From positions 80,280-144,279 of the forward strand of contig CAZNOF010000003.1 of NCBI GenBank assembly GCA_964574595.1: 64,000 nt of DNA. Direction: 5' to 3'. The DNA comes from an uncultured Pseudomonadales bacterium (GTDB taxonomy: Bacteria; Patescibacteriota; Microgenomatia; UBA1400; PJMF01). Shown piece by piece: positions 1 through 64,000 of this stretch. Numbering within the stretch: position 1 is the stretch's first letter; every line of letters starts with the position of its first letter. The notes under the pieces are model-generated. The model worked only from the letters and a program-made list of their open reading frames with translations. It made no database searches and had not been told where the DNA came from. The translations under genes were made by a program, and so were the position numbers.

Positions 1-732
1 TTGCCCGATCCATACAGTGTTCATCCAATGACAATTTCCAAAAAGGCAACTTTTAATGCCATGTTTGATAAACAGCAAGAAATAAACTGTGCCAAATTGA
101 TGAAGGCAAATTACACACATACTGGCTGGTTCGTCCGACCACAATTTGAAGAAAAATATGACAAAAACGCAGTTAGAAAAGAATTAGGTTTGCAACCTGA
201 CACACTGACATTTTTAATTGCATCAGGATCTGAAGGCAGCAATTTTGTCAGTACGATTTTCCCATCACTGCTCTCATCCTCAAAAAAAATTCAAATCGTG
301 ATCGCCTGCGGCAACAACAAAAACTTGTTGAAGACCGTTCAAGTACTATCAGAAATTACTGAGAAGTTACGCGACCAAATTGTGCTCATTGGCTTGCCTT
401 TCACGGACAAAATTCATCTTTATATGCAAGCAGCTGATCTGGTTATTGGGAAAGCTGGACCAAATACTATTTTTGAATCAATCGCTACTAGAACACCATT
501 CTTTGCAGTAACTCATATTCCTGGCCAAGAAGATGGCAATTTAACAATTATTAAGAATTATCACTTAGGTTATGTTCAAGAAAATCCATTTAAAGCAGCT
601 CGGCTACTGAAGAAAATTATGGAAGATCCAGCACAGTTAGATGAGTTTGCAGAACCAGTTAATAAATTAGCTGAGTACAATCACAATTCCAGAAAAGTTT
701 TACTTCAAGAAATAGACAAATTACTTAACTGA
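1..732 (+). CDS. Glycosyltransferase, C-terminal part (GT28 / MurG-MGDG-synthase-like C-terminal domain). The 5' end is truncated by the window edge.
   Basis: The ORF runs from base 1 with no proper start. The segment GKAGPNTIFESIATRTPFF...HIPGQEDGN resembles the nucleotide-sugar binding C-terminal half of MurG/UgtP-type transferases. Confidence 0.45.
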   Translation: MPDPYSVHPMTISKKATFNAMFDKQQEINCAKLMKANYTHTGWFVRPQFEEKYDKNAVRKELGLQPDTLTFLIASGSEGSNFVSTIFPSLLSSSKKIQIVIACGNNKNLLKTVQVLSEITEKLRDQIVLIGLPFTDKIHLYMQAADLVIGKAGPNTIFESIATRTPFFAVTHIPGQEDGNLTIIKNYHLGYVQENPFKAARLLKKIMEDPAQLDEFAEPVNKLAEYNHNSRKVLLQEIDKLLN

Positions 733-2504
733 CGAACTTCTTTTAAAGTCGTAGCTTGCTGCCAAGTTTTATCTTCTCTAAATTTCACGAGTCTTGGGAA
801 TCGTAAGGCAACTCCAGCAGAGTGCTGTGGTGAGCGAGTAATTTCGTCAGCGGCTACTTCCACTACCAAGCCCGGTAAGCACCAAACATCTGGGATTAGC
901 AGCTTGCTGACCACATAGTGAGATGGCATCGTCGGCGTGGCTAATTCATCACATTGTTGTTTGGTTTGACGCAAGACTTCATCACTTAAACCCGTCCCTA
1001 TCTTTGCTAATGTAACAACCTTTTCTTGCTTCTCATCTAAAATACCAACCAAGATAGCTCCAATCCCAAACTCTGCCCGTTTACCACGGCCAAAGTAATA
1101 CCCCATGATCACTACATCAATCGTGTCCGCAAGTTTCCCTTTTGTGCCTTCGGCTTCTTTCATCTTCACCCAACTCCAACCTTTTCTGCCACTTTGGTAC
1201 TCGGCAGAAATTTGTTTGACTACCACTCCCTCTAACCCATTTGCCAACTCTTGCTCATGAAAGTTATGGAGCGCTTCTGGATCTTTGGTTTTAAATTCTG
1301 GTGAGTGATAAAGGATATCTGAATCTTTAAAAACCCTGTGAAGTTTCTCTTTTCGCTCACTTAATGGCAAAGACAGTAGGTCTTCTCCATCGAGTTCCAA
1401 CAAATCAAACACGTAAAATCGAATGGGAATTTCTTTGGCGATTTCTGAAATACCGTGCTTTCTCTTTCGTTGGATGGTTTCTTGAAACGGCAACAGGTCG
1501 CCCGTGTGAGGATCATACCCAATTGCTTCCGCATCTAAAATACAGGTCTCACAATCTAGTGAATCGATCGCCTCAGCTAACTCCGGAAATTGATGAGAGT
1601 TCTCTTCCAAACTTCTAGTATAGGTGCGATATCGCCACTCTTTTTTCTCATTCTTACGAACATGGATTTGGACACGCAAGCCATCATACTTTGGCTCGGC
1701 AATCACTTCACTCATCTTCTCAATCATTTCAGCGGCAGAGTTGAGTCGTTGGCACAAGGCTGGCAAGACCGGCACACCCACTTCTACTTTATAATTTTGC
1801 AATCCGAGTAAGCGTTCTTTTTCATCTTTTTGCTGTAAGTAAAAGGCGGCTAATTTGCCAATATCGGTTTTCCGCTGATAGGCCTCTTCCAGATACACTC
1901 GCTCAGCTTTCGTACCGGTCATGGCCCAAGAAAGCGCATCCATCATCGTCATATCGGAAAACCCAAGTCGCAACCGACCTAAGATAATTCTGACCACGAA
2001 CTTGGCTGAAATTGGATGAAGAGATTCAAGCAGCTCTGTTAAGGACAGTAGCTTGCGTTGCTGAGAATCAGAACCGGTATCTTTGGCAAGTTGAAATAAA
2101 CAACTATATACATTTTGAATGGTTTCTTGTTGAGTTGGCTGAATTTCTTGAATAACTTTCTCTGCCACCTCGCCTAAATCACCTAAACGTTGGTACTCTT
2201 TTAAAACTAGTTCTTCTTGATTATCTTTTTCTGATTCACCAAACAAATTTGTATCCTTAAAATCAGACTTTTCAGTTTGATTCACCAGCACTTTTGCTAA
2301 CGCTTTGATAACCGTTTTAACGGCAATTTGTAACTCGAGTTTTTCGTAGGATGGTAACAATTGACCCTGTAAAAGGTAACAGGCTTCTGTGACTTCTTCC
2401 GAATCAAGGTGTTGAAAGAGATCGGCTAAAACAGCCGTAATTTCTAATCGACTAGAGATGCCTTCTAACTTTTCTAAATACCCGGCGAATTCGACAAATG
2501 TCAT
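705..2504 (-). CDS. ATP-dependent DNA ligase (three-domain archaeal/eukaryotic-type Lig)
   Basis: A 599-aa ORF. The adenylation motif I, EPKYDGLRVQIH (KxDG), lies at about 1681-1710. The EGVVVK motif and an OB-domain C-terminus are also present. Confidence 0.85.
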   Translation of the reverse strand: MTFVEFAGYLEKLEGISSRLEITAVLADLFQHLDSEEVTEACYLLQGQLLPSYEKLELQIAVKTVIKALAKVLVNQTEKSDFKDTNLFGESEKDNQEELVLKEYQRLGDLGEVAEKVIQEIQPTQQETIQNVYSCLFQLAKDTGSDSQQRKLLSLTELLESLHPISAKFVVRIILGRLRLGFSDMTMMDALSWAMTGTKAERVYLEEAYQRKTDIGKLAAFYLQQKDEKERLLGLQNYKVEVGVPVLPALCQRLNSAAEMIEKMSEVIAEPKYDGLRVQIHVRKNEKKEWRYRTYTRSLEENSHQFPELAEAIDSLDCETCILDAEAIGYDPHTGDLLPFQETIQRKRKHGISEIAKEIPIRFYVFDLLELDGEDLLSLPLSERKEKLHRVFKDSDILYHSPEFKTKDPEALHNFHEQELANGLEGVVVKQISAEYQSGRKGWSWVKMKEAEGTKGKLADTIDVVIMGYYFGRGKRAEFGIGAILVGILDEKQEKVVTLAKIGTGLSDEVLRQTKQQCDELATPTMPSHYVVSKLLIPDVWCLPGLVVEVAADEITRSPQHSAGVALRFPRLVKFREDKTWQQATTLKEVRQLSNLSIS

Positions 2505-2505
2505 A

Positions 2506-3600
2506 TTACTCTTTCAATCGATAGGTCACGCCTTTGGTGACACCTTTTTTCTCAACCACCCCTTTTTGCAACAAATCTTTAATATCACGCAAGATCGTAT
2601 CGACCGAGACGTTTGGCAAAATTTGTTGAGCATCTTGAGATGATATTTCAGGCTGATTTTGTAGTAATTCTAACAGCACAATTTGTCTTTCCGAAAGAGC
2701 AACTTGATCACCTAACTGCCGCTTTAACTTGAGATCTTTAGACAGTTTTAAAACCTGTTGTTTTACCTTATCAATTTCAATCGCCAGCCCATAGCAAAAA
2801 TACTCTAGCCAATAGGTCAAATCTTGATTGGCTTGTTGCTGAACAGACAATAAAGCGGAGTAGTAACGACTCACATCGTCATCGAAATACTTCTCAATTG
2901 AAAAAAACTTTTTAAAATCGTACCCCGAACTGTATAACACCAAAGTGGCAATTGCTCGAGCCGTTCGACCATTTCCTTCAATAAATGGATGAACAAAAAC
3001 GAGCTGGTAATGAGTAATCGCAGCTCTAAAAATAGGATGCATTTGTTGCGATTCTGCAGAGTTAAACCAGCTGAAAAAATCTTCAATCAAATAGGGAATT
3101 TCGGCAGCAATTGGCGGTCTAAAAGCCACTGCTCCATCTGTGGCACTTCTGACAACTACTTGTTTATCACGGTAGACGCCAATGTACTGCTCTTCAATAA
3201 TTCGATGAGTGGTCAATTGGTGCAATGTTTTCAAAACATCTTCAGAAAGGGACAATGGTTTTGGCAGAAATTTTTCCCATTGATCAATCCAATTCATGAC
3301 GTTTCTGTAATTAATTACTTCCTGAATGTCTCGTTCGCGTGCCACAATACCTGTTTTCTCAGAGATATCTTGAGGATCTTGCGAAGAATTGAGTCGAATA
3401 ACTTGCTCCGCTTGAGCCTGCGTTAAATCATTTCCCTCAATTTTGGTTCCATAGTGAACAGCTCGGACACGGGCATCATCTCGAAATTTTGCTTCCCAAG
3501 CCGGAACTAAGGCGGCATTATCAATCACTTCTTTGGCTGCCTCAATTTTAGAAATATATGTCAGTAAATTTTGGGTAATAGTAAATGTTGGTTGATACAT
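2506..3600 (-). CDS. Fic family protein (AMPylase-type fold) with C-terminal wHTH-like tail
   Basis: The canonical Fic motif HPFIEGNGRTAR (HPFx[DE]GNGR) lies at about 2960-2995. Confidence 0.85.
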   Translation of the reverse strand: MYQPTFTITQNLLTYISKIEAAKEVIDNAALVPAWEAKFRDDARVRAVHYGTKIEGNDLTQAQAEQVIRLNSSQDPQDISEKTGIVARERDIQEVINYRNVMNWIDQWEKFLPKPLSLSEDVLKTLHQLTTHRIIEEQYIGVYRDKQVVVRSATDGAVAFRPPIAAEIPYLIEDFFSWFNSAESQQMHPIFRAAITHYQLVFVHPFIEGNGRTARAIATLVLYSSGYDFKKFFSIEKYFDDDVSRYYSALLSVQQQANQDLTYWLEYFCYGLAIEIDKVKQQVLKLSKDLKLKRQLGDQVALSERQIVLLELLQNQPEISSQDAQQILPNVSVDTILRDIKDLLQKGVVEKKGVTKGVTYRLKE

Positions 3601-3679
3601 TGTGGCTTGATTCTAGCCTATTTCCGCAAGAAATGCAGGGATAAAGTTTCCTTTCAGCATCACCCTGTATAATACTGGT

Positions 3680-4024
3680 ATGGCCGAACTACAATCACCG
3701 GAAACAATTAAAGATTTACCGCTCAGCATCATTAAAAATATGATCGTCTTAAGCACGAGTGGTTTTGGACTCGTGGTGGCATTAGCCTGGAATCAGTTGA
3801 TTCAAAAATTAGTTGATACTTATGTGACTGCCTACTTTGGAAAGAATGGCGGACTCATCTCACTATTTATCTATGCAGTGATAGTGACTTTGATCGCGAT
3901 ACTCGTCATCATGCAGTTGACGCAAATTCAACGCAAACTTGAAGGAATTGAAAGAAGCCGAGAAAAACGCCGCGAGCTCGCAAGATTACGCCGACGAAGG
4001 CAAGACGTCATCCTCCATCAGTGA
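3680..4024 (+). CDS. Small membrane protein with two TM segments and a basic C-terminal tail; function unknown
   Basis: The ORF has hydrophobic helices followed by an RREKRRELARLRRRR tail. Its 3' end overlaps the convergent gene. Confidence 0.35.
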   Translation: MAELQSPETIKDLPLSIIKNMIVLSTSGFGLVVALAWNQLIQKLVDTYVTAYFGKNGGLISLFIYAVIVTLIAILVIMQLTQIQRKLEGIERSREKRRELARLRRRRQDVILHQ

Positions 4025-4666
4025 CTGGATAATCTGTTGTAAGGCTTGAAGTTGCACTAAGTACTCTGCTGCCGGAATCACTTGGACAATATCTGGATTT
4101 CCTCGACCCAGCTCATTTGTGTCCATGCCGTATCCTTCCAGCCAATACTTCCCCATCTGGAATCCAACAAAATCACCATCTAAAGGCACTTTCCTCTGTT
4201 CTTTTTTATCAACTGCGGCTGCGATTTTAATTGATCTTGGCTGGGCGAGCTCTTGAATTTTGGCTTTGAGTTGGGTTAAGGTCAAACCCGTATCAATCAC
4301 GTCCTCAGTAATCAACACATCTTTGCCATGTAAGTGGCGGATCAATTTATCACTTAAGGTGAAGATCAGTTCGCCTGAACTGACGGTACCATTGCCATAA
4401 CTACTGGCAGGTAAATATTCTACAGGCACGTCCAAACCTAAACGAAATAATTCTTTGTGCAGTTGATCAGTAAATGGAGCTGCACCTTTCAGCACACCCA
4501 ACAAGACGAGTTGAGACGCCTCATTTTTATCACCGGTTGGGGCATACGTGGCTTTGATTTCTACAGCCATTTCTTTCACTCTGTTACTAATTTCTGATTC
4601 TGGAATCAGAACTCTTTTCCTCTTACTTAAAAACTCTACTGCGGCAGCTTGTTCAGGGCTAATCAT
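3986..4666 (-). CDS. Phosphoribosyltransferase (hypoxanthine/guanine PRTase-like)
   Basis: The PRPP-binding motif VLITEDVIDTGLTL is present. The protein is 226 aa with an N-terminal extension. Confidence 0.65.
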   Translation of the reverse strand: MISPEQAAAVEFLSKRKRVLIPESEISNRVKEMAVEIKATYAPTGDKNEASQLVLLGVLKGAAPFTDQLHKELFRLGLDVPVEYLPASSYGNGTVSSGELIFTLSDKLIRHLHGKDVLITEDVIDTGLTLTQLKAKIQELAQPRSIKIAAAVDKKEQRKVPLDGDFVGFQMGKYWLEGYGMDTNELGRGNPDIVQVIPAAEYLVQLQALQQIIQSLMEDDVLPSSA

Positions 4667-5639
4667 GTGTTGACTGCTTCTCTCTCCAAATGGTTTTTGG
4701 TATTTGTTCCACTAAATCAGAGGAGTTGAAGTTTGGACCCACTTGGAGGTACAAATCATCTCCAGCCTTCTTATTGAAATAACTTCCTAAAGTTGCAGCG
4801 GTCAATGCATCATTTTTACAGTACAAGGCCGCTATTAAACCAGCCAATACATCACCTGTGCCACCCTTGGTCATGCCACTGTTCCCACCAGCAATTTCTT
4901 CAAAGTGATCTTGCTGCATGACTACATCATGAGGGCCTTTTCGAAGTACCGTCGTCCCATGCAAAATCTCAGAAACTAATTTGAATTGTTTTTCTAATGC
5001 ACTCAAATCTTGTCCGTCTTCTTCTTTCCAAAACCAAGCTGTTTTATGAAGGATGGCGTCATAGTTTAAAGTCCAGTGGTTGCCTGCCAGCTCAACAGTA
5101 ATCACATTGGGATCCTGTGGATTGGTCACTCCATACTGTTCAATTAACATTGCCTCAATTCTAGTAATTAATTGCAGAAACTCCTGCTTATGTGGCGTAA
5201 TAATGCAGTTTTGATTTAAAAGCCGTACATCAACCATTTGCAATGCCCCGGCATCAATTACCCATTTTTTATCAGCATGTTTTTGGAGCAGTTTATTCAC
5301 TAGTTTCTCAGTTTCTGGCACCCGAGTCATTCCTGGACCAATCAGAATACAATCGGCTTCTGACAAATAGGATTCTAAGTCATCTCGTTCCACCACAATC
5401 CCATTCCAAAACTTGCCTTTTGCTTCAAGTACCAGATCATTATTTGACGGAATTGAAGAGTAAAAAACCATATCCACAAACTTACTCGCTACATCCAAAC
5501 TCCACCGGCTCGCGGCATGAAATAAATCTGATCCACCAATAATCAGCAGTTTGCCATTCTGGCCTTTGTGAGAGTTCTCGGCGGGTAACCACATTTCCTG
5601 GAGAAGGTGTTGGATGTCTTGGGATTGAGGCTGTGTCAT
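4659..5639 (-). CDS. YjeF C-terminal domain carbohydrate kinase / ADP-dependent NAD(P)H-hydrate dehydratase
   Basis: The motifs KGQNGKLLIIGGS and GGTGDVLAGLIAAL are typical of the YjeF_C (Nnr dehydratase) family. Confidence 0.65.
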   Translation of the reverse strand: MTQPQSQDIQHLLQEMWLPAENSHKGQNGKLLIIGGSDLFHAASRWSLDVASKFVDMVFYSSIPSNNDLVLEAKGKFWNGIVVERDDLESYLSEADCILIGPGMTRVPETEKLVNKLLQKHADKKWVIDAGALQMVDVRLLNQNCIITPHKQEFLQLITRIEAMLIEQYGVTNPQDPNVITVELAGNHWTLNYDAILHKTAWFWKEEDGQDLSALEKQFKLVSEILHGTTVLRKGPHDVVMQQDHFEEIAGGNSGMTKGGTGDVLAGLIAALYCKNDALTAATLGSYFNKKAGDDLYLQVGPNFNSSDLVEQIPKTIWREKQSTHD

Positions 5640-5642
5640 GAA

Positions 5643-6728
5643 TTACAATCTTACTATATCAAGTTCCGATACGTAGGCTTGAATTTCTTCGGCAATTTTT
5701 TCTTCTGTGGTAGTGACGATCGATTGACCGTGTTGAAGCAAAGACAACACATCATGCCGATGAGCTTCATCTAACTCAGAAAGTATATCATCTAACAATA
5801 ACACGGGAATTTGCTGTGTTTGTTCTGTCAAAAAACTCAGCTCACAAACCTTCAGCCACAAGACCGCCAACCGCTGCTGGCCGCGCGAACCATATTGGGC
5901 AATGTTTCGCATTTGATCACCAAACAAAAGCTCAACGGAAAAGTCATCTTTATGCGGTCCAATTAAGGTGTGCCCTACGGCAATTTCGGCAACCTCGTGT
6001 TCCGCTAAATGCGCCTCACTCATCACCGAAGGTTGATAGCGTAACTCGAACTGCACCGGGAAAGGTACGGAAGCAAATGTGGCGAAGAAATTAAACCGCT
6101 TGTCTTGCACAATTTTCCCATGTTTGAGTAACAGATTTGTCCAGTAACTTAAAACGGTCTTAGGGGCGAAACCTTCTTTGATTTGTTGCAGCAATTTGTT
6201 CCGTCTTTTTAAGCCATCTTCATAGGTTTTCAGTGAAGCGGCATACTCCCGATCGGTAATCGCTAGCACAGTGTCAATGAACTCTCGCCGGCGGCTTGGA
6301 GAGCCTTCCACGAGGCGCATATCTTCGGGTCTGAAAGCTACGGTAAAGAAGTGTCCTACAAAGTCTTTTTTGCGCCGATTCACACCGTTCACCGCATACA
6401 TTCTAGTCTGTACTTTCTTGCCACTCACAAAGCCTCTCGTCAGCGTCATATCTAAATCTACTTCTTCATCTACCCGCTCGTCTTCTTCGGTGACTTTCTG
6501 ATAACTGACCTTCCCTTTTAACCGCCCCAGTTCCTGATCGAACTGAATCATCTCATCAACTTTTTCGGCGCGGAAACTCTCCCCAGTAGAAAGCGCTACG
6601 ATGGCTTCAATAATTGAGGTCTTGCCTTGGGCATTTTGACCAACAATAACCGTGGTCTGTTTGGGAAACAAAAAACTTTTCTGGGTGTAACTTCGAAAAT
6701 ACTGGAGAGAGATACCGGCAAGCTTCAT
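5643..6728 (-). CDS. recF: DNA replication and repair protein RecF
   Basis: Walker A is GQNAQGKTSIIEAI. The signature/Walker B region is LLLDDILSELD. The protein is 361 aa, the canonical RecF size. Confidence 0.9.
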   Translation of the reverse strand: MKLAGISLQYFRSYTQKSFLFPKQTTVIVGQNAQGKTSIIEAIVALSTGESFRAEKVDEMIQFDQELGRLKGKVSYQKVTEEDERVDEEVDLDMTLTRGFVSGKKVQTRMYAVNGVNRRKKDFVGHFFTVAFRPEDMRLVEGSPSRRREFIDTVLAITDREYAASLKTYEDGLKRRNKLLQQIKEGFAPKTVLSYWTNLLLKHGKIVQDKRFNFFATFASVPFPVQFELRYQPSVMSEAHLAEHEVAEIAVGHTLIGPHKDDFSVELLFGDQMRNIAQYGSRGQQRLAVLWLKVCELSFLTEQTQQIPVLLLDDILSELDEAHRHDVLSLLQHGQSIVTTTEEKIAEEIQAYVSELDIVRL

Positions 6729-6752
6729 GCCACAGTTATAACATGAGGAGTG

Positions 6753-8480
6753 TTACTTATGCTCAATATTAAACAAACCACTCTTGAGCGCGATTCTACC
6801 AGGAGCTCGCAAGTTAAAGACTTTATAGAAATCTTTGCCATCAATAGACACAGAACCGTTATTGGTATCAAAAGTGACTTTGGCCGTCACACCATTCGTA
6901 CCGTAACTAACAGACACATTGGTGACTTTGGAGAAACCGTCACCGCCAGCTTTATCACGCAGCTCATTAATAGAATACGGATTTCCTCCCCAGCAGGAAC
7001 CTATCGGCGCCACACGGTCATCACTTTGACTATGCTTTACCAGCACCACCCAAGCATTCAAGATATCGGCCATTTCTTCCGAGGTCAACCAAGGACTACT
7101 CTTGCCACAGCTATCTCCAGAACGAGTTTTGTACCAACCTTTATAAAACCAAGGACTGCCAGCAATTTTTTCATAGGCGTCACTTGTCCAGCCATCTCGG
7201 CCTCGTTTGGTATCCCAAAACGCTGGCGTGGAGTGGCCATTTGATGAGTAGGACTCTTGATAACCTCCTGATGTAGATGCGTATTTAGCAAAGAAGGGCT
7301 TGCCACCGGTTTGGAGCACCCAACCTTTCGTGGCGTTAGCAGCTTCGTCCCATTTGCCACCTTTATTTGACGGTTTATAAACTTGGCAACTTTCTGTGGC
7401 ACAAATGCTGTTGGCACCATTATTAGTACTAGCCAACGCATACGAGCGAGCCGCCACAGCTTGCGCTTTCAAAGCTTCCATCCCACCCTGATCTCCCCAA
7501 GAAGATGGCATTTCGTAAATGCGTTTTACGTATGTTTCAATATCAACTTTGCCATACCCCTGGACATCAATTTGAATATCGGTGGAGTAATCTTTTTTAA
7601 TTTCAATGTCATTCCCGTAATAGGCTTTGAGAATATCCTCAGCAGATTGGCCACTCTGAGCTCGGCCCAGCGCACCATACTGACTCAAACCTTGGAAATG
7701 AGGTGCTCCAAAAGAAAAAGCCGCAAAGGCCGGTGAGAATCCTGGGTTGTATCCAGGCTGACTTGCGGGATCATCTGCTAATGGGACATCTCCCACTGCG
7801 GTTTGGAAAGTGCCTGATTTTTCCGCTAAAATCGACTGCTGACGCGCACTGAGTGCCGCAATTTGACCAGCCAGTTGTTGTTGATAGGCTTTGGCACCTT
7901 GAATTTGTGTCTTAAAGAAGGCTGCTTGCTTGTCTAAATCAGCCGTCAAACTAGCTAATTTTTTCTGTCGTTCCACTAAATCTGTTTTTTGTTTCTGCAA
8001 ATCTTGAATTTGCTGACCGGTCTGATGAATCAAGAGGTTATCTTGATTTTCTGCGGCAGCTCGATACTGTAAATCACGGGTTAAATCAGTGGCGTTATTA
8101 CTATTAAGGAAGATCAACAATGGCGAGTTAAATGACTTGCGCTTGTACCGAGCAGCCACTCGAAATGAAAAAAGTTGATATTGGGAGCTCAAGTTGGCTT
8201 GACTGATATCAATATTTTTAGCAATTTGGGTCGTTTGGAGTTGAGCCGCTTTAATGTCCGATTGCAGTTTATTGATTCTGTTTTGCAAATCCTTAACCGC
8301 ACTTTCTAAGGGCGTGGTGGCCGCAGCAGACAGGTCAAGCAGATGTTGCAGTTCGTTCTTCTGCTTTTCAATATCATCGATCTCATCCGCATGGACCGTA
8401 AAGGCTGGCAATCGAGTAACAACTAGCCCAGCTATCAGGAAAAGCACACTAAAAGTAAGAATCAATTTTCTCTTAAACAT
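6753..8480 (-). CDS. Secreted coiled-coil protein with C-terminal SpoIID/LytB domain (peptidoglycan amidase enhancer / lytic transglycosylase family)
   Basis: An N-terminal signal/TM segment is followed by a long Q-rich coiled coil. The C-terminus carries AQAVAARSYALAS...CATESCQVYKP, the SpoIID/LytB signature. Confidence 0.65.
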   Translation of the reverse strand: MFKRKLILTFSVLFLIAGLVVTRLPAFTVHADEIDDIEKQKNELQHLLDLSAAATTPLESAVKDLQNRINKLQSDIKAAQLQTTQIAKNIDISQANLSSQYQLFSFRVAARYKRKSFNSPLLIFLNSNNATDLTRDLQYRAAAENQDNLLIHQTGQQIQDLQKQKTDLVERQKKLASLTADLDKQAAFFKTQIQGAKAYQQQLAGQIAALSARQQSILAEKSGTFQTAVGDVPLADDPASQPGYNPGFSPAFAAFSFGAPHFQGLSQYGALGRAQSGQSAEDILKAYYGNDIEIKKDYSTDIQIDVQGYGKVDIETYVKRIYEMPSSWGDQGGMEALKAQAVAARSYALASTNNGANSICATESCQVYKPSNKGGKWDEAANATKGWVLQTGGKPFFAKYASTSGGYQESYSSNGHSTPAFWDTKRGRDGWTSDAYEKIAGSPWFYKGWYKTRSGDSCGKSSPWLTSEEMADILNAWVVLVKHSQSDDRVAPIGSCWGGNPYSINELRDKAGGDGFSKVTNVSVSYGTNGVTAKVTFDTNNGSVSIDGKDFYKVFNLRAPGRIALKSGLFNIEHK

Positions 8481-8609
8481 CTATGCGTATTTTAGTCCAT
8501 GAAGGGGGTCCGAGACCAGCGCAAAGAGTGGATAAAAAGATATCAAAAGCCCTCGAACAAACGAGGGCTTTGGTTGATTTATAGTACACAACAAACTTGA
8601 TACACGAGA

Positions 8610-9326
8610 TTAGTTGACTAGCTTGATAGTCGGAATCATCGCTTCAAGAACTGGTTGCAGTTCATTCCAGTGCGTTTTATCTTGAGCACCGATGAAAACC
8701 AGAATGTAGCTATTTGTCTTGACAGAGAAGATAACGATTAGTTCTAACCGGCCATTGAATTCACTTGGGCCAGTCGCAAAATCCATTTCAGCACGGGCTG
8801 CTGGATTGTCACCAATCGTATAAGACAGGATCCCCGTCGCATTTACTGGACCAGACCCAGAGATCATTGCTTCAACAACCTTTGTCGGATCTGTGCCAAT
8901 GCTTTGGACAGTGATCGACCGTTCCTCCCCTTTTACGACTTCAACAAAAAATGAAGTCCCCGAAACAGTACCTGCGTTTGCCGGCTGACCATTTCGTGGC
9001 AAAGCATTTTCTTGCCAGTCGTTTGGATAGGAGAGCGTCAACAAGCCCGGATACGTCAGAGTCTTGGGCAGAGAGACTGTAGTCAGGTTCGCCAAGACAC
9101 CGGGTGGATAAGTGGGTTGAGCAACTGCCGCGGTCTGAGTCGCTTGAATCGCAAGTGAGACTTGGGCATTCATCGTTGCAGTACTCGCCGCAGCTGCTTG
9201 AGTAGCATTGATGGCCTGCTGAATATCTGCCGCCGAGGGTGTAGCCACTGCGGGTGAACAAGCGGTGGAGAAAATTGAAACAAGAGCGAGAACGATCAAT
9301 ACAAATACAGATCGCAATTGGACCAT
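8610..9326 (-). CDS. Secreted protein (signal peptide, possible lipoprotein), unknown function
   Basis: The N-terminus MVQLRSVFVLIVLALVSIFSTAC is followed by an Ala/Thr-rich region. A hairpin lies downstream at about 8549-8568. Confidence 0.4.
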   Translation of the reverse strand: MVQLRSVFVLIVLALVSIFSTACSPAVATPSAADIQQAINATQAAAASTATMNAQVSLAIQATQTAAVAQPTYPPGVLANLTTVSLPKTLTYPGLLTLSYPNDWQENALPRNGQPANAGTVSGTSFFVEVVKGEERSITVQSIGTDPTKVVEAMISGSGPVNATGILSYTIGDNPAARAEMDFATGPSEFNGRLELIVIFSVKTNSYILVFIGAQDKTHWNELQPVLEAMIPTIKLVN

Positions 9327-9430
9327 TTGTCATCTTCCTTTATTAGACTATTAAACTGCTCGTTCAGATTTGAACGAACGCATATAATAACACTTTATAG
9401 GTCCCGTGTCGAGAGAAATTAATTAAGTTA

Positions 9431-9463
9431 ATACAAAAACGCCGAAGTGTGAACTCCGGCGTT
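9431..9463 (-). terminator. Rho-independent terminator downstream of the 65-aa membrane protein gene (minus strand)
   Basis: The 7-bp stem aacgccg/cggcgtt is followed, on the minus strand, by TTTTTGTAT. Confidence 0.55.
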
Positions 9464-9488
9464 GCTAAAAAGGATAAGAAAGAAAAAC

Positions 9489-9686
9489 CTAGTGTTTGCC
9501 GCGGATGACCATAATCACACCGATGACAAACCCAATTGCTGCACCGATTGCTGCTGCGGTACTCCCTAAGATTATTCCCGGGACGATTGCCCAAAGCAGC
9601 GTGAAAGCGGCAATCATAAAGATTGAGCGGAAGAATCCAAAACCATGTCTTGATCCATGTGGCGTGTGACCTGTTCCGTGTGCCAT
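9489..9686 (-). CDS. Small (65 aa) His/Gly-rich two-TM membrane protein
   Basis: An AAAGGAG-type RBS lies 7 nt upstream on the minus strand. A strong intrinsic terminator lies directly downstream at 9431-9463. Confidence 0.4.
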   Translation of the reverse strand: MAHGTGHTPHGSRHGFGFFRSIFMIAAFTLLWAIVPGIILGSTAAAIGAAIGFVIGVIMVIRGKH

Positions 9687-9732
9687 GTTATTGGCTCCTT
9701 TACTTTTGAATTTGCGAAGAGTAATTAAACAA

Positions 9733-10176
9733 TTAGCGTAAACTACGCTTGCCTCGTAGCAAGATGAGTATCACTGCCGCTGGTATTGCCATGATAAGGA
9801 AGAATACTAGGCCAATATCAAGATCAATACTCACTCCAAGAAACAACGTTAGTGCGCCGAGCAGAAATGCTCCAACCATCATAATGACGGCTTGAGTGGT
9901 GGAATAGGCAGTTCGGCCAATAGGCCGCTGACCTTTTATAAACTTTTGAGCTGCTGGCCCCCTTGTAACCAAAGACAGTATTAAAAGAACTACAGTAATG
10001 GCAATTACTTCGGGAGACTTTACAGCATCAAGGAGATTCTGAAAGTGAATTTGACTCAGAAGCTTTCCTACTTGGTCAGCAACTGTAAGAATTATGAGAA
10101 GGATTACCCAAATTCCAAACAGTGGACCGCAGCCAGAAGGAGATTCATCAAAAATGATCACTACAATCTTCCGCAT
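9733..10176 (-). CDS. Polytopic membrane protein, unknown function
   Basis: The 147-aa ORF has about four hydrophobic helices. Confidence 0.4.
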   Translation of the reverse strand: MRKIVVIIFDESPSGCGPLFGIWVILLIILTVADQVGKLLSQIHFQNLLDAVKSPEVIAITVVLLILSLVTRGPAAQKFIKGQRPIGRTAYSTTQAVIMMVGAFLLGALTLFLGVSIDLDIGLVFFLIMAIPAAVILILLRGKRSLR

Positions 10177-10358
10177 GAGGTTTCTAACCTTTCTTTACTT
10201 TTTAAGGACAAATGAGACGAATTTGACTGATTCAGCAAATGAATCACTTCGACATACTTGAGCAAAGTAATTATACCACTTTGAGCTATTTTAATGCATT
10301 TTATACACACAAATGTAAATACTTCTTTATTACTTATAAAAATGATAAAATCACAGCT

Positions 10359-11654
10359 ATGTCAAAACTAGTGAAGCGTATGCGGCAAGCATTTGCGTTG
10401 TTTTTTTCAATGTTTTTTATTGTTGCGCCTACTTTAGCTAGTTCTCAAGCATATGCAGCGGTTTGTGGAGAGCAAACAGCATCTGGTATGCCTACTTTTT
10501 GTTCTATTGGGTACCACACGGAACCCACTGTGAACATGTCTTGTCCCTTCCCATCGGCGTGTTATCAAGGTTCAAACCCCGCACCAGCGGAGTGTTCTTG
10601 GAGTGTGAATTCCAGTGGTAAACCAACCTATTGCTGGTCTTTTAAAGAATCAGATCCCAACATGCCTTTAATTAAGAATAGTCATCTGCGATTTAACTGT
10701 GTTAATCGCGGAAATATTAATGACTGTGGTGGCATTTTGGCCCAGATGGGTATGCAAACCACTGGTTTTAACTACCAAATCGTTGACCCAAATACCCTAC
10801 CTGGAAATACTCAACCTGGAGACTGTGGTCCAAACTGTCACTTTCAATGTGTCAGCATGGATTACAACCAAGCGAACATTCGCGACTTTATGATGGCTCA
10901 AGGAGTAAGACAGTGTTTACAAACAATAAGTGCTGGCGCAGGTGCAGCCGGTGGAATTGTTGCCGGGCTTGGAGCGGGATTTGCTTTAGTTCCTCTAGCG
11001 GCTGGTAATAGTCTCACAATGCTTGGAACGGTAGTTACTGCGAACGCTGCAGAACTTGGCCTTTCAGGGGCGGCTGGGAAAGCTGCACTCGATCAAGCTA
11101 AAACATGCTTAGCTACATTAAATGGTACAAACGGCCAGAGCTTGCTCGACTGGAATGGATCTGTCACCTCAGCCGACGGTACACAAACCTACTGCAACGC
11201 CAAAACCACATTAACAATGAACACAGCATTCAACGTGATTGGAAATACCACTACTCCTCCAACCACCAATCCAGATAGTCCCTTTAGTTTATGTAATCAA
11301 ATTCCAGATGCTACGCAAAAGCAAAGTTGCCAAACCTGCAACTCTTCAAACGGCGGTGATGAGACAAACATAAAAGCCATTTGGACCTCAATCGGTTGTA
11401 TTCCTACTACTAGTGAAGGAATTGTTGGTTCGTTGGTCAAACTTGGTTTAGGAATTGCTGGAACTGCAGCAGTGCTGATGATTCTCGCTGGCGGCTTTAT
11501 GTTGAGTACTTCTCAAGGTGATACCAAACGAGTTGGTGAAGCCAAAGAGCTCGTCACCTCTGCGGTAATCGGCTTACTCTTTATCATCTTCTCTGTTACT
11601 CTGTTACAATTCATTGGAGTAAAACTGTTCCATATTCCAGGATTTGGGTCGTAA
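10359..11654 (+). CDS. Cys-rich secreted protein with C-terminal T4SS-pilin-like (TrbC/VirB2-like) membrane domain
   Basis: The start was chosen at MSKLVKRM, which has a signal-peptide-like N-terminus; the ORF-track start at 10239 is less likely. The mature part has more than 25 Cys. The C-terminus IAGTAAVLMILAGGFMLSTSQGDTKRVGEAKELVTSAVIGLLFI matches the motif shared by the tandem pilin paralogs at 16.7-20.5 kb. Confidence 0.5.
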   Translation: MSKLVKRMRQAFALFFSMFFIVAPTLASSQAYAAVCGEQTASGMPTFCSIGYHTEPTVNMSCPFPSACYQGSNPAPAECSWSVNSSGKPTYCWSFKESDPNMPLIKNSHLRFNCVNRGNINDCGGILAQMGMQTTGFNYQIVDPNTLPGNTQPGDCGPNCHFQCVSMDYNQANIRDFMMAQGVRQCLQTISAGAGAAGGIVAGLGAGFALVPLAAGNSLTMLGTVVTANAAELGLSGAAGKAALDQAKTCLATLNGTNGQSLLDWNGSVTSADGTQTYCNAKTTLTMNTAFNVIGNTTTPPTTNPDSPFSLCNQIPDATQKQSCQTCNSSNGGDETNIKAIWTSIGCIPTTSEGIVGSLVKLGLGIAGTAAVLMILAGGFMLSTSQGDTKRVGEAKELVTSAVIGLLFIIFSVTLLQFIGVKLFHIPGFGS

Positions 11655-11994
11655 TATGATTCACAAATTATTAGCAGGCGGAGCACCAGCCGGACCAGAT
11701 TTTAATAAGTTTAACCCATTGGTTATTGACCAATCTCCAAACGCGAATACATTTAATAGCCCCGGTGGTGTTATTACCAAAGCTCTCGACTACGCCTTCC
11801 CCATTGCCGGCATGATTCTTTTTGTAATGATTTTATGGGGTGGTTTTGAGATGCTGTCTGGCGCTACTTCTGCCAAAGGCAAAGATGCTGGCAAACAACG
11901 AATCACTGCGGCAGTGATTGGTTTTGTCTTACTGTTCGTTTCTTACTGGATGGCTAAGCTGCTTGAGCTCATTTTTGGCATTAAGATTTTTTAA
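11644..11994 (+). CDS. T4SS-pilin-like small membrane protein (paralog)
   Basis: It carries the same motif as the other pilin paralogs: MILWGGFEMLSGATSAKGKDAGKQRITAAVIGFVLL. Its start overlaps the upstream gene; an alternative start exists at 11656. Confidence 0.5.
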   Translation: MGRNMIHKLLAGGAPAGPDFNKFNPLVIDQSPNANTFNSPGGVITKALDYAFPIAGMILFVMILWGGFEMLSGATSAKGKDAGKQRITAAVIGFVLLFVSYWMAKLLELIFGIKIF

Positions 11995-11997
11995 TCG

Positions 11998-12693
11998 TTA
12001 CTTCCCAAAATTTCGTTTTCTGTTGGAATAGTTTGCCAAGGCTTTGTCGAACTCTTTTGGAGTGAAGTCAGGCATGAGTACTGGAGTGTAAAACCATTCC
12101 GCATAGACGGCTTGCCACGGCATAAAGCCAGATGAACGCTCCTCTCCGCCGGTACGAATGATTAAATCGACATCTGGAATTCCCCGTGTATCAAGCAATT
12201 CGCTAAACTCCGCTTCTTGGATAGTTGCCAATTTTTGTGGAGGAATATTGTGAATGGCACGCAAAATTTCGTCTCGGCCGCCATAATTAAGCGCAAAAGT
12301 AACCGTAATCTTGTTATTATCTTTGGAAATTTCTTGCCAGTGCTTAGCACCTTTTTGAATATCTTCGTCAAACTTAGACATATCACCAATAGTTCTTAAA
12401 CGAACGCCCTTTTTATGGAGCGCTTCGCTTTGTTTCTGAAAAGCTTGGCGAAATAAATTCATCAGACCTGTCACTTCTGCTTCATCACGTTTCCAGTTTT
12501 CAGTACTAAATGCCCACAACGTTAAGTACATAATGTTCAGTTCAATGCAGCGATCAACCAATGGTTCAATCACTTTCTCCGTCACATAGGCATGACCTTG
12601 CAATGCAGCCAGCTTATTTTGCTTAGCCCACCTGCGATTGCCATCCATAATAATTCCCACATGAGCTGGGAGATGTTCTATATTATTCGTCAT
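11998..12693 (-). CDS. uppS: Isoprenyl transferase (undecaprenyl-diphosphate synthase)
   Basis: The N-terminus HVGIIMDGNRRWA and the C-terminal RTGGEERSSGFMPWQ motif are UppS hallmarks. Confidence 0.9.
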   Translation of the reverse strand: MTNNIEHLPAHVGIIMDGNRRWAKQNKLAALQGHAYVTEKVIEPLVDRCIELNIMYLTLWAFSTENWKRDEAEVTGLMNLFRQAFQKQSEALHKKGVRLRTIGDMSKFDEDIQKGAKHWQEISKDNNKITVTFALNYGGRDEILRAIHNIPPQKLATIQEAEFSELLDTRGIPDVDLIIRTGGEERSSGFMPWQAVYAEWFYTPVLMPDFTPKEFDKALANYSNRKRNFGK

Positions 12694-13540
12694 AAATCAC
12701 GGTTCCCTTCACTGATTGATTCATTAGAATTTGATATAAACGATCTGGTGCTAAACCAGAAATAATCCGTGATTGGATGCCGAGCTTGGCTAATTTTAGA
12801 GACTCTTCTACTTTCAAACCCATGCCTCCCGTGACATCAAAACCTTTGGTTTCAGTCAGAGCATGCTGTAAGTCTGGCCAATTTTGCGAACTAATATGTG
12901 GCACTACATTTTTATTGACATCATAAAAACCTTCAACTTCTGCCACATGGATGATTTGTTTGACTTGCCACTTTCGTTTGACTAACTCCTGACCTAAAAA
13001 TGCCAAAACTTCTTCTGTTGACCACACCGTACACCCTTTCACTACATCTACTAAAACATCACCATAGGTAATCGGTAATAACTGTTTTTTGAGATACTCT
13101 TCACAGACATCGCCACAAAATGTTTGGGCAATTCGGTTGGAACTGAGCACCATATTACTGGCTGCCAGCGTGACCGCCGGCTGACCCAATTTCAAAAACT
13201 GCTCGACCACAATTCTATTTAGTTGGGCTGCCACATCTTGAACCACAGCCATGCCGTAAACACTTTCACTGTCTTTGAACCCATCCATGGTTTGATATTT
13301 CGCAGCGGGTGGATGGGCAAAACTGCCAGAACCATGACCTACTAAGAATAATTCATCTGGCAGAGCGGTTTTGGCTTTGACGATTTCTGCTACCAGACGC
13401 CTTAACAACTCAGCGCGCAAAGCCATTGGTTTTTCTTTATCAGTGATAATGGAGCCACCTAATTTAATCAAGGTGATGGAAGGCGTAGACATATCGTAGT
13501 AGTAATAGTCGGAAAAAAGAGCGGAAATCACGCACACCAA
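12683..13540 (-). CDS. Amino-acid kinase family protein, most consistent with isopentenyl phosphate kinase (IPK/FomA-like)
   Basis: The LIKLGGSIITDK glycine loop sits at the N-terminus of the kinase fold. The likely true start is the ATG at 13492 (MSTPSITLIKLGGS). It is adjacent to and overlaps uppS, giving an isoprenoid context. Confidence 0.45.
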   Translation of the reverse strand: MVCVISALFSDYYYYDMSTPSITLIKLGGSIITDKEKPMALRAELLRRLVAEIVKAKTALPDELFLVGHGSGSFAHPPAAKYQTMDGFKDSESVYGMAVVQDVAAQLNRIVVEQFLKLGQPAVTLAASNMVLSSNRIAQTFCGDVCEEYLKKQLLPITYGDVLVDVVKGCTVWSTEEVLAFLGQELVKRKWQVKQIIHVAEVEGFYDVNKNVVPHISSQNWPDLQHALTETKGFDVTGGMGLKVEESLKLAKLGIQSRIISGLAPDRLYQILMNQSVKGTVIYDE

Positions 13541-13543
13541 AAA

Positions 13544-13894
13544 TTACTTTTTAGCGGCGTGCCCCAATACAGAAGAAAATCTGAAGAATAAGTACAGCAA
13601 CAAAATTTGCCAGTAAATACAGAAAAAGGTGATCCAATCGGATAAAAACACTAATCCATCACAACCCCAAAAGTTGGACACACTGCAAGAAAAGAAGATT
13701 CTCACCAGTGGCACCACTGCAAATCGCCAACCAACTGTCAAAACTGCCAAGACCAAACTCGGAAACAACGTCATCCAAGAGAAGACTTTTTCTTGCTGCA
13801 AACTCTGCATCGTCTGGTAAGGATGCAGCAACAAGCCCTGTCCAATCTCTCCAACAGAGTACACGAGCGAAGTAGTAAGGTGTTTGTAGTTCAT
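13544..13894 (-). CDS. Membrane protein, unknown function
   Basis: The 116-aa ORF is hydrophobic and Trp/Phe-rich. Confidence 0.3.
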   Translation of the reverse strand: MNYKHLTTSLVYSVGEIGQGLLLHPYQTMQSLQQEKVFSWMTLFPSLVLAVLTVGWRFAVVPLVRIFFSCSVSNFWGCDGLVFLSDWITFFCIYWQILLLYLFFRFSSVLGHAAKK

Positions 13895-14019
13895 CAGACT
13901 AGATTGTACCAGGTGATATAATATGTATCAAATTACTCATTACTTGCTTTACATTGCTGAATCAGATCTAAAGTGATGAGTAATTCATCTTTAATAAGTT
14001 AAGAAAGGTTGTGAATACG

Positions 14020-14778
14020 ATGAAGAAGTTCTGGATCATTTTCGTCCCAGTCCGAGAAAGTGGTGGATTTGGAGGGTGGGTACTTCTTGTTATCCTGATC
14101 ATTATTGGGATTGTAGGTATCGTGAATCAGAGTGGCTCTGGTCGAGGTCCCGCTCGTCAAGTAATTGTTACAGCAACTCCGACCATTTATGTTACTTTAG
14201 ACCCACAGGCTCAGGCAATTGAGGCAACAAAGACATTTATCAGTTCATACTCAGTCGTACAGACAATTACATCAAGAAGGCCACCTGAATGTATTGAAAC
14301 TTCTAAAATGAAGGGAATACTAACTCAGGTCGCATTTAACGCAACTGATAACTATTTTTCATTGGTCACTGAAGACGGTAACAAAACATATCTTCTCAGC
14401 TGGTTTTTCAACTCCAGAACTGGGCTCAACCAAGAGTATCATTGTGGCAATGATGTTCAAGAATTCAATGGCAAAATAACATACGTGCGTTACGGATACT
14501 TCGATCAATCAGGCACAGCAAGCATCCTTCACAAAGTAGTAAGAACCGACAATCAGGGTATCGCAACTTATGATTTCTCTAGCATGACCAACGACAACAG
14601 TCCTGTGACATTGAGGTCAGATGATCAAAGCAAATGGTATAGTGCATCTAACTACCAAGTTACTCAGACAATAAACTGGCTAGGAACCACAAATGGGATT
14701 GCATACGTTTCACCAGAAAAACGATTCCTCGTATACCAAACAACCAATGGGGAAATTAATATTGCCTATCAGCAATAA
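14020..14778 (+). CDS. Membrane-anchored extracytoplasmic protein, paralog A (unknown function)
   Basis: The ATG at 14020 (MKKFWIIF...) follows the RBS AAGAAAGG. The N-terminal TM is similar to the 15805 gene. An extended -10 GTGATATAAT lies at 13914-13922. Confidence 0.45.
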   Translation: MKKFWIIFVPVRESGGFGGWVLLVILIIIGIVGIVNQSGSGRGPARQVIVTATPTIYVTLDPQAQAIEATKTFISSYSVVQTITSRRPPECIETSKMKGILTQVAFNATDNYFSLVTEDGNKTYLLSWFFNSRTGLNQEYHCGNDVQEFNGKITYVRYGYFDQSGTASILHKVVRTDNQGIATYDFSSMTNDNSPVTLRSDDQSKWYSASNYQVTQTINWLGTTNGIAYVSPEKRFLVYQTTNGEINIAYQQ

Positions 14779-14851
14779 ATTTAAACTCGAAGCTTAACTT
14801 AACAAAACGCCAGGTGGTACCCTGGCGTTTTTCATATCTATTCTTAAAAAC

Positions 14852-15049
14852 TTACTTGAGGAAAATTCGCACGATCAATGTTGTAATCCCCGATAAAATC
14901 AGTAATGTCTGCCAAGGATACTTACCTATTAAGGAAGTAATTGGATCAATTTGCTTTGGTAGCCAACGGACGGTATTTAGCGGTGCCTGCAAATTAGCTT
15001 GATGTTGCAACTCATTTAAAAATTGCTGTTGTGATTTGGATTTGGTCAT
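14852..15049 (-). CDS. Putative membrane-anchored anti-sigma factor (small single-TM protein translationally coupled to the ECF sigma gene)
   Basis: It has a 4-nt ATGA overlap with the upstream sigma gene. The C-terminal TM is LLILSGITTLIVRIFL. Confidence 0.4.
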   Translation of the reverse strand: MTKSKSQQQFLNELQHQANLQAPLNTVRWLPKQIDPITSLIGKYPWQTLLILSGITTLIVRIFLK

Positions 15050-15573
15050 GTGCTTTCTACTCCATACAACTCTCTAAACTCATCTCTAGCTCTGAATAAA
15101 ATAGACTCCACTGACTTGACGGAACGACCGGTTTCTTTGGCAATTTGGGCAACTTTCTTCTTATCTAAGTACTTCATTAGCAGAATTTCTTTATATTCTT
15201 GATTCATATGCTGCAGAACTGAAATGACGTGTTGGGAGATTTCTTCTGGATGCTGAACTGGTTCGGTGGTTAAAAACTCAGACAGAGGCAGGGCTAAAAT
15301 AAACTTTTTGGCATACCGCTTCCGGTAATAATCGGCAACTTCATGGTGTGCCACATGCATCATCCAAGTCCAAATACTTGATTCACCACGGAAAAGTGGC
15401 AGCGATTTCAAACAACTTAAGAAAATATCCTGGGTGACTTCTTCTGCATCTGAGGCTGTCACCACTTTTTTGAGAACATGCCGATACATCTTTTGATGAA
15501 ACAGCTCATACCACTCCCGCACCGCTCTAGGAGAAGCCTGCTTTAACTGCTGGAGCAAAAGCTCTTCATTCAT
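15046..15573 (-). CDS. ECF-type RNA polymerase sigma-70 family factor
   Basis: Sigma region 2 reads DIFLSCLKSLPLFRGESSIWTWMMHVAHHEVADYYRKR. Region 4 has an HTH (KKKVAQIAKETGRSVKSVESILFRAR). Confidence 0.85.
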   Translation of the reverse strand: MNEELLLQQLKQASPRAVREWYELFHQKMYRHVLKKVVTASDAEEVTQDIFLSCLKSLPLFRGESSIWTWMMHVAHHEVADYYRKRYAKKFILALPLSEFLTTEPVQHPEEISQHVISVLQHMNQEYKEILLMKYLDKKKVAQIAKETGRSVKSVESILFRARDEFRELYGVEST

Positions 15574-15804
15574 AGGAGTAGTTTACCACTAGGAGGGTAT
15601 TGAAAGCTTCCAAGCCAGATTTTGATGTGTAGGAAATGCTGTTTTTCTAACTTTAGAAGTAAATTCTAATAAGAACTGATACACTGTGATATAATTTAAT
15701 TGCTTGTAGAAACAAAGTAATACCAGATGCGGTATTGAAAACTCAATTCCTGAGTTTATGTTCTACGAGGACCCTTTAACAAGTTAAGAGAGGTTAAAAA
15801 ACTG

Positions 15805-16653
15805 ATGCGTAAGTTTCTGGTAATTCTCATTCCGATCGAAGCTGGACCGCAAGATCCGGGCTGCCTATTAAGAACAATCTTCGGAATCGTGATTTGGGGA
15901 GCATTCTTTGTAATACTGTTTTCAGGGATGTTCAGTGGAAATCAAAATAACAGAAATTCTCAACTGGACAACACCCATCTATCTGTCCCAACATCTATCC
16001 CAACATTAGTTCCATTTGGAGCTCGGATCATTTCAAATCAGGTAAGGACGATAGTTGGAGTACCTGATATCGAAGTGACTGATTTCCAAGGACTACAATA
16101 CAATCTGAAAGAATCAGTAGCCTCAGAAGTTTCTTGGTCTCCAAATGGATCAAAGATATTGTATCGCGGAGAAGAAAACTCAATTCGTGTCGTGAATATA
16201 GATGGAACAGGAGACCATCAAGTTGTACATTCTACGCCAGGAGATATTCTGAGTTTTACCTGGAATGATGACGAACACGTACTCTTCAAGCATTGCCCTT
16301 TCGATCAGCAGCACCAGGTATTTAATTGTGAATTGCAGTACTCAAATAGCGTAAGCTTAGATGGTAGAAGCGTTGCCCCAGACGGTTTTACTAGCAGCGC
16401 TGTAAACTTTAACGACAACAGGGTCTCTTTCAAAAACCATACTCCCCTAAATAACTTCGGAAGAGTAGCTTTTGGACCATATGGCTTTGATTCTGTAGAA
16501 TGTCTATATTGTCACTTCTTGGCTTTTGTTACTTGGAACGAATCTCCTGGACAAACAGGAAATCTGTATGTCGCAAGGGATGTTTATATCAAAGATCCCA
16601 ATCCTAGTACAACTAGCACTGGAACGTATCTATCAATTAACGGAATAAACTAG
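15805..16653 (+). CDS. Membrane-anchored protein with TolB/PD40-like beta-propeller repeats, paralog B of the 14020 gene at its N-terminus
   Basis: SWSPNGSKILYRGEENSIRVVNIDGTGDHQVV is PD40-like. It has an RBS AAGTTAAGAGAGGTT and an extended -10 TGTGATATAAT at 15685-15695. A terminator hairpin follows at 16673-16705. Confidence 0.45.
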   Translation: MRKFLVILIPIEAGPQDPGCLLRTIFGIVIWGAFFVILFSGMFSGNQNNRNSQLDNTHLSVPTSIPTLVPFGARIISNQVRTIVGVPDIEVTDFQGLQYNLKESVASEVSWSPNGSKILYRGEENSIRVVNIDGTGDHQVVHSTPGDILSFTWNDDEHVLFKHCPFDQQHQVFNCELQYSNSVSLDGRSVAPDGFTSSAVNFNDNRVSFKNHTPLNNFGRVAFGPYGFDSVECLYCHFLAFVTWNESPGQTGNLYVARDVYIKDPNPSTTSTGTYLSINGIN

Positions 16654-16672
16654 ATTCTCTTTTCTTGTAGCA

Positions 16673-16705
16673 AAAAATGCCTCTATAAACGAGGCATTTT
16701 TATTA
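16673..16705 (+). terminator. Rho-independent terminator after the 15805 gene, preceding the pilin array
   Basis: The stem aaaatgcctc/gaggcatttt has a tataaac loop and is followed by a T-run. Confidence 0.6.
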
Positions 16706-16757
16706 ACTAATTAGTGCTTCTTGGCATAAAAAAAATAAAATGTAGTATACTAACTAG

Positions 16758-17174
16758 ATGAAGAAATCTGGGATTAGTTTTATTATTATCTCGATTACAG
16801 CAATTTTTCTTGCCCTTTCTTTTTTTGTACCTCAAACAGTATTGGCAGCTAACACAAATTGTGACCCAACCTCAGCAGGCTTGAAGATTGGAGACTGTTT
16901 ACAACTTAGCGAGGGTCAACCAGTTAGTAGTGTTTATGACAAACCAGCTGTTCTCGTTAACCTCCTCACCAGTAATATCTTCATTGCTGGCGGAATTATT
17001 CTCTTAGTGATGATCATTTACGCTGGCTTTCAATTCATTACTGGCGGAGCTAAAGGCATGGAACAGGCCAAAAGTGTGCTTGGTACAGCTTTAATGGGCT
17101 TTATTATTATGTTTATGGCTTACTGGATCTTGAGAATTATCAAAATTATAACTGGAGCAAACATCCTTTTTTAG
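16758..17174 (+). CDS. T4SS-pilin-like (TrbC/VirB2-like) small membrane protein, tandem paralog 1
   Basis: A signal-like N-terminal TM is followed by two TM helices with the family motif AGGIILLVMIIYAGFQFITGGAKGMEQAKSVLGTALMGFII. Confidence 0.6.
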   Translation: MKKSGISFIIISITAIFLALSFFVPQTVLAANTNCDPTSAGLKIGDCLQLSEGQPVSSVYDKPAVLVNLLTSNIFIAGGIILLVMIIYAGFQFITGGAKGMEQAKSVLGTALMGFIIMFMAYWILRIIKIITGANILF

Positions 17175-17192
17175 ATAGTGTAAAATAGTCAT

Positions 17193-17582
17193 ATGATTTT
17201 AACTTTACTAGCAGACAGCGTATTTGGAACAATTAATCCACCGGCCGGTGTAAAAGAATTTGATGCCTCGCCAGGAGCAAATGGTCTTGGAATCATCGTC
17301 TTCTTCTCCAACTTAATCAAAATCGGTACCGTTATTGCCGGAATTTTAGTCTTCGTCAACATTTTGATGGCAGGCTTTACCTACGTGAGTGCTGCTGGAG
17401 ATTCAGGCACGCCAGATAAAGTTAAAGATCAAATTCTGCACAGCGTGATTGGTTTAGCCATTATCGTCTTGTCTTACTTAATCATTGCCTTAATTAGTTT
17501 CGTCCTCTTCAAAGATCCAGGATATATCTTAAATCCAACCATTACCGGGCCAGGAACATCAACTGCGCCAACAGGACCATAA
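17193..17582 (+). CDS. T4SS-pilin-like small membrane protein, tandem paralog 2
   Basis: Motif: MAGFTYVSAAGDSGTPDKVKDQILHSVIGLAIIVLSY. Confidence 0.6.
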   Translation: MILTLLADSVFGTINPPAGVKEFDASPGANGLGIIVFFSNLIKIGTVIAGILVFVNILMAGFTYVSAAGDSGTPDKVKDQILHSVIGLAIIVLSYLIIALISFVLFKDPGYILNPTITGPGTSTAPTGP

Positions 17583-17965
17583 TGACATCAAGATTAATTG
17601 CTGCAGAAACCAAACTCGGCACCTTTGAACCACCATCTACCATTTTAAAATCTTCAGATTTAACATCTGGAGCAGGTGTAACCACCAAGTTAGAAGCCGT
17701 TCTCTCTGAATTCCTAGGTATCGTCACCATCGTGGCCAGTATTGCTTTGATTTTCTACTTTATTATCGGCACTTTAAACTGGATTACCTCAAATGGTGAT
17801 TCCGGTAAAATTCAAAAAGCTCGTGAAGCCATGATTCAATCCGTATCTGGAATGGTCCTCGTTGTCGCTGCCTACGGCTTGATTGGCTTAATTGGCAACT
17901 TCTTAGGTCTTCACATTCTTAACCCAGGCACTGCTCTCTTAAATATCGTGAATGGAACGCCATGA
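17582..17965 (+). CDS. T4SS-pilin-like small membrane protein, tandem paralog 3
   Basis: It is start/stop-coupled to the previous gene (ATGA overlap). Motif: IIGTLNWITSNGDSGKIQKAREAMIQSVSGMVLV. Confidence 0.6.
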   Translation: MTSRLIAAETKLGTFEPPSTILKSSDLTSGAGVTTKLEAVLSEFLGIVTIVASIALIFYFIIGTLNWITSNGDSGKIQKAREAMIQSVSGMVLVVAAYGLIGLIGNFLGLHILNPGTALLNIVNGTP

Positions 17966-18399
17966 AAAAACAGTTTTTAAAAACTCTTACCGTTACAACT
18001 TCTTTTATTGGAAGTTCTGTCATTTTGCCAGCTCAAATCTTTGCAGCCGGTATCACCAACCCAGCCATTGGCTCATTGGGTGATAGTTCAACCAAAGCAG
18101 AAAGTGGTAGTACCTTTACTGGCTACTTCGTCACGATTTGGAGAGCCTTAATTTTTGTGGGCGTTTTAGCCTTACTCTTCAACTTACTCAATGGTGGGCT
18201 TGACTGGATTTTAGCTGGTGGTGAAGCCGCCAAAATTCAAAAAGGCCGTGACAAAATGGTCCAATCAGTTATTGGTATGGTCATTTTAGCCGGATCATTC
18301 GTAATTATTTCTTACGTCAGTAGTCTCTTATTTAACTTTGACTTGCTGAACTTAACTGTTCCTACTGTAGGGAGCGCAGGCCCAACCGGTACTCCATAA
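17962..18399 (+). CDS. T4SS-pilin-like small membrane protein, tandem paralog 4
   Basis: It has an ATGA overlap with paralog 3. Motif: LNGGLDWILAGGEAAKIQKGRDKMVQSVIGMVIL. Confidence 0.6.
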   Translation: MKKQFLKTLTVTTSFIGSSVILPAQIFAAGITNPAIGSLGDSSTKAESGSTFTGYFVTIWRALIFVGVLALLFNLLNGGLDWILAGGEAAKIQKGRDKMVQSVIGMVILAGSFVIISYVSSLLFNFDLLNLTVPTVGSAGPTGTP

Positions 18400-18406
18400 C
18401 ATATCT

Positions 18407-18796
18407 ATGAAACACACTCTCTTAGCTCAAACGCTGAATTTTCGACAAGAAGCCACTACACAGCAACTTCCTAATGCCGATGGCAACTTAGGATCTGCTT
18501 TAAGTACCGTGATTACTGCTGTGATGGCAATTGGTGTTTTAGCCGCCTTCATCTACATCGTGATGGGTGCTTTTGAGTGGATCACATCTGGTGGTGAAAA
18601 AGGCAAAGTTGAGTCAGCCAGAAATAAGATCACTGGGGCAATTATTGGCTTAATCGTCTTAGCATCTGTCTTTGTAATCATTCTATTAGTTCAAAACTTC
18701 TTGGGCGTGCAAGTGTTTACACTTGGTGGCGCAGCTACAACAACTACCAATGGTGGTGGCGGCGGTGGTTCCAGAATGGTACCAACCCAGTTCTAA
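18407..18796 (+). CDS. T4SS-pilin-like small membrane protein, tandem paralog 5
   Basis: Motif: VMGAFEWITSGGEKGKVESARNKITGAIIGLIVL. It has a Gly-rich C-terminus. Confidence 0.6.
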   Translation: MKHTLLAQTLNFRQEATTQQLPNADGNLGSALSTVITAVMAIGVLAAFIYIVMGAFEWITSGGEKGKVESARNKITGAIIGLIVLASVFVIILLVQNFLGVQVFTLGGAATTTTNGGGGGGSRMVPTQF

Positions 18797-18843
18797 GAAT
18801 TTTTATTAATAAAGAATGAATAAATAGTAGATCTCGAGTGGGC

Positions 18844-18871
18844 TTGACAGTTGCTAGAGGACTACTATAAT
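18844..18871 (+). promoter_or_regulatory. Near-consensus sigma70 promoter for pilin paralog 6
   Basis: TTGACA at 18844-18849 is followed by a 16-nt spacer and TATAAT at 18866-18871. The RBS AAGGAG and the GTG at 18902 lie downstream. Confidence 0.6.
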
Positions 18872-18901
18872 TAAATTACAGTAATTCAAAAAGGAGCCTT
18901 T

Positions 18902-19297
18902 GTGCAAATTTCATCCAGTATTCAACGAAAAATCGGTGTCGCCACCGGAGTCGCAGGTGCATTGTTAGCGAGTGTATCACCAGCTTTTGCTGCTACCACC
19001 ACTCAACAAATCAACTTGACCCCAAACACACCAGGCTTCTTCACCAACGCCAATGACTTAATTTCTAAATTACTTTCCATCGTGATGGTGATCGGCGTGA
19101 TCTTAGTGTTCGCCTTCTTAGTACTCGGTGGTATTGAGTACATCACTTCTGGTGGTGAAAAAGGTAAAACAGAAGCAGCTCGTAACAAAATTACTTCCGC
19201 TGTTATTGGTTTGATCATCTTAGCTTCTTCATATGCTATCTTGACTATCGTCTTAGGATTCTTAGGTACCAACACTACAGATATCTTGAAATTCTAA
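18902..19297 (+). CDS. T4SS-pilin-like small membrane protein, tandem paralog 6; candidate major pilin because it has its own promoter and terminator
   Basis: A GTG start is preceded by AAGGAG (18891-18896). Motif: VLGGIEYITSGGEKGKTEAARNKITSAVIGLIIL. A near-consensus sigma70 promoter sits at 18844-18871 and a perfect 12-bp-arm terminator at 19317-19350. Confidence 0.6.
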   Translation: MQISSSIQRKIGVATGVAGALLASVSPAFAATTTQQINLTPNTPGFFTNANDLISKLLSIVMVIGVILVFAFLVLGGIEYITSGGEKGKTEAARNKITSAVIGLIILASSYAILTIVLGFLGTNTTDILKF

Positions 19298-19316
19298 AAA
19301 TTAAATGAATATGTTA

Positions 19317-19350
19317 CCCCCTCCGAGGCTCCTCGGAGGGGGTTTTTGTT
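19317..19350 (+). terminator. Strong rho-independent terminator after pilin paralog 6
   Basis: A perfect 12-nt inverted repeat, ccccctccgagg/cctcggaggggg, is followed by TTTTTGTTT. Confidence 0.75.
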
Positions 19351-19391
19351 TCTGATCACTGTCTGGTATAATTTCTGATTATTGAGCCTTT

Positions 19392-19994
19392 ATGAAATCA
19401 ACGTTTCTCGCCTTCTGTTTACTTGTTCTTACTTTTTTAGGTAGCGCTCATCTTGTTAATCAAGTTCAAGCAGCCGGCGATGTGGTCATTGCTACACAGT
19501 CAGGCGCGACTTACTTAACCACAACGACCACAACCACCACAGTAGAGACTGTTACCACGACACCAACACCGATCGCTACTCTGTCTGGCACGCCAATTCC
19601 AATTGCTCAGGGACACGTTTTCTTGCCACCTGGATTTTTCCCAAGTGCTAATGCCTTAGTAAATGATCTATTTAAAGTGATCATGATCATTGCTGTAATT
19701 TTGGTGTTTGCGTATTTGGTGCTTGGTGGCTTCCAGTACATTACTTCCGGAGGAGAAAAAGGCAAAACGGAAGCAGCTAGAAATAAAATGATTTCTGCAA
19801 TCGTAGGATTAATCATTGTGGCTTCTTCATATGCCATTTTAACAATTGTCCTTAACTTTATTGGTTACAGAGACGTAACTGGCTTTTTACAAGTTGGCCC
19901 AACTGTTACCCCAACACCAGTCGCCCCGCTCGTCTCACCATCACCTCTGGTTACACCTACGCCTAGTTCCTTACTCAAACAACTGATAAAATAG
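19392..19994 (+). CDS. T4SS-pilin-like membrane protein, tandem paralog 7, with poly-Thr insert and Pro/Thr-rich C-terminal extension
   Basis: Motif: VLGGFQYITSGGEKGKTEAARNKMISAIVGLIIV. It has a TTTTTTTVETVTTTPTP linker and a PTVTPTPVAPLVSPSP tail. Confidence 0.6.
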   Translation: MKSTFLAFCLLVLTFLGSAHLVNQVQAAGDVVIATQSGATYLTTTTTTTTVETVTTTPTPIATLSGTPIPIAQGHVFLPPGFFPSANALVNDLFKVIMIIAVILVFAYLVLGGFQYITSGGEKGKTEAARNKMISAIVGLIIVASSYAILTIVLNFIGYRDVTGFLQVGPTVTPTPVAPLVSPSPLVTPTPSSLLKQLIK

Positions 19995-20004
19995 AAAAGC
20001 ACCC

Positions 20005-20466
20005 ATGAAAAAGCTCATTTTAGACACAGTCCGTATCTCCACTTTGCTTTTACCTCTCTTGATCTTGATTTTTGCCCCAACCGTCTCTGCGCAAACAGTA
20101 CAGTGGACTGGTGTATGTGTAGGCAAATCAATGACATCAGGTACTTCTGGCGGAAATGTAGATGCTGGCGATGTAGCTACAATACAAGGCTTTCAATGTT
20201 TAATTGGTAATGTCTTAATGATCTCAATTACCGGAATTGGTTTAATTGGCTTTGTGATGTTTATTGTCGGCGCCTTTCATTACATGTTGTCTGGTGGCAA
20301 TGCCAAAGGCACTGAGCAAGCCAAGAACACGATTACCTATGCCGTGATCGGTCTAGTTGTAGCGTTATCTGCGTTCATTATTTTGAACTTGGTTTCTAGC
20401 TTCACAGGCGTGAAGAGTATCTTGAACTTCACCATCTCACCTCCAAGTACCACCCCACTGAACTAA
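20005..20466 (+). CDS. T4SS-pilin-like small membrane protein, tandem paralog 8
   Basis: Motif: IVGAFHYMLSGGNAKGTEQAKNTITYAVIGLVVA. Confidence 0.6.
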   Translation: MKKLILDTVRISTLLLPLLILIFAPTVSAQTVQWTGVCVGKSMTSGTSGGNVDAGDVATIQGFQCLIGNVLMISITGIGLIGFVMFIVGAFHYMLSGGNAKGTEQAKNTITYAVIGLVVALSAFIILNLVSSFTGVKSILNFTISPPSTTPLN

Positions 20467-20510
20467 TTCTCCAAAACAAAGTCGTCTCGACTCGCGATAT
20501 AATACGGATC

Positions 20511-23500
20511 ATGATGTTTTATCGCCAGAGACGCTTCGTCATCTTTAGCTTGGTTTTGTTTCTGTCTGTGCTCTTGCTGGCCAAATTTGCTTCCCCTTTA
20601 TATTTAAAAGCTCAATCTTCTGCGACATCAGCGTTGGCGGCCTTAGCAGATCCTGGTGGCGACGGTGGCAGCAATGTGGGTACCAATATCGGTGTGGGAG
20701 ATGTTACCGCACAAGTAGACATCATTGATAACGTCATCGCTCGAAACGGGGCGGGAGCAGGCTTTCCAGTTACGGTGTTACTCTATGAAAACAGTATGCC
20801 AGATGACGTGAAGAAAATTGCTGATGCCATGAAGAGACACAGCTTTTTCCCGATTGTGCGTATCGACCATATTTGTGACCACTCCGTTTCAGATTCACAG
20901 CAAATCGTGAGCATCGTCAGACAAGAATTTGGAGCTGACACGGTCATCGCTTTTGGCAATGAGATCAACAACCAAGAAATTGAGTGTAAAGATTGGGCAA
21001 AGTATGAGCAAAATTACCGCGCCGTTCAAAGCGGCATCACTGCCCCATCTGCTATCGACTTCTACAATGGAAATCCGGCATTTAAGTTTGATAAATTGCC
21101 TGGTAGCTTACAAGGTTTGATTAATGGCTCAAGCATCAGAGCTGCCAACGCCTACGGCTGTGTGGGTACGAAAGCAGCAGGTTGTAATGATGGTGCTATG
21201 GGCACATACACCACTGGTTTAACTGGCACAGATGGCAAGAAACTCTATGTCACTGAGTTCAGTCTTTCTCCAGAAGGAAGAGTGGCCGATGCACCAGATA
21301 CCGATCTCACCAAAGTACTCTACTTCATTAAAAAATTTGCTCCTCAAGTTCGAGCAGAGAAAATCACTCCTTTAATTAGAAACGTGTGTAATGGCGACGG
21401 TGAGTGGCTGATTTACGTCAAAGGCCAAGTTTTCACCATGCACGGCCAAAACGTCACCAAGAGTTGTGCCGGCACCAAAGTTCCTTTCTACGAATTCAAC
21501 ATTCAGCGCGAAACAAGTCAAAATGTGGTCAATAATTTTTACGATGAGTACTCTGTGGCCTGCTTACCAAAAGAGGAATACACGCTTGGCTTTGAAAACG
21601 ATCCAGCCAAATGTGGTGATCCAAATTCTGGCTTGATCTGTCCGATTGATTGGAAAAGCTGGAATATCCCTGGCAAATTAAAAATGACGGCAGATGGGAA
21701 GACCTATGGTCTTTTCAGAAACCAATCGGCTGTAGAAGCACGATCAGGCGGAAACACGCCTGCAAAAAGAGGTGAATCTGTAGAGGCGTTAATTTCTCAA
21801 CCTAACCCAGACGCGCCGACATCTACTGCAGTTCCAACCACCACGACTTCAGATAAATCAAATGCCTCTCTCAAACAAGCACCTATGTATAATCTGACCA
21901 CTTTGTCACAGCAGTGCAGCTTTGTGGTGGATAAATTAAAAGCTGTCCACGAACTATGTAAGCCTGAAAATCGAGTTGAAACATATAAAACTGCAGGAGA
22001 AGTCTCACCTCAGGACTCCACTGAAGATTGTGGTCTGAACACCAATATTCCAAGTACCAGCAAACCGTATGATCAGGAAAGCATGCTTGCGGCTTTCCAA
22101 AGTAAAAATATGACCTGCGAAGATTTAGCAGATTCACAAAAACCAGAAGATAGATCATTTCTGTCAGACTTACTTAAAGTGAATGTCTCAATGGAAACAG
22201 CCTACCGTCCGGCCTTTATCGTAGCGGTTACTACATTTGATGCTCCAAATAGTACGGACAACGTCACGACCCACACATCAGATGACGCCGGCGTAGAACC
22301 AGTCACTGGTCAAAAATTCCAAGTCATTGACTATCTAGAAGTGAAAGTACCGGCACTTGCTTCTGACTTCTTGCCAACCAAGAGTCCAGAACACAGCTCT
22401 TCTCTCATCAATCCAGACAGAAATAATTACCGCGACCCAATGCAACTGACGGCGGACGTGCTGAGAACCAGTGAAGACCAATCAGATGTGTTCCAACAGG
22501 AAATAGATCAACGAAAGGTCCTCCGTGAATTTGAAAAGCGCGGTTCAATAAATGGCAGCATTATTGGCGACAACGGGAACATGCCGATCTTCTGTAATGT
22601 AGGCGGCAAGCTGTATGCCAACTGTGACATCCCAGCCCAAACGGGAGACAATTATGTAGACCAGGTCCCACCAGCACTCGTTAAGTTCATCAACGCCAGC
22701 GCGACCGTTCAAAACCTAGGAGATTGGGATTCTTTGCCCTGCAACGCCCGAGAAGTTGACATTTATGGTGAAGAAAAAAACAAAGCTCGAATTGCAGAAC
22801 AAGGAAAAACAATCTTAGCCCAACTTAAAGCCCAACCAATTGGTCCATATCAAAAAAGAACTGAAATATCCACAAATATCTCAGTTAAGGTCAAAGATAT
22901 TACTAAAGGTGGCAATATCACCACTCACACCGAGCTATACTTCGTAACGCCACAACGTTACGCAATGCAGTACGCGCAAAATAGCTTCTTATCTTTCTTA
23001 ACCACAGGTGTGAAACAAGGCTTCATTGATCCTCAAGTCAAAGCTGACGTGTATAACCCAACCAAATTTAGTCCATTATTAAAGAGTGAATTGGCTAAAA
23101 CCTTAACTGGCCGTGAAGTGAAAACTGGCGCCTACAGACTTGAAGCTGGCACTCTGGCTCCCACTGCTCCAGGAGCCACCCCAGTACCAACCACCAACAA
23201 GAAAATGGTTGATTTATTTGGCTTAATTAATGACACCAGTGACTTTGCCTACACTCAAAGCATTTTCTGGCGAGTAGCTGGCCAAGTAGCTAGCTTACCA
23301 AGTCGAATGCTAGCCTTAGTTAACTTACGCGATGGCTCACCGATGTATGACTACACCCGCGGATGTACTGGAAATTACGCCACAGATGACTGGTTTACTG
23401 GCAACTGTCTGAGAGCACCAGACAACGCTCAGGCAGCTTCTCCATCTGCCGGAACAACGGGCAACGTCTGTATTGAAACAAAGATTGATGACCCCGCGGT

Positions 23501-24014
23501 GCTGGCCGATTATGCTGCCAAGTTAAAGGACTATTTGGGCCAAGCCTCTACTCTAGACTTATGGACCAGATACTTTGCTGGATACCTGCCAGGAGCAACG
23601 CCTTACTTGTTTAGTGTGAATGATGCTCGTTGTGACGCTTCACAACCCTGCTATGACAAAGTCATTGATACAGCAGTGGCGCACAAGATCAATCCATACT
23701 TAGCAATTGCGATTGCCCTAAACGAAACTGGTGGTTTCCGCAGTAACCAGGCTGACGCTTCCGGGCCTCACTTTGGCTGTGGTGTGAACTTAGATCCAAA
23801 TGGCCCAACTATTGGCTTTGGCACTATTCCAAGCAAGTTAAACTGTATGGTCGGGGCGTTTGATAACTATGAAAACACCGGCTTAGATGCCAATGCCGCA
23901 CTGACTAAATATGGATATGCCAATGGATTTAAGAACCAGAACCTCACCAAAATTATAGGCATTATCAGCCATCAAACATACGCAGGAAACTGTACTGGAT
24001 CAGTTGAAAACTAA
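20511..24014 (+). CDS. Large secreted protein (1167 aa) with C-terminal lysozyme-like / lytic-transglycosylase-like domain (VirB1-analogous cell-wall hydrolase candidate)
   Basis: It has an N-terminal signal/TM. The C-terminal segment at about 23650-23830, VIDTAVAHKINPYLAIAIALNETGGFRSNQ, resembles the catalytic Glu-containing helix of lysozyme-like transglycosylases. The rest of the protein is unassigned. Confidence 0.5.
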   Translation: MMFYRQRRFVIFSLVLFLSVLLLAKFASPLYLKAQSSATSALAALADPGGDGGSNVGTNIGVGDVTAQVDIIDNVIARNGAGAGFPVTVLLYENSMPDDVKKIADAMKRHSFFPIVRIDHICDHSVSDSQQIVSIVRQEFGADTVIAFGNEINNQEIECKDWAKYEQNYRAVQSGITAPSAIDFYNGNPAFKFDKLPGSLQGLINGSSIRAANAYGCVGTKAAGCNDGAMGTYTTGLTGTDGKKLYVTEFSLSPEGRVADAPDTDLTKVLYFIKKFAPQVRAEKITPLIRNVCNGDGEWLIYVKGQVFTMHGQNVTKSCAGTKVPFYEFNIQRETSQNVVNNFYDEYSVACLPKEEYTLGFENDPAKCGDPNSGLICPIDWKSWNIPGKLKMTADGKTYGLFRNQSAVEARSGGNTPAKRGESVEALISQPNPDAPTSTAVPTTTTSDKSNASLKQAPMYNLTTLSQQCSFVVDKLKAVHELCKPENRVETYKTAGEVSPQDSTEDCGLNTNIPSTSKPYDQESMLAAFQSKNMTCEDLADSQKPEDRSFLSDLLKVNVSMETAYRPAFIVAVTTFDAPNSTDNVTTHTSDDAGVEPVTGQKFQVIDYLEVKVPALASDFLPTKSPEHSSSLINPDRNNYRDPMQLTADVLRTSEDQSDVFQQEIDQRKVLREFEKRGSINGSIIGDNGNMPIFCNVGGKLYANCDIPAQTGDNYVDQVPPALVKFINASATVQNLGDWDSLPCNAREVDIYGEEKNKARIAEQGKTILAQLKAQPIGPYQKRTEISTNISVKVKDITKGGNITTHTELYFVTPQRYAMQYAQNSFLSFLTTGVKQGFIDPQVKADVYNPTKFSPLLKSELAKTLTGREVKTGAYRLEAGTLAPTAPGATPVPTTNKKMVDLFGLINDTSDFAYTQSIFWRVAGQVASLPSRMLALVNLRDGSPMYDYTRGCTGNYATDDWFTGNCLRAPDNAQAASPSAGTTGNVCIETKIDDPAVLADYAAKLKDYLGQASTLDLWTRYFAGYLPGATPYLFSVNDARCDASQPCYDKVIDTAVAHKINPYLAIAIALNETGGFRSNQADASGPHFGCGVNLDPNGPTIGFGTIPSKLNCMVGAFDNYENTGLDANAALTKYGYANGFKNQNLTKIIGIISHQTYAGNCTGSVEN

Positions 24015-24020
24015 CTGAAA

Positions 24021-24914
24021 TTAACTTCGGGAACCTTCAGCGGGCGTGTATTCTTGAGGCACTTTTTTTGATTCTACTTTTTTGACTTCATTTTTTACTG
24101 GTTTATTTATGACGGATTGATGGGCTAAATTTGCAGCAGTGAGCATACTCTTAGATCGAGAAACTCGCCGACCACCAGCACGAAGCAGTTTTGAGACGAT
24201 TTCAAATGTATCAGCGGTTGTTGCCAATGATTGCATTTTATCCGTTGCCATCTCAATGCCGGTAATTAAGTTGGTGGCAATATCCCCCGTTATTTCCACG
24301 CCTAGTTCTTGCAACAGGTAGGCCATCACTTCTGATGTTGAAGCAGCTCCCATGGTACTGACTTTAATCGAGCCAAAGGGTGTTTCGTAACTATTCACAC
24401 TAATCGTGATTGAGTCCTCGTAAAGCTGCTCATAACCTTCGTAAAGCGCGTTCAACGAGTCCAAACTGGACACGCCAACTAAGAAAATAGCGTCGGCAGA
24501 GGCACCTGAGTAAGAAAACTCTACGGTTTTTGAATCAAGTGGTTTTGAGTCTTTGCGTGGTTGAATAATTAAGCGAAATTTCTTGGCTTCTTCGTCAATG
24601 TTATAACTGACTTTATCGACCATATCTTCTTGATAATCAAAAGAAATTTCTAAGTTCTTATTGCCCATTTCTTTGGATGTTTTTTCTACTCCGGAAATTT
24701 GAGAAAACTCATGAGAAGGCTTGGTGGGACAAAGCAAAAGACTACTCTTTCCTAATGACAACAGCCCGTCGTGTAAAGCCACTGCCGAGGCAACTTGATC
24801 AACGCTGGCTTGATTGGAATAAATGACTAAAATAGATTTGGCCTCAGAAACGGTATGTTGGATGGTTTGGACTTGATCAGGTGTAAGCATATGGATTCTG
24901 TCTACTATAACCAA
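24021..24914 (-). CDS. Hypothetical cytoplasmic protein; weak, unverified resemblance to a DHH-family phosphoesterase fold lacking catalytic residues
   Basis: This is a convergent 297-aa ORF. Only a loose architecture similarity to NrnA-like proteins is visible, and no DHH or GGGH motifs are present. Confidence 0.3.
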   Translation of the reverse strand: MVIVDRIHMLTPDQVQTIQHTVSEAKSILVIYSNQASVDQVASAVALHDGLLSLGKSSLLLCPTKPSHEFSQISGVEKTSKEMGNKNLEISFDYQEDMVDKVSYNIDEEAKKFRLIIQPRKDSKPLDSKTVEFSYSGASADAIFLVGVSSLDSLNALYEGYEQLYEDSITISVNSYETPFGSIKVSTMGAASTSEVMAYLLQELGVEITGDIATNLITGIEMATDKMQSLATTADTFEIVSKLLRAGGRRVSRSKSMLTAANLAHQSVINKPVKNEVKKVESKKVPQEYTPAEGSRS

Positions 24915-24999
24915 CTCTATCTCACTAATTCAAGGGGGAAGGAGTATGTAGCAAATTACTCCTTTGACCAGACATAAAATAGACTGTAGAATATGAGTT

Positions 25000-26655
25000 G
25001 TGAAAAAATGGTTCTCGATACTTTTTCTATCCCTCTTTGTGCTCATTTCTTTTGCTCGCCCAGTTAGTACGTTTGCTCAAGTAACGTGTCCAGTAGGAAC
25101 ACCTCCCGGTCAAATTGGTCAGAATCCAACTTGTTCCGGTTGTGCACCAGGATTAATTGTCGGTGCTGCTAGTAAATGTATGACTCCGGCGCAACTTCAA
25201 ACAAGTCAATGGACCATCCCAGTCATGCAACAAATTGACAAGGGCCGAGACGATCAAGAAGCAAACAACCCAAACTTGCGTGGAACTGGTTTCGATATCT
25301 TATCAACAGTGGTCGGTGGTTTAGGACAAATTGTTTTAACGGGCTCAGATAAAAAAGGTACTTTAACCGGTGACTCTGGTGTAACCAGTGCTGCCAAAAT
25401 GATTGGTATGCTCTACGTTCCTCCAGCCACTTCTCAAGAGTACATTGCCGATGTTTTGAAAGACGCCGGCGTGGCAACCCCAGCCTATGCGCAAGGATTA
25501 GGATTTTCAGCATTAGCTCCAGTACTTGAGACCTGGAAAATTTTCCGAACAGTCGCCTACTTCTTCTATGTGGTCATCTTCTTAATTATTGGATTCATGA
25601 TTATGTTCCGCCAAAAAATTGGGAGTCAAACCGTCGTAACTGTTCAACAGGCATTACCAAAACTCTTAATCTCTTTGATCGCCGTGACTTTCTCATACGC
25701 TATTGCTGGTTTCATGATTGAGGTGATGTATTTGGCGATGTCATTCATCGTCAACGTATTTGCCTCTGGCACATTGGGTGCAGAAAAAATTAATGGCCAA
25801 ACCATTCAGCAGTTCGGATCAAACAGTAATATCTTCAACATCGCTGGCATTATTATCAGTGGTGGCTTCCAGAACACGGTCAGTAATTCCGTGGGCAACA
25901 TGGTGAACGGTGTCTTAGGCATTCAACCAGATCAAGCGGGCGCTATCTTAGGCAGTATCACCGGCTTAGCAGCTGTGGTGGTCTTTGCCATTGCCCTCCT
26001 CTTCAGTCTCTTTAGATTATTCTTTGAACTTTTGAAAACCTACATCACGCTCATCATTATGATCGTGACCGCACCAGTTGCTTTGATGCTTGGCGCTTTA
26101 CCAGGCAACAACGCTTTTTCAAGTTGGTTGAAAGGGTTGTTCTTTAACTTAGCCGTCTTCCCAACTGTGTTATTAACTATCGTGATGGCCTTCTTGCTCC
26201 AAACCAGTATTTCAAATAACGGTGGCTTCTTACCTCCATACATTGGTGGCGTAGGAACAGCCGGATCAGTCGCCCCTCTCTTAGGATTGGGTGTCTTACT
26301 CGTTATTCCAGATATCGTCACTAAAGTGAAAAAGATGGCTCCAGCAGGACCATTTGATGAGTTTGCCAATAAAGCTGCAGCCGCTGTCAAACAAGGTTGG
26401 AAAGGTGGAGAGCTGGTTCCAGGACTTGGCTTTACAGACACCAGAAAACTTCCACTCGGTGGCTTAAGTGGTCAAAACGTTGTAACCAAACCATTTACAT
26501 CTGGATACGGTTTAGCCAAGGATTTGACTGGCAAAGTGGCGGCTGGTGGAGTTGGCAATGTCTTGCCATTTACTAGACGTGTTACACCTCCTCAAAAGAC
26601 AACTATTGATGAGAATAAGAATATGCCTGATCCAAGTCGAAGAAATAGAGTCTAA
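25000..26655 (+). CDS. Polytopic membrane protein, VirB6/TrbL-like T4SS channel component candidate
   Basis: It has a signal peptide, a Cys-containing extracytoplasmic N-domain, then at least six hydrophobic helices (FFYVVIFLIIGFMIMF, LISLIAVTFSYAIAGFMIEVMYLAMSFIV, and others). The topology is typical of VirB6/TrbL. Confidence 0.5.
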   Translation: MKKWFSILFLSLFVLISFARPVSTFAQVTCPVGTPPGQIGQNPTCSGCAPGLIVGAASKCMTPAQLQTSQWTIPVMQQIDKGRDDQEANNPNLRGTGFDILSTVVGGLGQIVLTGSDKKGTLTGDSGVTSAAKMIGMLYVPPATSQEYIADVLKDAGVATPAYAQGLGFSALAPVLETWKIFRTVAYFFYVVIFLIIGFMIMFRQKIGSQTVVTVQQALPKLLISLIAVTFSYAIAGFMIEVMYLAMSFIVNVFASGTLGAEKINGQTIQQFGSNSNIFNIAGIIISGGFQNTVSNSVGNMVNGVLGIQPDQAGAILGSITGLAAVVVFAIALLFSLFRLFFELLKTYITLIIMIVTAPVALMLGALPGNNAFSSWLKGLFFNLAVFPTVLLTIVMAFLLQTSISNNGGFLPPYIGGVGTAGSVAPLLGLGVLLVIPDIVTKVKKMAPAGPFDEFANKAAAAVKQGWKGGELVPGLGFTDTRKLPLGGLSGQNVVTKPFTSGYGLAKDLTGKVAAGGVGNVLPFTRRVTPPQKTTIDENKNMPDPSRRNRV

Positions 26656-26678
26656 TTTAAATTTCTAGTAGGACTGCC

Positions 26679-26867
26679 ATGACTGACAAGACCAAACAAA
26701 AAATCTCCGAAATAATCAGAAGAAAATTTACGTTTTCTAAAGCCGTTGCACGTCAATCACAAGAAGCTGATGATTCTGAGGAGTTTGGTTACGGAGAACT
26801 CATTGAGAAACCCCAACCATCCCCATTTGGTGAATTCCCTGAATTAACGCGGGCAAATTCTCTTTAA
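26679..26867 (+). CDS. Small acidic hypothetical protein (62 aa)
   Basis: This ORF is unsupported by any other evidence. Confidence 0.2.
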   Translation: MTDKTKQKISEIIRRKFTFSKAVARQSQEADDSEEFGYGELIEKPQPSPFGEFPELTRANSL

Positions 26868-26954
26868 AGTACATTGTTTTTCAACAAAAACCTAAATTCA
26901 GATGTTTTTTTGTGAGTTTTTTTGCGTCAAGAGAAATCAATCGTATTTTAGTGA

Positions 26955-29900
26955 TTACTTCTTCTTCTGTTCAAACTTGCGGTAGTTCATCAATCCAGCA
27001 GCCACCAGCAAGTCATTTACACGACGCTCAGAAAGCAATCCAAAACCAGTATACTTACCTTCAGGAATCTCTTGACCGGTAATCCTTCCCATGACATCAG
27101 TTCTCGGTAATGTTGATTGATTATAGTAGACTTGTCTCCAGCCACCACGATAATTGAGGTATGCTTCATGACTTAACATTTCCTTAATTGCCTTAATGTT
27201 CTTTTCTGGGTTTTCTCGCCACTTGTTAAACTTGGCACCATCTTTACGAATTTCCATTAATTCGGCTATGAAAATAATTTCCATTTGATATTGAATTAAG
27301 GCCGTACACTGATCGTCAACTTTATCATCCATGACTCTAGCTAAACCACCTGATAAGAAGTCATATTGCTGTTTGTTTATTTCATTATGTTTCAGTAGAT
27401 GACCCAAAGCGTGATCCGCTTGATTGCCCATTAAACACATTTTTGGTGTAAACATTTCAACGTACTCAATGGCTCTAGGATCTGGGATCGAAGTATCTCC
27501 AGCTTTAATTCTATGAATCAGGTCCTCCTCAATCGCATTTCCGGCAGCATCTAAATAATGACCATCGTGATCTCTTTTAAATGTTCTTAATGGTAAGCCT
27601 CTAGTAATGCGCTCATCTGCTCTGGCAGGATTAGTCCAAATTTTCATTAACTCGTCGTACTCAGTCTTGCTTTTTAATGGCCATTTATAGTCGTTATTCC
27701 AGTAGTAGAAAGCAGCTCGCTCTAAACCCGTCAATTTCTCTGCTTGATGTTTATTAAATGTGACAAAAGTAGATTTATCCATTCTTGGTACTTCTGAAGC
27801 AACAGATAACCAGTCCAAGCCAGTTCCCTTGGTAATTGCCTCAAGCATCTTTTCTGAGTGGCCTACAGCCTCTTCTTCTTTCTTAGCAATACCTTCTGGA
27901 AAACCATTGGTTGGGATGGCATCAGATGGGACATTCCCGTCAAGCAACCAACGCAAGAATGTCCGTCTTTGCCCATCTAGCGCAGCCATGGCTTGTGGAT
28001 GCTTCGTGGCATCGTAGGCAAATTTTTGAGGATATCTTTGTAATGGTGGTTTGTACAGTTCGTGGAAGAAAGGAATGGTCAACTCTAAGCCTGGAGAACC
28101 AGAGTTTCTACCTTCTTCTTTGACGTACTTGGCACGGGTATCACCGGTGTTTACCAAATAACTCAATTGATAGAAGTCTCGACGCACTTTCTCGTCAAAG
28201 ATACCTCTTTGCATAGCACCTTCAATATAAATACCTGAGAACTTAGCAATTGCGTCAAAGAAGGTACTATTTGGATTTGCACCACGTAAGTGATCACTAA
28301 TTTTTTTAATAGCCTCTGTAGGATTAAATAAAATATCGTACTTACTGTCTGGATTATCAGCTAGAATTGTTTTGTTATAGACCGCCAAAACAGCTTCTCG
28401 TGTGTAATCACCAATTGTCTTTAACTGGGCATGATAAAAGGTTCCTGGTCGCTCTGGGATAACATCCGGGATAGCCGGAAAACCAGCCGTCGGCTTCTCA
28501 CGGATTCCTGGAATTGGAATAACTTTATCTTTAATTTTGAATGGTTCAAGCGCAATTACTCCTGTATATACAGCTTCAGGGGTACTGACAGCTCCAGTGA
28601 ATTCAGCTTTTCGCTGACGATACTCATACATTCTTTTTGAGGCCAGAAATACTTGAGCCATCGTGTAAAGATCGTCGTTAAGAATAGCACCTTCAGGCAT
28701 GTTTCCGACAATAGCCGTGAAGTCCACTGGCGTATTTGCCACACCTGGGAATGACATTTTTCTAGGATCAAAACCAGACTCTTGATATAAGTGTCCCGGT
28801 CCCACGTCATTATCCATTTGGCGGAAGTACCAGCCCCACATTAATTGTTTCAGCTCTTCATTGCCAAGAGCCGCAATTTGATCTTCTCTAAAGCCAACTT
28901 CTGGAGAACTCAAGAAACGTCTCATTAATCCATTTGGAATACGACTGGCTTCTTTATCTTCAGGAATACCTGGAGTTCTTGGTGGACCACCAACTCCACC
29001 AGGAGGTACTGTAGCACCGGAATATTTATTCAATCGCTTCAACCATTCCAGGTACTGATTCATGTACAGAGTAAATTCATCTAAATATTTTTGATTATCA
29101 GAGTCTTTCAAATCAAAAGATTCTTGAAGTTGTAGGAGTTGTCGATTAAAAAATTGACTAAACCGATCTTTGAAATCTCTCAAAAACTCACGGTCTTCAT
29201 CACGCAGACTGCCAGGCATGTCAGTACCAGCATCTTTAGCCGCAGCCATGATACGACCCAGGACTTCTGCTTCTTGAATTTCCTGGTCATAACTCCCGAT
29301 CATCATTTGAATAAGGCCATCCATGTCTGCTGGGAAGTCATCATCTAGCAAACTTGGTCTCAAAAAGTCTCGGCGACGAGCATCTTGGCTGCCACCTAAG
29401 CGTGCCACGTTATTTTCATGAAGAAGTTCTCGAATCAAGTGCTCTAATTTTTGAGCTTCTGCAAAGAGTGGCGACTTACTGTCAGCATCTTCTCGCTGAA
29501 TGGTAGCGTATCGCAAAATCTCATTTACACGCTCTTCTTCACCTTGATCAAGTGGTTTTCGACCACCTTTAGTAGAGACTTTTTTGGCGTATGCTCGCAA
29601 CTCGTTTGTAATAGAGTCTGCTTTGTTTGGTTCTTTAAATAAAGTTGTATCAATTCTATCTATTGCCGGTTCCAAGTCATGTTCGCCATCCTCATAAGGA
29701 TTTTTCAACGGATCGATATCTTCTAACCCGCTTCGATTATAGGCATCAGTAGCACCTTGAATAATTCCGTCAATTCTATTTCTTTCGGCTGGGATTGATT
29801 GAGCTAAAATGTGCCCTTCATCAGTGATCTGGCGTAGGGCTTGTTGAGCAGCTTTTTTTTGAGGTTCGGCATACTCCACTTTTGGACTATTAATTGCTCT

Positions 29901-30248
29901 AGATAATCGGATTTGAGCCTCAGTAAACATGATCAGGGAGTTTTTTTGATCTTGAGAAAGGCCTACAATTTTGTCGATAGTCTTCTCCAAGGAATCCATC
30001 ACCCGTTCTTGAAGACCAAAAATCTGAATGTCATCATCAAGAGTTGGTGTTTTAGAGGCTTTTTCGTAGGCTTTATCAAAATCTGGCTTAAATCGAGTTA
30101 TAAGCGTCAAAACGTCATCAACCGTTTTAATATTGGCTGGATCAATTGCTTCGGTCTCGAACGAATGGACAGCATTTGTTAAAGCCACTATCTTATCAGC
30201 AAGCTCAACTTGTTCTGCATCGTCTCTAACTTCGTGGTCAAATCGCAT
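26955..30248 (-). CDS. Large (1097 aa) hypothetical soluble protein in the T4SS-like locus
   Basis: The long uninterrupted ORF has no recognisable catalytic or NTP-binding motif and is D/E-rich. Confidence 0.5.
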   Translation of the reverse strand: MRFDHEVRDDAEQVELADKIVALTNAVHSFETEAIDPANIKTVDDVLTLITRFKPDFDKAYEKASKTPTLDDDIQIFGLQERVMDSLEKTIDKIVGLSQDQKNSLIMFTEAQIRLSRAINSPKVEYAEPQKKAAQQALRQITDEGHILAQSIPAERNRIDGIIQGATDAYNRSGLEDIDPLKNPYEDGEHDLEPAIDRIDTTLFKEPNKADSITNELRAYAKKVSTKGGRKPLDQGEEERVNEILRYATIQREDADSKSPLFAEAQKLEHLIRELLHENNVARLGGSQDARRRDFLRPSLLDDDFPADMDGLIQMMIGSYDQEIQEAEVLGRIMAAAKDAGTDMPGSLRDEDREFLRDFKDRFSQFFNRQLLQLQESFDLKDSDNQKYLDEFTLYMNQYLEWLKRLNKYSGATVPPGGVGGPPRTPGIPEDKEASRIPNGLMRRFLSSPEVGFREDQIAALGNEELKQLMWGWYFRQMDNDVGPGHLYQESGFDPRKMSFPGVANTPVDFTAIVGNMPEGAILNDDLYTMAQVFLASKRMYEYRQRKAEFTGAVSTPEAVYTGVIALEPFKIKDKVIPIPGIREKPTAGFPAIPDVIPERPGTFYHAQLKTIGDYTREAVLAVYNKTILADNPDSKYDILFNPTEAIKKISDHLRGANPNSTFFDAIAKFSGIYIEGAMQRGIFDEKVRRDFYQLSYLVNTGDTRAKYVKEEGRNSGSPGLELTIPFFHELYKPPLQRYPQKFAYDATKHPQAMAALDGQRRTFLRWLLDGNVPSDAIPTNGFPEGIAKKEEEAVGHSEKMLEAITKGTGLDWLSVASEVPRMDKSTFVTFNKHQAEKLTGLERAAFYYWNNDYKWPLKSKTEYDELMKIWTNPARADERITRGLPLRTFKRDHDGHYLDAAGNAIEEDLIHRIKAGDTSIPDPRAIEYVEMFTPKMCLMGNQADHALGHLLKHNEINKQQYDFLSGGLARVMDDKVDDQCTALIQYQMEIIFIAELMEIRKDGAKFNKWRENPEKNIKAIKEMLSHEAYLNYRGGWRQVYYNQSTLPRTDVMGRITGQEIPEGKYTGFGLLSERRVNDLLVAAGLMNYRKFEQKKK

Positions 30249-30264
30249 ATGAGTCTAACTTAAT

Positions 30265-32262
30265 CTATTTTATGGTGGCTATTTTCTGATTGTACTTAAG
30301 CACAATCGGTTTTAAATCATCCACTTCTTCTGGATTATATAACATTCTGTTCAGGATTTTAGCTACATTCCCTTTTTGGCTTGCCAACACACCTGGGGAA
30401 GCAGAATCAATTAAGTGATCTAGGGTCATTTTTAAGAGGTCAACACTAAATGTTTTAGAGGTTTTTACGACATCCATCGTCAGACCAGCAGCAGTTGCCC
30501 ACTCAGCAATTTGCTCTTCATGAGTAAGCTCCTTTTCTTTGACAGGATCTTGTGGATTTACCTCTTCAGCATTTGCTGCTGGTGTTGAGGTCTCATCACT
30601 AGTTTCTGAGGTCGCTTTTTGTTCTGGTGGCTGTGAAGCAGCCTTTTCTTGTGGCCGCTTTGGTTTAAATGTCTCATTCACGGGTTCTTGCACAGGAGCA
30701 GCTTTGGCGGCAGCATCTGGAGCCGATTGGTTGACTTGATCTGTGGTTGGAGCAGCTTGAGCTTTAGGATCTTCTCTTCTCACCCAATCTTTAGCTCTTC
30801 TCACAAAGCCGTCAAATGGACTGCCACTGTTTTTACTTTTTTCTGAGTCTGGTTGGTCTGCTTGAGGTGTCTTGGCTTGAGGTTCTGGAGCGGCTTTTGT
30901 CGGCTGTGCTTGTGGTTCAGCAACCGGAGCTTTTTTCTCGGCATTCGGCTGGACATTCGCAGGTTGAGGCTGACCGCCAGATTGGCGAGAACGCTTAATT
31001 TTCAGAACCATCTGTTCAGCGCCTCTTTTTCGAGTGGCAACGGGACTGTAATCTGCAATCGCTTGCCAAGCTTTTTCGTTATTTGGATCATCTTTGGTAA
31101 CTTCTTCAGCTAAGAGCAGAACTTGCTCTAGATCATTTCGTTCAATTGCCATTTTTAATGATTTAAGCAACGCTCCCACTTCTGCATTAATTGGAGTTTC
31201 TTCAACTTCTGGAGCTGCGGCTTTAGCATCCTGTTTTGCTGGCTCAGCTGCTGATGGGACTGACTCAGCCTTTGGGGCTGTTGGAATGAACGTGAGTCCA
31301 TAACCATCAAGCAGTTTAATAATATCTGGATTTGGTGGGGTTGATGGATTTACTTCACCAGATTTATACAATGGAAGAATTTGCTTTAAATAATTGTGTC
31401 TTTGACCTGGATCCTCAGCAGAAAGACCTAAGTCAGCGAGAATCTGTGGGTTCTTTTTGTAATCAGGAACGGCTAATAAAGACTGCTCGATACGCTTCTT
31501 TTCGGCATACGCAGCTTTTTTGACATCAGGATCTGATTCTTTATCAGTAGCAATTTCATGAAGATCAGTTAGGATTGCCCAACGTGCTTTGACATCGTTG
31601 GTTGCAGCCAATCGCTCACTACTTTTCGCAATTTGGGCTATCAGAGGACTTTCCGCTTGTGCATTGGCTGGAGGTTCTTGGTCTTGAGCCGGGACCTTGG
31701 CAGCTGAAGCTGGTTCTGCAACAGGTGGAGCTGATTTTAATTTATCAAGCTGTTCTTTTAATTCTCGATTTTCATCTTCAAGCTTCTGTTTTTCTTGTTC
31801 TAGTTGCTGGATTTTTTCTTTTTGCTCAGTAACTTCTTGTTGTAGTTCTTGCGTGGCGGCAGTCACAGCCTCAGTGGTTAACTCTTCAATCTGTTTTGGA
31901 TCTAAGGCAGCCTTCAGAAGGATTGATTCGATGACTTTACGAACGACCAATAACTCATTGATCTTTCTCTCACTCGCCTTTTCAATAATCTTGACTGATA
32001 TTTCAAGTTCAGGGGTTTTTTCTGCCTTTGCTTTATTGGCGATTTCAGTCACTTGAGCAATCAGCTGGTTTACCTCTTTGAGCGTTTTGGTTAGTTCTGA
32101 ATTATAGACATCATCTGATTTATTTTCCCTTTGTGGAAGCTCTGGTGAGGCAATTCGGACTATTTTAGACCAGTCTGGAGTGTAGGAAAGGTCTAGTTCA
32201 ACGACTTCTCGAGCAATTACTTCTGGAGTGGGGATATACTGTTGTTGTTCTGGTAACACCAT
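30265..32262 (-). CDS. Coiled-coil protein with P/A/Q-rich low-complexity central region (665 aa)
   Basis: It contains the heptad coiled coil QELQQEVTEQKEKIQQLEQEKQKLEDENRELKEQLDKLKS and long PEPQAKTPQADQP-type tracts. The overlapping plus-strand small ORFs are shadows. Confidence 0.5.
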   Translation of the reverse strand: MVLPEQQQYIPTPEVIAREVVELDLSYTPDWSKIVRIASPELPQRENKSDDVYNSELTKTLKEVNQLIAQVTEIANKAKAEKTPELEISVKIIEKASERKINELLVVRKVIESILLKAALDPKQIEELTTEAVTAATQELQQEVTEQKEKIQQLEQEKQKLEDENRELKEQLDKLKSAPPVAEPASAAKVPAQDQEPPANAQAESPLIAQIAKSSERLAATNDVKARWAILTDLHEIATDKESDPDVKKAAYAEKKRIEQSLLAVPDYKKNPQILADLGLSAEDPGQRHNYLKQILPLYKSGEVNPSTPPNPDIIKLLDGYGLTFIPTAPKAESVPSAAEPAKQDAKAAAPEVEETPINAEVGALLKSLKMAIERNDLEQVLLLAEEVTKDDPNNEKAWQAIADYSPVATRKRGAEQMVLKIKRSRQSGGQPQPANVQPNAEKKAPVAEPQAQPTKAAPEPQAKTPQADQPDSEKSKNSGSPFDGFVRRAKDWVRREDPKAQAAPTTDQVNQSAPDAAAKAAPVQEPVNETFKPKRPQEKAASQPPEQKATSETSDETSTPAANAEEVNPQDPVKEKELTHEEQIAEWATAAGLTMDVVKTSKTFSVDLLKMTLDHLIDSASPGVLASQKGNVAKILNRMLYNPEEVDDLKPIVLKYNQKIATIK

Positions 32263-32402
32263 AAATTCCTTGAATCTTCTCTGGCTTATTTTACATCTTC
32301 AGGTCATAGAAAAAAACAGACCAATTGTCTCTCATTATTATACGGTGATAACGAGTGAAGTTACAAGGAGTTATCAGGTGTTTTTATAGCACACGGACAC
32401 CA

Positions 32403-33734
32403 TTATGCTGCGTTAGGGAGCTCTTGATCGTTCTCTGTCTGTGATGGCGGCTGAGATGGTCGTTGAGCTTCTGGTTGAGGTTTGGATTCGGATGGAGTTG
32501 GAACAGAAGCAGCAGGCTCTGTAAAGTATTGGTCAAAAACATCCTCATCATTCTTTAAGTCCTCAAAGAAATTCCCAATCTCTTGACTAAACATCTTGCC
32601 ATATTGACCGGTAAACTCTTCAGAAACTTTTGTCCGAATAATGTGCCAACGAGCATTCACTTTATCCTCACCGTTAAATAACTCGTGCAAGAAAAGCTCC
32701 ATAAACTTCCTCATGGATTCAGGATCACCCTCTTTTGCCTTGGCAAATTGAGCTTCCATATCAGGGCTTCTCATCAGGCTTTTAAGTGCACCGTCAGAGG
32801 CATCATAAACTTTATAGAGCGCTTTAATAAAATCTTTTTGGCCATCTGGGCGCTTCAGCATACCTTGAAAATCTGATAAATCAATCACTTTTTCACCTTG
32901 TTCTTTACTTGACTCAAATTTGCCGCCAGAGGATCTTCCGTAACTTGTCGGGTTCATTAAGAAATCTAAAACGGTACCAAGGTCAACATCCTTGAAAGTC
33001 TCAAGATAGCCGACAGCCCATTGCATGCCTGCCTTCTTAAATGAGTCCAACCATGTTTTCTTTTTCTCTTCAAACCGAGGACTGCCTTTTTCTTCACCAG
33101 AAATTACAGCAAAGGCATCATCCAGATTTGTGGTCTTCAAAGATTCCGTTTCTTCAGCTACTTTCTCTTCTGCAAGTTTTTCGATATCCGCTTTAATCTG
33201 CTCGTCGTTTCTTGCCATGTAATCTTCAATAAACTCGGCAATAAACTCTTCTCTATTTGTCTCAGGTGGCTCGTTTAATAAGGCTGCTTCGGCTGCTGCC
33301 AGCGCATCCTTTTGATACTTTTCTGTCACCTGCCGCATCATCTCAGGATGAATTTTTGCCCGAACCACAGCGCTAATCTTTCCATCTTGTCCCCAATACT
33401 CATCGTATTTTGCTTGAACTGCTGCAATTTCCTTTTGCTCGGCTTGGTTCATTTCCGCCGTTTTCTTAATTGTGGCAATTTGTTCTTCGGTAAAGGCGCC
33501 AGAGGCAATTAAGTCATCAATAGGGACACTGTCCTTTTGCTGCGGGATGGCAAGGCCTTTTTCTTGATCATTAGGAGCAACTTGGGCGAGATCTTTTGAC
33601 CCAGTTGTTGTCAAGGTAGTGGTTTGTGCATCAGGAAGATTGATATCTGGACCAGTGGTCGCATTTGGATCAACCGGCGCTGGCTCTGGACTAGGTATTT
33701 CTGTAAATTCGCCTTCTGAAATTTCTTCATTCAT
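32403..33734 (-). CDS. Acidic hypothetical protein (443 aa)
   Basis: This E/D-rich ORF has no recognisable motif. Confidence 0.45.
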   Translation of the reverse strand: MNEEISEGEFTEIPSPEPAPVDPNATTGPDINLPDAQTTTLTTTGSKDLAQVAPNDQEKGLAIPQQKDSVPIDDLIASGAFTEEQIATIKKTAEMNQAEQKEIAAVQAKYDEYWGQDGKISAVVRAKIHPEMMRQVTEKYQKDALAAAEAALLNEPPETNREEFIAEFIEDYMARNDEQIKADIEKLAEEKVAEETESLKTTNLDDAFAVISGEEKGSPRFEEKKKTWLDSFKKAGMQWAVGYLETFKDVDLGTVLDFLMNPTSYGRSSGGKFESSKEQGEKVIDLSDFQGMLKRPDGQKDFIKALYKVYDASDGALKSLMRSPDMEAQFAKAKEGDPESMRKFMELFLHELFNGEDKVNARWHIIRTKVSEEFTGQYGKMFSQEIGNFFEDLKNDEDVFDQYFTEPAASVPTPSESKPQPEAQRPSQPPSQTENDQELPNAA

Positions 33735-33951
33735 ACCATCACTATACCAGTAAAGCTTTTTTGGTCAAAACAGGAAAATGCGATTCTTGAAATGGCTTTT
33801 CAATAGTGATAGGTTGGTGATAGTTTTAAACATTCCTTCGGAAGCTGGTGAAAATCCAGCACTGTGCCGCAACGGTGAGAGCAAATGCTTAAGTCCGATC
33901 TGAAGGAACTTCTTTACCAGGCTACTGGCTAAAGAATGGACGAGCATCCAT

Positions 33952-35793
33952 ATGTCAAAAGAGACCCCCTTCTACTCAGAAGCGGCTGACTTTCAGCCCT
34001 CAAAAGAACGTTTTAACCCAGAAGTAACTTCACAGGAGTCATTGTGGCGAATTGATTTTATTTTAAAACGATATTCTCAGGGTGACTTAACTCACCCTCG
34101 GGAAGCGCTCAGAACAGATTTTCAGGCTTTAGCCCATGAAGAACTCCTAGCTCAGCGGAAAATGTCGTGGAGTCGAGAGCTGCATGACTATGGCACAACT
34201 GGTGGAGGCTACGATGATCCTCTTCAAAGAATGACCCAAAACTACGTCTCCTATATCGGCCGAGAAAATGGCGATATCAGTCGGGCGATTCTAGAAAACT
34301 TGATGTTAAAAGAGACAGAGACTATCGCCGCCGAAACAGCGGAAGAACCAGGCACATTCATGGTTTGGATTAGTCCACCTGGTCCAGTAGAACAAGGCTA
34401 TCAAGGTATTACCTCAGCTCAAGACTGGACTGCTCCGGAAAAATTCCCTTCCAAAATCTACATTATGTGGTCTGAGGGCGCCGAAATGAAAACGGTTCAG
34501 TTAACTGGTTGGCCAAATGTGGATCAGCTCGTTTCCTTCTGGGAGAAGCTCAATGGCAAACCGTTTCCTCATGGCGATAAAGAAAATATTTTGCTGGAAC
34601 TCATTGCCAACTTGACAGTGAAAAAGGACTTTGCGGGAACACCTGAAGAGTTCGTGAATCAGGTTTCGCAAGATTTCTTTGCTTCTCAGGAAAGCTGGAG
34701 CAATGCCGTAGAGATGCCCAGCGTGAATCCGGAGAAATTTGATCAAGAAGTTGAAAAAGGCTGGCAAGAATTTTATTGGCCAGAAGTTCAAAAGTTGTTA
34801 AGCGTCATTCCGAAAGATTTAACCGACAACGATCCATTCTGGAGCTCTGAAGAATACCGGCAAGTAGTTCAAGAACTTGACTTGGCTTTTGCTTATTACT
34901 TCAGAACACTTAGTCTCTTTGTTTCTCAAGGTGATAAAGCAAAAATGATTCCCTGGCCAAAAGTCAGAAAATCATTTCATTTTGACTGTGATGTAAAGGT
35001 GTATGGCAAAAAAGCATCTGTTCGAGAGATGAAAAATCACACTGCCGTCTTGAGGACATTCATGGACATCGGGAACAAAGGATTTAGTGTCTCGCAATGT
35101 GGACTACTCGCACCATTCCCAACAGCGCTAAACGCAATGAAAAGCGCCGGGAACTTTAATGGTGTGCTAGGACTGAACGGGAATTTTAAGAAAGAATTTT
35201 CCCCAGCATATGCTGAAAAACTACAGTCGGAGGAGTATCAGTTAAAACTCGCCGAGTATCAACGAATTCAAACAGGTAATTACCAAGAGCTCACATTGAC
35301 CGTGAATGGTGAAGATGTTCACTACATGGTTCCGGCAGACTTTTTGACTGGCAAGGGATGTTTTGTGGCTGAAGTTGATGGCCAAGAGGTTGCCATGGGA
35401 CCGTGTGATATTCCGCTAGACACCATCTTTAAAGACCCAAATGAAAATCTTGTCTACAAAATGTCTGCTTTAGAATTTGCCGAACATGCGAGGCAACTCT
35501 ACAACTTTCTATTTGCTGATGAGCTAGAAACAGCGGCCAATAGTATTGACAAGAACCCACAGCTTTCACAAACAGAGAAACAAAAGGCGAAGCAACTACT
35601 TGCTGAGCTCGAAACAATTATTTTTAAGCCAACTATCGGTCTAAGTGAGTTGGTCGCTGGCGTGACACCATTCAATGAAGATGCTGGTCTGTACTTGCCT
35701 GGACAGATTACCCAACAACTTCATCAGTCAAAGAATCCTATAAAATTGCTGGAAGAAATGGTCTTTTCCACGTCTGTGTTTAGTAGCTCTTGA
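33952..35793 (+). CDS. Hypothetical protein (613 aa), translationally coupled to the downstream giant protein
   Basis: Its stop overlaps the 35790 start (ATGA). Confidence 0.5.
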   Translation: MSKETPFYSEAADFQPSKERFNPEVTSQESLWRIDFILKRYSQGDLTHPREALRTDFQALAHEELLAQRKMSWSRELHDYGTTGGGYDDPLQRMTQNYVSYIGRENGDISRAILENLMLKETETIAAETAEEPGTFMVWISPPGPVEQGYQGITSAQDWTAPEKFPSKIYIMWSEGAEMKTVQLTGWPNVDQLVSFWEKLNGKPFPHGDKENILLELIANLTVKKDFAGTPEEFVNQVSQDFFASQESWSNAVEMPSVNPEKFDQEVEKGWQEFYWPEVQKLLSVIPKDLTDNDPFWSSEEYRQVVQELDLAFAYYFRTLSLFVSQGDKAKMIPWPKVRKSFHFDCDVKVYGKKASVREMKNHTAVLRTFMDIGNKGFSVSQCGLLAPFPTALNAMKSAGNFNGVLGLNGNFKKEFSPAYAEKLQSEEYQLKLAEYQRIQTGNYQELTLTVNGEDVHYMVPADFLTGKGCFVAEVDGQEVAMGPCDIPLDTIFKDPNENLVYKMSALEFAEHARQLYNFLFADELETAANSIDKNPQLSQTEKQKAKQLLAELETIIFKPTIGLSELVAGVTPFNEDAGLYLPGQITQQLHQSKNPIKLLEEMVFSTSVFSSS

Positions 35794-38700
35794 GCGCTAT
35801 AATTACAGAACACGTTATGTCTCTTCGCATTAATCAGCAACTTCGGAACCCAGAAGGAATAGCCAGACTTCTTGAGAGAATCAAGGATGGGTTAAGCGTT
35901 CGGTCCCCCGACTATATTAGTGCTAATACTATCTTTTATCTTGATAAAGATTTCACAATTGAGGGAACAGCTCCCTTTCAAGCCGATCAACCAATTATCA
36001 TTAATCCAAATGCCAAGAAATCGGGAGAAATTGCCGACAAAGGTGGCGCTCCACAAAGTTTAACGTTATTTGACGTCTTTTTACTTTTGAATCAGGCTTA
36101 CGCCGAACTATACGACCCCGATTTCAACAAAAAATACGTTTCAAATCAGCCAAATGGCCGACAACTTGCTTTTTTTGAACATCTAAAAGAAACAAAAGAT
36201 AATTACCTAGCGACAAAGGCTCATGAGATTGAATCTGGTAATGTCACTATTCCAAATAAAGAAGAGTTACTCACGGAGATTGTTGAAAGTTTGGCAGAAG
36301 CCATAGAAGCACTTTTTGCTGAGGGACAAGGGGCTGAAGAAAAAAAGGAAGATAATCGAACGGAAGAAATTCCAGAGTGGCTTAAGGCTGCCTTGGAAGA
36401 ACCTTTGCGGGATAAAAAGCACTGGAAACTCATTGCTGAAATAATCAAACCCAAAGAAGACAAAAAAGGCTTTTTAGAAATTGCTATTGACCGATATCGG
36501 AATATTCAGTCGCAAAATCGAGCAGATTTCCCGGGTATACAACTCAAAACAAAAGAAGAATTGATCTCGATTGTAGCCCTCAGAAAATTCCTCAACGAAT
36601 GGGCTGAAAAAATTCTAGAAGAAGATACTCATGACCCTTTCAGACATTTCAGATTTACATCTGAAGCTGATAAAAACTTGATCTTTTTCCCAGTAGTTGA
36701 TAAAGGAACAGCGGTTAATGATCTCGAGCTCGTTCAAGACTTGGATGTCCAGGCCGTTCGATCATTTAAAGAATGGCTGCTTCTTCCACTTGAAGAGTAT
36801 GAAGACAAAGAAGATGGCGAACACGTAAATGGAACCGAGCATGAAGATGGTGGTGGAGATGAAGGTGATGACAAAACTGAGAAGAAAAAAGCCGACCTTC
36901 CTAAGACAGATCAAGAAAAAGAAGAACTCATCAAGAACCTCAATGAGCATCAAGCGTTTGTGCGACAGGAAACGCTTCGTCTGCAAACCATTGCTACGAA
37001 CTTTGTTCTTTCTTTTAATAACCTTCCAACCTCACTAGGTAACGACTTACTTGGCACTGATAAGCACATCTTCTTTGAATATTTTGAACGAGAAATTAAC
37101 TCTGAAATCATGGAGATGCTGAGTCGAAATGGTGATGCTCTAAATGATGAGAATCGCCGTGCTCAGATAACAAGACAGTTCTTGTTTAGGTTAATGGCCA
37201 ATCCTAAGTTCCAAGCTCACTTAGCACTACTGAGAGAAAAGTACATTGACGTTCAAATTGATAAACAGAACCCAGATATTCCGGCAGAAGAACGCGCCGA
37301 ACTCAAGAAGCAACTCCTTGAAGACCTTATTCAACATCCTAAAGCAGACGTTAATCAACTTTTAACTGAAGTCTACTCAGCCATGAAGGTCTCTGCTCTG
37401 GCTGGTCTTACAGAGACACAAGAAAAGCAGATTCGCGAAGAACTCGTCAAGAAACTTAATTCAAACCCACGTTTGAATGTTGATGCTTTCTTAACTGATA
37501 CCTTTGCCGCCGTGAAAGTAGCTTCTGGTGTTGGTGGCTTGTCAGCCGGACAACAAGTTGAATTAACAACCCGTCTCAAAGCCGGCCTCGCCAAAAATCC
37601 AAAAGCTTCAATTGATGATCTTCTTAAACAGTTGTATGCAGAGATGCAGGCATCCGCTTCTCCACTCACAGACGCACAACAAGCTGAGTTAAGGAAACAG
37701 TTTCAAGGAAGGTTTAGTACGAACCCACTTGATCGTATTGAGCTCATTTTAAATGAGATTTATGCCTCAGTTCCTAATTTATCGGATGCACAAAAAAATA
37801 CTCTCAGACAACAACTCACAGCAGGTCTTTCCAGAAATGCGGCCGTTAATATTGATGAGATTATTAAAGGTCTTTCAAAGGAATTACCAGCATCGGATCC
37901 AAATAAAGCTGTTTTCAACACAGGCGCACTGACTAAAGATCATTTTCTTGAACTTTTGAAGTATTACGACCTAACTCCTGAACAACAAAATGCACTGTTT
38001 GAAGGCGTGGACTTACTCATGTTCATGAGAGTCTCACCAGAGAGAATCTCTCGATTCACGTCAGCCCAGCTCATTGAAATTTTTGGCGTAGATATCTCAC
38101 AGCTCCCTAAAAATCACGGTGATGAGTTCGTAAATATTCTCACTTCATATTTCATGCTGCGTCGACAATGGTTTGAGAAAGAATATAACTCCGCATCCGT
38201 CAGCCAAGCTCAAGACATTATCTACAATGACCGGGCACTCACAGATGAAGAGTTAAAACTCTTGTTAGAGCAGAAAGCAATGATTAAGAAAAGTGGTTTG
38301 GGTGCCAAACACTTTGTTCGTGCATCAGTTCTGACGAAAGCTCAAGTAGCTAACTTTAAATCTTCCGGACATGCAGAAGCCGAGGAAACAGAAGTTGCCG
38401 CCAATCTCCTCCAAGAAAATCGCAAACGCCTGTATATTGAGCTCGCTAAACAGTTCGCTGAGCAAGATGAAGAGTACCGAAAATACTTAATGAACCAGGT
38501 AGGTGTTCATTTTAATGATGCCAATTTCTTAAATTTAATTGAGACAAGCATGGACATGTCGCCCTTTGAATATCAAAGTGGCGTGGTTACAAATGAAGAT
38601 CAGCAAGTTATTCATAGTGCGGCGCAAGCAGAGCAAAACTATGCTGAAGGAAAGAAAGCTGGCTTTTCTAATACAGCATTAAGTGCGGTAGCAGACGAGG

Positions 38701-40184
38701 GCGCCGCATTACTAGGAAGCGCCGCCGCAAACGCTGTTTTGCCAGGTGTGGGCTTCTTCATTCCTAAATCAGCAAAGAAAACAATTGGTAAAGCCGTAGC
38801 CATAGGTGGCGCTGTTGTAGGTGGCGGTGCTGTTTTAGCTCTTGGCCAGTTGGTCAGTCAATTTGGCGCTGTTGGTGGGAGTGCCATCTTTTTTGGAGCC
38901 GTGGGTGGAGTCTTTGGTGGAGTCTTCGGAGCCATTGGCGGTGCCATTGCAGGAGCTGGTTTTGGTGCAGCCTTGCAGAGTAGTGGAATTGGACTCAGTA
39001 ATTTAACTGGTGGGGCTGGCGGTGCCGTTGCTAGTACCGCAGCAACTCCTGCCGCAACTGCGGCTGCTCCATCTTTAGCAGCCAAGGCCGCTGGGGCAAT
39101 CAGATCAGTAGTTTCAAGTCCAGCCGGTGTAGCAGTCACTGGATTTGTGGGTGTGAGTACAGTGGGTTCAGTCCTCGTGTACACCCAACTCACGACCGCC
39201 TTTTTACCACCGATTGTTCAAACCACGACTGAGTATGCCTCTGTCACTAAGACAGCTACTCCCTCAAAAGCAGCTCAGCCGACAACGGTGAATTACACAG
39301 TGAACATTTCCGCAAATCCAACCTATAAAATTGAAATTACTGACATAACAGACACAATTGTAGCAATTTCTAAAGATCCTAATAACCATCCAGCAACTCC
39401 ACCACCAGTAGATTTAAGTAAATATAAGACCACTCTTGATTCTGCTGGAACTGCTTCTACAAATATCACCTACTCAGTTCCTTTTGATAGTAGCTACGTG
39501 GATAGTTTAGTCACCAACACCTTTACGATTAAGTACACTGTTACAGACGCAGGCGTTACCTCAGATCAAGTTACATCTGCTACCGCAACCACTTGCTTTG
39601 GTGATTGTCCTGCTCCAAAGGTGGGCTGTTGGCCAGCTTCTGGATTGATTTGGGAAGGTCCATATGAATCGCCACAATCAACTCATAATCATCCCAGTAA
39701 GGGATCATCTGTTTGGGTTTTCCTTGATGCTGTCGATATCTCAAACGGCACGCCACAGCCAGTACCCATCTATACACCTTTTGATGGCACCGCATCCTTT
39801 TATACATACAATCAGACAACTGGCGAAGGGGCTGGCGGCAATTACGGAAATCGTGTTGCGGTGAGAACCAGTACAGGAGCTGTCCTTTTATTTGCTCACT
39901 TTGAACGATTCATGCCAACATTCCAGCCAGGACAGTCCTATCCCGTTCATGCGGGAGACCAACTTGGGTTTATGGGCACAACGGGAAATGCTGGACCGGG
40001 CGTCTACGGAAAGCACTTGCACTATGAGTACCGTCCCGCCAAAACTGGAGCTCAGGGTGGCGCACCTTCTATCAGTAATCTCTCCTTGTTGCTGCCAGAG
40101 CCAGTTCAGTACACGTCAAAGTGGCAAGTTACGCGTAAACAACGTGTTGTGACAACATGTAATGGGACAGCAGCTACACCATAA
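35790..40184 (+). CDS. Giant (1464 aa) multi-domain protein: N-terminal soluble region with four to five tandem ~42-aa helical repeats, a Gly/Ala-rich multi-TM (GxxxG zipper) block, and a C-terminal M23 (LytM-type) metallopeptidase domain
   Basis: The repeats lie at about 37341-37908 (NVDAFLTDTFAAVKV..., SIDDLLKQLYAEMQ..., RIELILNEIYASV..., NIDEIIKGLSKEL). The hydrophobic Gly-zipper block lies at about 38690-39190 (GAVGGVFGGVFGAIGGAIAGAGFGAAL). The M23 motifs are HNHPSKGSSVWVFLDAVD, GTTGNAGPGVYGKHLHYEY and HxH, at about 39640-40050. Confidence 0.7.
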   Translation: MSAIITEHVMSLRINQQLRNPEGIARLLERIKDGLSVRSPDYISANTIFYLDKDFTIEGTAPFQADQPIIINPNAKKSGEIADKGGAPQSLTLFDVFLLLNQAYAELYDPDFNKKYVSNQPNGRQLAFFEHLKETKDNYLATKAHEIESGNVTIPNKEELLTEIVESLAEAIEALFAEGQGAEEKKEDNRTEEIPEWLKAALEEPLRDKKHWKLIAEIIKPKEDKKGFLEIAIDRYRNIQSQNRADFPGIQLKTKEELISIVALRKFLNEWAEKILEEDTHDPFRHFRFTSEADKNLIFFPVVDKGTAVNDLELVQDLDVQAVRSFKEWLLLPLEEYEDKEDGEHVNGTEHEDGGGDEGDDKTEKKKADLPKTDQEKEELIKNLNEHQAFVRQETLRLQTIATNFVLSFNNLPTSLGNDLLGTDKHIFFEYFEREINSEIMEMLSRNGDALNDENRRAQITRQFLFRLMANPKFQAHLALLREKYIDVQIDKQNPDIPAEERAELKKQLLEDLIQHPKADVNQLLTEVYSAMKVSALAGLTETQEKQIREELVKKLNSNPRLNVDAFLTDTFAAVKVASGVGGLSAGQQVELTTRLKAGLAKNPKASIDDLLKQLYAEMQASASPLTDAQQAELRKQFQGRFSTNPLDRIELILNEIYASVPNLSDAQKNTLRQQLTAGLSRNAAVNIDEIIKGLSKELPASDPNKAVFNTGALTKDHFLELLKYYDLTPEQQNALFEGVDLLMFMRVSPERISRFTSAQLIEIFGVDISQLPKNHGDEFVNILTSYFMLRRQWFEKEYNSASVSQAQDIIYNDRALTDEELKLLLEQKAMIKKSGLGAKHFVRASVLTKAQVANFKSSGHAEAEETEVAANLLQENRKRLYIELAKQFAEQDEEYRKYLMNQVGVHFNDANFLNLIETSMDMSPFEYQSGVVTNEDQQVIHSAAQAEQNYAEGKKAGFSNTALSAVADEGAALLGSAAANAVLPGVGFFIPKSAKKTIGKAVAIGGAVVGGGAVLALGQLVSQFGAVGGSAIFFGAVGGVFGGVFGAIGGAIAGAGFGAALQSSGIGLSNLTGGAGGAVASTAATPAATAAAPSLAAKAAGAIRSVVSSPAGVAVTGFVGVSTVGSVLVYTQLTTAFLPPIVQTTTEYASVTKTATPSKAAQPTTVNYTVNISANPTYKIEITDITDTIVAISKDPNNHPATPPPVDLSKYKTTLDSAGTASTNITYSVPFDSSYVDSLVTNTFTIKYTVTDAGVTSDQVTSATATTCFGDCPAPKVGCWPASGLIWEGPYESPQSTHNHPSKGSSVWVFLDAVDISNGTPQPVPIYTPFDGTASFYTYNQTTGEGAGGNYGNRVAVRTSTGAVLLFAHFERFMPTFQPGQSYPVHAGDQLGFMGTTGNAGPGVYGKHLHYEYRPAKTGAQGGAPSISNLSLLLPEPVQYTSKWQVTRKQRVVTTCNGTAATP

Positions 40185-40210
40185 GTGTTACACTTAAAAA
40201 GAGAAACGAT

Positions 40211-41191
40211 ATGCAAGCGTTAAAGAGAAACTGGAAACTCATTTTTGGCATCACCATGGTTGTGCTATTTGTGGTGGGTACAATTTTAAAACTCATTACG
40301 CCAGCAACGGCTCCAGTCTTAAACGCCGTTTCCACGGCGCAAGCTCCAACCATCAAAAAACAAACAAGTTTCACTGGCGCAGTTATTAACTTACCTAAAA
40401 CGGCACCGACTGTTGCGACAACCCAGTCAATTTATTACGTGACAAACGCGCCCGTCTCATTAACCATTCTAGGAGCTAAACTCAATCTTCAATCAGCTGA
40501 TCAAGGCGTGACTTGGTATTCTGATAGTGGAGAAACACTGAGCCAGGATCCTTACTCGAATCGAATTGGCTACTCAAACTTAGGTACCGAGGAGGCAACA
40601 GATTCTGCAAAATTGCCACCTGTAAATGTGGAAACAGCTACATCCGTTGCTACTGCATATCTGGCCAACAAACTCCAAATTACTACATTGGTGGCAGACG
40701 CCCCAAACATCACATTAAAACAAACTGGTTATGAGGATGACTACTACGATGTGGGTAAAGCCGACATTGCTGTCATCCCGTTTGTCTATCAAGTTGGTGG
40801 CCAACCCGTCTTTACTGATTCAGATCTCTTTCCTCAAATGACCGTTCAAGTAAACAGCTTAGGGAAAATTTTAAATTTCACCATGGCTCCCAATCTTATA
40901 ACCGCAGTTACACAAGAAGTGAAAGTGAAAACCCTGCCGTTTGAGCAGATAAAGAATCAAATTTTGGCAAATAAAGTTGGCGTGTTGCAAATTAGCAGTG
41001 AATCACCAGACGGTTTTACGATACAAAAACTCAAGCAACTTGATATTACGTCTGCAACAGTTGAATATCGATTAAATACGGCCAGTAGTCAGGTTCTCCC
41101 CTACTATCGACTTTTCAGCACTGCAACGCTCTTATCTGGCACTGTTTCCCAACTCCAACTTATCACCCCAGCCGTGGTAACAACTCCATAA
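40211..41191 (+). CDS. Membrane-anchored extracytoplasmic protein (326 aa), unknown function
   Basis: A single N-terminal TM (LIFGITMVVLFVVGTIL) is followed by a Thr/Val-rich beta-like domain. Its size and topology are compatible with a VirB8/TcpC-like assembly factor, but this is speculative. Confidence 0.4.
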   Translation: MQALKRNWKLIFGITMVVLFVVGTILKLITPATAPVLNAVSTAQAPTIKKQTSFTGAVINLPKTAPTVATTQSIYYVTNAPVSLTILGAKLNLQSADQGVTWYSDSGETLSQDPYSNRIGYSNLGTEEATDSAKLPPVNVETATSVATAYLANKLQITTLVADAPNITLKQTGYEDDYYDVGKADIAVIPFVYQVGGQPVFTDSDLFPQMTVQVNSLGKILNFTMAPNLITAVTQEVKVKTLPFEQIKNQILANKVGVLQISSESPDGFTIQKLKQLDITSATVEYRLNTASSQVLPYYRLFSTATLLSGTVSQLQLITPAVVTTP

Positions 41192-41212
41192 TTTTGATAG
41201 GATATAGGTTGC

Positions 41213-42571
41213 ATGAAAGATCACGCCTTGCCCCAAGACGTTACCGGATATAAGTTTCATATCATCGGTAACATGACGCTTAAACAGTTTGCAGAAGTTG
41301 CAGCTGGCGTTGGCGTAGGTTTTTTAATTTACTTCACCAATTTACCGGATCTTATCAAGTGGCCGCTTATTTTGACCTTTGCTGGAGTGGGTGCGTTAGC
41401 TGCTTTTGTGCCATTTGAGGAACGACCTTTAGATCACTGGATCATGTCTCTTTTCAAAGCGCTTTACAGACCAACCCAATTTTATTGGAAAAGGATGTCA
41501 AAGATTCCAGAATCTTTGCTATATGAATCAAAAACAGAATTACATACGTTGGTAAAAGAAGTTGATTTAACTCCAGCCAGACGACAGCGCGTAAAAGAGT
41601 ACCTCCACTCCGTCGTTCCAACAGAAGAGAATGACTCGATTCAGGATTACACAAACCAAAGATTAAACGAAGTGATGACTGTCTTCGATCAAGTGGTGTA
41701 CCAGCCACAGCCAGAACTTCAAATTCAACCTGACCAACTAGCTCAACCAGAATATGCACCAATGCAGCCATCATTTGCGACTGAACCAGCAATCGCGGAA
41801 ATTCCTCAACCTGAACCAATGGCTGCTCAAATGACCGAGCCAATTGCTCAACCCATGCCAGTAGCTCAAGCTGCCGAACCAGCTCAAGCTCAGGCAGCCC
41901 CAAATTGGCCAGACGCTCAACCCACCTCAATACCAGCCAATGAACAAGCAAATTCTGTTTCATTTAAGCAGACACAAAAACAAGTTGATCCAAATGCCAA
42001 CGTGCCGTTATCTATTTCACAAGGGTTTGTCTCTGGGGTAGAAATTAAAACTAAGCAAAGTAACTCGACATCAGTGAATGACATTGCCACTGCGGCAAAT
42101 TTATTAAACCAGGGTGTCTCTGTGCCACAAGCTCAAGGAATTTCAGTAGCCAGAACGCAACTAGATGATTTTGGACCAAGAACATCACCACAAAATGAGA
42201 ATCAAGTGGGTGACACCTACATTACCAGTCAAAATTTAAATACCAACCAAGGTCCACAGGCCACACAGATGGCGGTTCAAGATAAGACGCTCCCCTTCCC
42301 TGCCAAGCCAACTCAACCAAATAAAATTGTTGGCATGTCTATAGATAGTAATAATGTGCCGCTAAGCAACGTGATTATTGAAATCTTAACGCCAGAAGGT
42401 ATTCCAGCCAGAGCTGTTAAGACGAATATTTTAGGTCAATTTTTTATCACTACCCCATTAGGAAATGGAACATATACAATATCTGCAGAAAAAGCAGGCT
42501 ATACTTTTCCACCCCAGAGCCTAGAATTAACAGGGCAGGTACTAGATCCTATTGAAGTGAGAAGCCAATAA
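41213..42571 (+). CDS. PrgI-family (VirB3-like) T4SS membrane protein with Q/P-rich linker and C-terminal carboxypeptidase-regulatory-like beta domain
   Basis: The N-terminus, KQFAEVAAGVGVGFLIYF...LILTFAGVGALAAFVPFEERPLDHWIMSLFKALYRP, resembles PrgI/VirB3 (two TM). The C-terminus, IIEILTPEGIPARAVKTNILGQFFITTPLGNGTYTISAEKAGY, is CarbopepD_reg-like. Confidence 0.5.
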   Translation: MKDHALPQDVTGYKFHIIGNMTLKQFAEVAAGVGVGFLIYFTNLPDLIKWPLILTFAGVGALAAFVPFEERPLDHWIMSLFKALYRPTQFYWKRMSKIPESLLYESKTELHTLVKEVDLTPARRQRVKEYLHSVVPTEENDSIQDYTNQRLNEVMTVFDQVVYQPQPELQIQPDQLAQPEYAPMQPSFATEPAIAEIPQPEPMAAQMTEPIAQPMPVAQAAEPAQAQAAPNWPDAQPTSIPANEQANSVSFKQTQKQVDPNANVPLSISQGFVSGVEIKTKQSNSTSVNDIATAANLLNQGVSVPQAQGISVARTQLDDFGPRTSPQNENQVGDTYITSQNLNTNQGPQATQMAVQDKTLPFPAKPTQPNKIVGMSIDSNNVPLSNVIIEILTPEGIPARAVKTNILGQFFITTPLGNGTYTISAEKAGYTFPPQSLELTGQVLDPIEVRSQ

Positions 42572-42573
42572 CC

Positions 42574-43542
42574 ATGCAAAATCAAAACGCCATCACCTCC
42601 ACCACTCAGCAATATATTGAAATTTACGATATTACCAATGATTTAGTCATTCAAAAGTCTGGTGGAGTTTCACTCGTTTTAAGTGTTACCGCCATGAACT
42701 TTGGTTTATTAGCAGAGGAAGAGCAAGACGCCATTATTTATGGGTACGCTGGTTTACTCAACTCACTCAATTATCCAATTCAAATCGTGATTCGATCTCA
42801 GACAAAAGACGTGACGAGTTATTTAAATAGTTTGAAGTTAAAAGAAGACGAGACAATCAACCGTGTCCGTAAGGATCAAATTCGAAAATATCGCGAGTTT
42901 GTGGCCGATCTCGTTCAAGAACGAAATGTTTTGGATAAAAAGTTTTATGTGGTCATCCCTGCCACAGCGCTTGAGTTGGGCTTAGTTACCACCCAAAGTG
43001 TTTTGCCCGGTGTGAAAAGTCCAGACATCTCTTCGTTTGACAGAAGTGTGATTATTGAGAGAGCAACCCAATTACTCGAGCCAAAACGGGACCACTTGAT
43101 GGCTCAATTTTCACGAATTGGCTTGTCTTCTAAGCAATTAAAAACTCAAGAACTGATTCAGTTGTTCTACACGATTTATAACCCAGAAGCATCTGAAGGT
43201 CAGAAGATGACGGATAGTAGTAGTTACACGACAGCATTAGTCGAAGGCAATTTAGAGGAAGAGGTATTTGGTGCCACCCGTTCTCAAACTCCAGACAACC
43301 TGAAACATCCGGCACCAGTCGTTCAGGAAGAAACTGTCACACAACCTATTCAGCCAGCTCCTCAGATGGAACAACCAGCTCAAGTTGCCACAGAAGTTTC
43401 AGTTGATGAATTGCCAATGGCTCCCGCCATTCAACAAACGCCAGAAGAACAAGTTGCGGCTCAATCGGCAGCCATCGCTACAGACGCTCCCATTATCAAT
43501 ACTCAGGACGCACCACTTCCGCCACCAGTGGAGATTGTTTAA
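42574..43542 (+). CDS. Hypothetical protein between the PrgI-like and VirB4 genes; possible detached VirB4 N-terminal domain
   Basis: The 322-aa ORF has no NTP motif and a Q/P-rich tail. Its position matches where the VirB4 N-terminal domain would be encoded. Confidence 0.4.
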   Translation: MQNQNAITSTTQQYIEIYDITNDLVIQKSGGVSLVLSVTAMNFGLLAEEEQDAIIYGYAGLLNSLNYPIQIVIRSQTKDVTSYLNSLKLKEDETINRVRKDQIRKYREFVADLVQERNVLDKKFYVVIPATALELGLVTTQSVLPGVKSPDISSFDRSVIIERATQLLEPKRDHLMAQFSRIGLSSKQLKTQELIQLFYTIYNPEASEGQKMTDSSSYTTALVEGNLEEEVFGATRSQTPDNLKHPAPVVQEETVTQPIQPAPQMEQPAQVATEVSVDELPMAPAIQQTPEEQVAAQSAAIATDAPIINTQDAPLPPPVEIV

Positions 43543-43553
43543 AATAGGAACTA

Positions 43554-45704
43554 ATGCCCTCTTTTTCTTTACCAAACCTTCCATTTTTACCTAAGAAACC
43601 TGTTGCCGCAGAAGACGAAGCACAGCAAATGAAGGATCATAACGAGAAAATTCTCAAAGAGTTTTCTCAGGGCCTAGTCACTATTCAGGATATTATCGCT
43701 CCTGAAGCTATTGAGGTGGACTTTACCTTTCAAAAAATTAACTCTACCTACACCAGAACATTATTTGTAGCCGGCTACCCGAGAACCGTCCCATCAAACT
43801 GGTTATCTCCGTTGATTAACTTTCCACATCAGCTCGATATTGCCATGTACATCTATCCTGTAGACGTTCGTGAAGTGCTTGATAACTTAAAGCGCAAGAT
43901 TACAGAAATGGAAGCTGAAATTACCTCTGACTTGAGAAATGGTCGAATTAGTAACATTGATACCGAAGTAAAACTTGAAGACGCCAGAATTATTCGTGAG
44001 CAGTTAGCAAAAGGAGCTGAGCGTTTCTATCAGTTCGGTTTGTACATCACTATTCAAGCCAAAGACAAAGATGAGTTGGAACGAGTCACAAAGAGTGTCC
44101 AGTCCACATTGGGTTCATTGTTAATTGTTTCCAAAAAAGCCACATTACAAATGGATGAAGGTTTTAAAACGACTTTGCCATCTGGCAGCGATAAATTAAT
44201 GATCACGAGAAACATGGATACCACGTCCCTAGCGACCACATTTCCATTCACTTCTTCAGAACTGACCATGGAAACCGGTATTGTGTACGGAATTAATGAG
44301 CATAATGATTCGTTGGTGGTCTTCGACCGATTTAAAATGGAAAACTTTAATATGGTTATCTTCGCCAAATCTGGTGCAGGAAAATCATTCACCGTTAAAT
44401 TGGAAATTTTGCGCCAGTTAATGTTCGATACAGAAGTCTTAGTTCTCGACCCAGAACACGAGTACGAAGAGCTGACCAAGTCGGTTGGCGGCGAGTATAT
44501 TAACTTCACTTTTAATTCTCAGGCAAAGATTAATCCTTTTGACTTATCAAACGTTTATGAAGAAGGCGAAAATGAACTCGGTCAAAAGATTATTCACTTA
44601 CACGCTCTCTTAAAAGTCATGCTTGGTGAGATGACGCCAACTCAAGACGCTATTCTCGATAGAACTTTGGTGGCAGCATATAAAGCCAAAGGCATTACCC
44701 CTGATCCAGCTACTCAAACCAATGAACCACCTTTAATGGAAGATCTCTACAAAGCCTTAATTGGTATGGAAAATGAAGATGCTGCCAATATTGCGGCTCG
44801 CTTAGAGAAGTTTATTACTGGATCTTTCAGAGGTATTTTTGACCAGAAATCGAACATTAACATTAAAAACCAATTGACCGTCTTCTCTGTCCGTGAAATG
44901 GAAGAAGAAATGCGACCAATTGCCATGTTTGTGATTCTGGACTTTATGTGGACCAGAATTCGTAAAAAATTGAAAAAGCGATTACTCGTTGTTGATGAAG
45001 CCTGGTACTTCATGAGATATCCAGATTCAGCCTTCTTCTTACAGTCAATTGCCAAGCGTGCTCGTAAATACTATCTCGCCGTTACCACTGTCACCCAGGA
45101 CGTAGAAGACTTTATGGCGAACGACTTTGGGAAAGCAATTGTTACAAACGCTTCTATTAAATTCTTAATGAAGCAGTCCTCTGCCTCAGTGCCCATTTTG
45201 GCAGAAACATTCTACTTATCTGAAGGTGAGAAGCAGTTGCTCGTCTCCTCAGATGTAGGAGAAGGTATCTTCTTTGCCGGACAAAATCACGTGGCTTTGC
45301 GGGTCGTCGCCAGTCCAGATGAATACGGTTTGATTACCACCAACCCAGAAGAAATCTTAAAACAACGGAACAGCGCCCAGATTGCTGATCAAGGTGGCAG
45401 TCCCATTACCCAATCAGTTAGAGCTGGATTAACTGCCGGTATTCCATTACAAGGCAATATGGGTGGAGGCGCACCAATGCGACCACCTCAATTCCAAAGT
45501 CAGGCACAAAATTTACCGCTGGCTCCTCAGCCAGGGAATCCACTAAATACTGTTCAAACGAGAAGAGTCCAAATTCCAACGACTCAAGCAGCCGCCCCAG
45601 CACCACAACCGATCCAAACGGCTACAGCGAACGGTTCGGGTATTCCTGAACCAAAACAGTACGCTGGTACATTTACCATTGACGATTATCAACCGCCCAA
45701 GTAA
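43554..45704 (+). CDS. VirB4/TrbE/PrgJ-family T4SS ATPase
   Basis: Walker A, VIFAKSGAGKSFTV, lies at about 44361-44390. Walker B, RLLVVDEAWYFM, lies at about 44985-45010. A C-terminal Q/P-rich tail is present. Confidence 0.85.
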   Translation: MPSFSLPNLPFLPKKPVAAEDEAQQMKDHNEKILKEFSQGLVTIQDIIAPEAIEVDFTFQKINSTYTRTLFVAGYPRTVPSNWLSPLINFPHQLDIAMYIYPVDVREVLDNLKRKITEMEAEITSDLRNGRISNIDTEVKLEDARIIREQLAKGAERFYQFGLYITIQAKDKDELERVTKSVQSTLGSLLIVSKKATLQMDEGFKTTLPSGSDKLMITRNMDTTSLATTFPFTSSELTMETGIVYGINEHNDSLVVFDRFKMENFNMVIFAKSGAGKSFTVKLEILRQLMFDTEVLVLDPEHEYEELTKSVGGEYINFTFNSQAKINPFDLSNVYEEGENELGQKIIHLHALLKVMLGEMTPTQDAILDRTLVAAYKAKGITPDPATQTNEPPLMEDLYKALIGMENEDAANIAARLEKFITGSFRGIFDQKSNINIKNQLTVFSVREMEEEMRPIAMFVILDFMWTRIRKKLKKRLLVVDEAWYFMRYPDSAFFLQSIAKRARKYYLAVTTVTQDVEDFMANDFGKAIVTNASIKFLMKQSSASVPILAETFYLSEGEKQLLVSSDVGEGIFFAGQNHVALRVVASPDEYGLITTNPEEILKQRNSAQIADQGGSPITQSVRAGLTAGIPLQGNMGGGAPMRPPQFQSQAQNLPLAPQPGNPLNTVQTRRVQIPTTQAAAPAPQPIQTATANGSGIPEPKQYAGTFTIDDYQPPK

Positions 45705-45757
45705 GTTTTTCCACTTTTTCAACTACGGATAAAAAACCGAAACTCCCACTTGCGCAA

Positions 45758-45778
45758 TGTGAATAACTTTGTGTATAA
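45758..45778 (+). promoter_or_regulatory. Pair of near-consensus DnaA boxes (TGTGAATAA at 45758-45766 and TGTGTATAA at 45770-45778) upstream of dnaA
   Basis: Each 9-mer is one mismatch from TGTGGATAA. The two are direct repeats 12 bp apart. Confidence 0.55.
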
Positions 45779-45851
45779 GTAGACAAGTTTCTGCCCTCAA
45801 AAGAAACAGAGTTCTTCATTTTTCTCTGGTATTTATATTTTTAAAGCGTCT

Positions 45852-47558
45852 ATGGAAAACCCTTCTGTCTCAACAATTTGGTCGCATGTTTGCTCCGTTT
45901 TACAAGCAAATTTAAGTCCATCAGCCTACAACACATGGATTGTCTCCAATCCATTAACCGATTTCCGCTTAATTGGCGATGACAGAGCCATTGGCGTTAT
46001 CACTAGCCCCACAGCCTTCCACTCAACCAACATTGAAAAGAACTTTTATGCCCAAATCAAAGAGGTCCTAGATCAAGTAACCGGCCGAAACTCTGAATTA
46101 CAGTTTCGGGTTGGGGTCATCTCTGCCCAACCGGCTTCCCCCATAAACCAGCCGTCTCAGCAACCGATGCAGCCAACAACTCTGCAACAACCAGCCGCTT
46201 CTCCATTCCAGCCTCCGACTTTTGGCTCACAACCGGCAGATACCATTCAAGATCAATTTCAGTCATTTTCTTCACCAAATCTTTCCGAGGGAGAAACGGC
46301 TTCTGCTGAGTATCATGCGGCACCAGCTAAAACAGACTCCCCTCTTAGTCAATCAATTAGCTCAGTGCAAGAACGATTACGGGCGATGGCAGAGCGACCA
46401 CAACCAAGGCAAGAGTCGCCAGCCAATTTAAAAATGGTCGGTCAGAACAGCTCACCAGGTGACCTCTTCTCCCCTGCTACGATTCAGACAATGTCTATAG
46501 ATCGAGCAAGAAGCCAGGCTCAACGAGCAGGTTTACGACTCGATTACACTTTTGACACCTTTGCTGTTTCGACTACGAATGAAATGGCTCATGCCGCAGC
46601 TATGGCTGTTTCAACCCAGCCTGGAACTGCCTATAATCCCCTCTTTATTTATGGAGGCGTCGGAGTGGGAAAAACGCACTTAATGCACGCAGTGGGAAAC
46701 AATATTCTTAAAAATAATCCTGATGTAAAGCTCCTTTACTGCACCGGAGAAGATTTCACCAATGAAATTGTCAATGCCATTCAAACCAAGCGAGCCATGC
46801 TCTTTAAGGAAAAGTTCCGGACAGTGGACATTCTCTTAATTGACGATGTTCAGTTCATTGCCGGTAAAAATACGGTTCAGGAAGAGTTCTTTCACACATT
46901 TAACACCGTCACCAAACGCTTTGGCCAGGTCATTTTAACGTCAGATCGCCCACCTCAAGAGATTGCTTTACTTGAGGACCGAATCAGATCCCGTTTTGAG
47001 GCGGGATTAATGGTCGATATTCAACAACCGTCCTTTGAATTACGAACAGCCATCGTGTTAATTAAAGCAAATTCCTATCAATTTACGATTCCGATGAACT
47101 TAGCACAAATTATTGCCTCAAAGGTAGATAGTGCTCGGAAAATTGAGGGCTTAATGAAGAGTATTAAGTCAGAAGTGGAACTAAAACATCGCGAGATTTC
47201 TCTCGAGTTAATTGAAGACGTTCTTAAGATTGATAATGACACGAAGACTACAAAACGGTTACGCGTCAAACCCTACGATTTAATTAAGACAGTGGCTGAC
47301 TATTACCACATTAAGCAGGTAGCAATCAGAGGTAAGCAACGAGTCAAGGCGATTGTCCGAGCCAGGCATGTAGCCATGTATTTTATGAAAGAGGAACTCA
47401 ATCTACCGTATATGGAAATTGGACGCTGGTTCTCTAATAGAGATCATACGAGTGCCATGCACGCCCTCAAAAAGATCCACGAAGAGGTCACCCAAGACGA
47501 CGACTTGAGACGAGAAGTAAACGAGATACGGGACATGTTATTAAAGATCTCGAGGTAA
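45852..47558 (+). CDS. dnaA: Chromosomal replication initiator protein DnaA, with a ~110-aa Q/P-rich linker insertion
   Basis: The AAA+ Walker A is GGVGVGKTHLMHAVGN and Walker B is LLIDDVQFIAGK. Domain IV, RARHVAMYFMKEELNLPYMEIGRWFSNRDHTSAMHA, is the DnaA signature. Confidence 0.9.
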   Translation: MENPSVSTIWSHVCSVLQANLSPSAYNTWIVSNPLTDFRLIGDDRAIGVITSPTAFHSTNIEKNFYAQIKEVLDQVTGRNSELQFRVGVISAQPASPINQPSQQPMQPTTLQQPAASPFQPPTFGSQPADTIQDQFQSFSSPNLSEGETASAEYHAAPAKTDSPLSQSISSVQERLRAMAERPQPRQESPANLKMVGQNSSPGDLFSPATIQTMSIDRARSQAQRAGLRLDYTFDTFAVSTTNEMAHAAAMAVSTQPGTAYNPLFIYGGVGVGKTHLMHAVGNNILKNNPDVKLLYCTGEDFTNEIVNAIQTKRAMLFKEKFRTVDILLIDDVQFIAGKNTVQEEFFHTFNTVTKRFGQVILTSDRPPQEIALLEDRIRSRFEAGLMVDIQQPSFELRTAIVLIKANSYQFTIPMNLAQIIASKVDSARKIEGLMKSIKSEVELKHREISLELIEDVLKIDNDTKTTKRLRVKPYDLIKTVADYYHIKQVAIRGKQRVKAIVRARHVAMYFMKEELNLPYMEIGRWFSNRDHTSAMHALKKIHEEVTQDDDLRREVNEIRDMLLKISR

Positions 47559-47587
47559 ATTACTAGTTTGTAACAGTTATGCACAAT

Positions 47588-47596
47588 TGTGGATAA
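47588..47596 (+). promoter_or_regulatory. Perfect DnaA box TGTGGATAA immediately downstream of dnaA (oriC candidate region 47559-47869)
   Basis: It is an exact consensus 9-mer. It sits in an AT-rich 311-bp dnaA-dnaN intergenic region with additional degenerate boxes (47633-47641 aGTGTATAA; 47778-47786 TTATACACc) and an AT-rich tract at about 47795-47840. Confidence 0.6.
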
Positions 47597-47869
47597 CTTT
47601 GTTGAAAAGTATGAGCGTTATATTTGCAGAAAAGTGTATAAGTAAGCTACTTTCAAAAACAACGTGACTTTATTCACTTTTCAACACTGTTATTAACAAG
47701 TTAGGCAGAAGTTTTAAGTCACTCGTTAACGCAAAAAAGAACCGAAAATGCTTGAGTAGTTTTAAAAGTTATTCAACTTATACACCGCCTAATACTACTG
47801 TTACTATTTTTATTATCTATCTATATACAGTAATATTAGTCAAAGAGAATTCTCTTTAGTTAGGCAGCT

Positions 47870-48979
47870 ATGAACATCACTATCCTTCATGAGAATTTGC
47901 AGAGAGTAATTCAAGATTTACAGAAAAGTATTCCCTCTCGTCCTAGTTTACCAATCCTTTCCTGCATATTAATCCAAGCTGAACAATCAGGGAAAATTCT
48001 CTTTTCTGCAACGGATTTAAGTGTTGGTATCACCGCTTCTATTCAAGGTGAAGTAACTCAAGAAGGTAAAGTTGCCGTTCCGGCTAAAGTATTTATTGAT
48101 TTTATTAATTCTTTGCCAGCCGGAAAAATCACTCTTCAAGTAGAAAATCAGACTATGAAGATTCTTTCTGAAGGAGCGACTGCCGAAATTCAATGTCTTT
48201 CCGCAGCAGATTACCCATCCTTTCCAGCAAAAGAAGGTTTTGATCTGGAACTTCCTTTAGAAACATTTACTACCGCTATTCAAAATACGGCTTTTGCGGC
48301 CTCTCTTGATGAAGCTCGACCTATTTTTACGGCCGTGTTGTTAACTGCTAAAGAGAAACAAGACTTGCAAGTCATTGCGACTGATGGTTACCGATTAGCC
48401 ACATTAGAAATCCCCTACTCTGCTCAACCCTTCAACTTGCTTATTCCTTCAAAAGGGTTGCAAGAAGTGGTTCGTGTGGCATTGAGAAAGAAAGAAGAGA
48501 AAATCCTTTTTACGGTCTCTGAGAAGCTTAAGCAAGCCTTTTTTTCCTTTGGTGAGGTTGAGATTTTGGTCCGTGTCATGGAAGGTGAGTTCCCACCCTA
48601 TCAGAAAATTATTCCGGCTGGTTTTACCACTCAACTGACTTTTGACGGCAATGAGTTTAGTCAAAAGTTAAAGACAGCTCTTATTTTTGCTAGAGAGTCT
48701 GCTGGTATTGTCCGTTTGAAAATTGAACAAGATCAATTAAAACTCATTTCAGCTTCCTCCTCTATAGGTCATCAAGAGAGCTCTGTCAGAATTCAATTAA
48801 TTGCTGGTGGAGATCAAGAAATTGCTTTTAACGCCAAATACTTAAGTGAGTTTTTATCTGTTGTGAAACCAGATCAAGTCTGGTTCGGTATGAATGAATC
48901 ACTCAAGCCGGCACTGTTTAGGCCCGCTGGGATGGAAAATTATCGGTATATTGTTATGCCATTTAGAGTGAATCAATAA
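47870..48979 (+). CDS. dnaN: DNA polymerase III beta subunit (sliding clamp)
   Basis: The ORF is 369 aa with the MNITILHENLQRVIQDL N-terminus and a three-domain clamp architecture. It is located directly after dnaA. Confidence 0.85.
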   Translation: MNITILHENLQRVIQDLQKSIPSRPSLPILSCILIQAEQSGKILFSATDLSVGITASIQGEVTQEGKVAVPAKVFIDFINSLPAGKITLQVENQTMKILSEGATAEIQCLSAADYPSFPAKEGFDLELPLETFTTAIQNTAFAASLDEARPIFTAVLLTAKEKQDLQVIATDGYRLATLEIPYSAQPFNLLIPSKGLQEVVRVALRKKEEKILFTVSEKLKQAFFSFGEVEILVRVMEGEFPPYQKIIPAGFTTQLTFDGNEFSQKLKTALIFARESAGIVRLKIEQDQLKLISASSSIGHQESSVRIQLIAGGDQEIAFNAKYLSEFLSVVKPDQVWFGMNESLKPALFRPAGMENYRYIVMPFRVNQ

Positions 48980-49063
48980 ATGACTCTGATACATCTGCTA
49001 GATTAATCCCCAAACATTGTGTACAATACACTCCTTCAACTGAAGTAGTAATTCGGAGTATTT

Positions 49064-49216
49064 ATGACCAAAGGTACCTGGCAACCAAAAAAATTAAAAC
49101 GCATGCGCAAACATGGATTCTTAAAAAGAATGATGACTCGTGCAGGCAAATTAGTTTTAAAAAGACGTCGAGCAAAGGGTCGTGCCCGCTTGACAGTATT
49201 GCGTAAAGCAGTCTAA
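49064..49216 (+). CDS. rpmH: 50S ribosomal protein L34
   Basis: This 50-aa ORF is not in the ORF track. It translates to [50 protein letters not shown], matching the L34 consensus (TFQPS.LKR.R.HGFR.RM.T..G..VL.RRRAKGR.RLTV). Confidence 0.85.
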
Positions 49217-49225
49217 AGTCGGATC

Positions 49226-49546
49226 ATGCTGCCACTAAAGCATCGCTTGATGCTCCGTCACTTTCCTACGTTTTTTTCTCATTCAAAAAAGCTGTACTCC
49301 CCTCTTTATACCGTCTTTTATCAGAAAACTGATCAAGCTGTGAGTACTGGAGCTGTGGTTGTGCCCAAGAAAGTTGTCGCCAAGTCAGCATATCGAAATA
49401 AACTTAAGAGACAAACCCTTGAGGTCCTCTACTCTTTTCTGAAAGCTTCTCCCCATATTCGCATTGCTATCCGTGTTAAAAAACCGCTGACAAAAGAAGA
49501 ACTTAGTATCCTTGCAACTGATTTGCGTGGAATTCAAATTGATTAG
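49226..49546 (+). CDS. rnpA: Ribonuclease P protein component
   Basis: The basic 106-aa protein lies directly after rpmH. The YRNKLKRQ motif is RNR(L/I)KR-like. Confidence 0.75.
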   Translation: MLPLKHRLMLRHFPTFFSHSKKLYSPLYTVFYQKTDQAVSTGAVVVPKKVVAKSAYRNKLKRQTLEVLYSFLKASPHIRIAIRVKKPLTKEELSILATDLRGIQID

Positions 49547-49564
49547 CTGATTAGCAAGACTCTT

Positions 49565-49771
49565 ATGAAATGGCTGACTGTTTTACTCATTAGGTTTTAT
49601 CAAGTTATATTAAGTCCGATTATTCGCGTGGTGATTGTTTCTATTTTTGGGGTTCAAATGACTTGTAAATCGGTTCCTACATGCAGCGAATATACGGTTC
49701 TCCAGGTACAAAAGCATGGTACAATCATCGGACTGAAAAAAGGTTTGACTCGCATCCTTGCTTGTCATTAA
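49565..49771 (+). CDS. yidD: Membrane protein insertion efficiency factor YidD (short form)
   Basis: The CKSVPTCSEY motif (CxxxPTCSxY) is present. It lies between rnpA and yidC. Confidence 0.7.
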   Translation: MKWLTVLLIRFYQVILSPIIRVVIVSIFGVQMTCKSVPTCSEYTVLQVQKHGTIIGLKKGLTRILACH

Positions 49772-49779
49772 AAGAACGT

Positions 49780-50559
49780 ATGCAACTATTCACCCAAGCT
49801 CTATTAACCGTACTTGTTCAGTTTCATAACCTTACCGGTAATCTGGGATTTGCAATTTTACTGTTCACTTTTGTGGTTAGATCATTGCTACTCCCCCTCT
49901 CTCTTCCGTCAATTAAAGCTCAAAAGAAAATTAAAGAGCTAAAACCTCATTTAGATGCGCTTAAATCGAAACACGGCTCAGATAAAAAAGCCCTTCAGGT
50001 CGCACAAATGGAGCTTTATAAAAAACATAATGTCAATCCTCTGAATGGCTGTTTGCCTCAAATTGTCCAGATTGGATTACTCTTTCTGCTCTACCCCATC
50101 TTAAGTAATTTCGTCACTCAAGGACAAGTGAACGGCGTTTTAATTAATGCCAAGTTTTTCTGGTTGGATTTAAGTAAGCCAGATCCAATCTACATCCTCC
50201 CTATCCTAGCTGTCGTAACTCAGTTAATTATGTCTGTCATGATCTTGCCTGGTGGCGAAACACCAGACATCATTCCAAATGATAGTAAGAAAAAAGCCAT
50301 TAAAGAAGCAAATAAAAAAGAAGAAGATATGGCTGATATGGCAGCTACGATGCAGAAGCAAATGTTGTTCTTAATGCCTCTGACAACAGGATTCATTGCT
50401 TTGAAACTTTCCTCTGGATTAGCACTATATTGGGTTGCTACAACCGTCTTTAGTATCTTTCAACAGTATTTCTTATCTGGACCGGGCGGATTAACCATCT
50501 ATACAACCAGAATTAAAGACTACATTAGTTCTAGAATATTGCACCCGAAGACAAAATGA
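49780..50559 (+). CDS. yidC: Membrane protein insertase YidC/Oxa1 (short Gram-positive-type)
   Basis: The start was chosen at the ATG at 49780 (MQLFTQALL...); the ORF-track start at 49681 overlaps yidD. The conserved TM cores are present (LPLSLPSIKAQKKIKELKP; GCLPQIVQIGLLFLLY). Confidence 0.8.
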   Translation: MQLFTQALLTVLVQFHNLTGNLGFAILLFTFVVRSLLLPLSLPSIKAQKKIKELKPHLDALKSKHGSDKKALQVAQMELYKKHNVNPLNGCLPQIVQIGLLFLLYPILSNFVTQGQVNGVLINAKFFWLDLSKPDPIYILPILAVVTQLIMSVMILPGGETPDIIPNDSKKKAIKEANKKEEDMADMAATMQKQMLFLMPLTTGFIALKLSSGLALYWVATTVFSIFQQYFLSGPGGLTIYTTRIKDYISSRILHPKTK

Positions 50560-50687
50560 AATCTTTATGAACTTGCATGTGAATCCGGTATTTAGATTGA
50601 TACACTTTATACACACTTTTGATACACGATTTGTGTATTAGATCGAGAAAATAAAAAAATACTTTTTAAAGAAAAAGGAACAAAATT

Positions 50688-51221
50688 ATGAACGTTACCG
50701 ACTTTATAACCCGAATGTTAGCTCACTTAGGTGTGGAAAACTCCGAGGTAAATGTGACCGAGGATGACCAATATATTCAAATCCAGATTAAGGTCTCAGA
50801 AGAGGAGTCTGGTTTGCTGATTGGATACCATGGCGAAACATTAGCAGCCTTACAACGATTAACTCAGCTATCCCAGAGAGAATCAACAGAGAAGAAGATT
50901 GTTTTAAATATCAATGACTACAAGCAACACCGAGAAGAACAACTCAAAGAGATGACTATTCGAATTGCTGAAAGAGTTCTCGAGACAAAACAATCCTACG
51001 TCTTTCCATTTTTGCCAGCCAATGAGCGATTAGTTGTGCACAGTACCTTGTCTGAAATGCCAGAATTTTCCGAATTGGAAAGTATCTCAACAGGCGAGGG
51101 GAGTAGTCGCCGATTAGAAATCAGAGTAAAAAGTGGTGACGCCGCTGAAGTTGCTGAAGAGGTCATGAATCAAGAAGAAGTTGAGCCAGAAGCTTCTGAA
51201 ACTGAAGCAGAAAACGCGTAA
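50688..51221 (+). CDS. jag: Jag/KhpB-like RNA-binding protein (KH + R3H domains)
   Basis: The N-domain and KH region (GLLIGYHGETLAALQRL) are followed by an R3H-like FPFLPANERLVVHSTL. It lies after yidC as in the canonical rpmH-rnpA-yidC-jag cluster. Confidence 0.7.
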   Translation: MNVTDFITRMLAHLGVENSEVNVTEDDQYIQIQIKVSEEESGLLIGYHGETLAALQRLTQLSQRESTEKKIVLNINDYKQHREEQLKEMTIRIAERVLETKQSYVFPFLPANERLVVHSTLSEMPEFSELESISTGEGSSRRLEIRVKSGDAAEVAEEVMNQEEVEPEASETEAENA

Positions 51222-51224
51222 TTT

Positions 51225-51653
51225 ATGCACTTGGTCATTCATACAGATGGTGGTGCTCGTGGAAATCCAGGTCCAGCCGGAATTGGGATCGTTTTCTTAG
51301 CAGACGGAAAAGATGACGTTGTCTTGTACGAAGAAGGTCAGTTTATTGGCGATGGCAAGACCAACAATGAGGCAGAGTACACTGCTTTTTATACCTCAGC
51401 TCAAGTATTACAAAAGAATATTTCCACCTGGAATCCAACATCAATCGAGTGGCAACTGGATTCAAAGTTAGTGGTAGAGCAGCTGAATCGAAAATGGAAA
51501 ATTAAAGAACCAAGAATGCAGCAATTTGCTAAAGACATTTGGCAAGTATTAGCTACTCTACAAGTGCCTTATAAAATTGCTCATATTCCTCGAGAACTGA
51601 ACTCCGCTGCTGATGCGCTTTACAACCAAGCTCTAGATGCTCAACTGAGTTAA
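51225..51653 (+). CDS. RNase H-like family protein (RNase HI-like / reverse-transcriptase-like RNase H fold)
   Basis: HTDGGARGNPGPAGIGIV and the spacing of a later D/E match the small bacterial RNase H family. Confidence 0.6.
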   Translation: MHLVIHTDGGARGNPGPAGIGIVFLADGKDDVVLYEEGQFIGDGKTNNEAEYTAFYTSAQVLQKNISTWNPTSIEWQLDSKLVVEQLNRKWKIKEPRMQQFAKDIWQVLATLQVPYKIAHIPRELNSAADALYNQALDAQLS

Positions 51654-51681
51654 TTCATGATACGATTATTGGCAACTGCCA

Positions 51682-54600
51682 ATGACTGCCTATTTTACCG
51701 AGACTACCGACGAAAAGCCTCAAGTTTTGTTGATTACCCAACAAGGCAGTTTTCCTACCGCATTTACCGCTGAAGTTCATAAAAAGAAAATGGACGTGGT
51801 CTTTGTCGATGCCAATTCGTTTGGTGCTCCAGATCAGTCAGAACTCCTAAGGAAGTTAGATTCCGCTTATTTTTACAAAATTTTCTGGTGGTGGGGAGAA
51901 CTAGGAGAAGCACCTCAAGCAGCTTCTCAAATAATCGAGTTTTTACTCAAGAGAATTGAACCTGTTACTGTAGGTGCGTCATCCCTTCAGCCATTCACAG
52001 CCAATCAAACAGAATTTTCACATTGGCAGCGCATATTTGAGCTCCAGAGAAGAAATTTTTCGTATTTACAGCAGTATTTGCCGAACGCCAATCTCTTACT
52101 AACTGGCAGTTTAGTGGGGGAGAGGGAAGACTTTGTGACTCGGTTAATCTATGCGCAGCTGACTGAACCACAGCCAATTTTTCCAGCCACGCTCTTTTCT
52201 GTTTCGACTCGAACAGAGGCTATTACCAAGATTGTGCCCTTCCTATTTCAGCCTGCGAGAGAAAAACTCGAGATTTTCCTGCAGGGAACGCTTATCCCAT
52301 CAAGTAAAGTATTAGAGTCATTCCAAGTTAAAAATGCGATTCCGGTTCAAGTCTTAGACGTTGTTAGACAAACTGATTTCTTAGAAGAAATGACGGTCAT
52401 TCGTTTGGATACGCCAGCAGGGGAGAAAGAGCTGCTAAATGAGGTGAAGCAGTGGAAAATTGAAGTCCCAGTTGTTAAACCTCAAGAGCCTGCACCACAG
52501 CGCAATCAAGAAGTAGCTCAGCCGGCCGAAGTTTTTGCCAAGGTTGAACAAGTTGCTCAAGCCCCGGCTAAAAAAGAAGCTGAGAAAAAGAATATTCCTC
52601 GTACCCCTAAATCTGATTTATTGAAGAATCCGCTGAAGAGAAAACCCAAGGCAAAAGTGCCAATCGTGCCAATTTCACCACCTGTGCCACCAGTTTGGTA
52701 CCCAGAACTTGATCAACAATTAGAAATTTTGATCAAGAAACAAAAGCCGAGAGTCGTAGCCATCTTTCCACCCGTAATTGAAAATCGTTTAAAACGATAC
52801 GAGCTACTCGTTAAACAAAAGTTTGAACAGCAGAAATTAAAGGCTTACTTGCCCAAGAATGGGGCGCAAATTACTGTTTCTCAAGACTCTTATGAAGTTT
52901 CTGTACAAGATAAAGCAGCTCACTCTGAGAAATCGGTAAAGGAGCTAGATTCACAAATTGTTCGAATTTTTGGAGAGCAGCGTCAAGCCATACGCCAATC
53001 ATCTCAAACAGTCACTGTTCAGCAGGTTGAAAAAGTGGCTACCAAGACGCATCGTCAAACAAAATTTATTTTCCTACTCGGTATTAGCATGAGCGTACTG
53101 ATTTTTGCGGGGTTGTTGTCTGGCGGGTTTTTTGTCAATAAATATCTCCTAGAAAACTCACTCTACTCATTGATCTCAAACAAGACTTACTCGGCAAGTG
53201 AAAAACAGAATCGAGCATTGCGTTTGAATGCGTTTGCGAGTGCTTTTTCGCTGCAAACTGATGTCTGGCAGTCCATTTTAGGCAAAGATCGTCTGAAATA
53301 CTCAGCTACCCTGGCTGAAGTTGGTAAAGAGGCGGCCAGTAGTATTTCTCTAGATACGGATATTTTGCAGCTCAGTAAAGAACTTTGGCAGCAGACCATG
53401 GTGGCGAATGGCTCCAGCTCTGGCAACCCATTGCCTACTGTTGTTACTTTGGCAGGCAAAACTGAAGAAGCTTACAAAAAATTGTCTTTAATTCAAGCCA
53501 AGATTCAGAATCTTGAAGAAGATGGCAGTGTAGACACCAATAAACAGCTCGTCCAGTTTAACGACCAAATTCAGGAGCGTAGGAAGGTCTTAGCGGTAAG
53601 TCAACAGTTTGAGCAGATGTTGCCGTTTTTAATGGGTCAAGGAGCCCGGAGAACGTATTTAGTTGTCCTACAGAACAACCTAGAATTAAGAGCTACTGGG
53701 GGAGTCGTTCAGGCGGCTGCTTTAATCACTTTTGATAATGGCGTTTTAACGAATACTCAAGTCATCAACGTGCCTGAAATTGACCAAAAATTCCCTGGAC
53801 AAGTGGCTCCACCAGCTGATCTTCAGTCGCTCCTTGGTCAAAAGAAGTGGTCAATGCGCGATGCTAACTGGAGTGCCAACTTCCCAACTGCGGCTCAACA
53901 AATGACTACTTTCGTCGAGAAAAGCTTAGGAAAACAGGTGGATGGTGTGATTGGGCTAAACTTGATTAGTTTGCGGGAACTGATTAAAGCAACGGGTCCA
54001 ATTAGCTTGCCAGAATATCAAGAAGTGGTGACGGATAAAAACGTTTTTGAGAAGGTTGAGTTTCACTCTGAGCTGGCCGTCGTTCCAACCGCCAATCCAG
54101 ACTACTTGACCGTGTTACTGAACAAACAACTGTCTCAACTTTCACAACTCCCAGCCGAGAAAACACCACAATTGATTGACGCTTTGTATAACTCGTTGAA
54201 AGCTGATCAGATTAATATCTGGTCGACTGATCAAGGTGTTGCATCTACGCTGGATAGCGTGGGGTGGAGTGGAGCAGTGTTAACGCCGAATTGTCCAACA
54301 CAGTTCACTGACGATAATGAAAAATGTGTGGTCGACTCCGTCTTCCAAGTAGATTCAAATATTGGCATTAATCGAGCCAACTTCTTCATTGATCGATCTA
54401 TCCAACATCAAGTGCAAGTTTCTCCGGCCAAGGCTACTCACCTGCGTTTAATTACTTATAAAAACACCGCTCAGTCTAATTCTTGGCCAGCCGGGGCGTA
54501 TAAAAATTACGTTCGATTCTATTTGCCAACTAAAGCTGACAATTTTACGGTAGCGATTAATGATGAGGCTTTAAACCCAACTCAGATCATGCAATTCGCT

Positions 54601-54888
54601 GAGGGAAACAAAAAAGTAGTGGGCTTTATGATTGATGTGCCAATTCAGCAAACAGTGACCGTGAAGTTCCAATACGATGAGCCAGTGGCGTTAACCGCCC
54701 CATTTGCCTACACCTTCTTTGATCAAAAACAATCTGGTACAGAAGCAGATCCTGTCCAAATTGACGTCATTCCTGACACGAATTTGAAACCGGTGTATAT
54801 CGCGCCTCAAGCCACTATTAACGATGGGTTAATTCGATTTAGTAACACCCAAGACAAGCATCTTTTCGTTGGCATCAAGTTACGTTGA
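51682..54888 (+). CDS. Large (1068 aa) single-TM envelope protein with DUF4012-like C-terminal region
   Basis: It has an N-terminal cytoplasmic domain, a Q/P-rich linker and a central TM (FIFLLGISMSVLIFAGLL). The extracytoplasmic domain contains YLVVLQNNLELRATGGVVQAA, which resembles the DUF4012 signature. Confidence 0.45.
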   Translation: MTAYFTETTDEKPQVLLITQQGSFPTAFTAEVHKKKMDVVFVDANSFGAPDQSELLRKLDSAYFYKIFWWWGELGEAPQAASQIIEFLLKRIEPVTVGASSLQPFTANQTEFSHWQRIFELQRRNFSYLQQYLPNANLLLTGSLVGEREDFVTRLIYAQLTEPQPIFPATLFSVSTRTEAITKIVPFLFQPAREKLEIFLQGTLIPSSKVLESFQVKNAIPVQVLDVVRQTDFLEEMTVIRLDTPAGEKELLNEVKQWKIEVPVVKPQEPAPQRNQEVAQPAEVFAKVEQVAQAPAKKEAEKKNIPRTPKSDLLKNPLKRKPKAKVPIVPISPPVPPVWYPELDQQLEILIKKQKPRVVAIFPPVIENRLKRYELLVKQKFEQQKLKAYLPKNGAQITVSQDSYEVSVQDKAAHSEKSVKELDSQIVRIFGEQRQAIRQSSQTVTVQQVEKVATKTHRQTKFIFLLGISMSVLIFAGLLSGGFFVNKYLLENSLYSLISNKTYSASEKQNRALRLNAFASAFSLQTDVWQSILGKDRLKYSATLAEVGKEAASSISLDTDILQLSKELWQQTMVANGSSSGNPLPTVVTLAGKTEEAYKKLSLIQAKIQNLEEDGSVDTNKQLVQFNDQIQERRKVLAVSQQFEQMLPFLMGQGARRTYLVVLQNNLELRATGGVVQAAALITFDNGVLTNTQVINVPEIDQKFPGQVAPPADLQSLLGQKKWSMRDANWSANFPTAAQQMTTFVEKSLGKQVDGVIGLNLISLRELIKATGPISLPEYQEVVTDKNVFEKVEFHSELAVVPTANPDYLTVLLNKQLSQLSQLPAEKTPQLIDALYNSLKADQINIWSTDQGVASTLDSVGWSGAVLTPNCPTQFTDDNEKCVVDSVFQVDSNIGINRANFFIDRSIQHQVQVSPAKATHLRLITYKNTAQSNSWPAGAYKNYVRFYLPTKADNFTVAINDEALNPTQIMQFAEGNKKVVGFMIDVPIQQTVTVKFQYDEPVALTAPFAYTFFDQKQSGTEADPVQIDVIPDTNLKPVYIAPQATINDGLIRFSNTQDKHLFVGIKLR

Positions 54889-54948
54889 AATTTCATGGTA
54901 CAATACTCAGATTCGTTTAACTAATGTATTAGAGGAGTGTTATTACCT

Positions 54949-55641
54949 ATGCCAGAAAAAATTTCTTTTTCAGCAACCCCACGAACTATCCTTGGCAAAA
55001 AGAGCCATCAGTTACGTGCCACCAATCAAATTCCAGCCAACATCTCTGGTGACCTGGATAAACCAGTACCAATTGCCGTTGATAAAACAGCTTTTACCAA
55101 GCTGTACGCTAAAGTCGGTGACACGGGTCTCGTCTACTTAAAAGTAGAAGGCGAGAAAGTTGCCCGACCAGTTTTGATCAACGAAGTTCAAATCGACCCA
55201 ATCATTGCTACCATTCTTCACGTTTCTTTCCGTCAAGTAGACTTAACAGAAAAAGTGAATGCTGAAGTACCAGTTGAGTTAGTCGGTGAATTAAATGTGG
55301 ATAATGCTTTAGTTGTGACTGTGCAAGACGCTATCAAAGTTTCCGCATTACCTCAAGACTTACCAGAGAAATTTGAAATTGATATTTCACAATTTACTGA
55401 ATTCGGTCAATCAGTCACCTTTGCCCAATTGTCATACGACAAGAGTAAAGTTGAGCTCGATATCGATGAAGAGCAATTGGATACTCCAGTTGTCTTAGTC
55501 CAAGAAGTGAAAGAGCAAGTTGAAGAAGAACCAGCCGCTGAAGCCGTCGAAGGTGAAGCAGCTCCTGCAGAAGGTGCTACTCCAGCTGAAGGTGCCGATG
55601 CTGAGAAGAAACCTGCTGAAGAAGAGAAAAAAGCAGAGTAA
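54949..55641 (+). CDS. rplY: 50S ribosomal protein L25 / general stress protein Ctc, with acidic C-terminal tail
   Basis: The ATG at 54949 follows the RBS AGAGGAG (54931-54937). The L25 beta-barrel (LGKKSHQLRATNQIPANI...VYLKVEGEKVARPVLINEVQIDPI) is followed by an E/A-rich tail. Confidence 0.8.
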   Translation: MPEKISFSATPRTILGKKSHQLRATNQIPANISGDLDKPVPIAVDKTAFTKLYAKVGDTGLVYLKVEGEKVARPVLINEVQIDPIIATILHVSFRQVDLTEKVNAEVPVELVGELNVDNALVVTVQDAIKVSALPQDLPEKFEIDISQFTEFGQSVTFAQLSYDKSKVELDIDEEQLDTPVVLVQEVKEQVEEEPAAEAVEGEAAPAEGATPAEGADAEKKPAEEEKKAE

Positions 55642-55668
55642 CTGCTCTCAACCCATATTTGAAATAAG

Positions 55669-55697
55669 AAACCGCTTCCACCAGGAGGCGGTTTTTC
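55669..55697. terminator. Bidirectional rho-independent terminator between convergent rplY and the 55726 gene
   Basis: The 9-bp stem accgcttcc/ggaggcggt has an acca loop, followed by TTTTT on the plus strand and a T-rich run on the minus strand. Confidence 0.6.
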
Positions 55698-55725
55698 GTT
55701 TAAGTCAGGAGTAGAGAAGCACTCA

Positions 55726-56286
55726 TTACAAACGAACGTGGACAATTGCTCTGAGCGCTGCTCGTTTTTCTTTGGGATTTTTAAACTGATAGTGAAACTC
55801 AGCATCGCCTTGGGTAAAGTGGCTTAGGTCATATACTGCAAAACAGCTTGTTGCCATATCTTCCGAACTGCTGGTTAAGTAGTCGACTAACGAGTACTCG
55901 TCAGCCACAATATTTTGACCATCTGCTGAAAGCAAACATAACCACATCTGGTTGGGATCGATGTTTTTGTCATTTTGATCGTAATAAGTGCCTGTCTTTA
56001 AAGTGGTTTCTGCTAAAAAAGTGGGAAAGGCGGTGTAGCCAAACTCTCTGCCAAAAAGATGTTTTTTTGTTAACTCCTGCTGCAAAACTTGTTCATCAGT
56101 AGAGTTGTATCCGTCTGTTTTTGACAAATCAATTTTTAAAATAATCGGTGAATGGGTGTGTTCTGGTTTTTTCGTGACTTCCTGAGCGAATAACGCCAAG
56201 GCTGCTTGGGAAAGCAGTTTAAGCCGATACTTGATTAGTTCGGCCTTTGGGCCAAGGTATTTGGGAGCATGTTCGATAGTTGTCAT
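55726..56286 (-). CDS. Hypothetical protein (186 aa)
   Basis: The ORF has no recognisable motif. Confidence 0.4.
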   Translation of the reverse strand: MTTIEHAPKYLGPKAELIKYRLKLLSQAALALFAQEVTKKPEHTHSPIILKIDLSKTDGYNSTDEQVLQQELTKKHLFGREFGYTAFPTFLAETTLKTGTYYDQNDKNIDPNQMWLCLLSADGQNIVADEYSLVDYLTSSSEDMATSCFAVYDLSHFTQGDAEFHYQFKNPKEKRAALRAIVHVRL

Positions 56287-56321
56287 TAGGCGTGTTGTAT
56301 CACGCGAGCCATATACGTCAA

Positions 56322-56717
56322 CTAGTTTTCACGTAAGTTCTGATGATTGGGATCAATTAGGACAGCTTTTTCCCGATATGCTTTCGCAAGTTTTAAATCA
56401 CCTTTGGATTGATAAATCAAGCTAATATTTATAAGTATATCTCTGCTGGTTGGCTGTTTCTTTAAGGCATTAAGCCAAAAGGCAAGTTGTTGATCCTGTT
56501 TTGTTTGGGCAGCAGTCTGGTTTGCTATGGCCGTATTGGCAGCAGAAACGCTCAATTTCTGGGTTTCTAGGTGAGACAGACCAATCAGCAACAACAGACA
56601 AATGACGGCTAAAAAAACTGCATAAAATGACAAGAATAGGATGAACATTCTCACCAGAGAAGTGAGCTGCTTTAAAATCAAGTTCGCAAAGAAATAAAGG
56701 TTTTTGAAAATCTGCAC
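56322..56717 (-). CDS. Small membrane protein with TPR-like C-terminal helix pair
   Basis: An N-terminal TM is followed by a C-terminus, ISLIYQSKGDLKLAKAYREKAVLIDPNH, that is TPR-like. Confidence 0.35.
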   Translation of the reverse strand: MQIFKNLYFFANLILKQLTSLVRMFILFLSFYAVFLAVICLLLLIGLSHLETQKLSVSAANTAIANQTAAQTKQDQQLAFWLNALKKQPTSRDILINISLIYQSKGDLKLAKAYREKAVLIDPNHQNLREN

Positions 56718-56725
56718 GTTGGTTA

Positions 56726-58978
56726 TTATGCGGCAACCGTGGTTGGCCAGCTAGCAGTGATTAATTGAGGCTCGGTGACATCTTTAAGATCTTGCCAGAT
56801 AGCTTCAGTCACAAATGGCATGAATGGATGGAAGAGTTTTAACCAGATCTTTAATCCCGCCAAGAGAGCTTCTTTAGATACTTTGCCAGATTTGGCTTGT
56901 TCAATTGCTTCATCACAGTACCAATGCCAAAACTCGTTGTATGCCGTATCTGCTGCCATGCCCAATTTATAGTCGTTCAGTTGTTGCGTGACATCGGTAA
57001 TTACTTGGTTCAACTTGGTATAGAAAGCCGTGTCGTCTGCCTGGCTATCGTCAGTTTCCATCATTTGAACATATCTAGCCGCGTTCCAAATTTTATTGGT
57101 TAAGTTACGCATGGCTTTAAAGTCGCCTTCACCCACAGATTTATCTAATCCGGCGGTGGAGCGAATCACCATGGCCATACGTAATGCATCGGCGCCAAAC
57201 TTCTCGATAATCTCAAGTGGATTGATGACATTGCCTTTACTTTTACTCATTTTTTTGCCATTTTGATCGCGGACCAAACCATGCATGTACACGTTGGTGA
57301 AAGGAACGTTGCCCGTTTTAAACAAGCCCATCATTAACATACGCATTACCCAAAAGGGGAGAATGTCGTACCCAGTTTCCATGACTTGAGTTGGATAGAA
57401 CCTCTTGAAGTCTGCGTCGCTGTTGGCGAGCAGTGTTACAAACGGCCATTGAGATGAACTAAACCAAGTGTCAAAAGTATCTGTTTCTTGAATGAAATGC
57501 TCCCCAGGAGATGAAGTGGAAACCTCATACTTGGCGGAAATTGGAGCACTTAACTGCTGGAGGTTCTGGGCAATGAAATCGAGCTTGTAGGTCTTTAAAA
57601 GTTCGCCCACTTTGCCAGTCACGCGCTGTTTTTCTTCATTTAAGAAGGTGACTTCTAGTTCTGGACTGACCTTGGTGTCATACCAAATTGGCATGCGAAT
57701 ACCCCAAACAATTTGTCTGGAAATATTCCAATCCTTCAAGTTTTCTAGCCAATGTTTCAAAATTTTGTCATGACCCGCGCCAATGACGGTGACTTCACCT
57801 TTGTCTAAGGCAGCTAAGGCCTTTTCAGTAAGTGGTTTTACCTTGATAAAGAACTGAGGCATTGGAAGTGGTTCAATCGTAGTGCCACATCTGTAACAAA
57901 CGGAGATGGTGTGGTTATACTTCTCGTCAACTTTGACCAAGATGCCATCTTCCTTCATGTCTTCAATCATTAATTTTCTGGCTTCTAGAACTTTTTTGCC
58001 ATGATACTTCTTGGCGCGGTCTTGGAATTTTTGTGGTTTCTTCTCAAAATCAGGATCATTAAGGAACCAGCTAAAGTCCATCTTGCCCATGAAATCAATA
58101 ATAGGGGTGACTGGCAAGTGATAGCGTTGACCAAGTTCAAAGTCATGTGCGTCATGAGCTGGAGTGACCTTCATGATGCCCGTTCCAAAAGCTGGATCTA
58201 CGCCTTCATCAGCCACGACTTTAAGGGTGATTTTGCCAATCAAGCCATCAACATCTAAGGTTTTCCCAATCCAGTCTTTATATCTTGGGTCTGTCGGATT
58301 TACTGCGAGAGCGGTGTCTCTGAATTTGGTTTCTGGGCGGACAGTCGCAATCGTAAATGGCCCGTACTTTAAGTAGTACATGGGGTCGATTTGTTCTTTG
58401 TGATCAATCTCCAGATCTGAATAGGCGGTTCCACACTTGGTGCAGTAGTTTACTAATCGATAGTCTCGATACACTAACTCTTTTTTATGGAGTTCGCCGA
58501 ATGTTTCTAAAACAATTTTGACAACTTTAGGATCGAGTGTGAAGGTAAACCGACTCCAATCTGCACTTGAACCCATTTTTTTCAATTGATTAACGGCAGT
58601 GTCTGAGTTCTCTTGCACGTAATCCCAGATCATTTTGTACAGGGTTTCGCGGTCAAAGTTAAAGCGACTTTTGTCTTGTTTCTTGAGTTTTCGTTCAAAA
58701 ACAAACTGAGTCTCAATACCGGCATGATCGGTTCCTGGAATCCATAAGGCGTCATCACCCAACATGCGGTGGTAACGGATCATGATGTCTTCAAGAGAGA
58801 CAAACATGGCGTGACCAATGTGCAGCGGGTCGTTGGCATTTGGTGGTGGCATCACAATTGTGAATGGCTTACCAGTTGGCTGTTTGTGTAGTTTAGAGTC
58901 AGGATTGAAGGCGCCGCTTTTTTCCCAAGCAGCGTAAATCTGATTTTCGTATTCGGCTGAGTTATATGTCTTGTCCAT
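56726..58978 (-). CDS. valS: Valine--tRNA ligase (short form lacking C-terminal coiled-coil domain)
   Basis: The class I HIGH motif PPPNANDPLHIGHAM and the KMSKSKGN motif are present. WNISRQIVWGIRMPIW resembles the ValRS WCISRQ region. At 750 aa it is short for a ValRS. Confidence 0.7.
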   Translation of the reverse strand: MDKTYNSAEYENQIYAAWEKSGAFNPDSKLHKQPTGKPFTIVMPPPNANDPLHIGHAMFVSLEDIMIRYHRMLGDDALWIPGTDHAGIETQFVFERKLKKQDKSRFNFDRETLYKMIWDYVQENSDTAVNQLKKMGSSADWSRFTFTLDPKVVKIVLETFGELHKKELVYRDYRLVNYCTKCGTAYSDLEIDHKEQIDPMYYLKYGPFTIATVRPETKFRDTALAVNPTDPRYKDWIGKTLDVDGLIGKITLKVVADEGVDPAFGTGIMKVTPAHDAHDFELGQRYHLPVTPIIDFMGKMDFSWFLNDPDFEKKPQKFQDRAKKYHGKKVLEARKLMIEDMKEDGILVKVDEKYNHTISVCYRCGTTIEPLPMPQFFIKVKPLTEKALAALDKGEVTVIGAGHDKILKHWLENLKDWNISRQIVWGIRMPIWYDTKVSPELEVTFLNEEKQRVTGKVGELLKTYKLDFIAQNLQQLSAPISAKYEVSTSSPGEHFIQETDTFDTWFSSSQWPFVTLLANSDADFKRFYPTQVMETGYDILPFWVMRMLMMGLFKTGNVPFTNVYMHGLVRDQNGKKMSKSKGNVINPLEIIEKFGADALRMAMVIRSTAGLDKSVGEGDFKAMRNLTNKIWNAARYVQMMETDDSQADDTAFYTKLNQVITDVTQQLNDYKLGMAADTAYNEFWHWYCDEAIEQAKSGKVSKEALLAGLKIWLKLFHPFMPFVTEAIWQDLKDVTEPQLITASWPTTVAA

Positions 58979-59002
58979 ATCGAGAAATTATACCAGAGAA
59001 AG

Positions 59003-60793
59003 TTATTCGTAGTTACGTCTGTCACCATAACGAGAAATTTGCAAATCAAGCCCACCAGTCTCATCGTAGATGGCGGTCACTTTAGGGACTCCATACTCTT
59101 TGTTTTGTTTAATGACTTCGTTTAAGAAACGTGCTCTTTTCTCTTCAGGCACAAAACTGTAGATAATTGCTTGGCCGAGACTAATTCCCCATTGTGGCAG
59201 CACCAGATTAAAATCGACTCCTGGTTCTCTCAATCCTAGTTCCTGAGTTAACCCAATGAGTTTATCACCGCAGAGGTTCGCTAAGGAAAAATTCGGATCT
59301 GGTTCAAGTAAGTAATAGGTATTCTTGACACTCAAGTCTTGGCCAACTTCTTCTGATTTCACTTCTTTGACTGTGCAGCCAATGAGTTGTCCCAACTTCT
59401 CTAGCTGCTCTTTGTTCACAATCATTCGGTGGAAGAAATGCTTGCCATTTGGGCTGTCATAGATCATTTTGGCTTTTTGAGGCGTGACGCCTTTTTCAGT
59501 CAGTCTCTTTTCAAGACGAGATGCCAAGTCTGCATATACTCCATAAGATGGGTCTGGGTAGTCAATCAACCAGGTTTTTACGGTCCCCATCATCTGGGAA
59601 AGTGCCACCAACAGTTTCTCTTGAGAGTTAGCATGGGGAAGTGACCGACCTAGACAAATTCCAATATCTTGATCTGGGATGCTAAGTGAGGTGAGCTCGT
59701 CCCAGCGGCCTTGGATGGCAGTGGCTCGATCTTTAAAAGTCTCTTTCAATTTTGACAGAATTTCAAATAAAGCTGGTTGTGGCTCAACAGAGGTAACATG
59801 ACCACAGTCAGCTTCAAGGAGTGCTTTTGAGACCCGACCAAAGCCGGCGGCTAACTCCAAGACTTTCGCGTCTTTTAAATCTATGTTCAACTCTTCTTTT
59901 AAGATCTTGGCAACCAAGTTGACTTCGTTCTTTGTTACTTCAGATTCATAATGTTTTAAGAAATCCTCAAGCGATTTATTGTAAACTTCATCGAGTTCTG
60001 CCATTACTTCCATGACCTCTTGGCCACTAAACTCTTCAAATAACTGTTTGATCTTGGTATTGTCTCTAGCTAATGGGGAAAGAACCTCAATAAACTGAAT
60101 GTACCCAAAAGCATTGATATATTGAACGGCATAGTCGTTTAACTCCTTAGGAGTTAATGTCTCTTCAAGAAAAATCTGATTTGCGATGCGTGCCTCGTTT
60201 GACGAGAGGAGGTAGTGAAGCGTCTGCTGTAGATACTGGGCGTTTCCATCTTTGAGTGCACAAAAAATTCCTGTTTCAATTACCGGTGATTGTTGTTCAG
60301 AAAGAGCATCATATCGTTCCTGATTTAATTGAGTTCTTTCGGGAATTTGTACCTCAATATTGATAGCTTCTGTCCAAAGCTGATATGCCAAGAACTCCGT
60401 CAGGAGGTACTTCTCTTTAAAGTTACTATTCCCCAGAAGTTCTTCAACAAGTTTGGGTTGTCTGAGGATTTTTTTTAGTCTTTGGTGAATAAGATCTTTC
60501 TTACTATCCCAAAATTTGTTGTATGCGGGATCCACCTGGTTTGGATTCTTGCTGCCTTCTTCTTGTGCGTTTGCGAATTTCCAGCAACTGAGTACTATTC
60601 CCAGTGAATCGAGCTCTGATTGGGTCCACATCTCTCTAGAGAAGACCGCATTTTGCAATTCGTGTTCTGCCTGAGCGTAGACAGCTTGGTATTTTTGCCA
60701 AAGATCTGGAGATAGAGTGTTTGGACGTTTGTCTTCCTGATTGCTTTGGGGGATTGTCAGAACTTCGAGATTTTCACCTGTTTGCATAAGCAA
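59003..60793 (-). CDS. Hypothetical protein with C-terminal class I SAM-dependent methyltransferase-like domain
   Basis: Motif I, VLELAAGFGRVSKAL, lies in the C-terminal third. The N-terminal ~300 aa are unassigned. Confidence 0.45.
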   Translation of the reverse strand: MLMQTGENLEVLTIPQSNQEDKRPNTLSPDLWQKYQAVYAQAEHELQNAVFSREMWTQSELDSLGIVLSCWKFANAQEEGSKNPNQVDPAYNKFWDSKKDLIHQRLKKILRQPKLVEELLGNSNFKEKYLLTEFLAYQLWTEAINIEVQIPERTQLNQERYDALSEQQSPVIETGIFCALKDGNAQYLQQTLHYLLSSNEARIANQIFLEETLTPKELNDYAVQYINAFGYIQFIEVLSPLARDNTKIKQLFEEFSGQEVMEVMAELDEVYNKSLEDFLKHYESEVTKNEVNLVAKILKEELNIDLKDAKVLELAAGFGRVSKALLEADCGHVTSVEPQPALFEILSKLKETFKDRATAIQGRWDELTSLSIPDQDIGICLGRSLPHANSQEKLLVALSQMMGTVKTWLIDYPDPSYGVYADLASRLEKRLTEKGVTPQKAKMIYDSPNGKHFFHRMIVNKEQLEKLGQLIGCTVKEVKSEEVGQDLSVKNTYYLLEPDPNFSLANLCGDKLIGLTQELGLREPGVDFNLVLPQWGISLGQAIIYSFVPEEKRARFLNEVIKQNKEYGVPKVTAIYDETGGLDLQISRYGDRRNYE

Positions 60794-60809
60794 ATCTAGT
60801 ATTGCACAG

Positions 60810-61580
60810 TTAGGAAAGTTTTTGCCAAGTTAATTCAAACCAAGATCGAAATGTGTTGGCAATTACTGAGTTATTAATAATAATGCCCACGAGTTGGGTG
60901 CCTTTTCGATGATTGATAATCGAAACTTTTGAGCCATAAATATTGATTTCGTTCTGAAATGGGAACTTGTCTTTATCAATCACTTTCGTCTCACGAAGCT
61001 CCTTTTCATTTAACTCAACATATTTTTCTGTTTTTGAACCGGAAGCCACAATAGAGCGAACAGATAATCCATGTTTAACGCGCTCAATCGCGTAATTCTT
61101 GGTTACCCACTCATAAATCTCTTGATCTACAGCAGATGTTTCAACCAGGGCTAAAATTGGCTGATTTTCCCTCAAGGTGTCCAGGTACACCTTCTTTATG
61201 CCTTCTACGCCCTCATAGTAGGTAACTACCGGTTTGTTCTCGAGTAGAGAGTACTTTGAGGCGAGGGTGGGTAAGAGAGCCTCCAGGCTGGATTCAGCAG
61301 CCTCTGCCTGTTCTTTTTTTGCCTGCGCCAAGCGCATGAGTCTTTCTGGAGATTCGGTAATAAAAACAGTGGCTTTTCCACGCTTTTCCGCCTGGATTAA
61401 GCCTAGTTTGATGAGCTCTGCGGTGAGGGTATAGACATAGGTTCTCTTGACCTTCGTGCTTTTGGCCAGATCAGAGGCAGATTGAGCACCATTTTCGAGT
61501 AAAGACTCATAAATATCGATTTGATCTGGAGAAAGACCAAGAGAGATGAGCAGATTTCTAAACATACCTCCAGTATGCAC
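60810..61580 (-). CDS. TrmB-family transcriptional regulator (N-terminal wHTH + C-terminal TrmB domain)
   Basis: The N-terminus reads LGLSPDQIDIYESLLENGAQSASDLAKSTKVKRTYVYTLTAELIKLGLI. The alternative ATG start at 61565 is more likely than the GTG at 61580. Confidence 0.6.
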   Translation of the reverse strand: MHTGGMFRNLLISLGLSPDQIDIYESLLENGAQSASDLAKSTKVKRTYVYTLTAELIKLGLIQAEKRGKATVFITESPERLMRLAQAKKEQAEAAESSLEALLPTLASKYSLLENKPVVTYYEGVEGIKKVYLDTLRENQPILALVETSAVDQEIYEWVTKNYAIERVKHGLSVRSIVASGSKTEKYVELNEKELRETKVIDKDKFPFQNEINIYGSKVSIINHRKGTQLVGIIINNSVIANTFRSWFELTWQKLS

Positions 61581-61592
61581 GATTTATAACTC

Positions 61593-61612
61593 CTGTCAAT
61601 TATCACTGACAG
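61593..61612. promoter_or_regulatory. 20-bp palindrome CTGTCAATTATCACTGACAG directly upstream of the TrmB-like regulator gene; candidate autoregulatory operator
   Basis: The 8-bp arms ctgtcaat/actgacag have one mismatch and are separated by tatc. Confidence 0.4.
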
Positions 61613-61703
61613 TATTTTAGTATCGGTGTAAGTAAAATTTGCGTTGTCAAATATTATTAACAGCAATGGTTATTACTAGATATAAATCAGGTGTCTATAA
61701 CTA

Positions 61704-61732
61704 TTGACAATCCTATAATAATATACTATACT
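61704..61732 (+). promoter_or_regulatory. Sigma70-like promoter (TTGACA-17-TATACT) pointing toward the structured leader and the 62087 gene
   Basis: The exact -35 hexamer lies at 61704-61709, with a 17-nt spacer and a -10 TATACT at 61727-61732. Confidence 0.45.
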
Positions 61733-62086
61733 ACCCTCATTCTGATACGAAAGTGTCAGAGAACTTTAACAACTTGGTCATAACACTGCTTTTTAAAAAA
61801 TGCAGTAAATAGTAACTAAGTAGAAACGTACAGATCTGTCGGACATTTGTCGGAACAGACGAGTAAGTCTCTGCTTCTCTATAAACAAGACATGTTTCCT
61901 AAAGAAACATTTCCACTTATTTGTCTAACAAGACTTCTAGGTGGGGAAAAGCATTCCGCGGAATTTTTTTCCCCACTTCTTAGAACGTAAATGGCAGTGT
62001 TATGACCAAGGGATCTTTAAAAATTAAACACGAACAAATTTCAAACTCTGAGTTGGTGGCTACTTTTGGTTTCTTGAGAAAAGAAA

Positions 62087-63382
62087 TTGAAAGTGGCTGC
62101 CAACTCTGGTAGTCAAGGATTATTCCTACTCATATATCTAAATGGAGAAGACAAAGTGAAGAAGCTCGTGAACCTGACCCCGCATGTGCTTAATGTTTGC
62201 AATGCAGACGGACAATTAGTTACGTCGATTGCACCAACAGCCCCCGCCGCGCGATGCACGACCAAAACCTCGCAAATTGGTGAGCAAGATGGCATTCCAT
62301 TTTTTGCCACGACATTTGGTGAAATTTTGGACCTCCCTCCGGAAACCGAAAACACTGTTTTCATTGTCTCGTTGGTTGTGCGCCAAGCTGCCCCTGATCG
62401 TCTGGATCTGGCAAGTCCCGGTGAACTCATCCGCGATGATAATGGCCAGCCGAAAGGCTGCAAGGGACTGGCGATGAATGTGCCGGTCTCCGATGTAAAG
62501 CCAACAGTGGCTAACTTCCCGGTTACATTGGAAGAAGTGAAACGGCTCATGGAGCTGGTTGCATACGCAGATAATACTGCGTGCTACTTTTCTTACCCAG
62601 CTTTGGGCGGGGAGGATATCCAGCTTCTGGTAGAACTCCAGCGTCGGTTAGGGTATTCGTTAAAGGTTCATCCTAATGTTGGATCCTACGAAAAGGCGCT
62701 TGAGCGTTTGAAACTCGAAGTTCCGGCATCCCCGATTATCAGACCGTACGTTAGCCCGGAAGAAGCCATTCGCCTAATGAATTTGGTGGCGCTCGGTGAG
62801 GACTACGCCACATTCAGTGGTGTGCCGATGTTGACTGGGGAAGATGTTGGGTTCTTGGCCGAACTTCAGAGTCGTTTGGGTGTGGAAAGCCTGAAAGGGT
62901 ATTCACGCACCAAGACGTACACTCAAGAAGCAGTTCCTGCACCTAACTCATTACCGCAAGTTTCCATCCCAGAAGTCATTCGTTTGATGAACTTGGTAGC
63001 CTTTGCCGACTCGACAGCTGCCAATTACTCATCTTATGCGCTGGGCAACGGCAAGAGCAAGGATGTTCAATTTATGGCAGAGCTGCAACAGCGGCTCGGA
63101 GTATCCACGCTGAACGGTCTTCGCGATCTCTCCTACGTCGATATGGTGAAGGAAGAAGGAATCGAAGTTCCCCCTCGCCAACCGGCGCAATTTATCTCTC
63201 AGGCCGAAGTCCGTAAGCTTCTGATGATCCTGTACTCGGTTGAAAATCAGGCCTTGAATCAAATGACCACCCCGGTCTTGTCCCAAAAGGACGTAGAACT
63301 GCTGGCTAAAATTGAGGAAATGGCCGGCATTGCCTCAGAAATTCGTGTTTATGCCAAACGGGCCTCAAAACCCGCTCAGTAA
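62087..63382 (+). CDS. Hypothetical protein built of four ~70-aa tandem repeats (motif hRLMNLVAxxDxxA...G.ED..FLAELQxRLGV)
   Basis: The repeats begin at VKRLMELVAYADNTA, AIRLMNLVALGEDYA, VIRLMNLVAFADSTA and VRKLLMILYSVENQA. The likely true start is the GTG at about 62155, after GGAGAAGACAAA. Confidence 0.5.
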   Translation: MKVAANSGSQGLFLLIYLNGEDKVKKLVNLTPHVLNVCNADGQLVTSIAPTAPAARCTTKTSQIGEQDGIPFFATTFGEILDLPPETENTVFIVSLVVRQAAPDRLDLASPGELIRDDNGQPKGCKGLAMNVPVSDVKPTVANFPVTLEEVKRLMELVAYADNTACYFSYPALGGEDIQLLVELQRRLGYSLKVHPNVGSYEKALERLKLEVPASPIIRPYVSPEEAIRLMNLVALGEDYATFSGVPMLTGEDVGFLAELQSRLGVESLKGYSRTKTYTQEAVPAPNSLPQVSIPEVIRLMNLVAFADSTAANYSSYALGNGKSKDVQFMAELQQRLGVSTLNGLRDLSYVDMVKEEGIEVPPRQPAQFISQAEVRKLLMILYSVENQALNQMTTPVLSQKDVELLAKIEEMAGIASEIRVYAKRASKPAQ

Positions 63383-63534
63383 AGATCCTGCTTGCTTCAG
63401 CCGAGAGTCTGAGGCAAGAGTAATTGAAACTCTCGTCTTGTTTGAATAAAAATTCCGGAAGTGTACTACATGTCTTGTTAGTGCCTTCCGGTTTTTTTTG
63501 CCAATTTTGAGGTTGTTTTGGAGATATTGATCAA

Positions 63535-63978
63535 CTACCCAGTTCCCACTAAGAAAACCGCTTGCCAAGCTTTGTAGTTAGAAAAGTAGGTGTCGCGGCG
63601 GAGTTCTTTACCATCTTTATCTTTAATGACGTTGGTGAAGCTGGACTTAATCCCGCCGGCAGCGAAGTCCACTTGCTTAGTAGTGCCTTTAGGAAGCGTT
63701 GGATCTTCTTGATATCGTGGAGCGGGAGCGGAAACTGCATCCCAAGTTTTATGATCGACAATTTGGGTGGTTCGGCCATCAGATGTGCCAAAGATCTCTA
63801 CCGCTAAATACAACGCTTTGGGGTTGTTCTCAGTGTGAATCAGAATGTCGTGACCAGTGTCATTAATAAATCGCAAATCTACCTCTCCCGCGTAGACAGT
63901 GGCATCAATTCCTGGTTTGGAGTTAAGTTCGTAGTAACTGACACGATAACTATGGGGAATTCTTTTGGTGACTTTCAA
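63535..63978 (-). CDS. Hypothetical protein, probably N-terminally incomplete because the window ends
   Basis: The reading frame stays open upstream to the window edge at 64000. No motif is recognised. Confidence 0.3.
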   Translation of the reverse strand: MKVTKRIPHSYRVSYYELNSKPGIDATVYAGEVDLRFINDTGHDILIHTENNPKALYLAVEIFGTSDGRTTQIVDHKTWDAVSAPAPRYQEDPTLPKGTTKQVDFAAGGIKSSFTNVIKDKDGKELRRDTYFSNYKAWQAVFLVGTG

Positions 63979-64000
63979 ACCAGCATTTAGGACTGCTCGG

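Follow-up and report, generated by a model that had tools for sequence, protein, structure and literature searches.

A candidate exported glycan hydrolase encoded directly after a VirB2-type pilin array in an uncultured patescibacterium

Background

Among the closest described counterparts of the gene analysed here are the wall hydrolases of other type IV secretion systems (T4SSs), of which we compared it with VirB1 (SLT), PrgK of pCF10, TraG of pIP501 (SLT+CHAP), TcpG of pCW3 and CD419/TrsG. TcpG has a FlgJ-type domain, and GH73-type hydrolases are also encoded on Firmicute plasmids, as in a C. perfringens plasmid 'glucosaminidase domain-containing protein' and an Enterococcus M23+GH73 protein. 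The roles of T4SS-associated wall hydrolases have been described (PMC12102498, PMC5770547).

Among uncultured bacteria, a large share are Patescibacteria (CPR). The few that have been cultivated need a Gram-positive-type T4SS, with unusual VirB2-like pilin arrays, to live on the host (PMC10633639). Peptidase and lysozyme homologues encoded downstream of virB4 in Ca. Southlakia epibionticum are likewise essential for epibiotic growth and were proposed as VirB1 replacements (PMC12102498, citing PMC10633639). According to a 2025 survey, most VirB2-bearing Patescibacteria have no recognisable VirB1, and the survey left open whether other glycosidases have taken over (PMC12102498).

Here we describe a pilin-linked gene in a stretch of 64,000 nucleotides (the window, meaning the whole DNA analysed) from an uncultured, ultra-small patescibacterium of the class Microgenomatia. 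Like the T4SS wall hydrolases above, its product is multidomain, predicted to be extracytoplasmic, encoded in a T4SS locus and equipped with a probable lysozyme-superfamily module. Unlike them, it has no SLT, CHAP or NlpC/P60 domain, pairs the muralytic module with a clan GH-A barrel and a 650-aa core, is encoded on the pilin operon ~19.5 kb from virB4 instead of adjoining it, and is not retrievable by the VirB1/TrsG/CD419 profiles implied by PMC12102498. Like the Southlakia enzymes, compared by description only, it is a putative member of the glycan- and peptide-cleaving enzymes linked to patescibacterial T4SSs; those enzymes differ in belonging to the class Saccharimonadia and in being encoded after virB4, not after a pilin array.

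Results

The gene is an intact open reading frame with an ATG start (Table 1). Its product has full-length homologues at 22-68% identity, and its place after the pilin genes is kept in all 13 other loci, so it is a real gene and no chance reading frame. The start is a tandem ATG-ATG, and an identical public protein (P0001) was called from the second ATG, giving 1166 aa; a convergent gene (24021-24914) begins 6 nt past the stop. Searched as a whole, the protein had no match in NCBIfam, no paralogue among the window's open reading frames (BLASTP), no relative in the scanned GTDB genome contigs, and chance matches only among PDB sequences (phmmer: luffaculin, Bcl-2-like, gasdermin). The full-length family profile had no matches among PDB sequences, PHROGs matched none of the protein's three parts, and nothing above threshold was found for the family in Pfam, NCBIfam or PHROGs. 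A hydropathy scan of the entire protein gave a single hydrophobic segment at aa ~6-33, followed by an AxA-like site (LKA/QS), with no other segment exceeding 1.13. AxA/Q-type sites occur at the matching position in homologues, and the signal would be cleaved at LKA/QS. The signal-like N-terminus and 24 cysteines fit an exported protein.

Table 1. Coordinates of the hydrolase gene, its domains and other genes of interest in the window
Feature	Position	Strand	Description or basis
Whole gene	20511..24014	+	1167-aa multidomain predicted exported protein; probably ends the + strand pilin operon
Signal peptide or signal anchor, aa 1-34	20511..20612	+	MMFYRQRR, ~20-residue hydrophobic core, LKA/QS; hydropathy scan
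Clan GH-A-like (β/α)8 barrel, aa ~55-310	20673..21440	+	AF2 secondary structure, Foldseek, motif conservation
Middle core, aa ~335-984	21513..23462	+	Mixed α/β, conserved cysteines, no recognised domain; family-defining
C-terminal GH73-like (lysozyme-superfamily) domain, aa 985-1167	23463..24011	+	Catalytic core ~1040-1160
Eight tandem VirB2-like T4SS pilin genes	16758..20466	+	Pfam PF18895 T4SS_pilin
175-aa ECF-type sigma-70 factor	15046..15573	-	Candidate regulator of pilin/hydrolase operon; divergent transcription; assigned by synteny
1464-aa protein with C-terminal M23 peptidase domain	35790..40184	+	PF01551 E=2e-9; cluster of TM-like segments
T4SS core genes	41213..45704	+	PrgI/VirB3-like, 322-aa ORF, VirB4 ATPase
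PrgI/VirB3-like gene	41213-42571	+	
VirB4 ATPase gene	43554-45704	+	322-aa ORF between it and the PrgI/VirB3-like gene
SpoIID-domain protein	6753-8480		
Undecaprenyl-diphosphate synthase	11998-12693		

An earlier note on this DNA had placed a secreted protein directly after a pilin array, and the locus bears this out. All eight upstream genes match PF18895, five of them above the gathering score; judged by sequence, they are VirB2-like T4SS pilins, not type IV pili. The gap between the last pilin gene and the hydrolase gene is 44 nt and holds no terminator-like site on the + strand, from which we infer that the pilin operon probably includes the hydrolase gene as its final, co-transcribed member. 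A same-strand pilin array lies directly upstream of the family gene in each of the 13 other related loci (14/14 with the window), with arrays of 2-10 genes and gaps of -1 to 128 nt. Since it always follows pilin genes, the gene is a good candidate for the missing T4SS wall-opening enzyme. The related loci examined span very divergent relatives. The sigma factor was assigned from sigma70_r2/r4 genes at the syntenic place in L001, L004 and L005. The giant M23 protein named in the earlier note is present and is the second wall enzyme of the locus. Together with the pilins, PrgI and VirB4, it shares the window with the hydrolase gene, which thereby belongs to a T4SS cluster; dnaA and dnaN come after the VirB4 gene.

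We then considered the C-terminal domain, which the earlier note had read as a lysozyme-like module of SLT, GEWL or VirB1 type, quoting the peptide AVAHKINPYLAIAIALNETGGFRSN (aa 1055-1079). Its family is rare, with 57 representatives among 1.84 billion proteins. The AF2 model of the final ~180 aa is compact and confident (pLDDT 89.7, pTM 0.88) and places E1072 (23724-23726) at the C-terminal end of helix 1062-1073, in the motif A-I-A-L-N-E-T-G-G. As that note had anticipated, there is a conserved acidic residue of catalytic type: E1072 and its N-E-x-G-G context are invariant in 48 diverse family members at 31-75% identity. Other key residues are H1087-F1088-G1089-C1090, where G is invariant and H, F and C near-invariant; K1109 and C1112; and Y1134-G1135-Y1136, where Y1134 is invariant and the other two near-invariant. 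E1072 aligns with the FlgJ/GH73 catalytic Glu by both hhalign and a custom HMM alignment, and HFGC and YGYA are collinear with the GH73 motifs NLFGxK and GYATD, although Lys and T-D are absent and none of these alignments reaches statistical significance. In our reference GH73 alignment (A4) the two motifs, N-x-F-G-[IV]-K and G-Y-A-T-D...L..I-I, vary little or not at all.

GH73 (PF01832: FlgJ, LytB, AcmA, Listeria Auto) is the only Pfam family matched by the domain and tops the Foldseek searches of two libraries, in each case below threshold. PF01832 scores 24.2 bits against the isolated domain (E=5.9e-5, profile positions 4-106 of 123), below its gathering cut-off of 30.2 bits, and 20 bits (E=0.0012) against the whole protein. 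It is matched by 10 of 48 family members at E<=1, and any other family by at most one. The leading Foldseek matches were the LytB GH73 domain 7pj3 in the PDB and a beta-N-acetylglucosaminidase in BFVD (TMq 0.50), with more GH73 and SLT entries among the matches listed; neither E value (2.3 and 0.64) is significant. A custom GH73 HMM scored the window domain at p=1.2e-4, exceeding all 1920 shuffles, and the C-terminal family was enriched about tenfold over shuffles at p<=0.01. Comparing the family with FlgJ and with an 11-sequence GH73 alignment, hhalign returned motif-consistent alignments at probability <1%. We treat this method as insensitive here and not as negative evidence, since it was equally blind to the N-terminal domain against the GH5-type barrels of relatives. 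Among PDB sequences, nothing matched the C-terminal family profile except TALE repeats, a spurious match to 'NPYLAIAIALNE'; a word-indexed homologue search returned nothing for the domain alone and no new members for the family alignment.

The likeness to GH73 extends along the domain, with the same helix order, a Glu at a helix end (AIALNETGG in the window, AQAALESGWG in GH73, whose motif is A-x-A-x-L-E-[ST]-G-x-G), an x-F-G motif next (PHFGCG and NLFGVK) and a late G-Y-A followed by an L-x-x-I-I helix (YGYANGFKNQNLTKII and AGYATDPHYARKLTNMI). The domain differs from GH73 in having a near-invariant Cys pair (C1090/C1112), K1109 and an N-terminal two-helix extension (aa ~995-1037), and in lacking the Trp of E-S-G-W-G and the T-D of Y-A-T-D. 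It also lacks the β-hairpin lobe, which in FlgJ and Auto bears a second acidic residue. Where GH73 has this ~30-residue lobe, after the FG motif and before the next helix, the window domain has a loop of ~18 residues (aa 1091-1108, flanked by HFGCG and KLNCM), in which the AF2 model shows no strand of 3 or more residues; this stretch is ~40 residues long in alignment A4. No invariant second acid was found in the family. SLT (PF01464) and SLT_3 (PF18896) did not match the window protein even at E<=10, and the E-S...G-[LV]-[MF/W]-Q motif is absent. With likely counterparts of the GH73-specific FG and GYA motifs present, we dropped the SLT/VirB1-type identity. The lysozyme-like character stands in part: the fold is compact, the Glu invariant and the only database relatives are of the lysozyme superfamily. 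As every link to GH73 is sub-threshold, we regard the fold assignment as probable but short of proof. The closest known kin are thus probably GH73 N-acetylglucosaminidases, not SLT, GEWL or VirB1 enzymes, and the domain probably represents a compact branch of the GH73/lysozyme superfamily that has no β-lobe.

The N-terminal ~1000 residues, which the earlier note left unassigned as a possible adhesin or ruler, contain a second enzyme-like domain, and only the middle ~650 aa are without assignment. Judged from the AF2 model, aa ~55-310 are a catalytic-looking clan GH-A TIM-barrel glycosidase domain: β-strands take turns with helices from aa 55 to aa 303, and pLDDT is >90 at aa 60-180. As in the retaining β-glycosidases of clan GH-A (the 4/7 superfamily: GH79 heparanase/β-glucuronidase, GH26, GH53, GH5), an Asn-Glu pair closes strand 4 (N150-E151, 20958-20963; strand 145-151) and a Glu lies on strand 7 (T248-E249, strand 244-252; E249 at 21255-21257). 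N150-E151 is kept in 12 of 13 relatives and T248-E249 in 11 of 13; R117, Y215 and W299 are also conserved. The close relatives P0004 and P0005 are without the NE and/or TE motifs. Foldseek against the PDB gave 16 matches at E<=1e-3, led by GH79, GH26 and GH53 barrels (best E ~1e-4, prob 1.00), with GH5 mannanases at E 4e-3 to 1.5e-2; the matches were assigned to this domain from their length of ~280-320 columns. Unlike the clan GH-A enzymes, the window barrel has no Pfam GH match (none at E<=1 to GH5 PF00150 or any named GH family) and is joined to a muralytic module within the operon of a secretion system. We know of no clan GH-A family that acts on peptidoglycan.

The middle core carries no enzymatic signature and is kept in relatives whose N- or C-terminal modules are swapped. 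In the C-terminal slot, relatives carry bona fide lytic modules (SLT_3 PF18896 in P0012, E=9.3e-11; canonical SLT PF01464 in L104, 27.4 bits against a cut-off of 21.3), a fused pilin domain or modules of other kinds. The presence of SLT and SLT_3 in the same slot of distant relatives supports the functional idea behind the earlier note. In L099 the slot holds a VirB2-type pilin domain (PF18895, 34.7 bits) fused to the core, which physically links the core to the pilus. The N-terminal end of relatives holds other barrels, GH5-type in P0026 (23.5 bits, at the cut-off), P0023 and P0012, or a Cys-rich module. A third type of C-terminal module (GCVALLRAGDIGRE...GPFLVIDVAA), presumably resembling DPBB/3D, gave nothing in Pfam, and that assignment was dropped.

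Discussion

We consider it somewhat better than an even bet that the gene encodes an exported glycan hydrolase of the pilus operon, with two glycan-cutting ends and a VirB1-like role in opening the wall for a VirB2-type pilus/T4SS. The disulfide-rich, two-headed enzyme would be exported by Sec, and the conserved middle core would hold it at the pilus or its assembly site. There, the GH73-like module would cleave peptidoglycan glycan strands with E1072 as general acid, at GlcNAc-β1,4-MurNAc if GH73 chemistry holds. The GH-A barrel, with E151 as acid/base and E249 as nucleophile in a retaining mechanism, would act on a β-linked wall or surface polysaccharide other than peptidoglycan. The enzyme and the M23 peptidase protein would jointly breach the thick wall locally for assembly of the pilus/T4SS, the job of VirB1, PrgK, TraG or TcpG in other T4SSs. 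The M23 protein in the locus and the SpoIID protein nearby may mean that the hydrolase is not needed for assembly. With its interchangeable muralytic modules (GH73-like, SLT_3, SLT), the family is a concrete, testable candidate for the missing wall-opening function in Microgenomatia.

A possible though less likely reading is that the enzyme is aimed at the host bacterium instead of the producer's own wall. As a secreted enzyme, or as one mounted on the VirB2-type pilus or at its tip, it would digest host surface polysaccharide with the GH-A barrel and peptidoglycan with the GH73-like module, in attachment, penetration or nutrient scavenging. The exchange of both end modules around a kept core is typical of enzymes that track variable targets, it is not obvious what a glycosidase head for substrates other than peptidoglycan would do in opening the producer's own wall, and the core is fused to a pilin domain in one relative. 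The T4SS, pilins and polysaccharide-degrading envelope proteins are also essential for epibiotic growth of Saccharibacteria (PMC10633639). However, localisation on the pilus is hypothetical, the window protein has no pilin domain, Sec export by itself delivers no protein to a host, and self-wall remodelling fits the same data equally well. A little less likely again is the idea that the family is the enzymatic 'drill head' of the patescibacterial VirB2-type pilus, its core docking the protein onto the pilus and its swappable heads digesting host surface polysaccharide and peptidoglycan; the T4SS pilus would then serve as an armed device for penetration and feeding, comparable to the depolymerases and lysins associated with phage tails.

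We regard it as improbable that the protein is a structural, adhesive or spacer part of the pilus apparatus whose glycosidase-like domains are non-catalytic binding modules. The loss of NE and/or TE motifs in P0004 and P0005, the 650 aa free of enzymatic signature and the weak GH73 similarity with its absent β-lobe would suit such a part, but E1072 in N-E-x-G-G does not vary among 48 family members, the two barrel motifs are retained in 11-12 of 13 relatives, and the C-terminal slot elsewhere holds SLT and SLT_3 domains that pass Pfam cut-offs. Least probable of all, to the point that we give it very little weight, is a housekeeping autolysin for growth or division that stands beside the pilin genes by chance. 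The SpoIID-domain protein and undecaprenyl-diphosphate synthase nearby are consistent with such a role, but every locus examined, the window and 13 others from very divergent relatives, has a pilin array directly upstream, the C-terminal domain family is rare, and the core of one relative is fused to a pilin domain.

Two features were unexpected, the second, non-peptidoglycan glycosidase head and the relative with a core-pilin fusion; both prompt one to ask whether the pilus has an enzymatic action on the envelope of the host. If activity is shown, the β-lobe-less C-terminal domain will also be of interest for enzyme classification.

The gene and its place behind the pilin array

The open reading frame described in an earlier note is present and its ATG start was confirmed; the start codon is a tandem ATG-ATG, and P0001, the same protein in public databases, was called from the second ATG (1166 aa). 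A hydropathy scan gave one hydrophobic segment (aa ~6-33), followed by LKA|QS, with all other scan windows at or below 1.13. Given this single N-terminal segment, the AxA|Q-type sites of homologues at the position equal to LKA|QS, and 24 cysteines, several of them family-invariant, Sec export is likely, with the leader either cleaved or kept as an anchor.

The eight tandem genes upstream all matched PF18895 T4SS_pilin, five exceeding the gathering score; they encode pilins of the VirB2-like kind, which belong to a type IV secretion system (T4SS), not type IV pili. Because the studied frame starts 44 nt past the final pilin gene, no terminator-like site was found in this gap on the + strand, and a convergent gene starts 6 nt past the stop, the pilin operon probably ends with this frame. 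An HMM built from the window's eight pilins was run on ORFs called in 13 loci, four of them retrieved through exact protein look-up and nine through a metagenome scan. The family gene lay directly 3' of 2–10 tandem pilin genes on the same strand in 13 of 13 loci, with gaps of −1 to 128 nt and protein identities to the window down to ~22%.

Positions of the studied gene, its neighbours and related genes
Feature	Sequence	Position	Strand	Details
Studied gene	window	20511-24014	+	1167 aa
C1090/C1112 codons	window	23778-23846	+	in HFGC and KLNCM
Pilin array	window	16758-20466	+	eight tandem genes
Pilin gene with own signals	window	18902-19297	+
Sigma-70 consensus promoter	window	18844-18871		TTGACA-16-TATAAT, 12/12
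GC-rich terminator hairpin	window	19316-19343		12 bp
ECF-type sigma factor	window	15046-15573	-	175 aa; divergent from pilin operon
Second small pilin cluster	window	10239-11994		5' of array
SpoIID-domain protein	window	6753-8480	-	575 aa; SpoIID E=6e-16
Polytopic membrane protein	window	25000-26655	+	551 aa; at least 6 hydrophobic segments
M23-domain protein	window	35790-40184		1464 aa; above Pfam cut-off
VirB4 ATPase	window	43554-45704
dnaA	window	45852
dnaN	window	47870
Pilin-fusion relative	L099 (contig Ga0209976_10000002)	7010-10246
P0012 gene	L003	10001-14488		1495 aa
Counterpart of second pilin cluster	L001	2036-3621

The C-terminal domain

When 1.84 billion cluster representatives were searched exhaustively by HMMER with the C-terminal domain (aa ~985-1167), only 57 proteins reached E<=1e-3, nearly all carrying the domain C-terminally in chains of 1000-1250 aa. 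Across a 48-member alignment (31-75% identity to the window), N1071, E1072, G1075, G1089, K1109 and Y1134 are invariant, and P1062, H1087, F1088, C1090, C1112, G1135 and Y1136 nearly so; apart from E1072, no acidic position was found to be invariant in it. The AlphaFold2 (AF2) model from this alignment is confident (pLDDT 89.7, pTM 0.88), and in it E1072 falls at the C-terminus of a helix.

The sole Pfam family matched by the domain was the N-acetylglucosaminidase family GH73 (PF01832; E=5.9e-5, score 24.2 bits, cut-off 30.2), over profile positions 4-106 of 123. It was matched by 10 of the 48 members, every other family by at most one. Foldseek ranked the LytB GH73 catalytic domain first in the PDB (7pj3, E=2.3, TMq 0.40) and a phage beta-N-acetylglucosaminidase first in BFVD (E=0.64, TMq 0.50), with three further GH73 and three SLT/GEWL entries lower in the BFVD list. 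As a reference for GH73, we aligned the FlgJ proteins of E. coli and Sphingomonas, taken from a PDB alignment, with nine GH73 domains encoded on plasmids (alignment A4). Its HMM gave the window domain 8.4 bits (p=1.2e-4), the best of 1920 shuffled controls reaching 7.1 bits; at p<=0.01 it recovered 16.7% of family members, compared with 1.8% among shuffled and 2.1% among reversed sequences. Comparison with GH73 by hhalign was not significant; its local alignments were collinear and sensible, pairing KINPYLAIAIALNETGGF...PHFGCG with GVPHHLILAQAALESGWG...NLFGVK, so that E1072 matches the catalytic Glu of GH73, and ALTKYGYANGF..NLTKII with ALQDAGYATDPHYARKLTNMI; a reverse HMM search returned this second pairing too. 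These links, all sub-threshold and weak, point in one direction.

The GH73 β-hairpin lobe is reduced in the window domain to a loop of ~18 residues. In our reading, the domain is very probably a divergent lysozyme-superfamily fold without β-lobe, nearest to GH73 and not of the SLT/VirB1 lytic transglycosylase type, and catalysis by it is plausible. The lysozyme-like character proposed for this C-terminus in the earlier note is supported as probable, with an invariant glutamate in E1072; the VirB1-type alternative is not supported, PF01832 being the only Pfam match. The near-invariant C1090 and C1112 flank the shortened loop and have no counterpart in A4; a family-specific disulfide between them may stand in place of the missing lobe.

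The N-terminal domain

The N-terminal ~1000 residues had been left unassigned, which no longer applies to aa ~55-310, a GH-A-like barrel by AF2 and Foldseek. The AF2 model of the whole protein, built on 37 aligned sequences (mean pLDDT 76.7, exceeding 90 for aa 60-180), has eight alternating strands and helices in this region, with N150-E151 ending strand 4 (145-151) and T248-E249 on strand 7 (244-252). Searched against the PDB, the model gave 16 matches at E<=1e-3 with probability 1.00, which we placed on this domain by their alignment lengths (~280-320 columns), query ranges not being printed. GH79 heparanase/β-glucuronidase, GH26 lichenase and GH53 galactanase ranked at the top and GH5 mannanases slightly worse than E<=1e-3; all of these are clan GH-A barrels. 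The NE motif is kept in 12 of 13 relatives and the TE motif in 11, and R117, Y215 and W299 are conserved as well. On the model, such a pattern marks a retaining β-glycosidase. No Pfam GH family matched the domain at sequence level; fold and catalytic pair place it in clan GH-A, outside every named family. Since we know of no GH-A family that acts on peptidoglycan, its substrate is probably a different wall or surface polysaccharide.

A constant core with exchangeable ends

Residues ~335-985 matched nothing in Pfam, PHROGs or PDB sequences and are modelled by AF2 as mixed α/β with moderate confidence. From position ~305 onward the family profile aligns to many proteins whose first ~300 residues differ, and this core is the family's constant part. 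At least three types of N-terminus precede it: GH5-type barrels with NEP...YIGEAG motifs (P0026 at the PF00150 cut-off, P0023 weaker, an extra one in P0012), another barrel with NEP/ITETG (P0033), and a Cys-rich module without annotation.

The slot after the core varies as much. It holds a GH73-like domain in the window, L001, L097 and L098 (a divergent form in L105), PF18896 SLT_3 in P0012 (9.3e-11, above cut-off) and, more weakly, P0009-P0011, and canonical PF01464 SLT in L104 (27.4 bits, cut-off 21.3). Two more types, with E-S-G or G-P-L-Q-I-like motifs, have no Pfam match, and one further type gave no clue to its identity. Three distinct lysozyme-superfamily modules thus appear to share one scaffold position, which independently supports a muralytic role for the window's C-terminus. 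In P0012, an extra GH5-type barrel (PF00150) precedes the family's own NE/TE barrel, and the two tandem barrels with the C-terminal SLT_3 would make three predicted glycan-cleaving modules in one chain.

The L099 relative has the window's GH-A N-domain and core, with a VirB2-type pilin domain instead of the muralytic module (PF18895, 34.7 bits; our pilin HMM, 4e-14, aa 992-1071), and would in effect be a giant-headed pilin. As a Rosetta-stone fusion, it hints that the scaffold works at the pilus.

Proposed role

The best-supported reading, which we hold with moderate confidence, is an exported two-headed hydrolase kept at the pilus site. Its GH73-like head would cut the glycan strands of peptidoglycan, E1072 serving as the acid, its GH-A head would cut an accompanying β-linked polysaccharide, and the core would hold the enzyme at the site of pilus assembly. 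Together with the M23 protein it would make a local opening in the wall for the VirB2-type pilus and the T4SS, as a functional analogue of VirB1, PrgK, TraG or TcpG, the wall hydrolases of other T4SSs. The same enzyme might instead be directed at the host cell envelope, possibly borne on the pilus. That both heads are exchanged, and that one relative has a fused pilin domain, speaks somewhat for this, and our data are compatible with both targets; we regard host attack as the main alternative, less likely than the first reading. A purely structural or adhesive protein is improbable in view of the invariant catalytic-type residues, and a housekeeping autolysin, at odds with the invariable synteny with the pilin array, is more improbable still.

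In its proposed way of working the protein resembles T4SS wall hydrolases; it falls outside the VirB1/SLT family, and its C-terminal domain lies below the formal threshold for GH73. The biochemical claims made here build on sub-threshold homology. We found no description in the literature of a GH-A barrel, a 650-aa core and an exchangeable muralytic module fixed at the end of a VirB2 array. A 2025 survey did not detect VirB1 in most VirB2-bearing patescibacterial genomes (PMC12102498), and the gene is a testable candidate for this acknowledged gap. With it, a pilus armed with enzymes also becomes conceivable.

Neighbouring genes and regulation

The window is a stretch of chromosome, with dnaA and dnaN inside it, and also encodes a PrgI/VirB3-like protein and an aminoacyl-tRNA synthetase of class I. 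The closest relatives of this synthetase, no more than 69% identical, come from MAGs labelled Patescibacteria, Pacebacteria, Woesebacteria, Chisholmbacteria, Collierbacteria and Gottesmanbacteria, which points to the class Microgenomatia. Many of its nearest genome records (L021, L022 and L024 among them) bear the titles 'uncultured Pseudomonadales' or 'Gammaproteobacteria' bacterium and look like MAGs with wrong labels. The T4SS gene set of the window agrees with the published picture of patescibacterial T4SSs; a cultivated saccharibacterium cannot grow as an epibiont without the system and its pilins (PMC10633639). The polytopic membrane protein, without a Pfam match, is a candidate VirB6-like channel subunit, a component reported as scarce in Microgenomatia (PMC12102498); counterparts of ~544-574 aa lie two genes past the hydrolase in L001, L004 and L005.

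The M23 protein has its HxH motif as HLH, and a simple search of its M23 domain found no canonical HxxxD motif; peptidase activity is predicted only and not to be assumed. TM-like segments cluster in it at aa ~973-1132, and aa 495-540 give a weak TnsA_C-like match. The SpoIID-domain protein is a further predicted peptidoglycan-remodelling enzyme, whose gene is kept beside the pilin genes in L001 and L003.

One pilin gene of the array has its own signals on both sides, a perfect promoter 5' and a strong terminator hairpin directly 3'. It may encode the major, highly expressed pilin, and read-through past the hairpin may feed later genes, including the hydrolase. A divergent ECF-type sigma factor gene (PF04542/PF08281) is kept 5' of the array in L001, L004 and L005, the three loci where this side is visible, which suggests dedicated regulation of the array. 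In the second pilin cluster, a 471-aa protein has several TM-like segments and ends in a T4SS_pilin domain (E=1.2e-4); the ORF that follows it encodes 116 aa and has hydrophobic segments, and the pair is also kept in L001.

Follow-up and report, generated by a model that had tools for sequence, protein, structure and literature searches.

Four large genes inside a type IV secretion system (T4SS) locus, here called A, B, C and D, are real, position-conserved genes that evolve extremely fast and swap modules. We tentatively read them as two functional units flanking one divergent control region, in which C-B-A would be a divergent operon for a polymorphic, probably host-facing T4SS cargo and two accessory proteins, and D would be a B12-regulated component; we consider this reading as a whole quite possible. 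The function and the substrates of this T4SS are unknown in the literature (PMC11665869, PMC10633639), and the B12 riboswitch in the control region is a first regulatory clue to the machine.

The window (the whole stretch of DNA analysed, 64,000 nucleotides) carries the T4SS locus of an ultra-small (CPR) bacterium, a Microgenomates-group Patescibacterium. The system is MPF_FATA-derived, and the locus is chromosomal and adjacent to oriC. It also carries genes for PrgI/VirB3, a TrsD/TraC-like protein, VirB4 and an M23 protein. After these come dnaA, dnaN and yidC; no T4CP/VirD4 gene was found within the window. D, M23, o326, PrgI, TraC and VirB4 form the machinery operon, with D as its first gene. 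The VirB6-like gene served as the anchor for comparison, with 250 confirmed relatives in genome contigs and 80 kept loci, all of them from Patescibacteria-type MAGs. The genes concerned are:

16758-20466: eight T4SS_pilin paralogues
25000..26655, plus strand: VirB6-like membrane protein of 551 aa, polytopic with about 6 TM segments, convergent with A
26955..30248, minus strand: gene A, 1097 aa, modular, acidic, TM-free, convergent with the VirB6-like gene
30265..32262, minus strand: gene B, an orphan of 665 aa, lying 16 nt upstream of A within one operon
32403..33734, minus strand: gene C, 443 aa, pI 4.5, disordered termini, ending in -AA, opening the C-B-A operon
33952..35793, plus strand: gene D, 613 aa, from a conserved family of globular proteins, heading the machinery operon
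35790..40184, plus strand: giant M23-peptidase protein, 1464 aa (Pfam PF01551), directly 3' of D

Because orthologue alignments start at residue 10, the real start of the M23 protein is probably the ATG at that residue (nt 35817).

A preliminary description of this DNA had placed four ORFs of 1097, 665, 443 and 613 aa, three of them on the minus strand, between the VirB6-like gene and the M23 protein; coordinates, strands and lengths are exact, and T4SS genes lie on both sides. Its statement that the proteins have neither a TM segment nor a nucleotide-binding motif also holds, with a 19-residue Kyte-Doolittle window above 1.6 in 0/4 and a Walker A motif in 0/4. The acidic character it had noted extends to all four [pI and net charge: A 5.41, -28; B 5.06, -21; C 4.50, -37; D 4.82, -30]. 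We regard the ORFs as real genes because their lengths are far beyond chance and because, in comparisons with orthologues in synteny, pN is far below pS for the A N-domain [pN/pS 0.39/0.73] and for D [0.24/0.74]. The description had found no detectable homology, and this is correct for Pfam, NCBIfam, PHROGs, PADLOC and PDB sequences, but A, C and D do have uncharacterised relatives in other Patescibacteria, all of which, where examined, hold the corresponding slot of this locus; B alone is without any relative. No housekeeping homology was found for the four, all relatives with context examined sit in this T4SS locus, and structure searches gave no functional lead. Variable presence, proposed as a mark of effectors, was seen for B, C and D (the B/C slots hold 0-3 genes per locus, and the closest genome lacks D) but not for A, whose slot is occupied by a large minus-strand gene in 57/57 related loci.

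The occupants of the A slot across related loci are acidic, TM-free proteins of 680-1500 aa, and a Pfam domain was found in 0/44 of them. An exhaustive HMMER search with A against 1.84e9 representatives returned 19 matches in two disjoint sets, covering residues 5-436 and 781-1042, and both sets sit at the A position beside VirB6. No toxin, enzyme or known fold and no signal peptide were detected in A, and no conserved immunity-like ORF follows it in the loci examined. Its parts are:

29004..30248, minus strand: all-alpha N-terminal domain with about 16 long helices, aa ~1-415 (AF2 pLDDT mostly 80-93 over residues 10-410)
aa ~416-445, after the N-domain: P/G-rich linker
27123..27908, minus strand: C-terminal module, aa ~781-1042, delimited by phmmer
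26955..26972, minus strand: Lys-rich tail, ...EQKKK-stop, an instance of a slot-specific K/H tail

Structure prediction, which the description had proposed, was confident for the all-alpha N-domain of A, but the AF2 model of D is poor (pLDDT 50). The N-domain is conserved within the clade only, with 40/34/32/24% identity to the orthologues of L006/L092/L008/L009, and Foldseek found no significant match to it but generic alpha-solenoids only, the non-significant top matches being importin and beta-catenin ARM repeats. The C-terminal module matches proteins of other lineages [P0021/L091, 4e-19; P0020/L090, 4e-12; P0029, P0030 and P0032]. It is common only to A-position proteins of distant lineages and absent from close relatives, and is therefore an exchangeable module. 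The window, L092 and L006, with VirB4 about 90% identical, carry three different types of A C-terminus, each shared with more distant organisms. A known catalytic motif was not found in the module, though conserved positions are present.

The extreme C-terminus of A-position proteins, K-x(0-3)-[K/H]-COOH, is kept across otherwise unrelated C-terminal regions. A K/H end occurs in 58% of these proteins versus 16% of controls (P=5e-15) and a terminal His in 21% versus 1.3%; the tail is present in 22/33 independent tail clusters and missing from the B/C-slot genes and the D family. Net charge over the last 20 residues does not differ from controls (P=0.07). Of the C-terminal secretion signals that the description had suggested looking for, the classical Arg-rich form was thus not found, but a slot-specific Lys/His form was.

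An iterative profile search of 89 loci returned no relative of gene B, and the occupants of the B slot are not related to one another. It had been called a long coiled coil, which is too strong: coiled-coil-family matches are weak and confined to residues ~125-185, and by composition much of the rest is long P/A/Q-rich low-complexity sequence. For gene C, the sister genomes L006/L008/L009/L092, with L008 as the outgroup, have one common family (E to 6e-70) to which the window's C does not belong; the window's C is related instead to C-slot genes in the distant L022 (8e-22) and L065 (6e-11). Judged by these matches, the window's C is a non-orthologous replacement relative to the sister genomes. 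HHalign gives a weak profile link (50%, E 1.6e-4) between the two families, which may therefore represent highly diverged alleles within a single superfamily and not unrelated genes. An -AA ending is found in 6/21 C-slot proteins versus 7/726. Two sigma-70-like sites, each a 10/12 consensus match only, are candidate promoters of the minus-strand operon:

33741..33768, minus strand: best match, TTGACC-16-TATAGT with extended -10, directly upstream of C
32337-32366, minus strand: second site, between C and B

Comparison of the window with L006 gives identities of 89.5% for VirB4, 82% for TraC, 64% for VirB6, 62% for PrgI, 61% for D, 45% for M23, 40% for the A N-domain and ~26-29% for o326, and B, C and the C-terminal part of A have no match and are unalignable. 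The dN of the A N-domain (0.56) is 7 times that of VirB4 (0.08). Across 18.5 kb of two near-identical strains, A holds 9/12 SNPs (P=8e-6), 8 of them nonsynonymous. Taken together, A, B and C have 10 nonsynonymous to 1 synonymous SNP versus 2 to 5 in the other eight genes [Fisher P=0.013, in a small sample of 18 segregating sites from one population]; the 8 to 1 of A alone is not significantly above neutral expectation. In-frame indels separate the strains in B and C, B's positional counterpart shows a 26-codon indel, and 5/8 contigs break within C or A. Helical and disordered proteins change fast under weak constraint, whatever their location.

The divergent intergenic region between C and D contains one further feature:

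33822..33938, plus strand: AdoCbl (cobalamin) riboswitch aptamer (RF01482)

The RF01482 match spans model positions 1-149 with 49.0 bits (E 3.7e-8), 1 bit under the gathering threshold (GA 50), and orthologues in L009 (55.7) and L023 (50.2) are above it. The conserved 3' hairpin (UGGACGAGCAUCCA) stops 4 nt before the ATG of D. Our own model, R1, matches 33813-33958 and ~27 related loci, every D-bearing locus included, with a covariation of 0.567 versus 0.177 in shuffled alignments (0/500). The riboswitch goes with the D-slot gene [17/21 versus 1/23, P=2e-7] and is missing from loci without one, where M23 directly follows A; its presence also correlates with the B/C genes (P=0.003). The slot that it controls is occupied by three protein families, D, D2 and X241. 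In L092 it heads an operon of X241, C', B' and A', in L023 an operon of a 235-aa gene and then A, and in other contigs the same riboswitch core lies upstream of NrdD and class I RNR.

A profile search found the D family in 21 loci, always with the riboswitch upstream. D is 61/47/44% identical to its clade orthologues P0012-14; invariant or near-invariant residues include Cys383 and Cys485, Cys470 is kept in most members, and there are invariant Asp, Glu and Ser. D has no known B12-binding motif, and searches of Pfam and PDB revealed nothing similar to it. In the loci examined, D-family genes occur only in this T4SS slot (21/21 D loci), and those metagenome matches whose flanks are long enough agree with this, as in L199 and L218, where M23 and o326 come next. 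Since D is conserved and opens the machinery operon behind an AdoCbl riboswitch, it is not an orphan effector candidate. The earlier suggestion that the block holds substrates, chaperones, plugs or scaffolds therefore survives in part: relatives bound to T4SS loci, the lack of housekeeping homology, the variability of B, C and D, the fast change of A, B and C and the module swapping and nonsynonymous excess of A speak for it, but the four do not make up a single class, every locus has its A slot filled, D is conserved and the classical Arg-rich signal was not found.

The data show that the genes are real and syntenic, that A is modular and C replaced, that nonsynonymous polymorphism is in excess, and that the tail motifs and a covarying riboswitch exist. 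In the reading that we favour, we infer export and docking of A, the helper roles of B and C, and the direction and extent of B12 control. A would be a dedicated host-facing cargo, docked to the machine beside VirB6 by its N-domain, passed on to the T4SS and then either presented to a host bacterium or delivered into it; host exposure would explain its diversification. B and C would be lineage-variable, partly disordered helpers acting as chaperone, adaptor or regulator, and the -AA end common in C-slot proteins may be degron-like. D, gated by the riboswitch, would by analogy with NrdD be made when B12 is scarce. The riboswitch may control the D-slot gene alone and not the downstream machinery; because it heads the operon of the C, B and A counterparts in a D-less sister genome, the two units would form one B12-responsive module.

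It is rather unlikely, in our judgement, that A, alone or together with B and C, is no cargo but belongs to the machine itself as a cytoplasmic component with a structural or regulatory role. It might then be a detached equivalent of the ARM-like hydrophilic domains of 'extended VirB6', or it might stand in for the missing coupling protein and recruit substrates where the channel begins; its rapid change would reflect low constraint on solenoid or disordered sequence. An always-filled slot, in 57/57 loci adjoining and convergent with VirB6, is atypical for effectors and fits a core machine partner equally well, and the lack of a signal peptide or TM segment and the all-alpha, repeat-like N-domain with its non-significant ARM-repeat matches agree with such a role. 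The essential VirB6-like proteins SEML1_0013 and SEML1_0011 of S. epibionticum have ARM-repeat domains by structure-based annotation, the hydrophilic domains of extended VirB6 are of unknown function according to a review (PMC12857230), and the basic K/H tail could bind anionic lipid of the inner leaflet. However, partners of highly conserved ATPases are expected to be conserved, and the sevenfold dN of the N-domain relative to VirB4, the three non-homologous C-terminal modules among close relatives and the clustering of nonsynonymous SNPs in A within one population speak against such a role; the resemblance of A to the VirB6 extensions is one of position and predicted fold class, and A, having no NTP-binding motif, is not a T4CP.

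We think it quite unlikely that D, D2 and X241 primarily serve the cobalamin economy merely beside a T4SS operon, as a B12-independent substitute enzyme or a corrinoid-capturing or -processing factor, in which case the riboswitch would say nothing on the secretion machine or on A, B and C. The tie of the riboswitch to a slot shared by three families, its use upstream of NrdD and class I RNR, which are classic B12-independent isozymes, and invariant residues of D compatible with an enzyme are in keeping with this. Set against it are the confinement of D to the T4SS slot in the loci examined, the distance of at most 25 nt or overlap between D and M23 with no terminator-like site between them, the A-slot operons headed by the riboswitch in L092 and L023, the correlation with the B/C genes, and the lack of a B12-binding motif or of Pfam or PDB similarity in D. 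That the block is inserted unrelated cargo (a defence island, or what is left of a mobile element, or part of a prophage) or a set of decaying or spurious ORFs is close to refuted: the opposite orientation, the orphan B and the contig breaks at the block would suit it, but the gene order recurs in dozens of Patescibacteria lineages with the A slot always filled, no PADLOC, PHROG or transposase match occurs in the block, its GC equals that of the surroundings, and the ORFs are intact (443-1097 aa) with pN well below pS where alignable.

Similar to the published MPF_FATA-derived T4SS of Patescibacteria (Quinonero-Coronel et al. 2025, PMC12102498; Wang et al. 2023, PMC10633639), the window has VirB4, TrsD/TraC-like, PrgI/VirB3 and VirB6-like proteins, an M23 hydrolase and a divergent VirB2-like pilin array, in a chromosomal cluster next to dnaA and without relaxase or coupling protein. 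Neither study describes large soluble opposite-strand genes or a riboswitch, whereas the window has both, and VirB6, 'scarce' in Microgenomatia in the survey of PMC12102498, here anchors 250 confirmed loci. The Saccharibacteria locus SEML1_0006-0019 has no such block, VirB6 being fused to ARM-like domains instead. Like extended VirB6 (PMC12857230; S. epibionticum SEML1_0013), A is large, soluble, alpha-helical and always with VirB6, but it is a separate opposite-strand gene without a TM segment, and the likeness seen is one of fold class and position. The riboswitch shares with RF01482 (clan CL00101) the full-length model match, covarying helices and the invariant core GGUGnAAnUCC...CUGUGCCGCAACGGU; here it lies upstream of an uncharacterised protein heading a T4SS operon, and the searchable literature yielded no AdoCbl riboswitch with a target of this class.

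The basic extreme C-terminus of A-position proteins recalls T4SS substrates with C-terminal signals (Arg-rich in VirB/VirD4 systems, XVIPCD in Xanthomonas X-Tfe), but the tail is Lys/His and not Arg, the conserved domain is N-terminal whereas XVIPCD is C-terminal, and the locus is without the VirD4 of VirB/VirD4 systems. In polymorphic toxin loci (LXG of T7SSb, CdiA-CT, Rhs), accessory proteins are ~100-150 aa long. Here they have 443-665 aa, the machine is a T4SS, and we found neither an LXG, PT-TG, Rhs or known toxin domain nor a conserved immunity-like ORF after A; nevertheless, A shares with those loci a constant N-terminal region with C-terminal modules that are exchanged among close relatives, accessory genes belonging to its own operon, a nonsynonymous excess and a fixed slot by the secretion machinery.

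The four open reading frames between the VirB6-like gene and the M23 peptidase gene of this type IV secretion system (T4SS) locus, here called A to D, are not one class of protein. Their positions, strands and lengths agree with the preliminary description, with A, B and C on the minus strand and D on the plus strand, and the block and its surroundings are laid out as follows.

Features of the T4SS locus in the window
16758-20466, plus strand: eight paralogous T4SS_pilin genes
20511-24014, plus strand: exported Cys-rich protein of 1167 aa, with 24 cysteines, an N-terminal hydrophobic segment and a weak C-terminal glucosaminidase match
25000-26655, plus strand: polytopic VirB6-like protein, flanking the block
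26955-30248, minus strand: A, 1097 aa, pI 5.41
30265-32262, minus strand: B, 665 aa, pI 5.06
32403-33734, minus strand: C, 443 aa, pI 4.50
33822-33938, plus strand: full-length match to the AdoCbl riboswitch RF01482, in the 217-nt gap from which C and D diverge
33952-35793, plus strand: D, 613 aa, pI 4.82
35790-40184, plus strand: M23-peptidase protein of 1464 aa, flanking the block
After the block, plus strand: the M23 gene, a 326-aa single-TM protein, PrgI/VirB3, a TrsD/TraC-like protein and VirB4, in this order
Directly after VirB4: dnaA, dnaN, yidC, khpB, RNase H and a DUF4012 protein

By its gene content the window is a chromosomal origin region. As had been noted, A to D carry no Walker A motif and no TM segment (no 19-residue hydrophobic window exceeds 1.6). 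One ORF had been singled out as strongly acidic; all four are acidic and hydrophilic (pI 4.50-5.41). The claim that the four lack detectable homology holds for Pfam, PHROGs, NCBIfam and PADLOC, where weak coiled-coil noise for B was the only match, and for PDB sequences, where searches with the single sequences and with a D-family profile returned nothing; it fails for A, C and D, which have uncharacterised relatives, while B has none. Calling B a long coiled coil was an overstatement, as weak matches to coiled-coil families are confined to residues ~125-185. By composition, A and D are globular-like over their whole length, B has short ordered parts separated by long P/A/Q-rich stretches, and protein C has disordered termini. 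A role for any of the four as a type IV coupling protein (VirD4/TcpA) was rejected, there being no Walker A motif, TM segment or Pfam match.

Several neighbouring genes have features of their own. The 1167-aa protein, which ends the pilin array and is conserved in the related loci L092 and L090, is a possible VirB1-like wall hydrolase. Divergent from the VirB6-like gene is a 297-aa gene (24021-24914, minus strand) that is kept in 62 loci, with 70% identity in L006, and has only a weak DHH-phosphoesterase match and a Walker-A-like motif at residue 50. The M23 protein consists of an acidic helical region with repeated "...NP[KR]..." segments (the N-terminal ~950 aa), a Gly/Ala-rich TM region and the peptidase domain, in that order, and its TnsA_C match looks spurious. 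Alignments of its orthologues begin at residue 10, so that translation probably starts from the ATG at 35817, which would leave a gap of ~23 nt after D and no overlap. A 471-aa protein with a C-terminal T4SS_pilin domain is encoded at 10239-11654 (plus strand), 5 kb before the main pilin array, from which it is separated by uppS-like and amino-acid-kinase-family genes and two more ORFs. At the left end of the window (705-3600, minus strand) an ATP-dependent DNA ligase adjoins a Fic/DOC protein with an HTH domain; these are unrelated to the block.

To place the block in a comparative frame, we scanned an alignment of the VirB6-like protein against one genome per species and obtained 250 confirmed relatives. 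All 80 of the 80 retained loci belong to MAGs of Patescibacteria type (Pacebacteria, Woesebacteria, Microgenomates, Beckwith- and Chisholmbacteria). Many of the related MAGs (L010-L089) are deposited as "uncultured Pseudomonadales/Gammaproteobacteria bacterium" and one as candidate division TM6, with locus content that is clearly that of Patescibacteria; these public-record labels are apparent mislabellings. The gene order in sister genomes and well beyond them is the 297-aa gene (minus), VirB6-like (plus), a large acidic TM-free gene (minus), zero to three acidic minus-strand genes, an optional plus-strand gene, M23 (plus), the 326-aa gene, PrgI, TraC and VirB4. The variability between related genomes that is usual for effectors is present in content, with A modules swapped, B an orphan and C replaced, and in the presence or absence of B, C and D, yet the A slot itself is always filled: a large minus-strand gene occupies it in 57/57 loci that have at least 4.5 kb downstream of the VirB6-like gene. 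The A position is therefore a fixed feature of this locus type, and B, C and D are optional. The A-slot genes have a median length of 1074 aa and a median pI of 5.6, and none of the 44 A-position proteins scanned has a Pfam domain.

A matched only itself in a word-indexed search. An exhaustive HMMER scan of 1.84 billion representatives gave 19 matches, 890-1170 aa long except for one 154-aa fragment, and these form two disjoint sets, one matching residues ~5-436 and the other only ~781-1042, both sitting in the A slot. The window's own A and those of L092 and L006 share an N-domain (34-40% identity) followed by three unrelated C-terminal types, each of which recurs in more distant lineages: the type in L092 matches L009 (2e-120), that in L006 matches L040 and the related protein P0031, and that in the window matches L090, L091, P0029, P0030 and P0032. 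A thus shows the conserved N-region with exchangeable C-termini in close relatives that serves as a criterion for polymorphic toxins of the LXG, CdiA or Rhs kind. We detected no trafficking or toxin domain in A or the 44 A-position proteins (Pfam, NCBIfam, PDB), and the conserved C-module of A has invariant positions and no recognisable catalytic motif. No conserved immunity gene follows A, where the only ORF, on the opposite strand, has 62 codons. This ORF (26679-26867, plus strand), in the 300-nt gap between the VirB6-like gene and A, has no tblastn relative in the other loci and is therefore unlikely to be a gene; the 79-aa gene called at this place in L090 is unrelated.

A crude full-length profile of the A family failed a leave-clade-out test. 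A clade-independent model of the commonest C-terminal domain finds L009 (1e-11) and L008 (2e-6) and misses the window's A, and the domain model "domY" groups 26 A-position proteins, including those of L008 and L009 and excluding the window's A. In an AlphaFold2 model built on an 18-sequence alignment, residues 10-410 of the N-domain are all-alpha, with ~16 long helices and pLDDT mostly 80-93, and the remainder is of low confidence. By sequence, A shows neither homology nor fusion to a polytopic VirB6 core of the kind seen in extended VirB6 proteins: it has no TM segment, and the VirB6-like proteins of 83 loci are 441-679 aa long and unfused to A-like sequence.

The A-position proteins also share a tail. 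Lys or His is the final residue of 58% of them and of 16% of the other proteins of the same loci (P = 5e-15), with terminal His in 21% against 1.3% and K-x(0-3)-[K/H]-COOH in 42% against 7%. The pattern persists when sequences are grouped into clusters without similarity in the last 150 residues (22 of 33 clusters have a majority of K/H ends, P = 2e-10), and it is absent from the B/C-slot genes (13%) and the D family (6%). The window's A ends in ...RKFEQKKK. A positively charged C-terminal secretion signal had been proposed as something to look for; the net charge of the last 20 residues is not raised (P = 0.07), so the tail is not of the classical Arg-rich kind, yet the K/H end is specific to the A slot.

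The genes of the locus differ widely in rate. Between the window and L006, identity falls from 89.5% in VirB4 through 82% in the TraC-like protein, 64% in VirB6-like, 62% in PrgI, 61% in D and 45% in M23 to 40% in the A N-domain and ~26-29% in the 326-aa protein, and the C-terminal part of A, B and C have no match in L006. The corresponding dN is 0.08 for VirB4 and 0.56 for the A N-domain; dS is saturated, which makes dN/dS for this pair uninformative. The L006-type strain has been assembled from several samples, and L006 and L007 differ at 12 positions in 18.5 kb. A holds nine of these (P = 8e-6, given the fraction of the length that it covers), eight being nonsynonymous. Across up to six strains, A, B and C together show 10 nonsynonymous segregating sites to 1 synonymous, against 2 to 5 in the other eight genes (Fisher P = 0.013), with in-frame indels of 26 codons in B and 15 codons in C; with so small a sample this evidence for diversification is suggestive, not conclusive. 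Five of the eight contigs with the D orthologue P0012 (L094-L098) stop inside the block, four of them in the C-slot gene within ~80 codons of its start and the fifth in A, which suggests strain heterogeneity that breaks assemblies at this place.

For C we found two relatives, both distant, in L022 (E 8e-22) and L065 (E 6e-11). VirB4 identity places L008 as the outgroup (~81%) to the window, L092 and L006 (~90% to each other), and one C-slot family is common to L008, L006, L092 and L009 (E down to 6e-70). The window's C lies outside this family and groups with C-slot genes from much more distantly related organisms. A weak profile-profile link joins the two C families (HHalign 50%, E 1.6e-4, 110 columns), and they may be very old alleles of one superfamily; whether alleles or not, their distribution is incongruent with the organism tree. 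Simple decay does not explain the unalignable parts. With accessory genes replaced from one sister genome to the next, the locus stands out as a hot spot of diversification.

In 6/21 loci, the window's among them (C, ...ELPNAA), the product of the block's last minus-strand gene has -AA at its end, compared with 7/726 controls (P = 3e-7). This end, at 32403-32408 in C and also found in the C-slot genes of L009, L015, L022, L013 and L010, is like an ssrA/ClpX-type degron. C, B and A form a divergent operon, with 16 nt from the stop of B to the start of A and the best promoter-like match just upstream of C. Between C and B, which are 140 nt apart, a second strong promoter-like site (TTGTAA-18-TATAAT, 10/12; 32337-32366, minus strand) may allow B and A to be transcribed independently of C.

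The riboswitch between C and D was missed by a gathering-threshold scan of the whole window because it scores 49.0 bits (E 3.7e-8) against a gathering score of 50. Orthologues in L009 (55.7 bits) and L023 (50.2 bits) exceed the Rfam threshold, the invariant core is also found upstream of D-family genes in nine further loci, and 11 of 23 predicted pairs have compensatory changes in an independent MAFFT alignment. The covariance model made from that alignment finds the element in ~27 distinct T4SS loci, every D-family locus included, and in each of them it sits in the control region that separates the A/B/C block from the first plus-strand gene.

Copies of the riboswitch in related loci
L006: 9844-10007
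L008: 9866-10051
L009: 7458-7606
L092: 5029-5157
Others: ~22 further loci

Among 31 copies, in an alignment that was itself fitted to the model, 94.5% of cells are paired against 74% when shuffled, 15 of the 23 pairs show double changes, and covariation scores 0.567, where shuffling gives 0.177 (0/500) and sliding 0.144 at most. A 3' hairpin, whose four pairs all covary, ends 4 nt before the ATG of D. The downstream gene belongs to the D family (16 loci), to a ~550-615-aa family weakly like D, or to a ~240-aa family. The element is on the other strand in GCA_040384245.1 (L005/L092), which has no D, and in L023; in L092 it heads X241 (another family of the D slot) and the counterparts of C, B and A, and in L023 a 235-aa gene followed by the A-slot gene. 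Its presence is tied to a D-slot gene (17/21 against 1/23, P = 2e-7) and to B/C genes (10/13 against 8/31, P = 0.003).

As a control, we sampled ten metagenome contigs with the same invariant core, which precedes NrdD in four and a class I RNR in one. Cobalamin riboswitches repress B12-independent isozymes, of which NrdD and class I RNR are the classic ones, and the shared core indicates that an ordinary B12 riboswitch type has been recruited to an unusual target. The other five downstream proteins (L103, L110, L125, L143 and L196) are 446-586 aa long, have no Pfam domain and are missed by the models of D and of the D-slot families D2 and X241; judged by sequence, they may be further uncharacterised B12-regulated families.

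D itself has orthologues at 61%, 47% and 44% identity, and an iterative profile search places its family in 21 loci, in each case upstream of M23 on the plus strand. D is conserved, cysteine residues included, and heads the machinery operon under putative B12 control; we infer its own link to B12. We rejected a likeness to NrdD (no Pfam match), a B12-binding DxHxxG motif (0/17) and clear homology of D with D2 and X241 (HHalign 40% and 0.1%). The structural model of D, from four sequences, was unusable (pLDDT 50) and its Foldseek matches meaningless.

Universal yet hypervariable, modular, tailed and located beside VirB6, A is the obvious first candidate for a cargo or specificity determinant. 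Tentatively, we favour the reading that A would be a polymorphic, host-facing cargo handled and presumably exported by the T4SS, with B and C as its variable helpers. What favours it is the combination of a docking-like N-domain, shuffled C-modules, a shared tail, an excess of nonsynonymous changes and rates above those of exposed machine parts, a combination that is the signature of proteins coupling a conserved machine to a variable outside target. Its main rival, by analogy with the hydrophilic extensions of "extended VirB6" proteins, would make A a cytoplasmic solenoid partner of VirB6. In favour of such a partner are the universal A slot and the fusion of ARM-like domains to VirB6 that is seen in Saccharibacteria; against it are the evolutionary rate of A and its mosaic structure, and we consider it somewhat less likely.

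A wider scheme, which we put forward as a long shot, predicts that the Microgenomates-type T4SS carries an optional B12-responsive module made up of the riboswitch, the D-slot gene and C-B-A. Cobalamin shortage would turn on D and the linked machinery, and a polymorphic, host-matched A would be deployed through the T4SS to obtain corrinoids or other nutrients from the host cell. If so, an arms race over access to hosts would have left its trace in the hypervariable A, B and C, and the Patescibacteria T4SS would gain its first regulatory input, its first candidate substrate and its first physiological rationale.

The locus type is known: MPF_FATA-derived, relaxase-less, dnaA-proximal T4SS have been described from Patescibacteria (PMC12102498), and the locus in the window is of this type. 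The system is essential in Southlakia epibionticum, the sole species tested (PMC10633639), its role has been termed "completely unknown" (PMC11665869), and no substrate, regulator or signal has been identified for it (PMC10633639, PMC11665869, PMC12857230). The genes A to D are unmentioned in PMC10633639, PMC11665869 and the 2025 nomenclature review, and in the literature searched we found neither the anatomy of the block, nor the slot-specific tails, nor a cobalamin riboswitch linked to Patescibacteria or to a T4SS. The riboswitch heads the machinery operon in ~27 lineages and would tie the T4SS to a shortage of the cofactor in organisms unable to make B12. Should A prove structural, this link would still give a very well-studied riboswitch class a new kind of target.

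Follow-up and report, generated by a model that had tools for sequence, protein, structure and literature searches.

A candidate rrn-leader-like control region with boxA-like motifs and a long-range helix upstream of a protein-coding gene in a Microgenomates (CPR) chromosome

What role does a perfect 17-nt inverted repeat play when it encloses 204 nt in the intergenic region between two divergent genes of a Microgenomates (CPR) chromosome? The repeat (61773-61789 and 61994-62010) lies in the window, by which we mean the whole 64,000-nt (64-kb) stretch of DNA analysed here, within a control region (61566-62155) that separates a TrmB-like regulator gene from the gene of a 408-aa protein. The initial annotation had put forward a miniature inverted-repeat element (MITE) as its headline and a long-range-closed, multi-hairpin 5' leader of the downstream gene as the alternative. 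Every feature that it listed is present in the sequence where it had been placed; from its interpretation we retain the operator, the promoter and the 5' leader, and not the MITE. What was annotated as an inverted-repeat element is probably the long folded 5' part of an mRNA, an unusual but real regulatory RNA rather than a mobile element. In the reading that we favour with moderate confidence, 61566-62155 comprises a divergent control region and the approximately 415-nt 5' leader of a single-gene unit, resembling the leaders of rRNA (rrn) operons and using boxA antitermination. The leader proposal draws support from relatives, which keep the layout, the helix position and the boxA while the sequences differ.

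In textbooks, boxA/Nus antitermination and leader-trailer helices belong to rRNA operons. To our knowledge, only isolated boxA elements, such as the one at suhB, have been described outside these operons, and almost nothing is known about gene regulation in CPR genomes. At this locus, a complete rrn-style module appears to stand before ordinary, rapidly exchanged protein genes in CPR, under a dedicated TrmB-like putative repressor, and it encloses an uncharacterised structured RNA that is absent from Rfam.

The locus is chromosomal, syntenic across Microgenomates and near dnaA, and its neighbouring genes encode the TrmB-like regulator, a methyltransferase-like protein, ValRS and a VanW-domain protein. 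Relatives with 50-62% identity in the TrmB-like regulator have a divergent intergenic region made up of corresponding parts in unchanged order: operators over the -35, one or two strong sigma-70 promoters, a 5' hairpin, a boxA-like motif and the 5' strand of a helix. Synteny is kept in the related loci L038 and L039, with the TrmB-like gene, a convergent methyltransferase-like gene and a 570-620-bp divergent intergenic region. The genes found downstream of the leader in Microgenomates orthologs are mutually unrelated. L038 and L005 have Cpn10/60 genes downstream; the idea of a conserved groES/groEL target was dropped because the cargo genes in between are unrelated hypothetical proteins. A TraG/VirD4-like protein adjoins one homolog. 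An oriT or single-stranded DNA promoter of a conjugative element was rejected, given the chromosomal position, the Microgenomates-wide synteny and the nearby dnaA.

The regulator side of the region and the promoter of the leader transcript contain the following features:

60810-61580, minus strand: TrmB-like winged-helix regulator gene (Pfam PF01978 TrmB, E = 3.8e-10)
61572-61599, minus strand: regulator promoter TTGACA-16-CATACT, from the promoter scan
61594-61611, no strand: operator O1, TGTCA-N8-TGACA, a perfect palindrome, one half-site of which is the -35 of the regulator's own promoter
61645-61662, no strand: operator-like site O2, TGTCAAATATTATTAACA, 79% identical to O1 and 51 bp from it
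61692-61709, no strand: operator O3, TGTCTATAACTATTGACA, overlapping the -35 of the plus-strand promoter
61704-61732, plus strand: sigma-70-type promoter TTGACA-17-TATACT, with 11/12 consensus matches

The regulator ORF opens at GTG 61580, and ATG 61565 is the likely true start, since the resulting product of 251 aa matches the orthologs (250-252 aa), whose alignment begins at query residue 6. The regulator promoter had been overlooked by the initial annotation; its -10 is only 6 nt from ATG 61565, which implies that the regulator mRNA is probably leaderless. The same -35/-10/ATG layout, with 6-9 nt from the -10 to the ATG, is repeated in L038, L040, L043, L044 and L053.

A 20-bp palindrome, CTGTCAATTATCACTGACAG, is present at 61593-61612, and the proposal that it serves as an operator is strengthened by the sequence comparison. 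The pattern TGTMA-N8-TGACA occurs three times in the window (O2 and O3 are further copies that had escaped notice) and, in the orthologs, at the -35 of each promoter and at the regulator start. O1-equivalent palindromes adjoin the TrmB start in L038, L040, L053 and L054, and every orthologous promoter is preceded by TGTMAY-N6/7-TTGACA. A winged-helix domain together with a palindromic site at the -35 of both promoters, conserved in the orthologs, points to a TrmB-family regulator with a predicted operator. The regulator would bind the three TGTCA-N8-TGACA operators, overlapping the -35 of its own promoter and of the strong plus-strand promoter, and might repress them. The plus-strand promoter, also named earlier, is real: its core TTGACAAnCCTATAA..TATAnT is conserved in L038, L039 and L002, with similar sequences in about 45 TrmB-linked loci, and promoter and operator are conserved together in about 45 loci. 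Transcription is predicted to start near 61739. The promoter scan gave no promoter-like site between the long-range helix and the downstream gene, and that interval holds no U-tailed hairpin.

From this start, the transcript would run through these leader elements:

61741-61760, plus strand: hairpin UCUGAUAC-GAAA-GUGUCAGA at the transcript 5' end (folding, z = -2.6)
61761-61771, plus strand: boxA-like element 1 (boxA1), GAACUUUAACA, with 2 mismatches to GYTCTTTAANA and G2/C5/U6 kept
61773-61795, plus strand: leader (5') strand of the long-range helix, annotated earlier as the left inverted repeat (complementarity; offset 0 from boxA)
61836-61853, plus strand: tandem UGUCGGA motifs within the enclosed domain (repeat search)
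61892-61910, plus strand: internal hairpin AUGUUUCCUAAAGAAACAU (repeat search and folding)
61941-61976, plus strand: conserved long hairpin GUGGGGAAAAGC...UUUUUUUCCCCAC, just 5' of the trailer strand
61988-62010, plus strand: trailer (3') strand of the helix, annotated earlier as the right inverted repeat (complementarity)
62012-62022, plus strand: boxA-like element 2 (boxA2), GAUCUUUAAAA, with 1 mismatch to GYTCTTTAANA, directly 3' of the trailer strand
62050-62106, plus strand: imperfect long hairpin with 26-nt arms, 77% complementary and without a U-tail, between boxA2 and the ribosome-binding site

The GAAA-loop hairpin, another feature missing from the initial annotation, occupies a boxB-like position and abuts boxA1. 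A 5' hairpin of differing sequence lies next to boxA in most orthologs (z < -1.5 in 26/49 loci). The arrangement as a whole, with strong promoter(s) just upstream and a hairpin 5' of boxA, is that of an rrn-type leader. The published boxA consensus is GYTCTTTAANA (PMC5725501), and its G2, C5 and U6 are the nucleotides critical for NusB contacts (PMC3177189). The critical G, C and U are retained in both boxA1 and boxA2; boxA1 departs at positions 2-3 from this consensus, which is gamma-proteobacterial and may not be that of the host. Matches to boxA with at most one mismatch occur within 110 nt after the -10 in 9 of 49 loci, against 18 of 692 control windows. The boxA of L039, GCUCUUUAACA, matches the published consensus perfectly, as do those of L049, L087 and L089, and an exact GCTCTTTAACA is found in L039. 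After the 3' arm of the helix, a counterpart of boxA2 is present in L047, L049, L051 and L054. None of NusB, Rho and RNase III is encoded within the 64-kb window.

The inverted repeat itself can be lengthened to 18 bp, or to 23 nt if 91% complementarity is accepted (22 bp with one mismatch). In window shuffles, 0.19 matches to the 17-mer were expected, compared with the two exact arms observed. An 18-bp helix right after boxA arose in 0/100 shuffles, in which the longest helix was 14 bp; measured from the end of boxA1, the helices of the window (18 bp), L038 (21), L047 (25), L051 (20) and L056 (14) were each matched in 0/100 shuffles. Imperfect equivalents exist in L049, L053, L054, L043, L044 and L039, and the complementarity search of the relatives' loci gave no convincing helix in L040 and L045. 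No offset separates boxA from the start of the helix in the window or in 10 other lineages; in the latter, the helix measures 13-25 bp, differs in sequence and includes G-U pairs. Over the 17 outermost positions in 11 lineages, computed directly by script, 93% pair, compared with 30-42% after the partner has been shifted by 1-3 nt, and each position shows three to six pair types; the 93% is partly circular, as the relatives' 3' arms were picked by complementarity search. Independent support for the helix is given by the shuffle test and by its fixed position relative to the boxA motifs. As in the rrn type, the helix exceeds 17 bp, its flanks pair and the pairing is kept by covariation, although in the window it is perfectly Watson-Crick, which an inverted repeat at the DNA level would explain as well. 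Helices of unrelated sequence at the same position, with G-U pairs, indicate selection on RNA pairing and not a recent insertion.

These elements suggest how the leader may work. The plus-strand transcript would begin with the GAAA-loop hairpin abutting boxA1, and the 18-23 nt directly 3' of boxA1 would pair with 61988-62010, closing off the 204-nt multi-hairpin domain, with boxA2 next. NusB/NusE and other Nus factors could load at boxA, rendering RNA polymerase resistant to termination over the long untranslated structured leader and retaining the leader strand close to the RNA exit channel; once the trailer strand has emerged, the two could then pair as the long-range helix. The resulting duplex of about 22 bp is a likely substrate of RNase III, which, by analogy with rRNA operons, probably processes the leader; a cut there would free the structured RNA inside the helix, and the remaining processed mRNA would start near boxA2.

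The nature of the enclosed RNA is where this reading meets its closest rival. The domain is AT-rich (36% GC), and a 293-nt stretch has a predicted folding energy of -98.4 kcal/mol (z = -8.5), which 0/200 shuffles equalled. The TGTCGGA direct repeat (61836-61842 and 61847-61853), the hairpin at 61892-61910 and the 36-nt palindrome at 61941-61976, which is 89% complementary with an exact ATTCCGCGGAAT core, are all present as annotated earlier. Tandem CCUGUCC motifs with a spacing of 14-16 nt are similarly placed in L043, L044, L047 and L054, and L053 has three copies at wider spacing. The 61941-61976 hairpin is homologous to the GUGGGAUAAAGG...UUUUUAUCCCAC hairpin of L047, L049, L051 and L054; aligned with L047, L049 and L054, it has 18 pairs, 7 of them with compensatory changes. 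Across genera the domain spans 202-577 nt and is so variable in sequence that no core can be aligned over all lineages. Searches of the region, the whole window and 17 orthologous loci gave no Rfam match at the gathering threshold, and the best match of the region at E <= 10 was a snoRNA model (25.6 bits against a threshold of 100); this covariance scan, suggested earlier as a check, thus matched no known riboswitch or other RNA family. ARAGORN found nothing, the window and the 17 loci had no Rfam rRNA or tRNA match, and universal rRNA motifs are absent from all loci examined. A 6S RNA was rejected because the predicted fold is multi-branched, not a rod with a central bubble, and has no Rfam match; a retron msr/msd was rejected because no reverse transcriptase is adjacent. 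Apart from an RNase H-type domain at 51225-51653, the window has no RT-like match. The element also contains a small ORF (61847-61990, 47 aa, TTG start), without a ribosome-binding site and without conservation.

Rather than a part of a leader, the helix-closed domain of 200-580 nt could be the functional product, a discrete stable noncoding RNA of a new class matured like rRNA: boxA would assist its folding, RNase III would excise it, and the downstream gene would merely be co-transcribed. We consider this rather unlikely. The very stable predicted fold, the conserved hairpin and the recurring tandem CCUGUCC/UGUCGGA motifs speak for it, as do rrn-like flanks of the kind that serve stable RNAs and the constant presence of the enclosed domain in Microgenomates orthologs despite their mutually unrelated downstream genes. 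However, besides the variation in length and sequence between genera and the lack of an Rfam family, the helix encloses about 1.2 kb in L039, where, as possibly also in L002, it surrounds whole coding regions and not a small RNA; in more distant CPR loci the hairpin and boxA are followed at once by the gene, without an enclosed domain. A broader version, speculative and in our opinion doubtful, is that Microgenomates co-opted the rRNA biogenesis pathway for a new, lineage-variable stable RNA of 200-580 nt at a TrmB-controlled hotspot with cargo turnover, the cargo at this locus being the Crn4-type ring nuclease. By analogy, the pathway may include a boxA/Nus-modified polymerase, a leader-trailer helix formed with chaperone help and a final cut by RNase III. 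The RNA set free in this way, which carries the CCUGUCC/UGUCGGA motifs in tandem and the conserved GUGGG...CCCAC hairpin, may then be the conserved functional product, and it may act as a protein sponge or couple the expression of accessory genes to the availability of the rRNA transcription machinery.

The same hairpin raises a second possibility, which we hold to be improbable: a conditional attenuator or riboswitch-like leader, in which the 61941-61976 hairpin, its 3' half being a U-run, works as a terminator inside the leader, passed only by boxA-modified polymerase or upon refolding induced by a ligand or protein. A terminator scan flags 61941-61959 with its T-run, the hairpin is conserved with an A-tract/U-tract design, and ACUGC at 61785-61789 can pair locally with GCAGU at 61802-61806 in place of the distal arm. 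The U-run, however, is paired within the stem and does not trail it, no Rfam riboswitch is matched even at E <= 10, and no core resembling a ligand pocket is conserved across lineages.

The rrn-like leader must also be weighed against the MITE, the headline of the initial annotation, which would be a small non-autonomous transposon of 238 bp inserted in the 5' UTR. The unit is short, AT-rich (36% GC) and non-coding, like MITEs, with perfect 17-bp terminal inverted repeats and imperfect direct repeats at its flanks. Nevertheless, this origin is very improbable. The 64-kb window contains the unit only once; across 596 Gb of reference genomes and in viral contigs, collections that do not include the source genome, the 17-mer gave only 29 + 2 single-arm chance matches in unrelated taxa, none extending past about 22 nt, and blastn gave no plasmid or phage similarity. 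The sole flanking direct repeat (61758-61772 and 62009-62023, 80% identical) runs into the right inverted repeat and does not abut both repeat ends as a target-site duplication would. It corresponds to the two boxA elements, a nature missed earlier, and is therefore not a target-site duplication; the boxA-like motifs are conserved in orthologs whose helix sequences differ. No empty insertion site was found in the relatives, where a helix of different sequence occupies the same position, and the inner motifs (the 61941-61976 hairpin and the UGUC repeats) have counterparts there. Even more remote is a switch at the DNA level, in which the perfect 17-bp inverted repeats, placed on either side of about 200 bp ahead of a variable accessory gene, would serve for recombination of an invertible or excisable (inverton-type) segment or form a cruciform to which a protein binds: several kb of surrounding sequence contain no gene for a recombinase or invertase, the promoter is outside the segment between the repeats, and the G-U pairs of the relatives' helices would be mismatches in DNA.

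Downstream of the leader, the transcription unit would continue with this gene and terminator:

62144-63382, plus strand: Shine-Dalgarno GGAGA (62144-62148) and gene from GTG 62156 to 63382, 408 aa; homologs begin M-KLVNLTPH
63455-63500, plus strand: terminator-like hairpin CCGGAAG...CTTCCGG with a T-run, read from the sequence, which would end the transcription unit

In the 408-aa protein, a Crn4-type ring-nuclease domain occupies the N-terminus, and four repeats of about 65 aa come after it. Its N-terminal 107 aa match the PDB profile of Crn4b (9r7b, E = 1.9e-12), Foldseek also matched the protein to 9r7b (29% identity) from a structural model of moderate quality (pLDDT 67), and PADLOC assigned it to Unk_01 (E = 1.2e-20). 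As in Crn4a/Crn4b (PDB 9r7b, 9sma, 9qs9), the Thr and His of the NLTPH motif and the Arg of LIRD, corresponding to catalytic residues, are conserved; the motif and the arginine are invariant in the alignment, and the protein is predicted to be a ring nuclease. Unlike in Crn4, the domain is fused to the four C-terminal repeats, which have no Pfam match, and the gene is on a CPR chromosome, where its expression is predicted to depend on the rrn-like leader. The window proteins scanned with Pfam or PADLOC included no type III CRISPR locus or CRISPR-Cas genes.

If the favoured reading is true, machinery of rRNA transcription (polymerase and chaperones) would be reused for other transcripts, and the locus would be a small natural model in which to study the promotion of long-range RNA pairing by boxA position. 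The combination of operator, promoter, hairpin, boxA and helix would also be a signature for finding regulated accessory loci in CPR genomes. In this particular case, a predicted Crn4-type cyclic-oligoadenylate nuclease fusion would be placed on a CPR chromosome under the control of an rrn-like leader.

It is important to consider how far the likeness to known systems extends. Bacterial rrn leaders have tandem P1/P2 promoters, boxB-boxA-boxC and a 16S leader-trailer (RNase III) helix; boxA recurs once more in the 16S-23S spacer. The complex formed on the rrn leader, the rrnTAC, contains NusA/B/E/G, SuhB and S4. In the reference rrn architecture, a leader-trailer helix of more than 17 bp is required (PMC10250234). 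The window shares with it the succession of promoter(s), hairpin, boxA, leader strand, enclosed RNA, trailer strand and second boxA, and a helix of at least 17 bp; its orthologs often carry two tandem promoters about 88 nt apart, and the flanking sequences differ by lineage while the pairing is kept. In contrast to rrn leaders, the enclosed RNA (200-580 nt) is poorly conserved and is neither rRNA nor tRNA, a protein-coding gene follows, the promoter overlaps a predicted TrmB-like operator, and the leader strand directly abuts boxA, whereas 18-19 nt separate boxA from boxC in E. coli rrn. Since the helix encloses no rRNA gene, the element is not a member of the rrn operon class; by analogy, it would work like an rrn leader without being one by membership. 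BoxA/Nus control of non-rRNA transcripts has been described for the suhB 5' UTR of E. coli and Salmonella and for other boxA-associated genes (PMC5725501). As in the suhB type, the window has a boxA in the 5' UTR of a protein gene, with G2/C5/U6 kept and a hairpin adjacent; however, the suhB-type boxA is repressive and lies less than 50 nt from the start codon, whereas boxA1 lies about 385 nt upstream of it and comes with a long-range helix and a further boxA. The nut sites of phage lambda are a further case of boxA/Nus-factor control outside rRNA. The order in the window, hairpin and then boxA, is that of rrn and not that of lambda.

The intergenic region between the TrmB-like gene and its right neighbour is structured far beyond chance. 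We read positions 60800-64000 of the window directly and added repeat, promoter and pattern searches, which confirmed in full, coordinates included, what the initial annotation had observed: a 20-bp palindrome (61593-61612; repeat search and reading), a TTGACA-17-TATACT promoter with 11 of 12 consensus matches in a promoter scan (61704-61732), a perfect 17-nt inverted repeat (61773-61789 and 61994-62010; repeat search), a hairpin (61892-61910), a 36-nt palindrome (61941-61976) and a TGTCGGA direct repeat. The inverted repeat grows to 18 bp and, if 91% complementarity is accepted, to 23 nt. For a 293-nt stretch, the predicted folding energy is -98.4 kcal/mol; z is -8.5 for the + strand and -8.0 for the - strand. 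The remaining features are as follows.

61599-61572, - strand: regulator's own promoter, TTGACA-16-CATACT, from the promoter scan, ending 6 nt before the ATG at 61565
61594-61611: operator O1, copy of the TGTMA-N8-TGACA palindrome
61645-61662: operator O2, copy of the same palindrome
61692-61709: operator O3, copy of the same palindrome
61741-61760: transcript 5' hairpin, UCUGAUAC-GAAA-GUGUCAGA
61761-61771, + strand: boxA1, two mismatches to GYTCTTTAANA, a gamma-proteobacterial consensus
62012-62022, + strand: boxA2, one mismatch to the same gamma-proteobacterial consensus
63455-63500: terminator-like hairpin and T-run, read from the sequence, which would end the transcription unit

The left neighbour, on the minus strand, encodes a TrmB-family winged-helix regulator (PF01978, E = 3.8e-10) with many orthologs at 50 to 62% identity. 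Ortholog loci were collected by exact look-up (L038 and L039) and by a profile scan of metagenome contigs (80 more), and source annotations of the TrmB homologs place the window in Microgenomates, Candidate Phyla Radiation (CPR). In the window and its orthologs, the right half of the operator palindrome TGTMA-N8-TGACA doubles as the -35 TTGACA of a + strand promoter, and a further copy sits at the regulator's own promoter. The term operator is supported by the predicted binding sites O1 and O3, which overlap the -35 elements of the regulator promoter and the divergent promoter, respectively. This placement suggests that the TrmB-like regulator acts on its own gene as well as on the leader promoter. 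The annotated GTG start of its gene (61580) is probably five codons too long; the orthologs measure 250 to 252 aa, and their alignment begins at residue 6 of the window ORF. Given these lengths and this alignment start, a -10 only 6 nt from the ATG, and the same -35/-10 layout with 6 to 9 nt to the ATG in L038, L040, L043, L044 and L053, the regulator mRNA is probably leaderless. Convergent with the TrmB-like gene, positions 59003-60793 (-) encode a 596-aa protein with weak methyltransferase-domain matches; L038 and L039 have the same gene pair, which suggests that this protein is functionally linked to the regulator.

Read in the window orientation, the relatives share a layout of operators, promoter(s), 5' hairpin and boxA-like motif, and the divergent intergenic region before the first ORF measures 570 to 620 bp in L038 and L039. 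The ortholog loci carry one or two strong + strand promoters, pairs lying ~88 nt apart, with the shared core TTGACAAnCCTATAAnA..TGnTATAnT. Its counterpart in the window, ATTGACAATCCTATAATAA, is almost the same as in L039 and L038, and the 15-mer CTATAACTATTGACA has an exact copy 5' of a downstream-gene homolog at L002/L003, a locus without TrmB linkage. The 5' hairpin differs in sequence between lineages, some of which also have the GAAA loop, and its segment reaches z < -1.5 in 26 of 49 loci. Abutting it is the boxA-like motif (GAACTTTAACA in the window, GCTCTTTAACA in L039, GTTCTTTAACA in L087 and L049, and GTTCTTTAAAA in L089). The boxA working consensus in print is GYTCTTTAANA (PMC5725501); according to structural work, NusB-NusE reads 8 nt of boxA, with G2, C5 and U6 critical (PMC3177189), and both boxA1 and boxA2 retain all three of these nucleotides. 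In a set of 49 non-redundant TrmB-linked loci, the motif is enriched in the first 110 nt after the -10: matches with at most one mismatch occur in 9/49 loci and 18/692 control windows, and with at most two in 23/49 and 99/692. The lineage consensus approximates aaGWWCNUURAMAA. Furthermore, more distant CPR TrmB-like loci (L060-L118), whose regulators are only 30 to 37% identical, have the hairpin and boxA cassette after a TrmB-linked promoter, with conserved transcript starts, of which GUCAAGCUGAAA and GUUACGAUGA are examples; several have a ribosome-binding site and a gene immediately after the cassette and lack an enclosed RNA domain. Within the window, the combination of promoter and boxA occurs just once.

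Comparison with the orthologs identifies the inverted repeat as a predicted RNA helix starting exactly at the end of boxA1. For each ortholog, we sought the longest helix that the first 25 nt past boxA can form with the 1.3 kb that follow, and counted how many of 100 dinucleotide-preserving shuffles reached the observed length.

Long-range helices from the search (uninterrupted, offset 0) and imperfect helices from duplex folding
Window: 18 bp, enclosing 202 nt; 0/100 shuffles
L038: 21 bp, enclosing 302 nt; 0/100 shuffles
L047: 25 bp, enclosing 219 nt; 0/100 shuffles
L051: 20 bp, enclosing 363 nt; 0/100 shuffles
L056: 14 bp, enclosing 275 nt; 0/100 shuffles
L039: 13 bp, enclosing 1225 nt and two ORFs; 3/100 shuffles
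L049: imperfect, ~25 bp with one mismatch
L054: imperfect, 11 bp and 6 bp with a 2-nt mismatch between
L053: imperfect, 17 bp with two A·C mismatches
L043: imperfect, 10 + 14 bp
L044: imperfect, weaker

Read from the arm sequences, the L053 helix shows two compensatory changes relative to L047; neither the longest-helix search nor duplex folding gave a convincing helix in L040 or L045. Over the 17 outermost positions in 11 lineages, 93% of position pairs are standard base pairs, versus 30 to 42% with the partner slid by 1 to 3 nt, the 3' arms having been chosen by complementarity; for that reason, independent evidence for the helix comes from the shuffle test and from its constant location, as the 5' arm always abuts boxA1. 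Each helix position shows three to six pair types across the 11 lineages. G-U pairs in several helices (three in L038, for example) indicate that the predicted pairing occurs at the RNA level rather than in DNA. In L039 the strand after boxA pairs ~1.2 kb downstream (13 bp spanning 1225 nt), beyond the coding regions, and in L002 (2372/3300) it may likewise pair with a segment past the coding region; such helices would bracket the whole mRNA, as rRNA flanks bracket 16S.

The enclosed domains (202 to 577 nt) are multi-branched and do not align across genera. The 36-nt palindrome has a homolog in L047, L049, L051 and L054, a conserved hairpin, GUGGGAUAAAGG...UUUUUAUCCCAC, that sits, as in the window, shortly before the trailer strand; the alignment of window, L047, L049 and L054 hairpins has 18 pairs, seven with both-sided changes. 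Tandem CCUGUCC motifs, 14 to 16 nt apart, occur inside the enclosed RNA of L043, L044, L047 and L054, and in the same place the window has two UGUCGGA copies 11 nt apart (61836-61853). L053 has three CCUGUCC copies at wider spacing. These tandem motifs may constitute a protein-binding repeat. A less likely possibility is that the enclosed segment is a product in its own right, a new stable RNA that matures by way of the rRNA pathway. No known RNA family matches: the window and 17 loci gave no Rfam match at the gathering threshold, the region gave nothing meaningful at E <= 10, a tRNA/tmRNA search found none, and no comparison locus examined carried an rRNA signature.

The reading first favoured for the 238-bp unit, a miniature inverted-repeat transposable element, is not supported: blastn found a single copy within the 64-kb window, plasmid and phage collections contained nothing similar, and the 29 matches of the 17-mer in a 596-Gb genome collection that lacks the source genome and two in viral contigs are attributable to chance, because each covers just one arm, comes from an unrelated taxon and does not extend past ~22 nt. 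The flanking direct repeat, a candidate target-site duplication, is boxA1 plus boxA2, and a second boxA-like motif also lies immediately 3' of the 3' arm in L047, L049, L051 and L054 as in the window (GGATCTTTAAAAAT, CGTACTTTGAAAAG, GCTCTTTCACAAG, AGAACTTTGAAAAG). The initial annotation's alternative, a 5' leader closed by long-range pairing, fits the helix position, the boxA motifs and the relatives.

Genes after the leader are wholly different between related genomes. In the window, the downstream gene (62156-63382, +) is preceded by GGAGA at 62144; GTG 62156 was chosen as its start because homologs begin M-KLVNLTPH. Residues 1-107 of its product form a Crn4-type ring-nuclease domain, which matched, in a profile search of PDB sequences, Crn4b (9r7b, E = 1.9e-12), Crn4a (5.2e-12) and Crn4 H15A (1.3e-10); 9r7b was also the sole significant Foldseek match (29% identity; structure model pLDDT 67), and PADLOC model Unk_01 ("sometimes fused to CARF") matched at 1.2e-20. 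The NLTPH threonine and histidine and the LIRD arginine are invariant in the homolog alignment, and equivalent residues are needed for Crn4 catalysis (PMC12830947). The four tandem ~65-aa repeats that follow have no Pfam match, and no type III CRISPR genes were found among the window proteins scanned. In two independent loci, L038 and L005, cpn10 and cpn60 follow variable cargo genes after the leader; in some Microgenomates, the putative hotspot is therefore flanked by the TrmB-like gene on one side and groES/groEL on the other.

The window is chromosomal DNA, with dnaA, dnaN, yidC, the ribosomal protein L25 gene and ValRS as markers. Because dnaA and dnaN are followed by yidC and a jag/KhpB-like gene (45852-48979, +), it spans the chromosomal replication-origin region; the leader region lies ~14 kb from dnaA. 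Elsewhere, seven consecutive small ORFs (17193-20466, +) include six matching Pfam T4SS_pilin PF18895, five above the curated cut-off, and one (17962-18399) with no Pfam match; together with genes further along for a PrgI-like protein (41213-42571) and an ATPase of VirB4/TraG type (43554-45704), they make up a putative cluster for type IV secretion or a pilus, in which the pilins have diversified. An ATP-dependent DNA ligase of archaeal/eukaryotic type (705-3600, -; A_N, A_M and A_C domains) adjoins a Fic/DOC-family protein.

These results support the leader reading and refine it to a module of the rrn type, consisting of boxA and a leader-trailer helix, under a TrmB-like operator. In rrn operons, boxB-boxA-boxC lies just after P2, with a further set 5' of the 23S gene, and complementary flanks form leader-trailer helices; in Escherichia coli this helix has to be longer than 17 bp and includes part of the RNase III site, and in the proposed model NusB-bound boxA keeps the leader strand anchored close to the RNA exit channel until the trailer has emerged (PMC10250234). 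By analogy, the boxA module would recruit Nus factors, so that polymerase escapes termination in the ~415-nt untranslated, highly structured leader, and would promote long-range helix formation; the ~22-bp duplex would suit RNase III, and cleavage by this enzyme would cut out the enclosed RNA and yield a processed mRNA. All three functions are inferred; a search of the window proteins found no Nus or RNase III genes encoded within it. Like an rrn operon, the region presents promoter(s), hairpin, boxA, leader strand, enclosed RNA, trailer strand and second boxA in the same order; unlike one, it precedes a protein-coding gene. Because it contains no rRNA, the module falls outside the rrn operon class, yet it is built like one.
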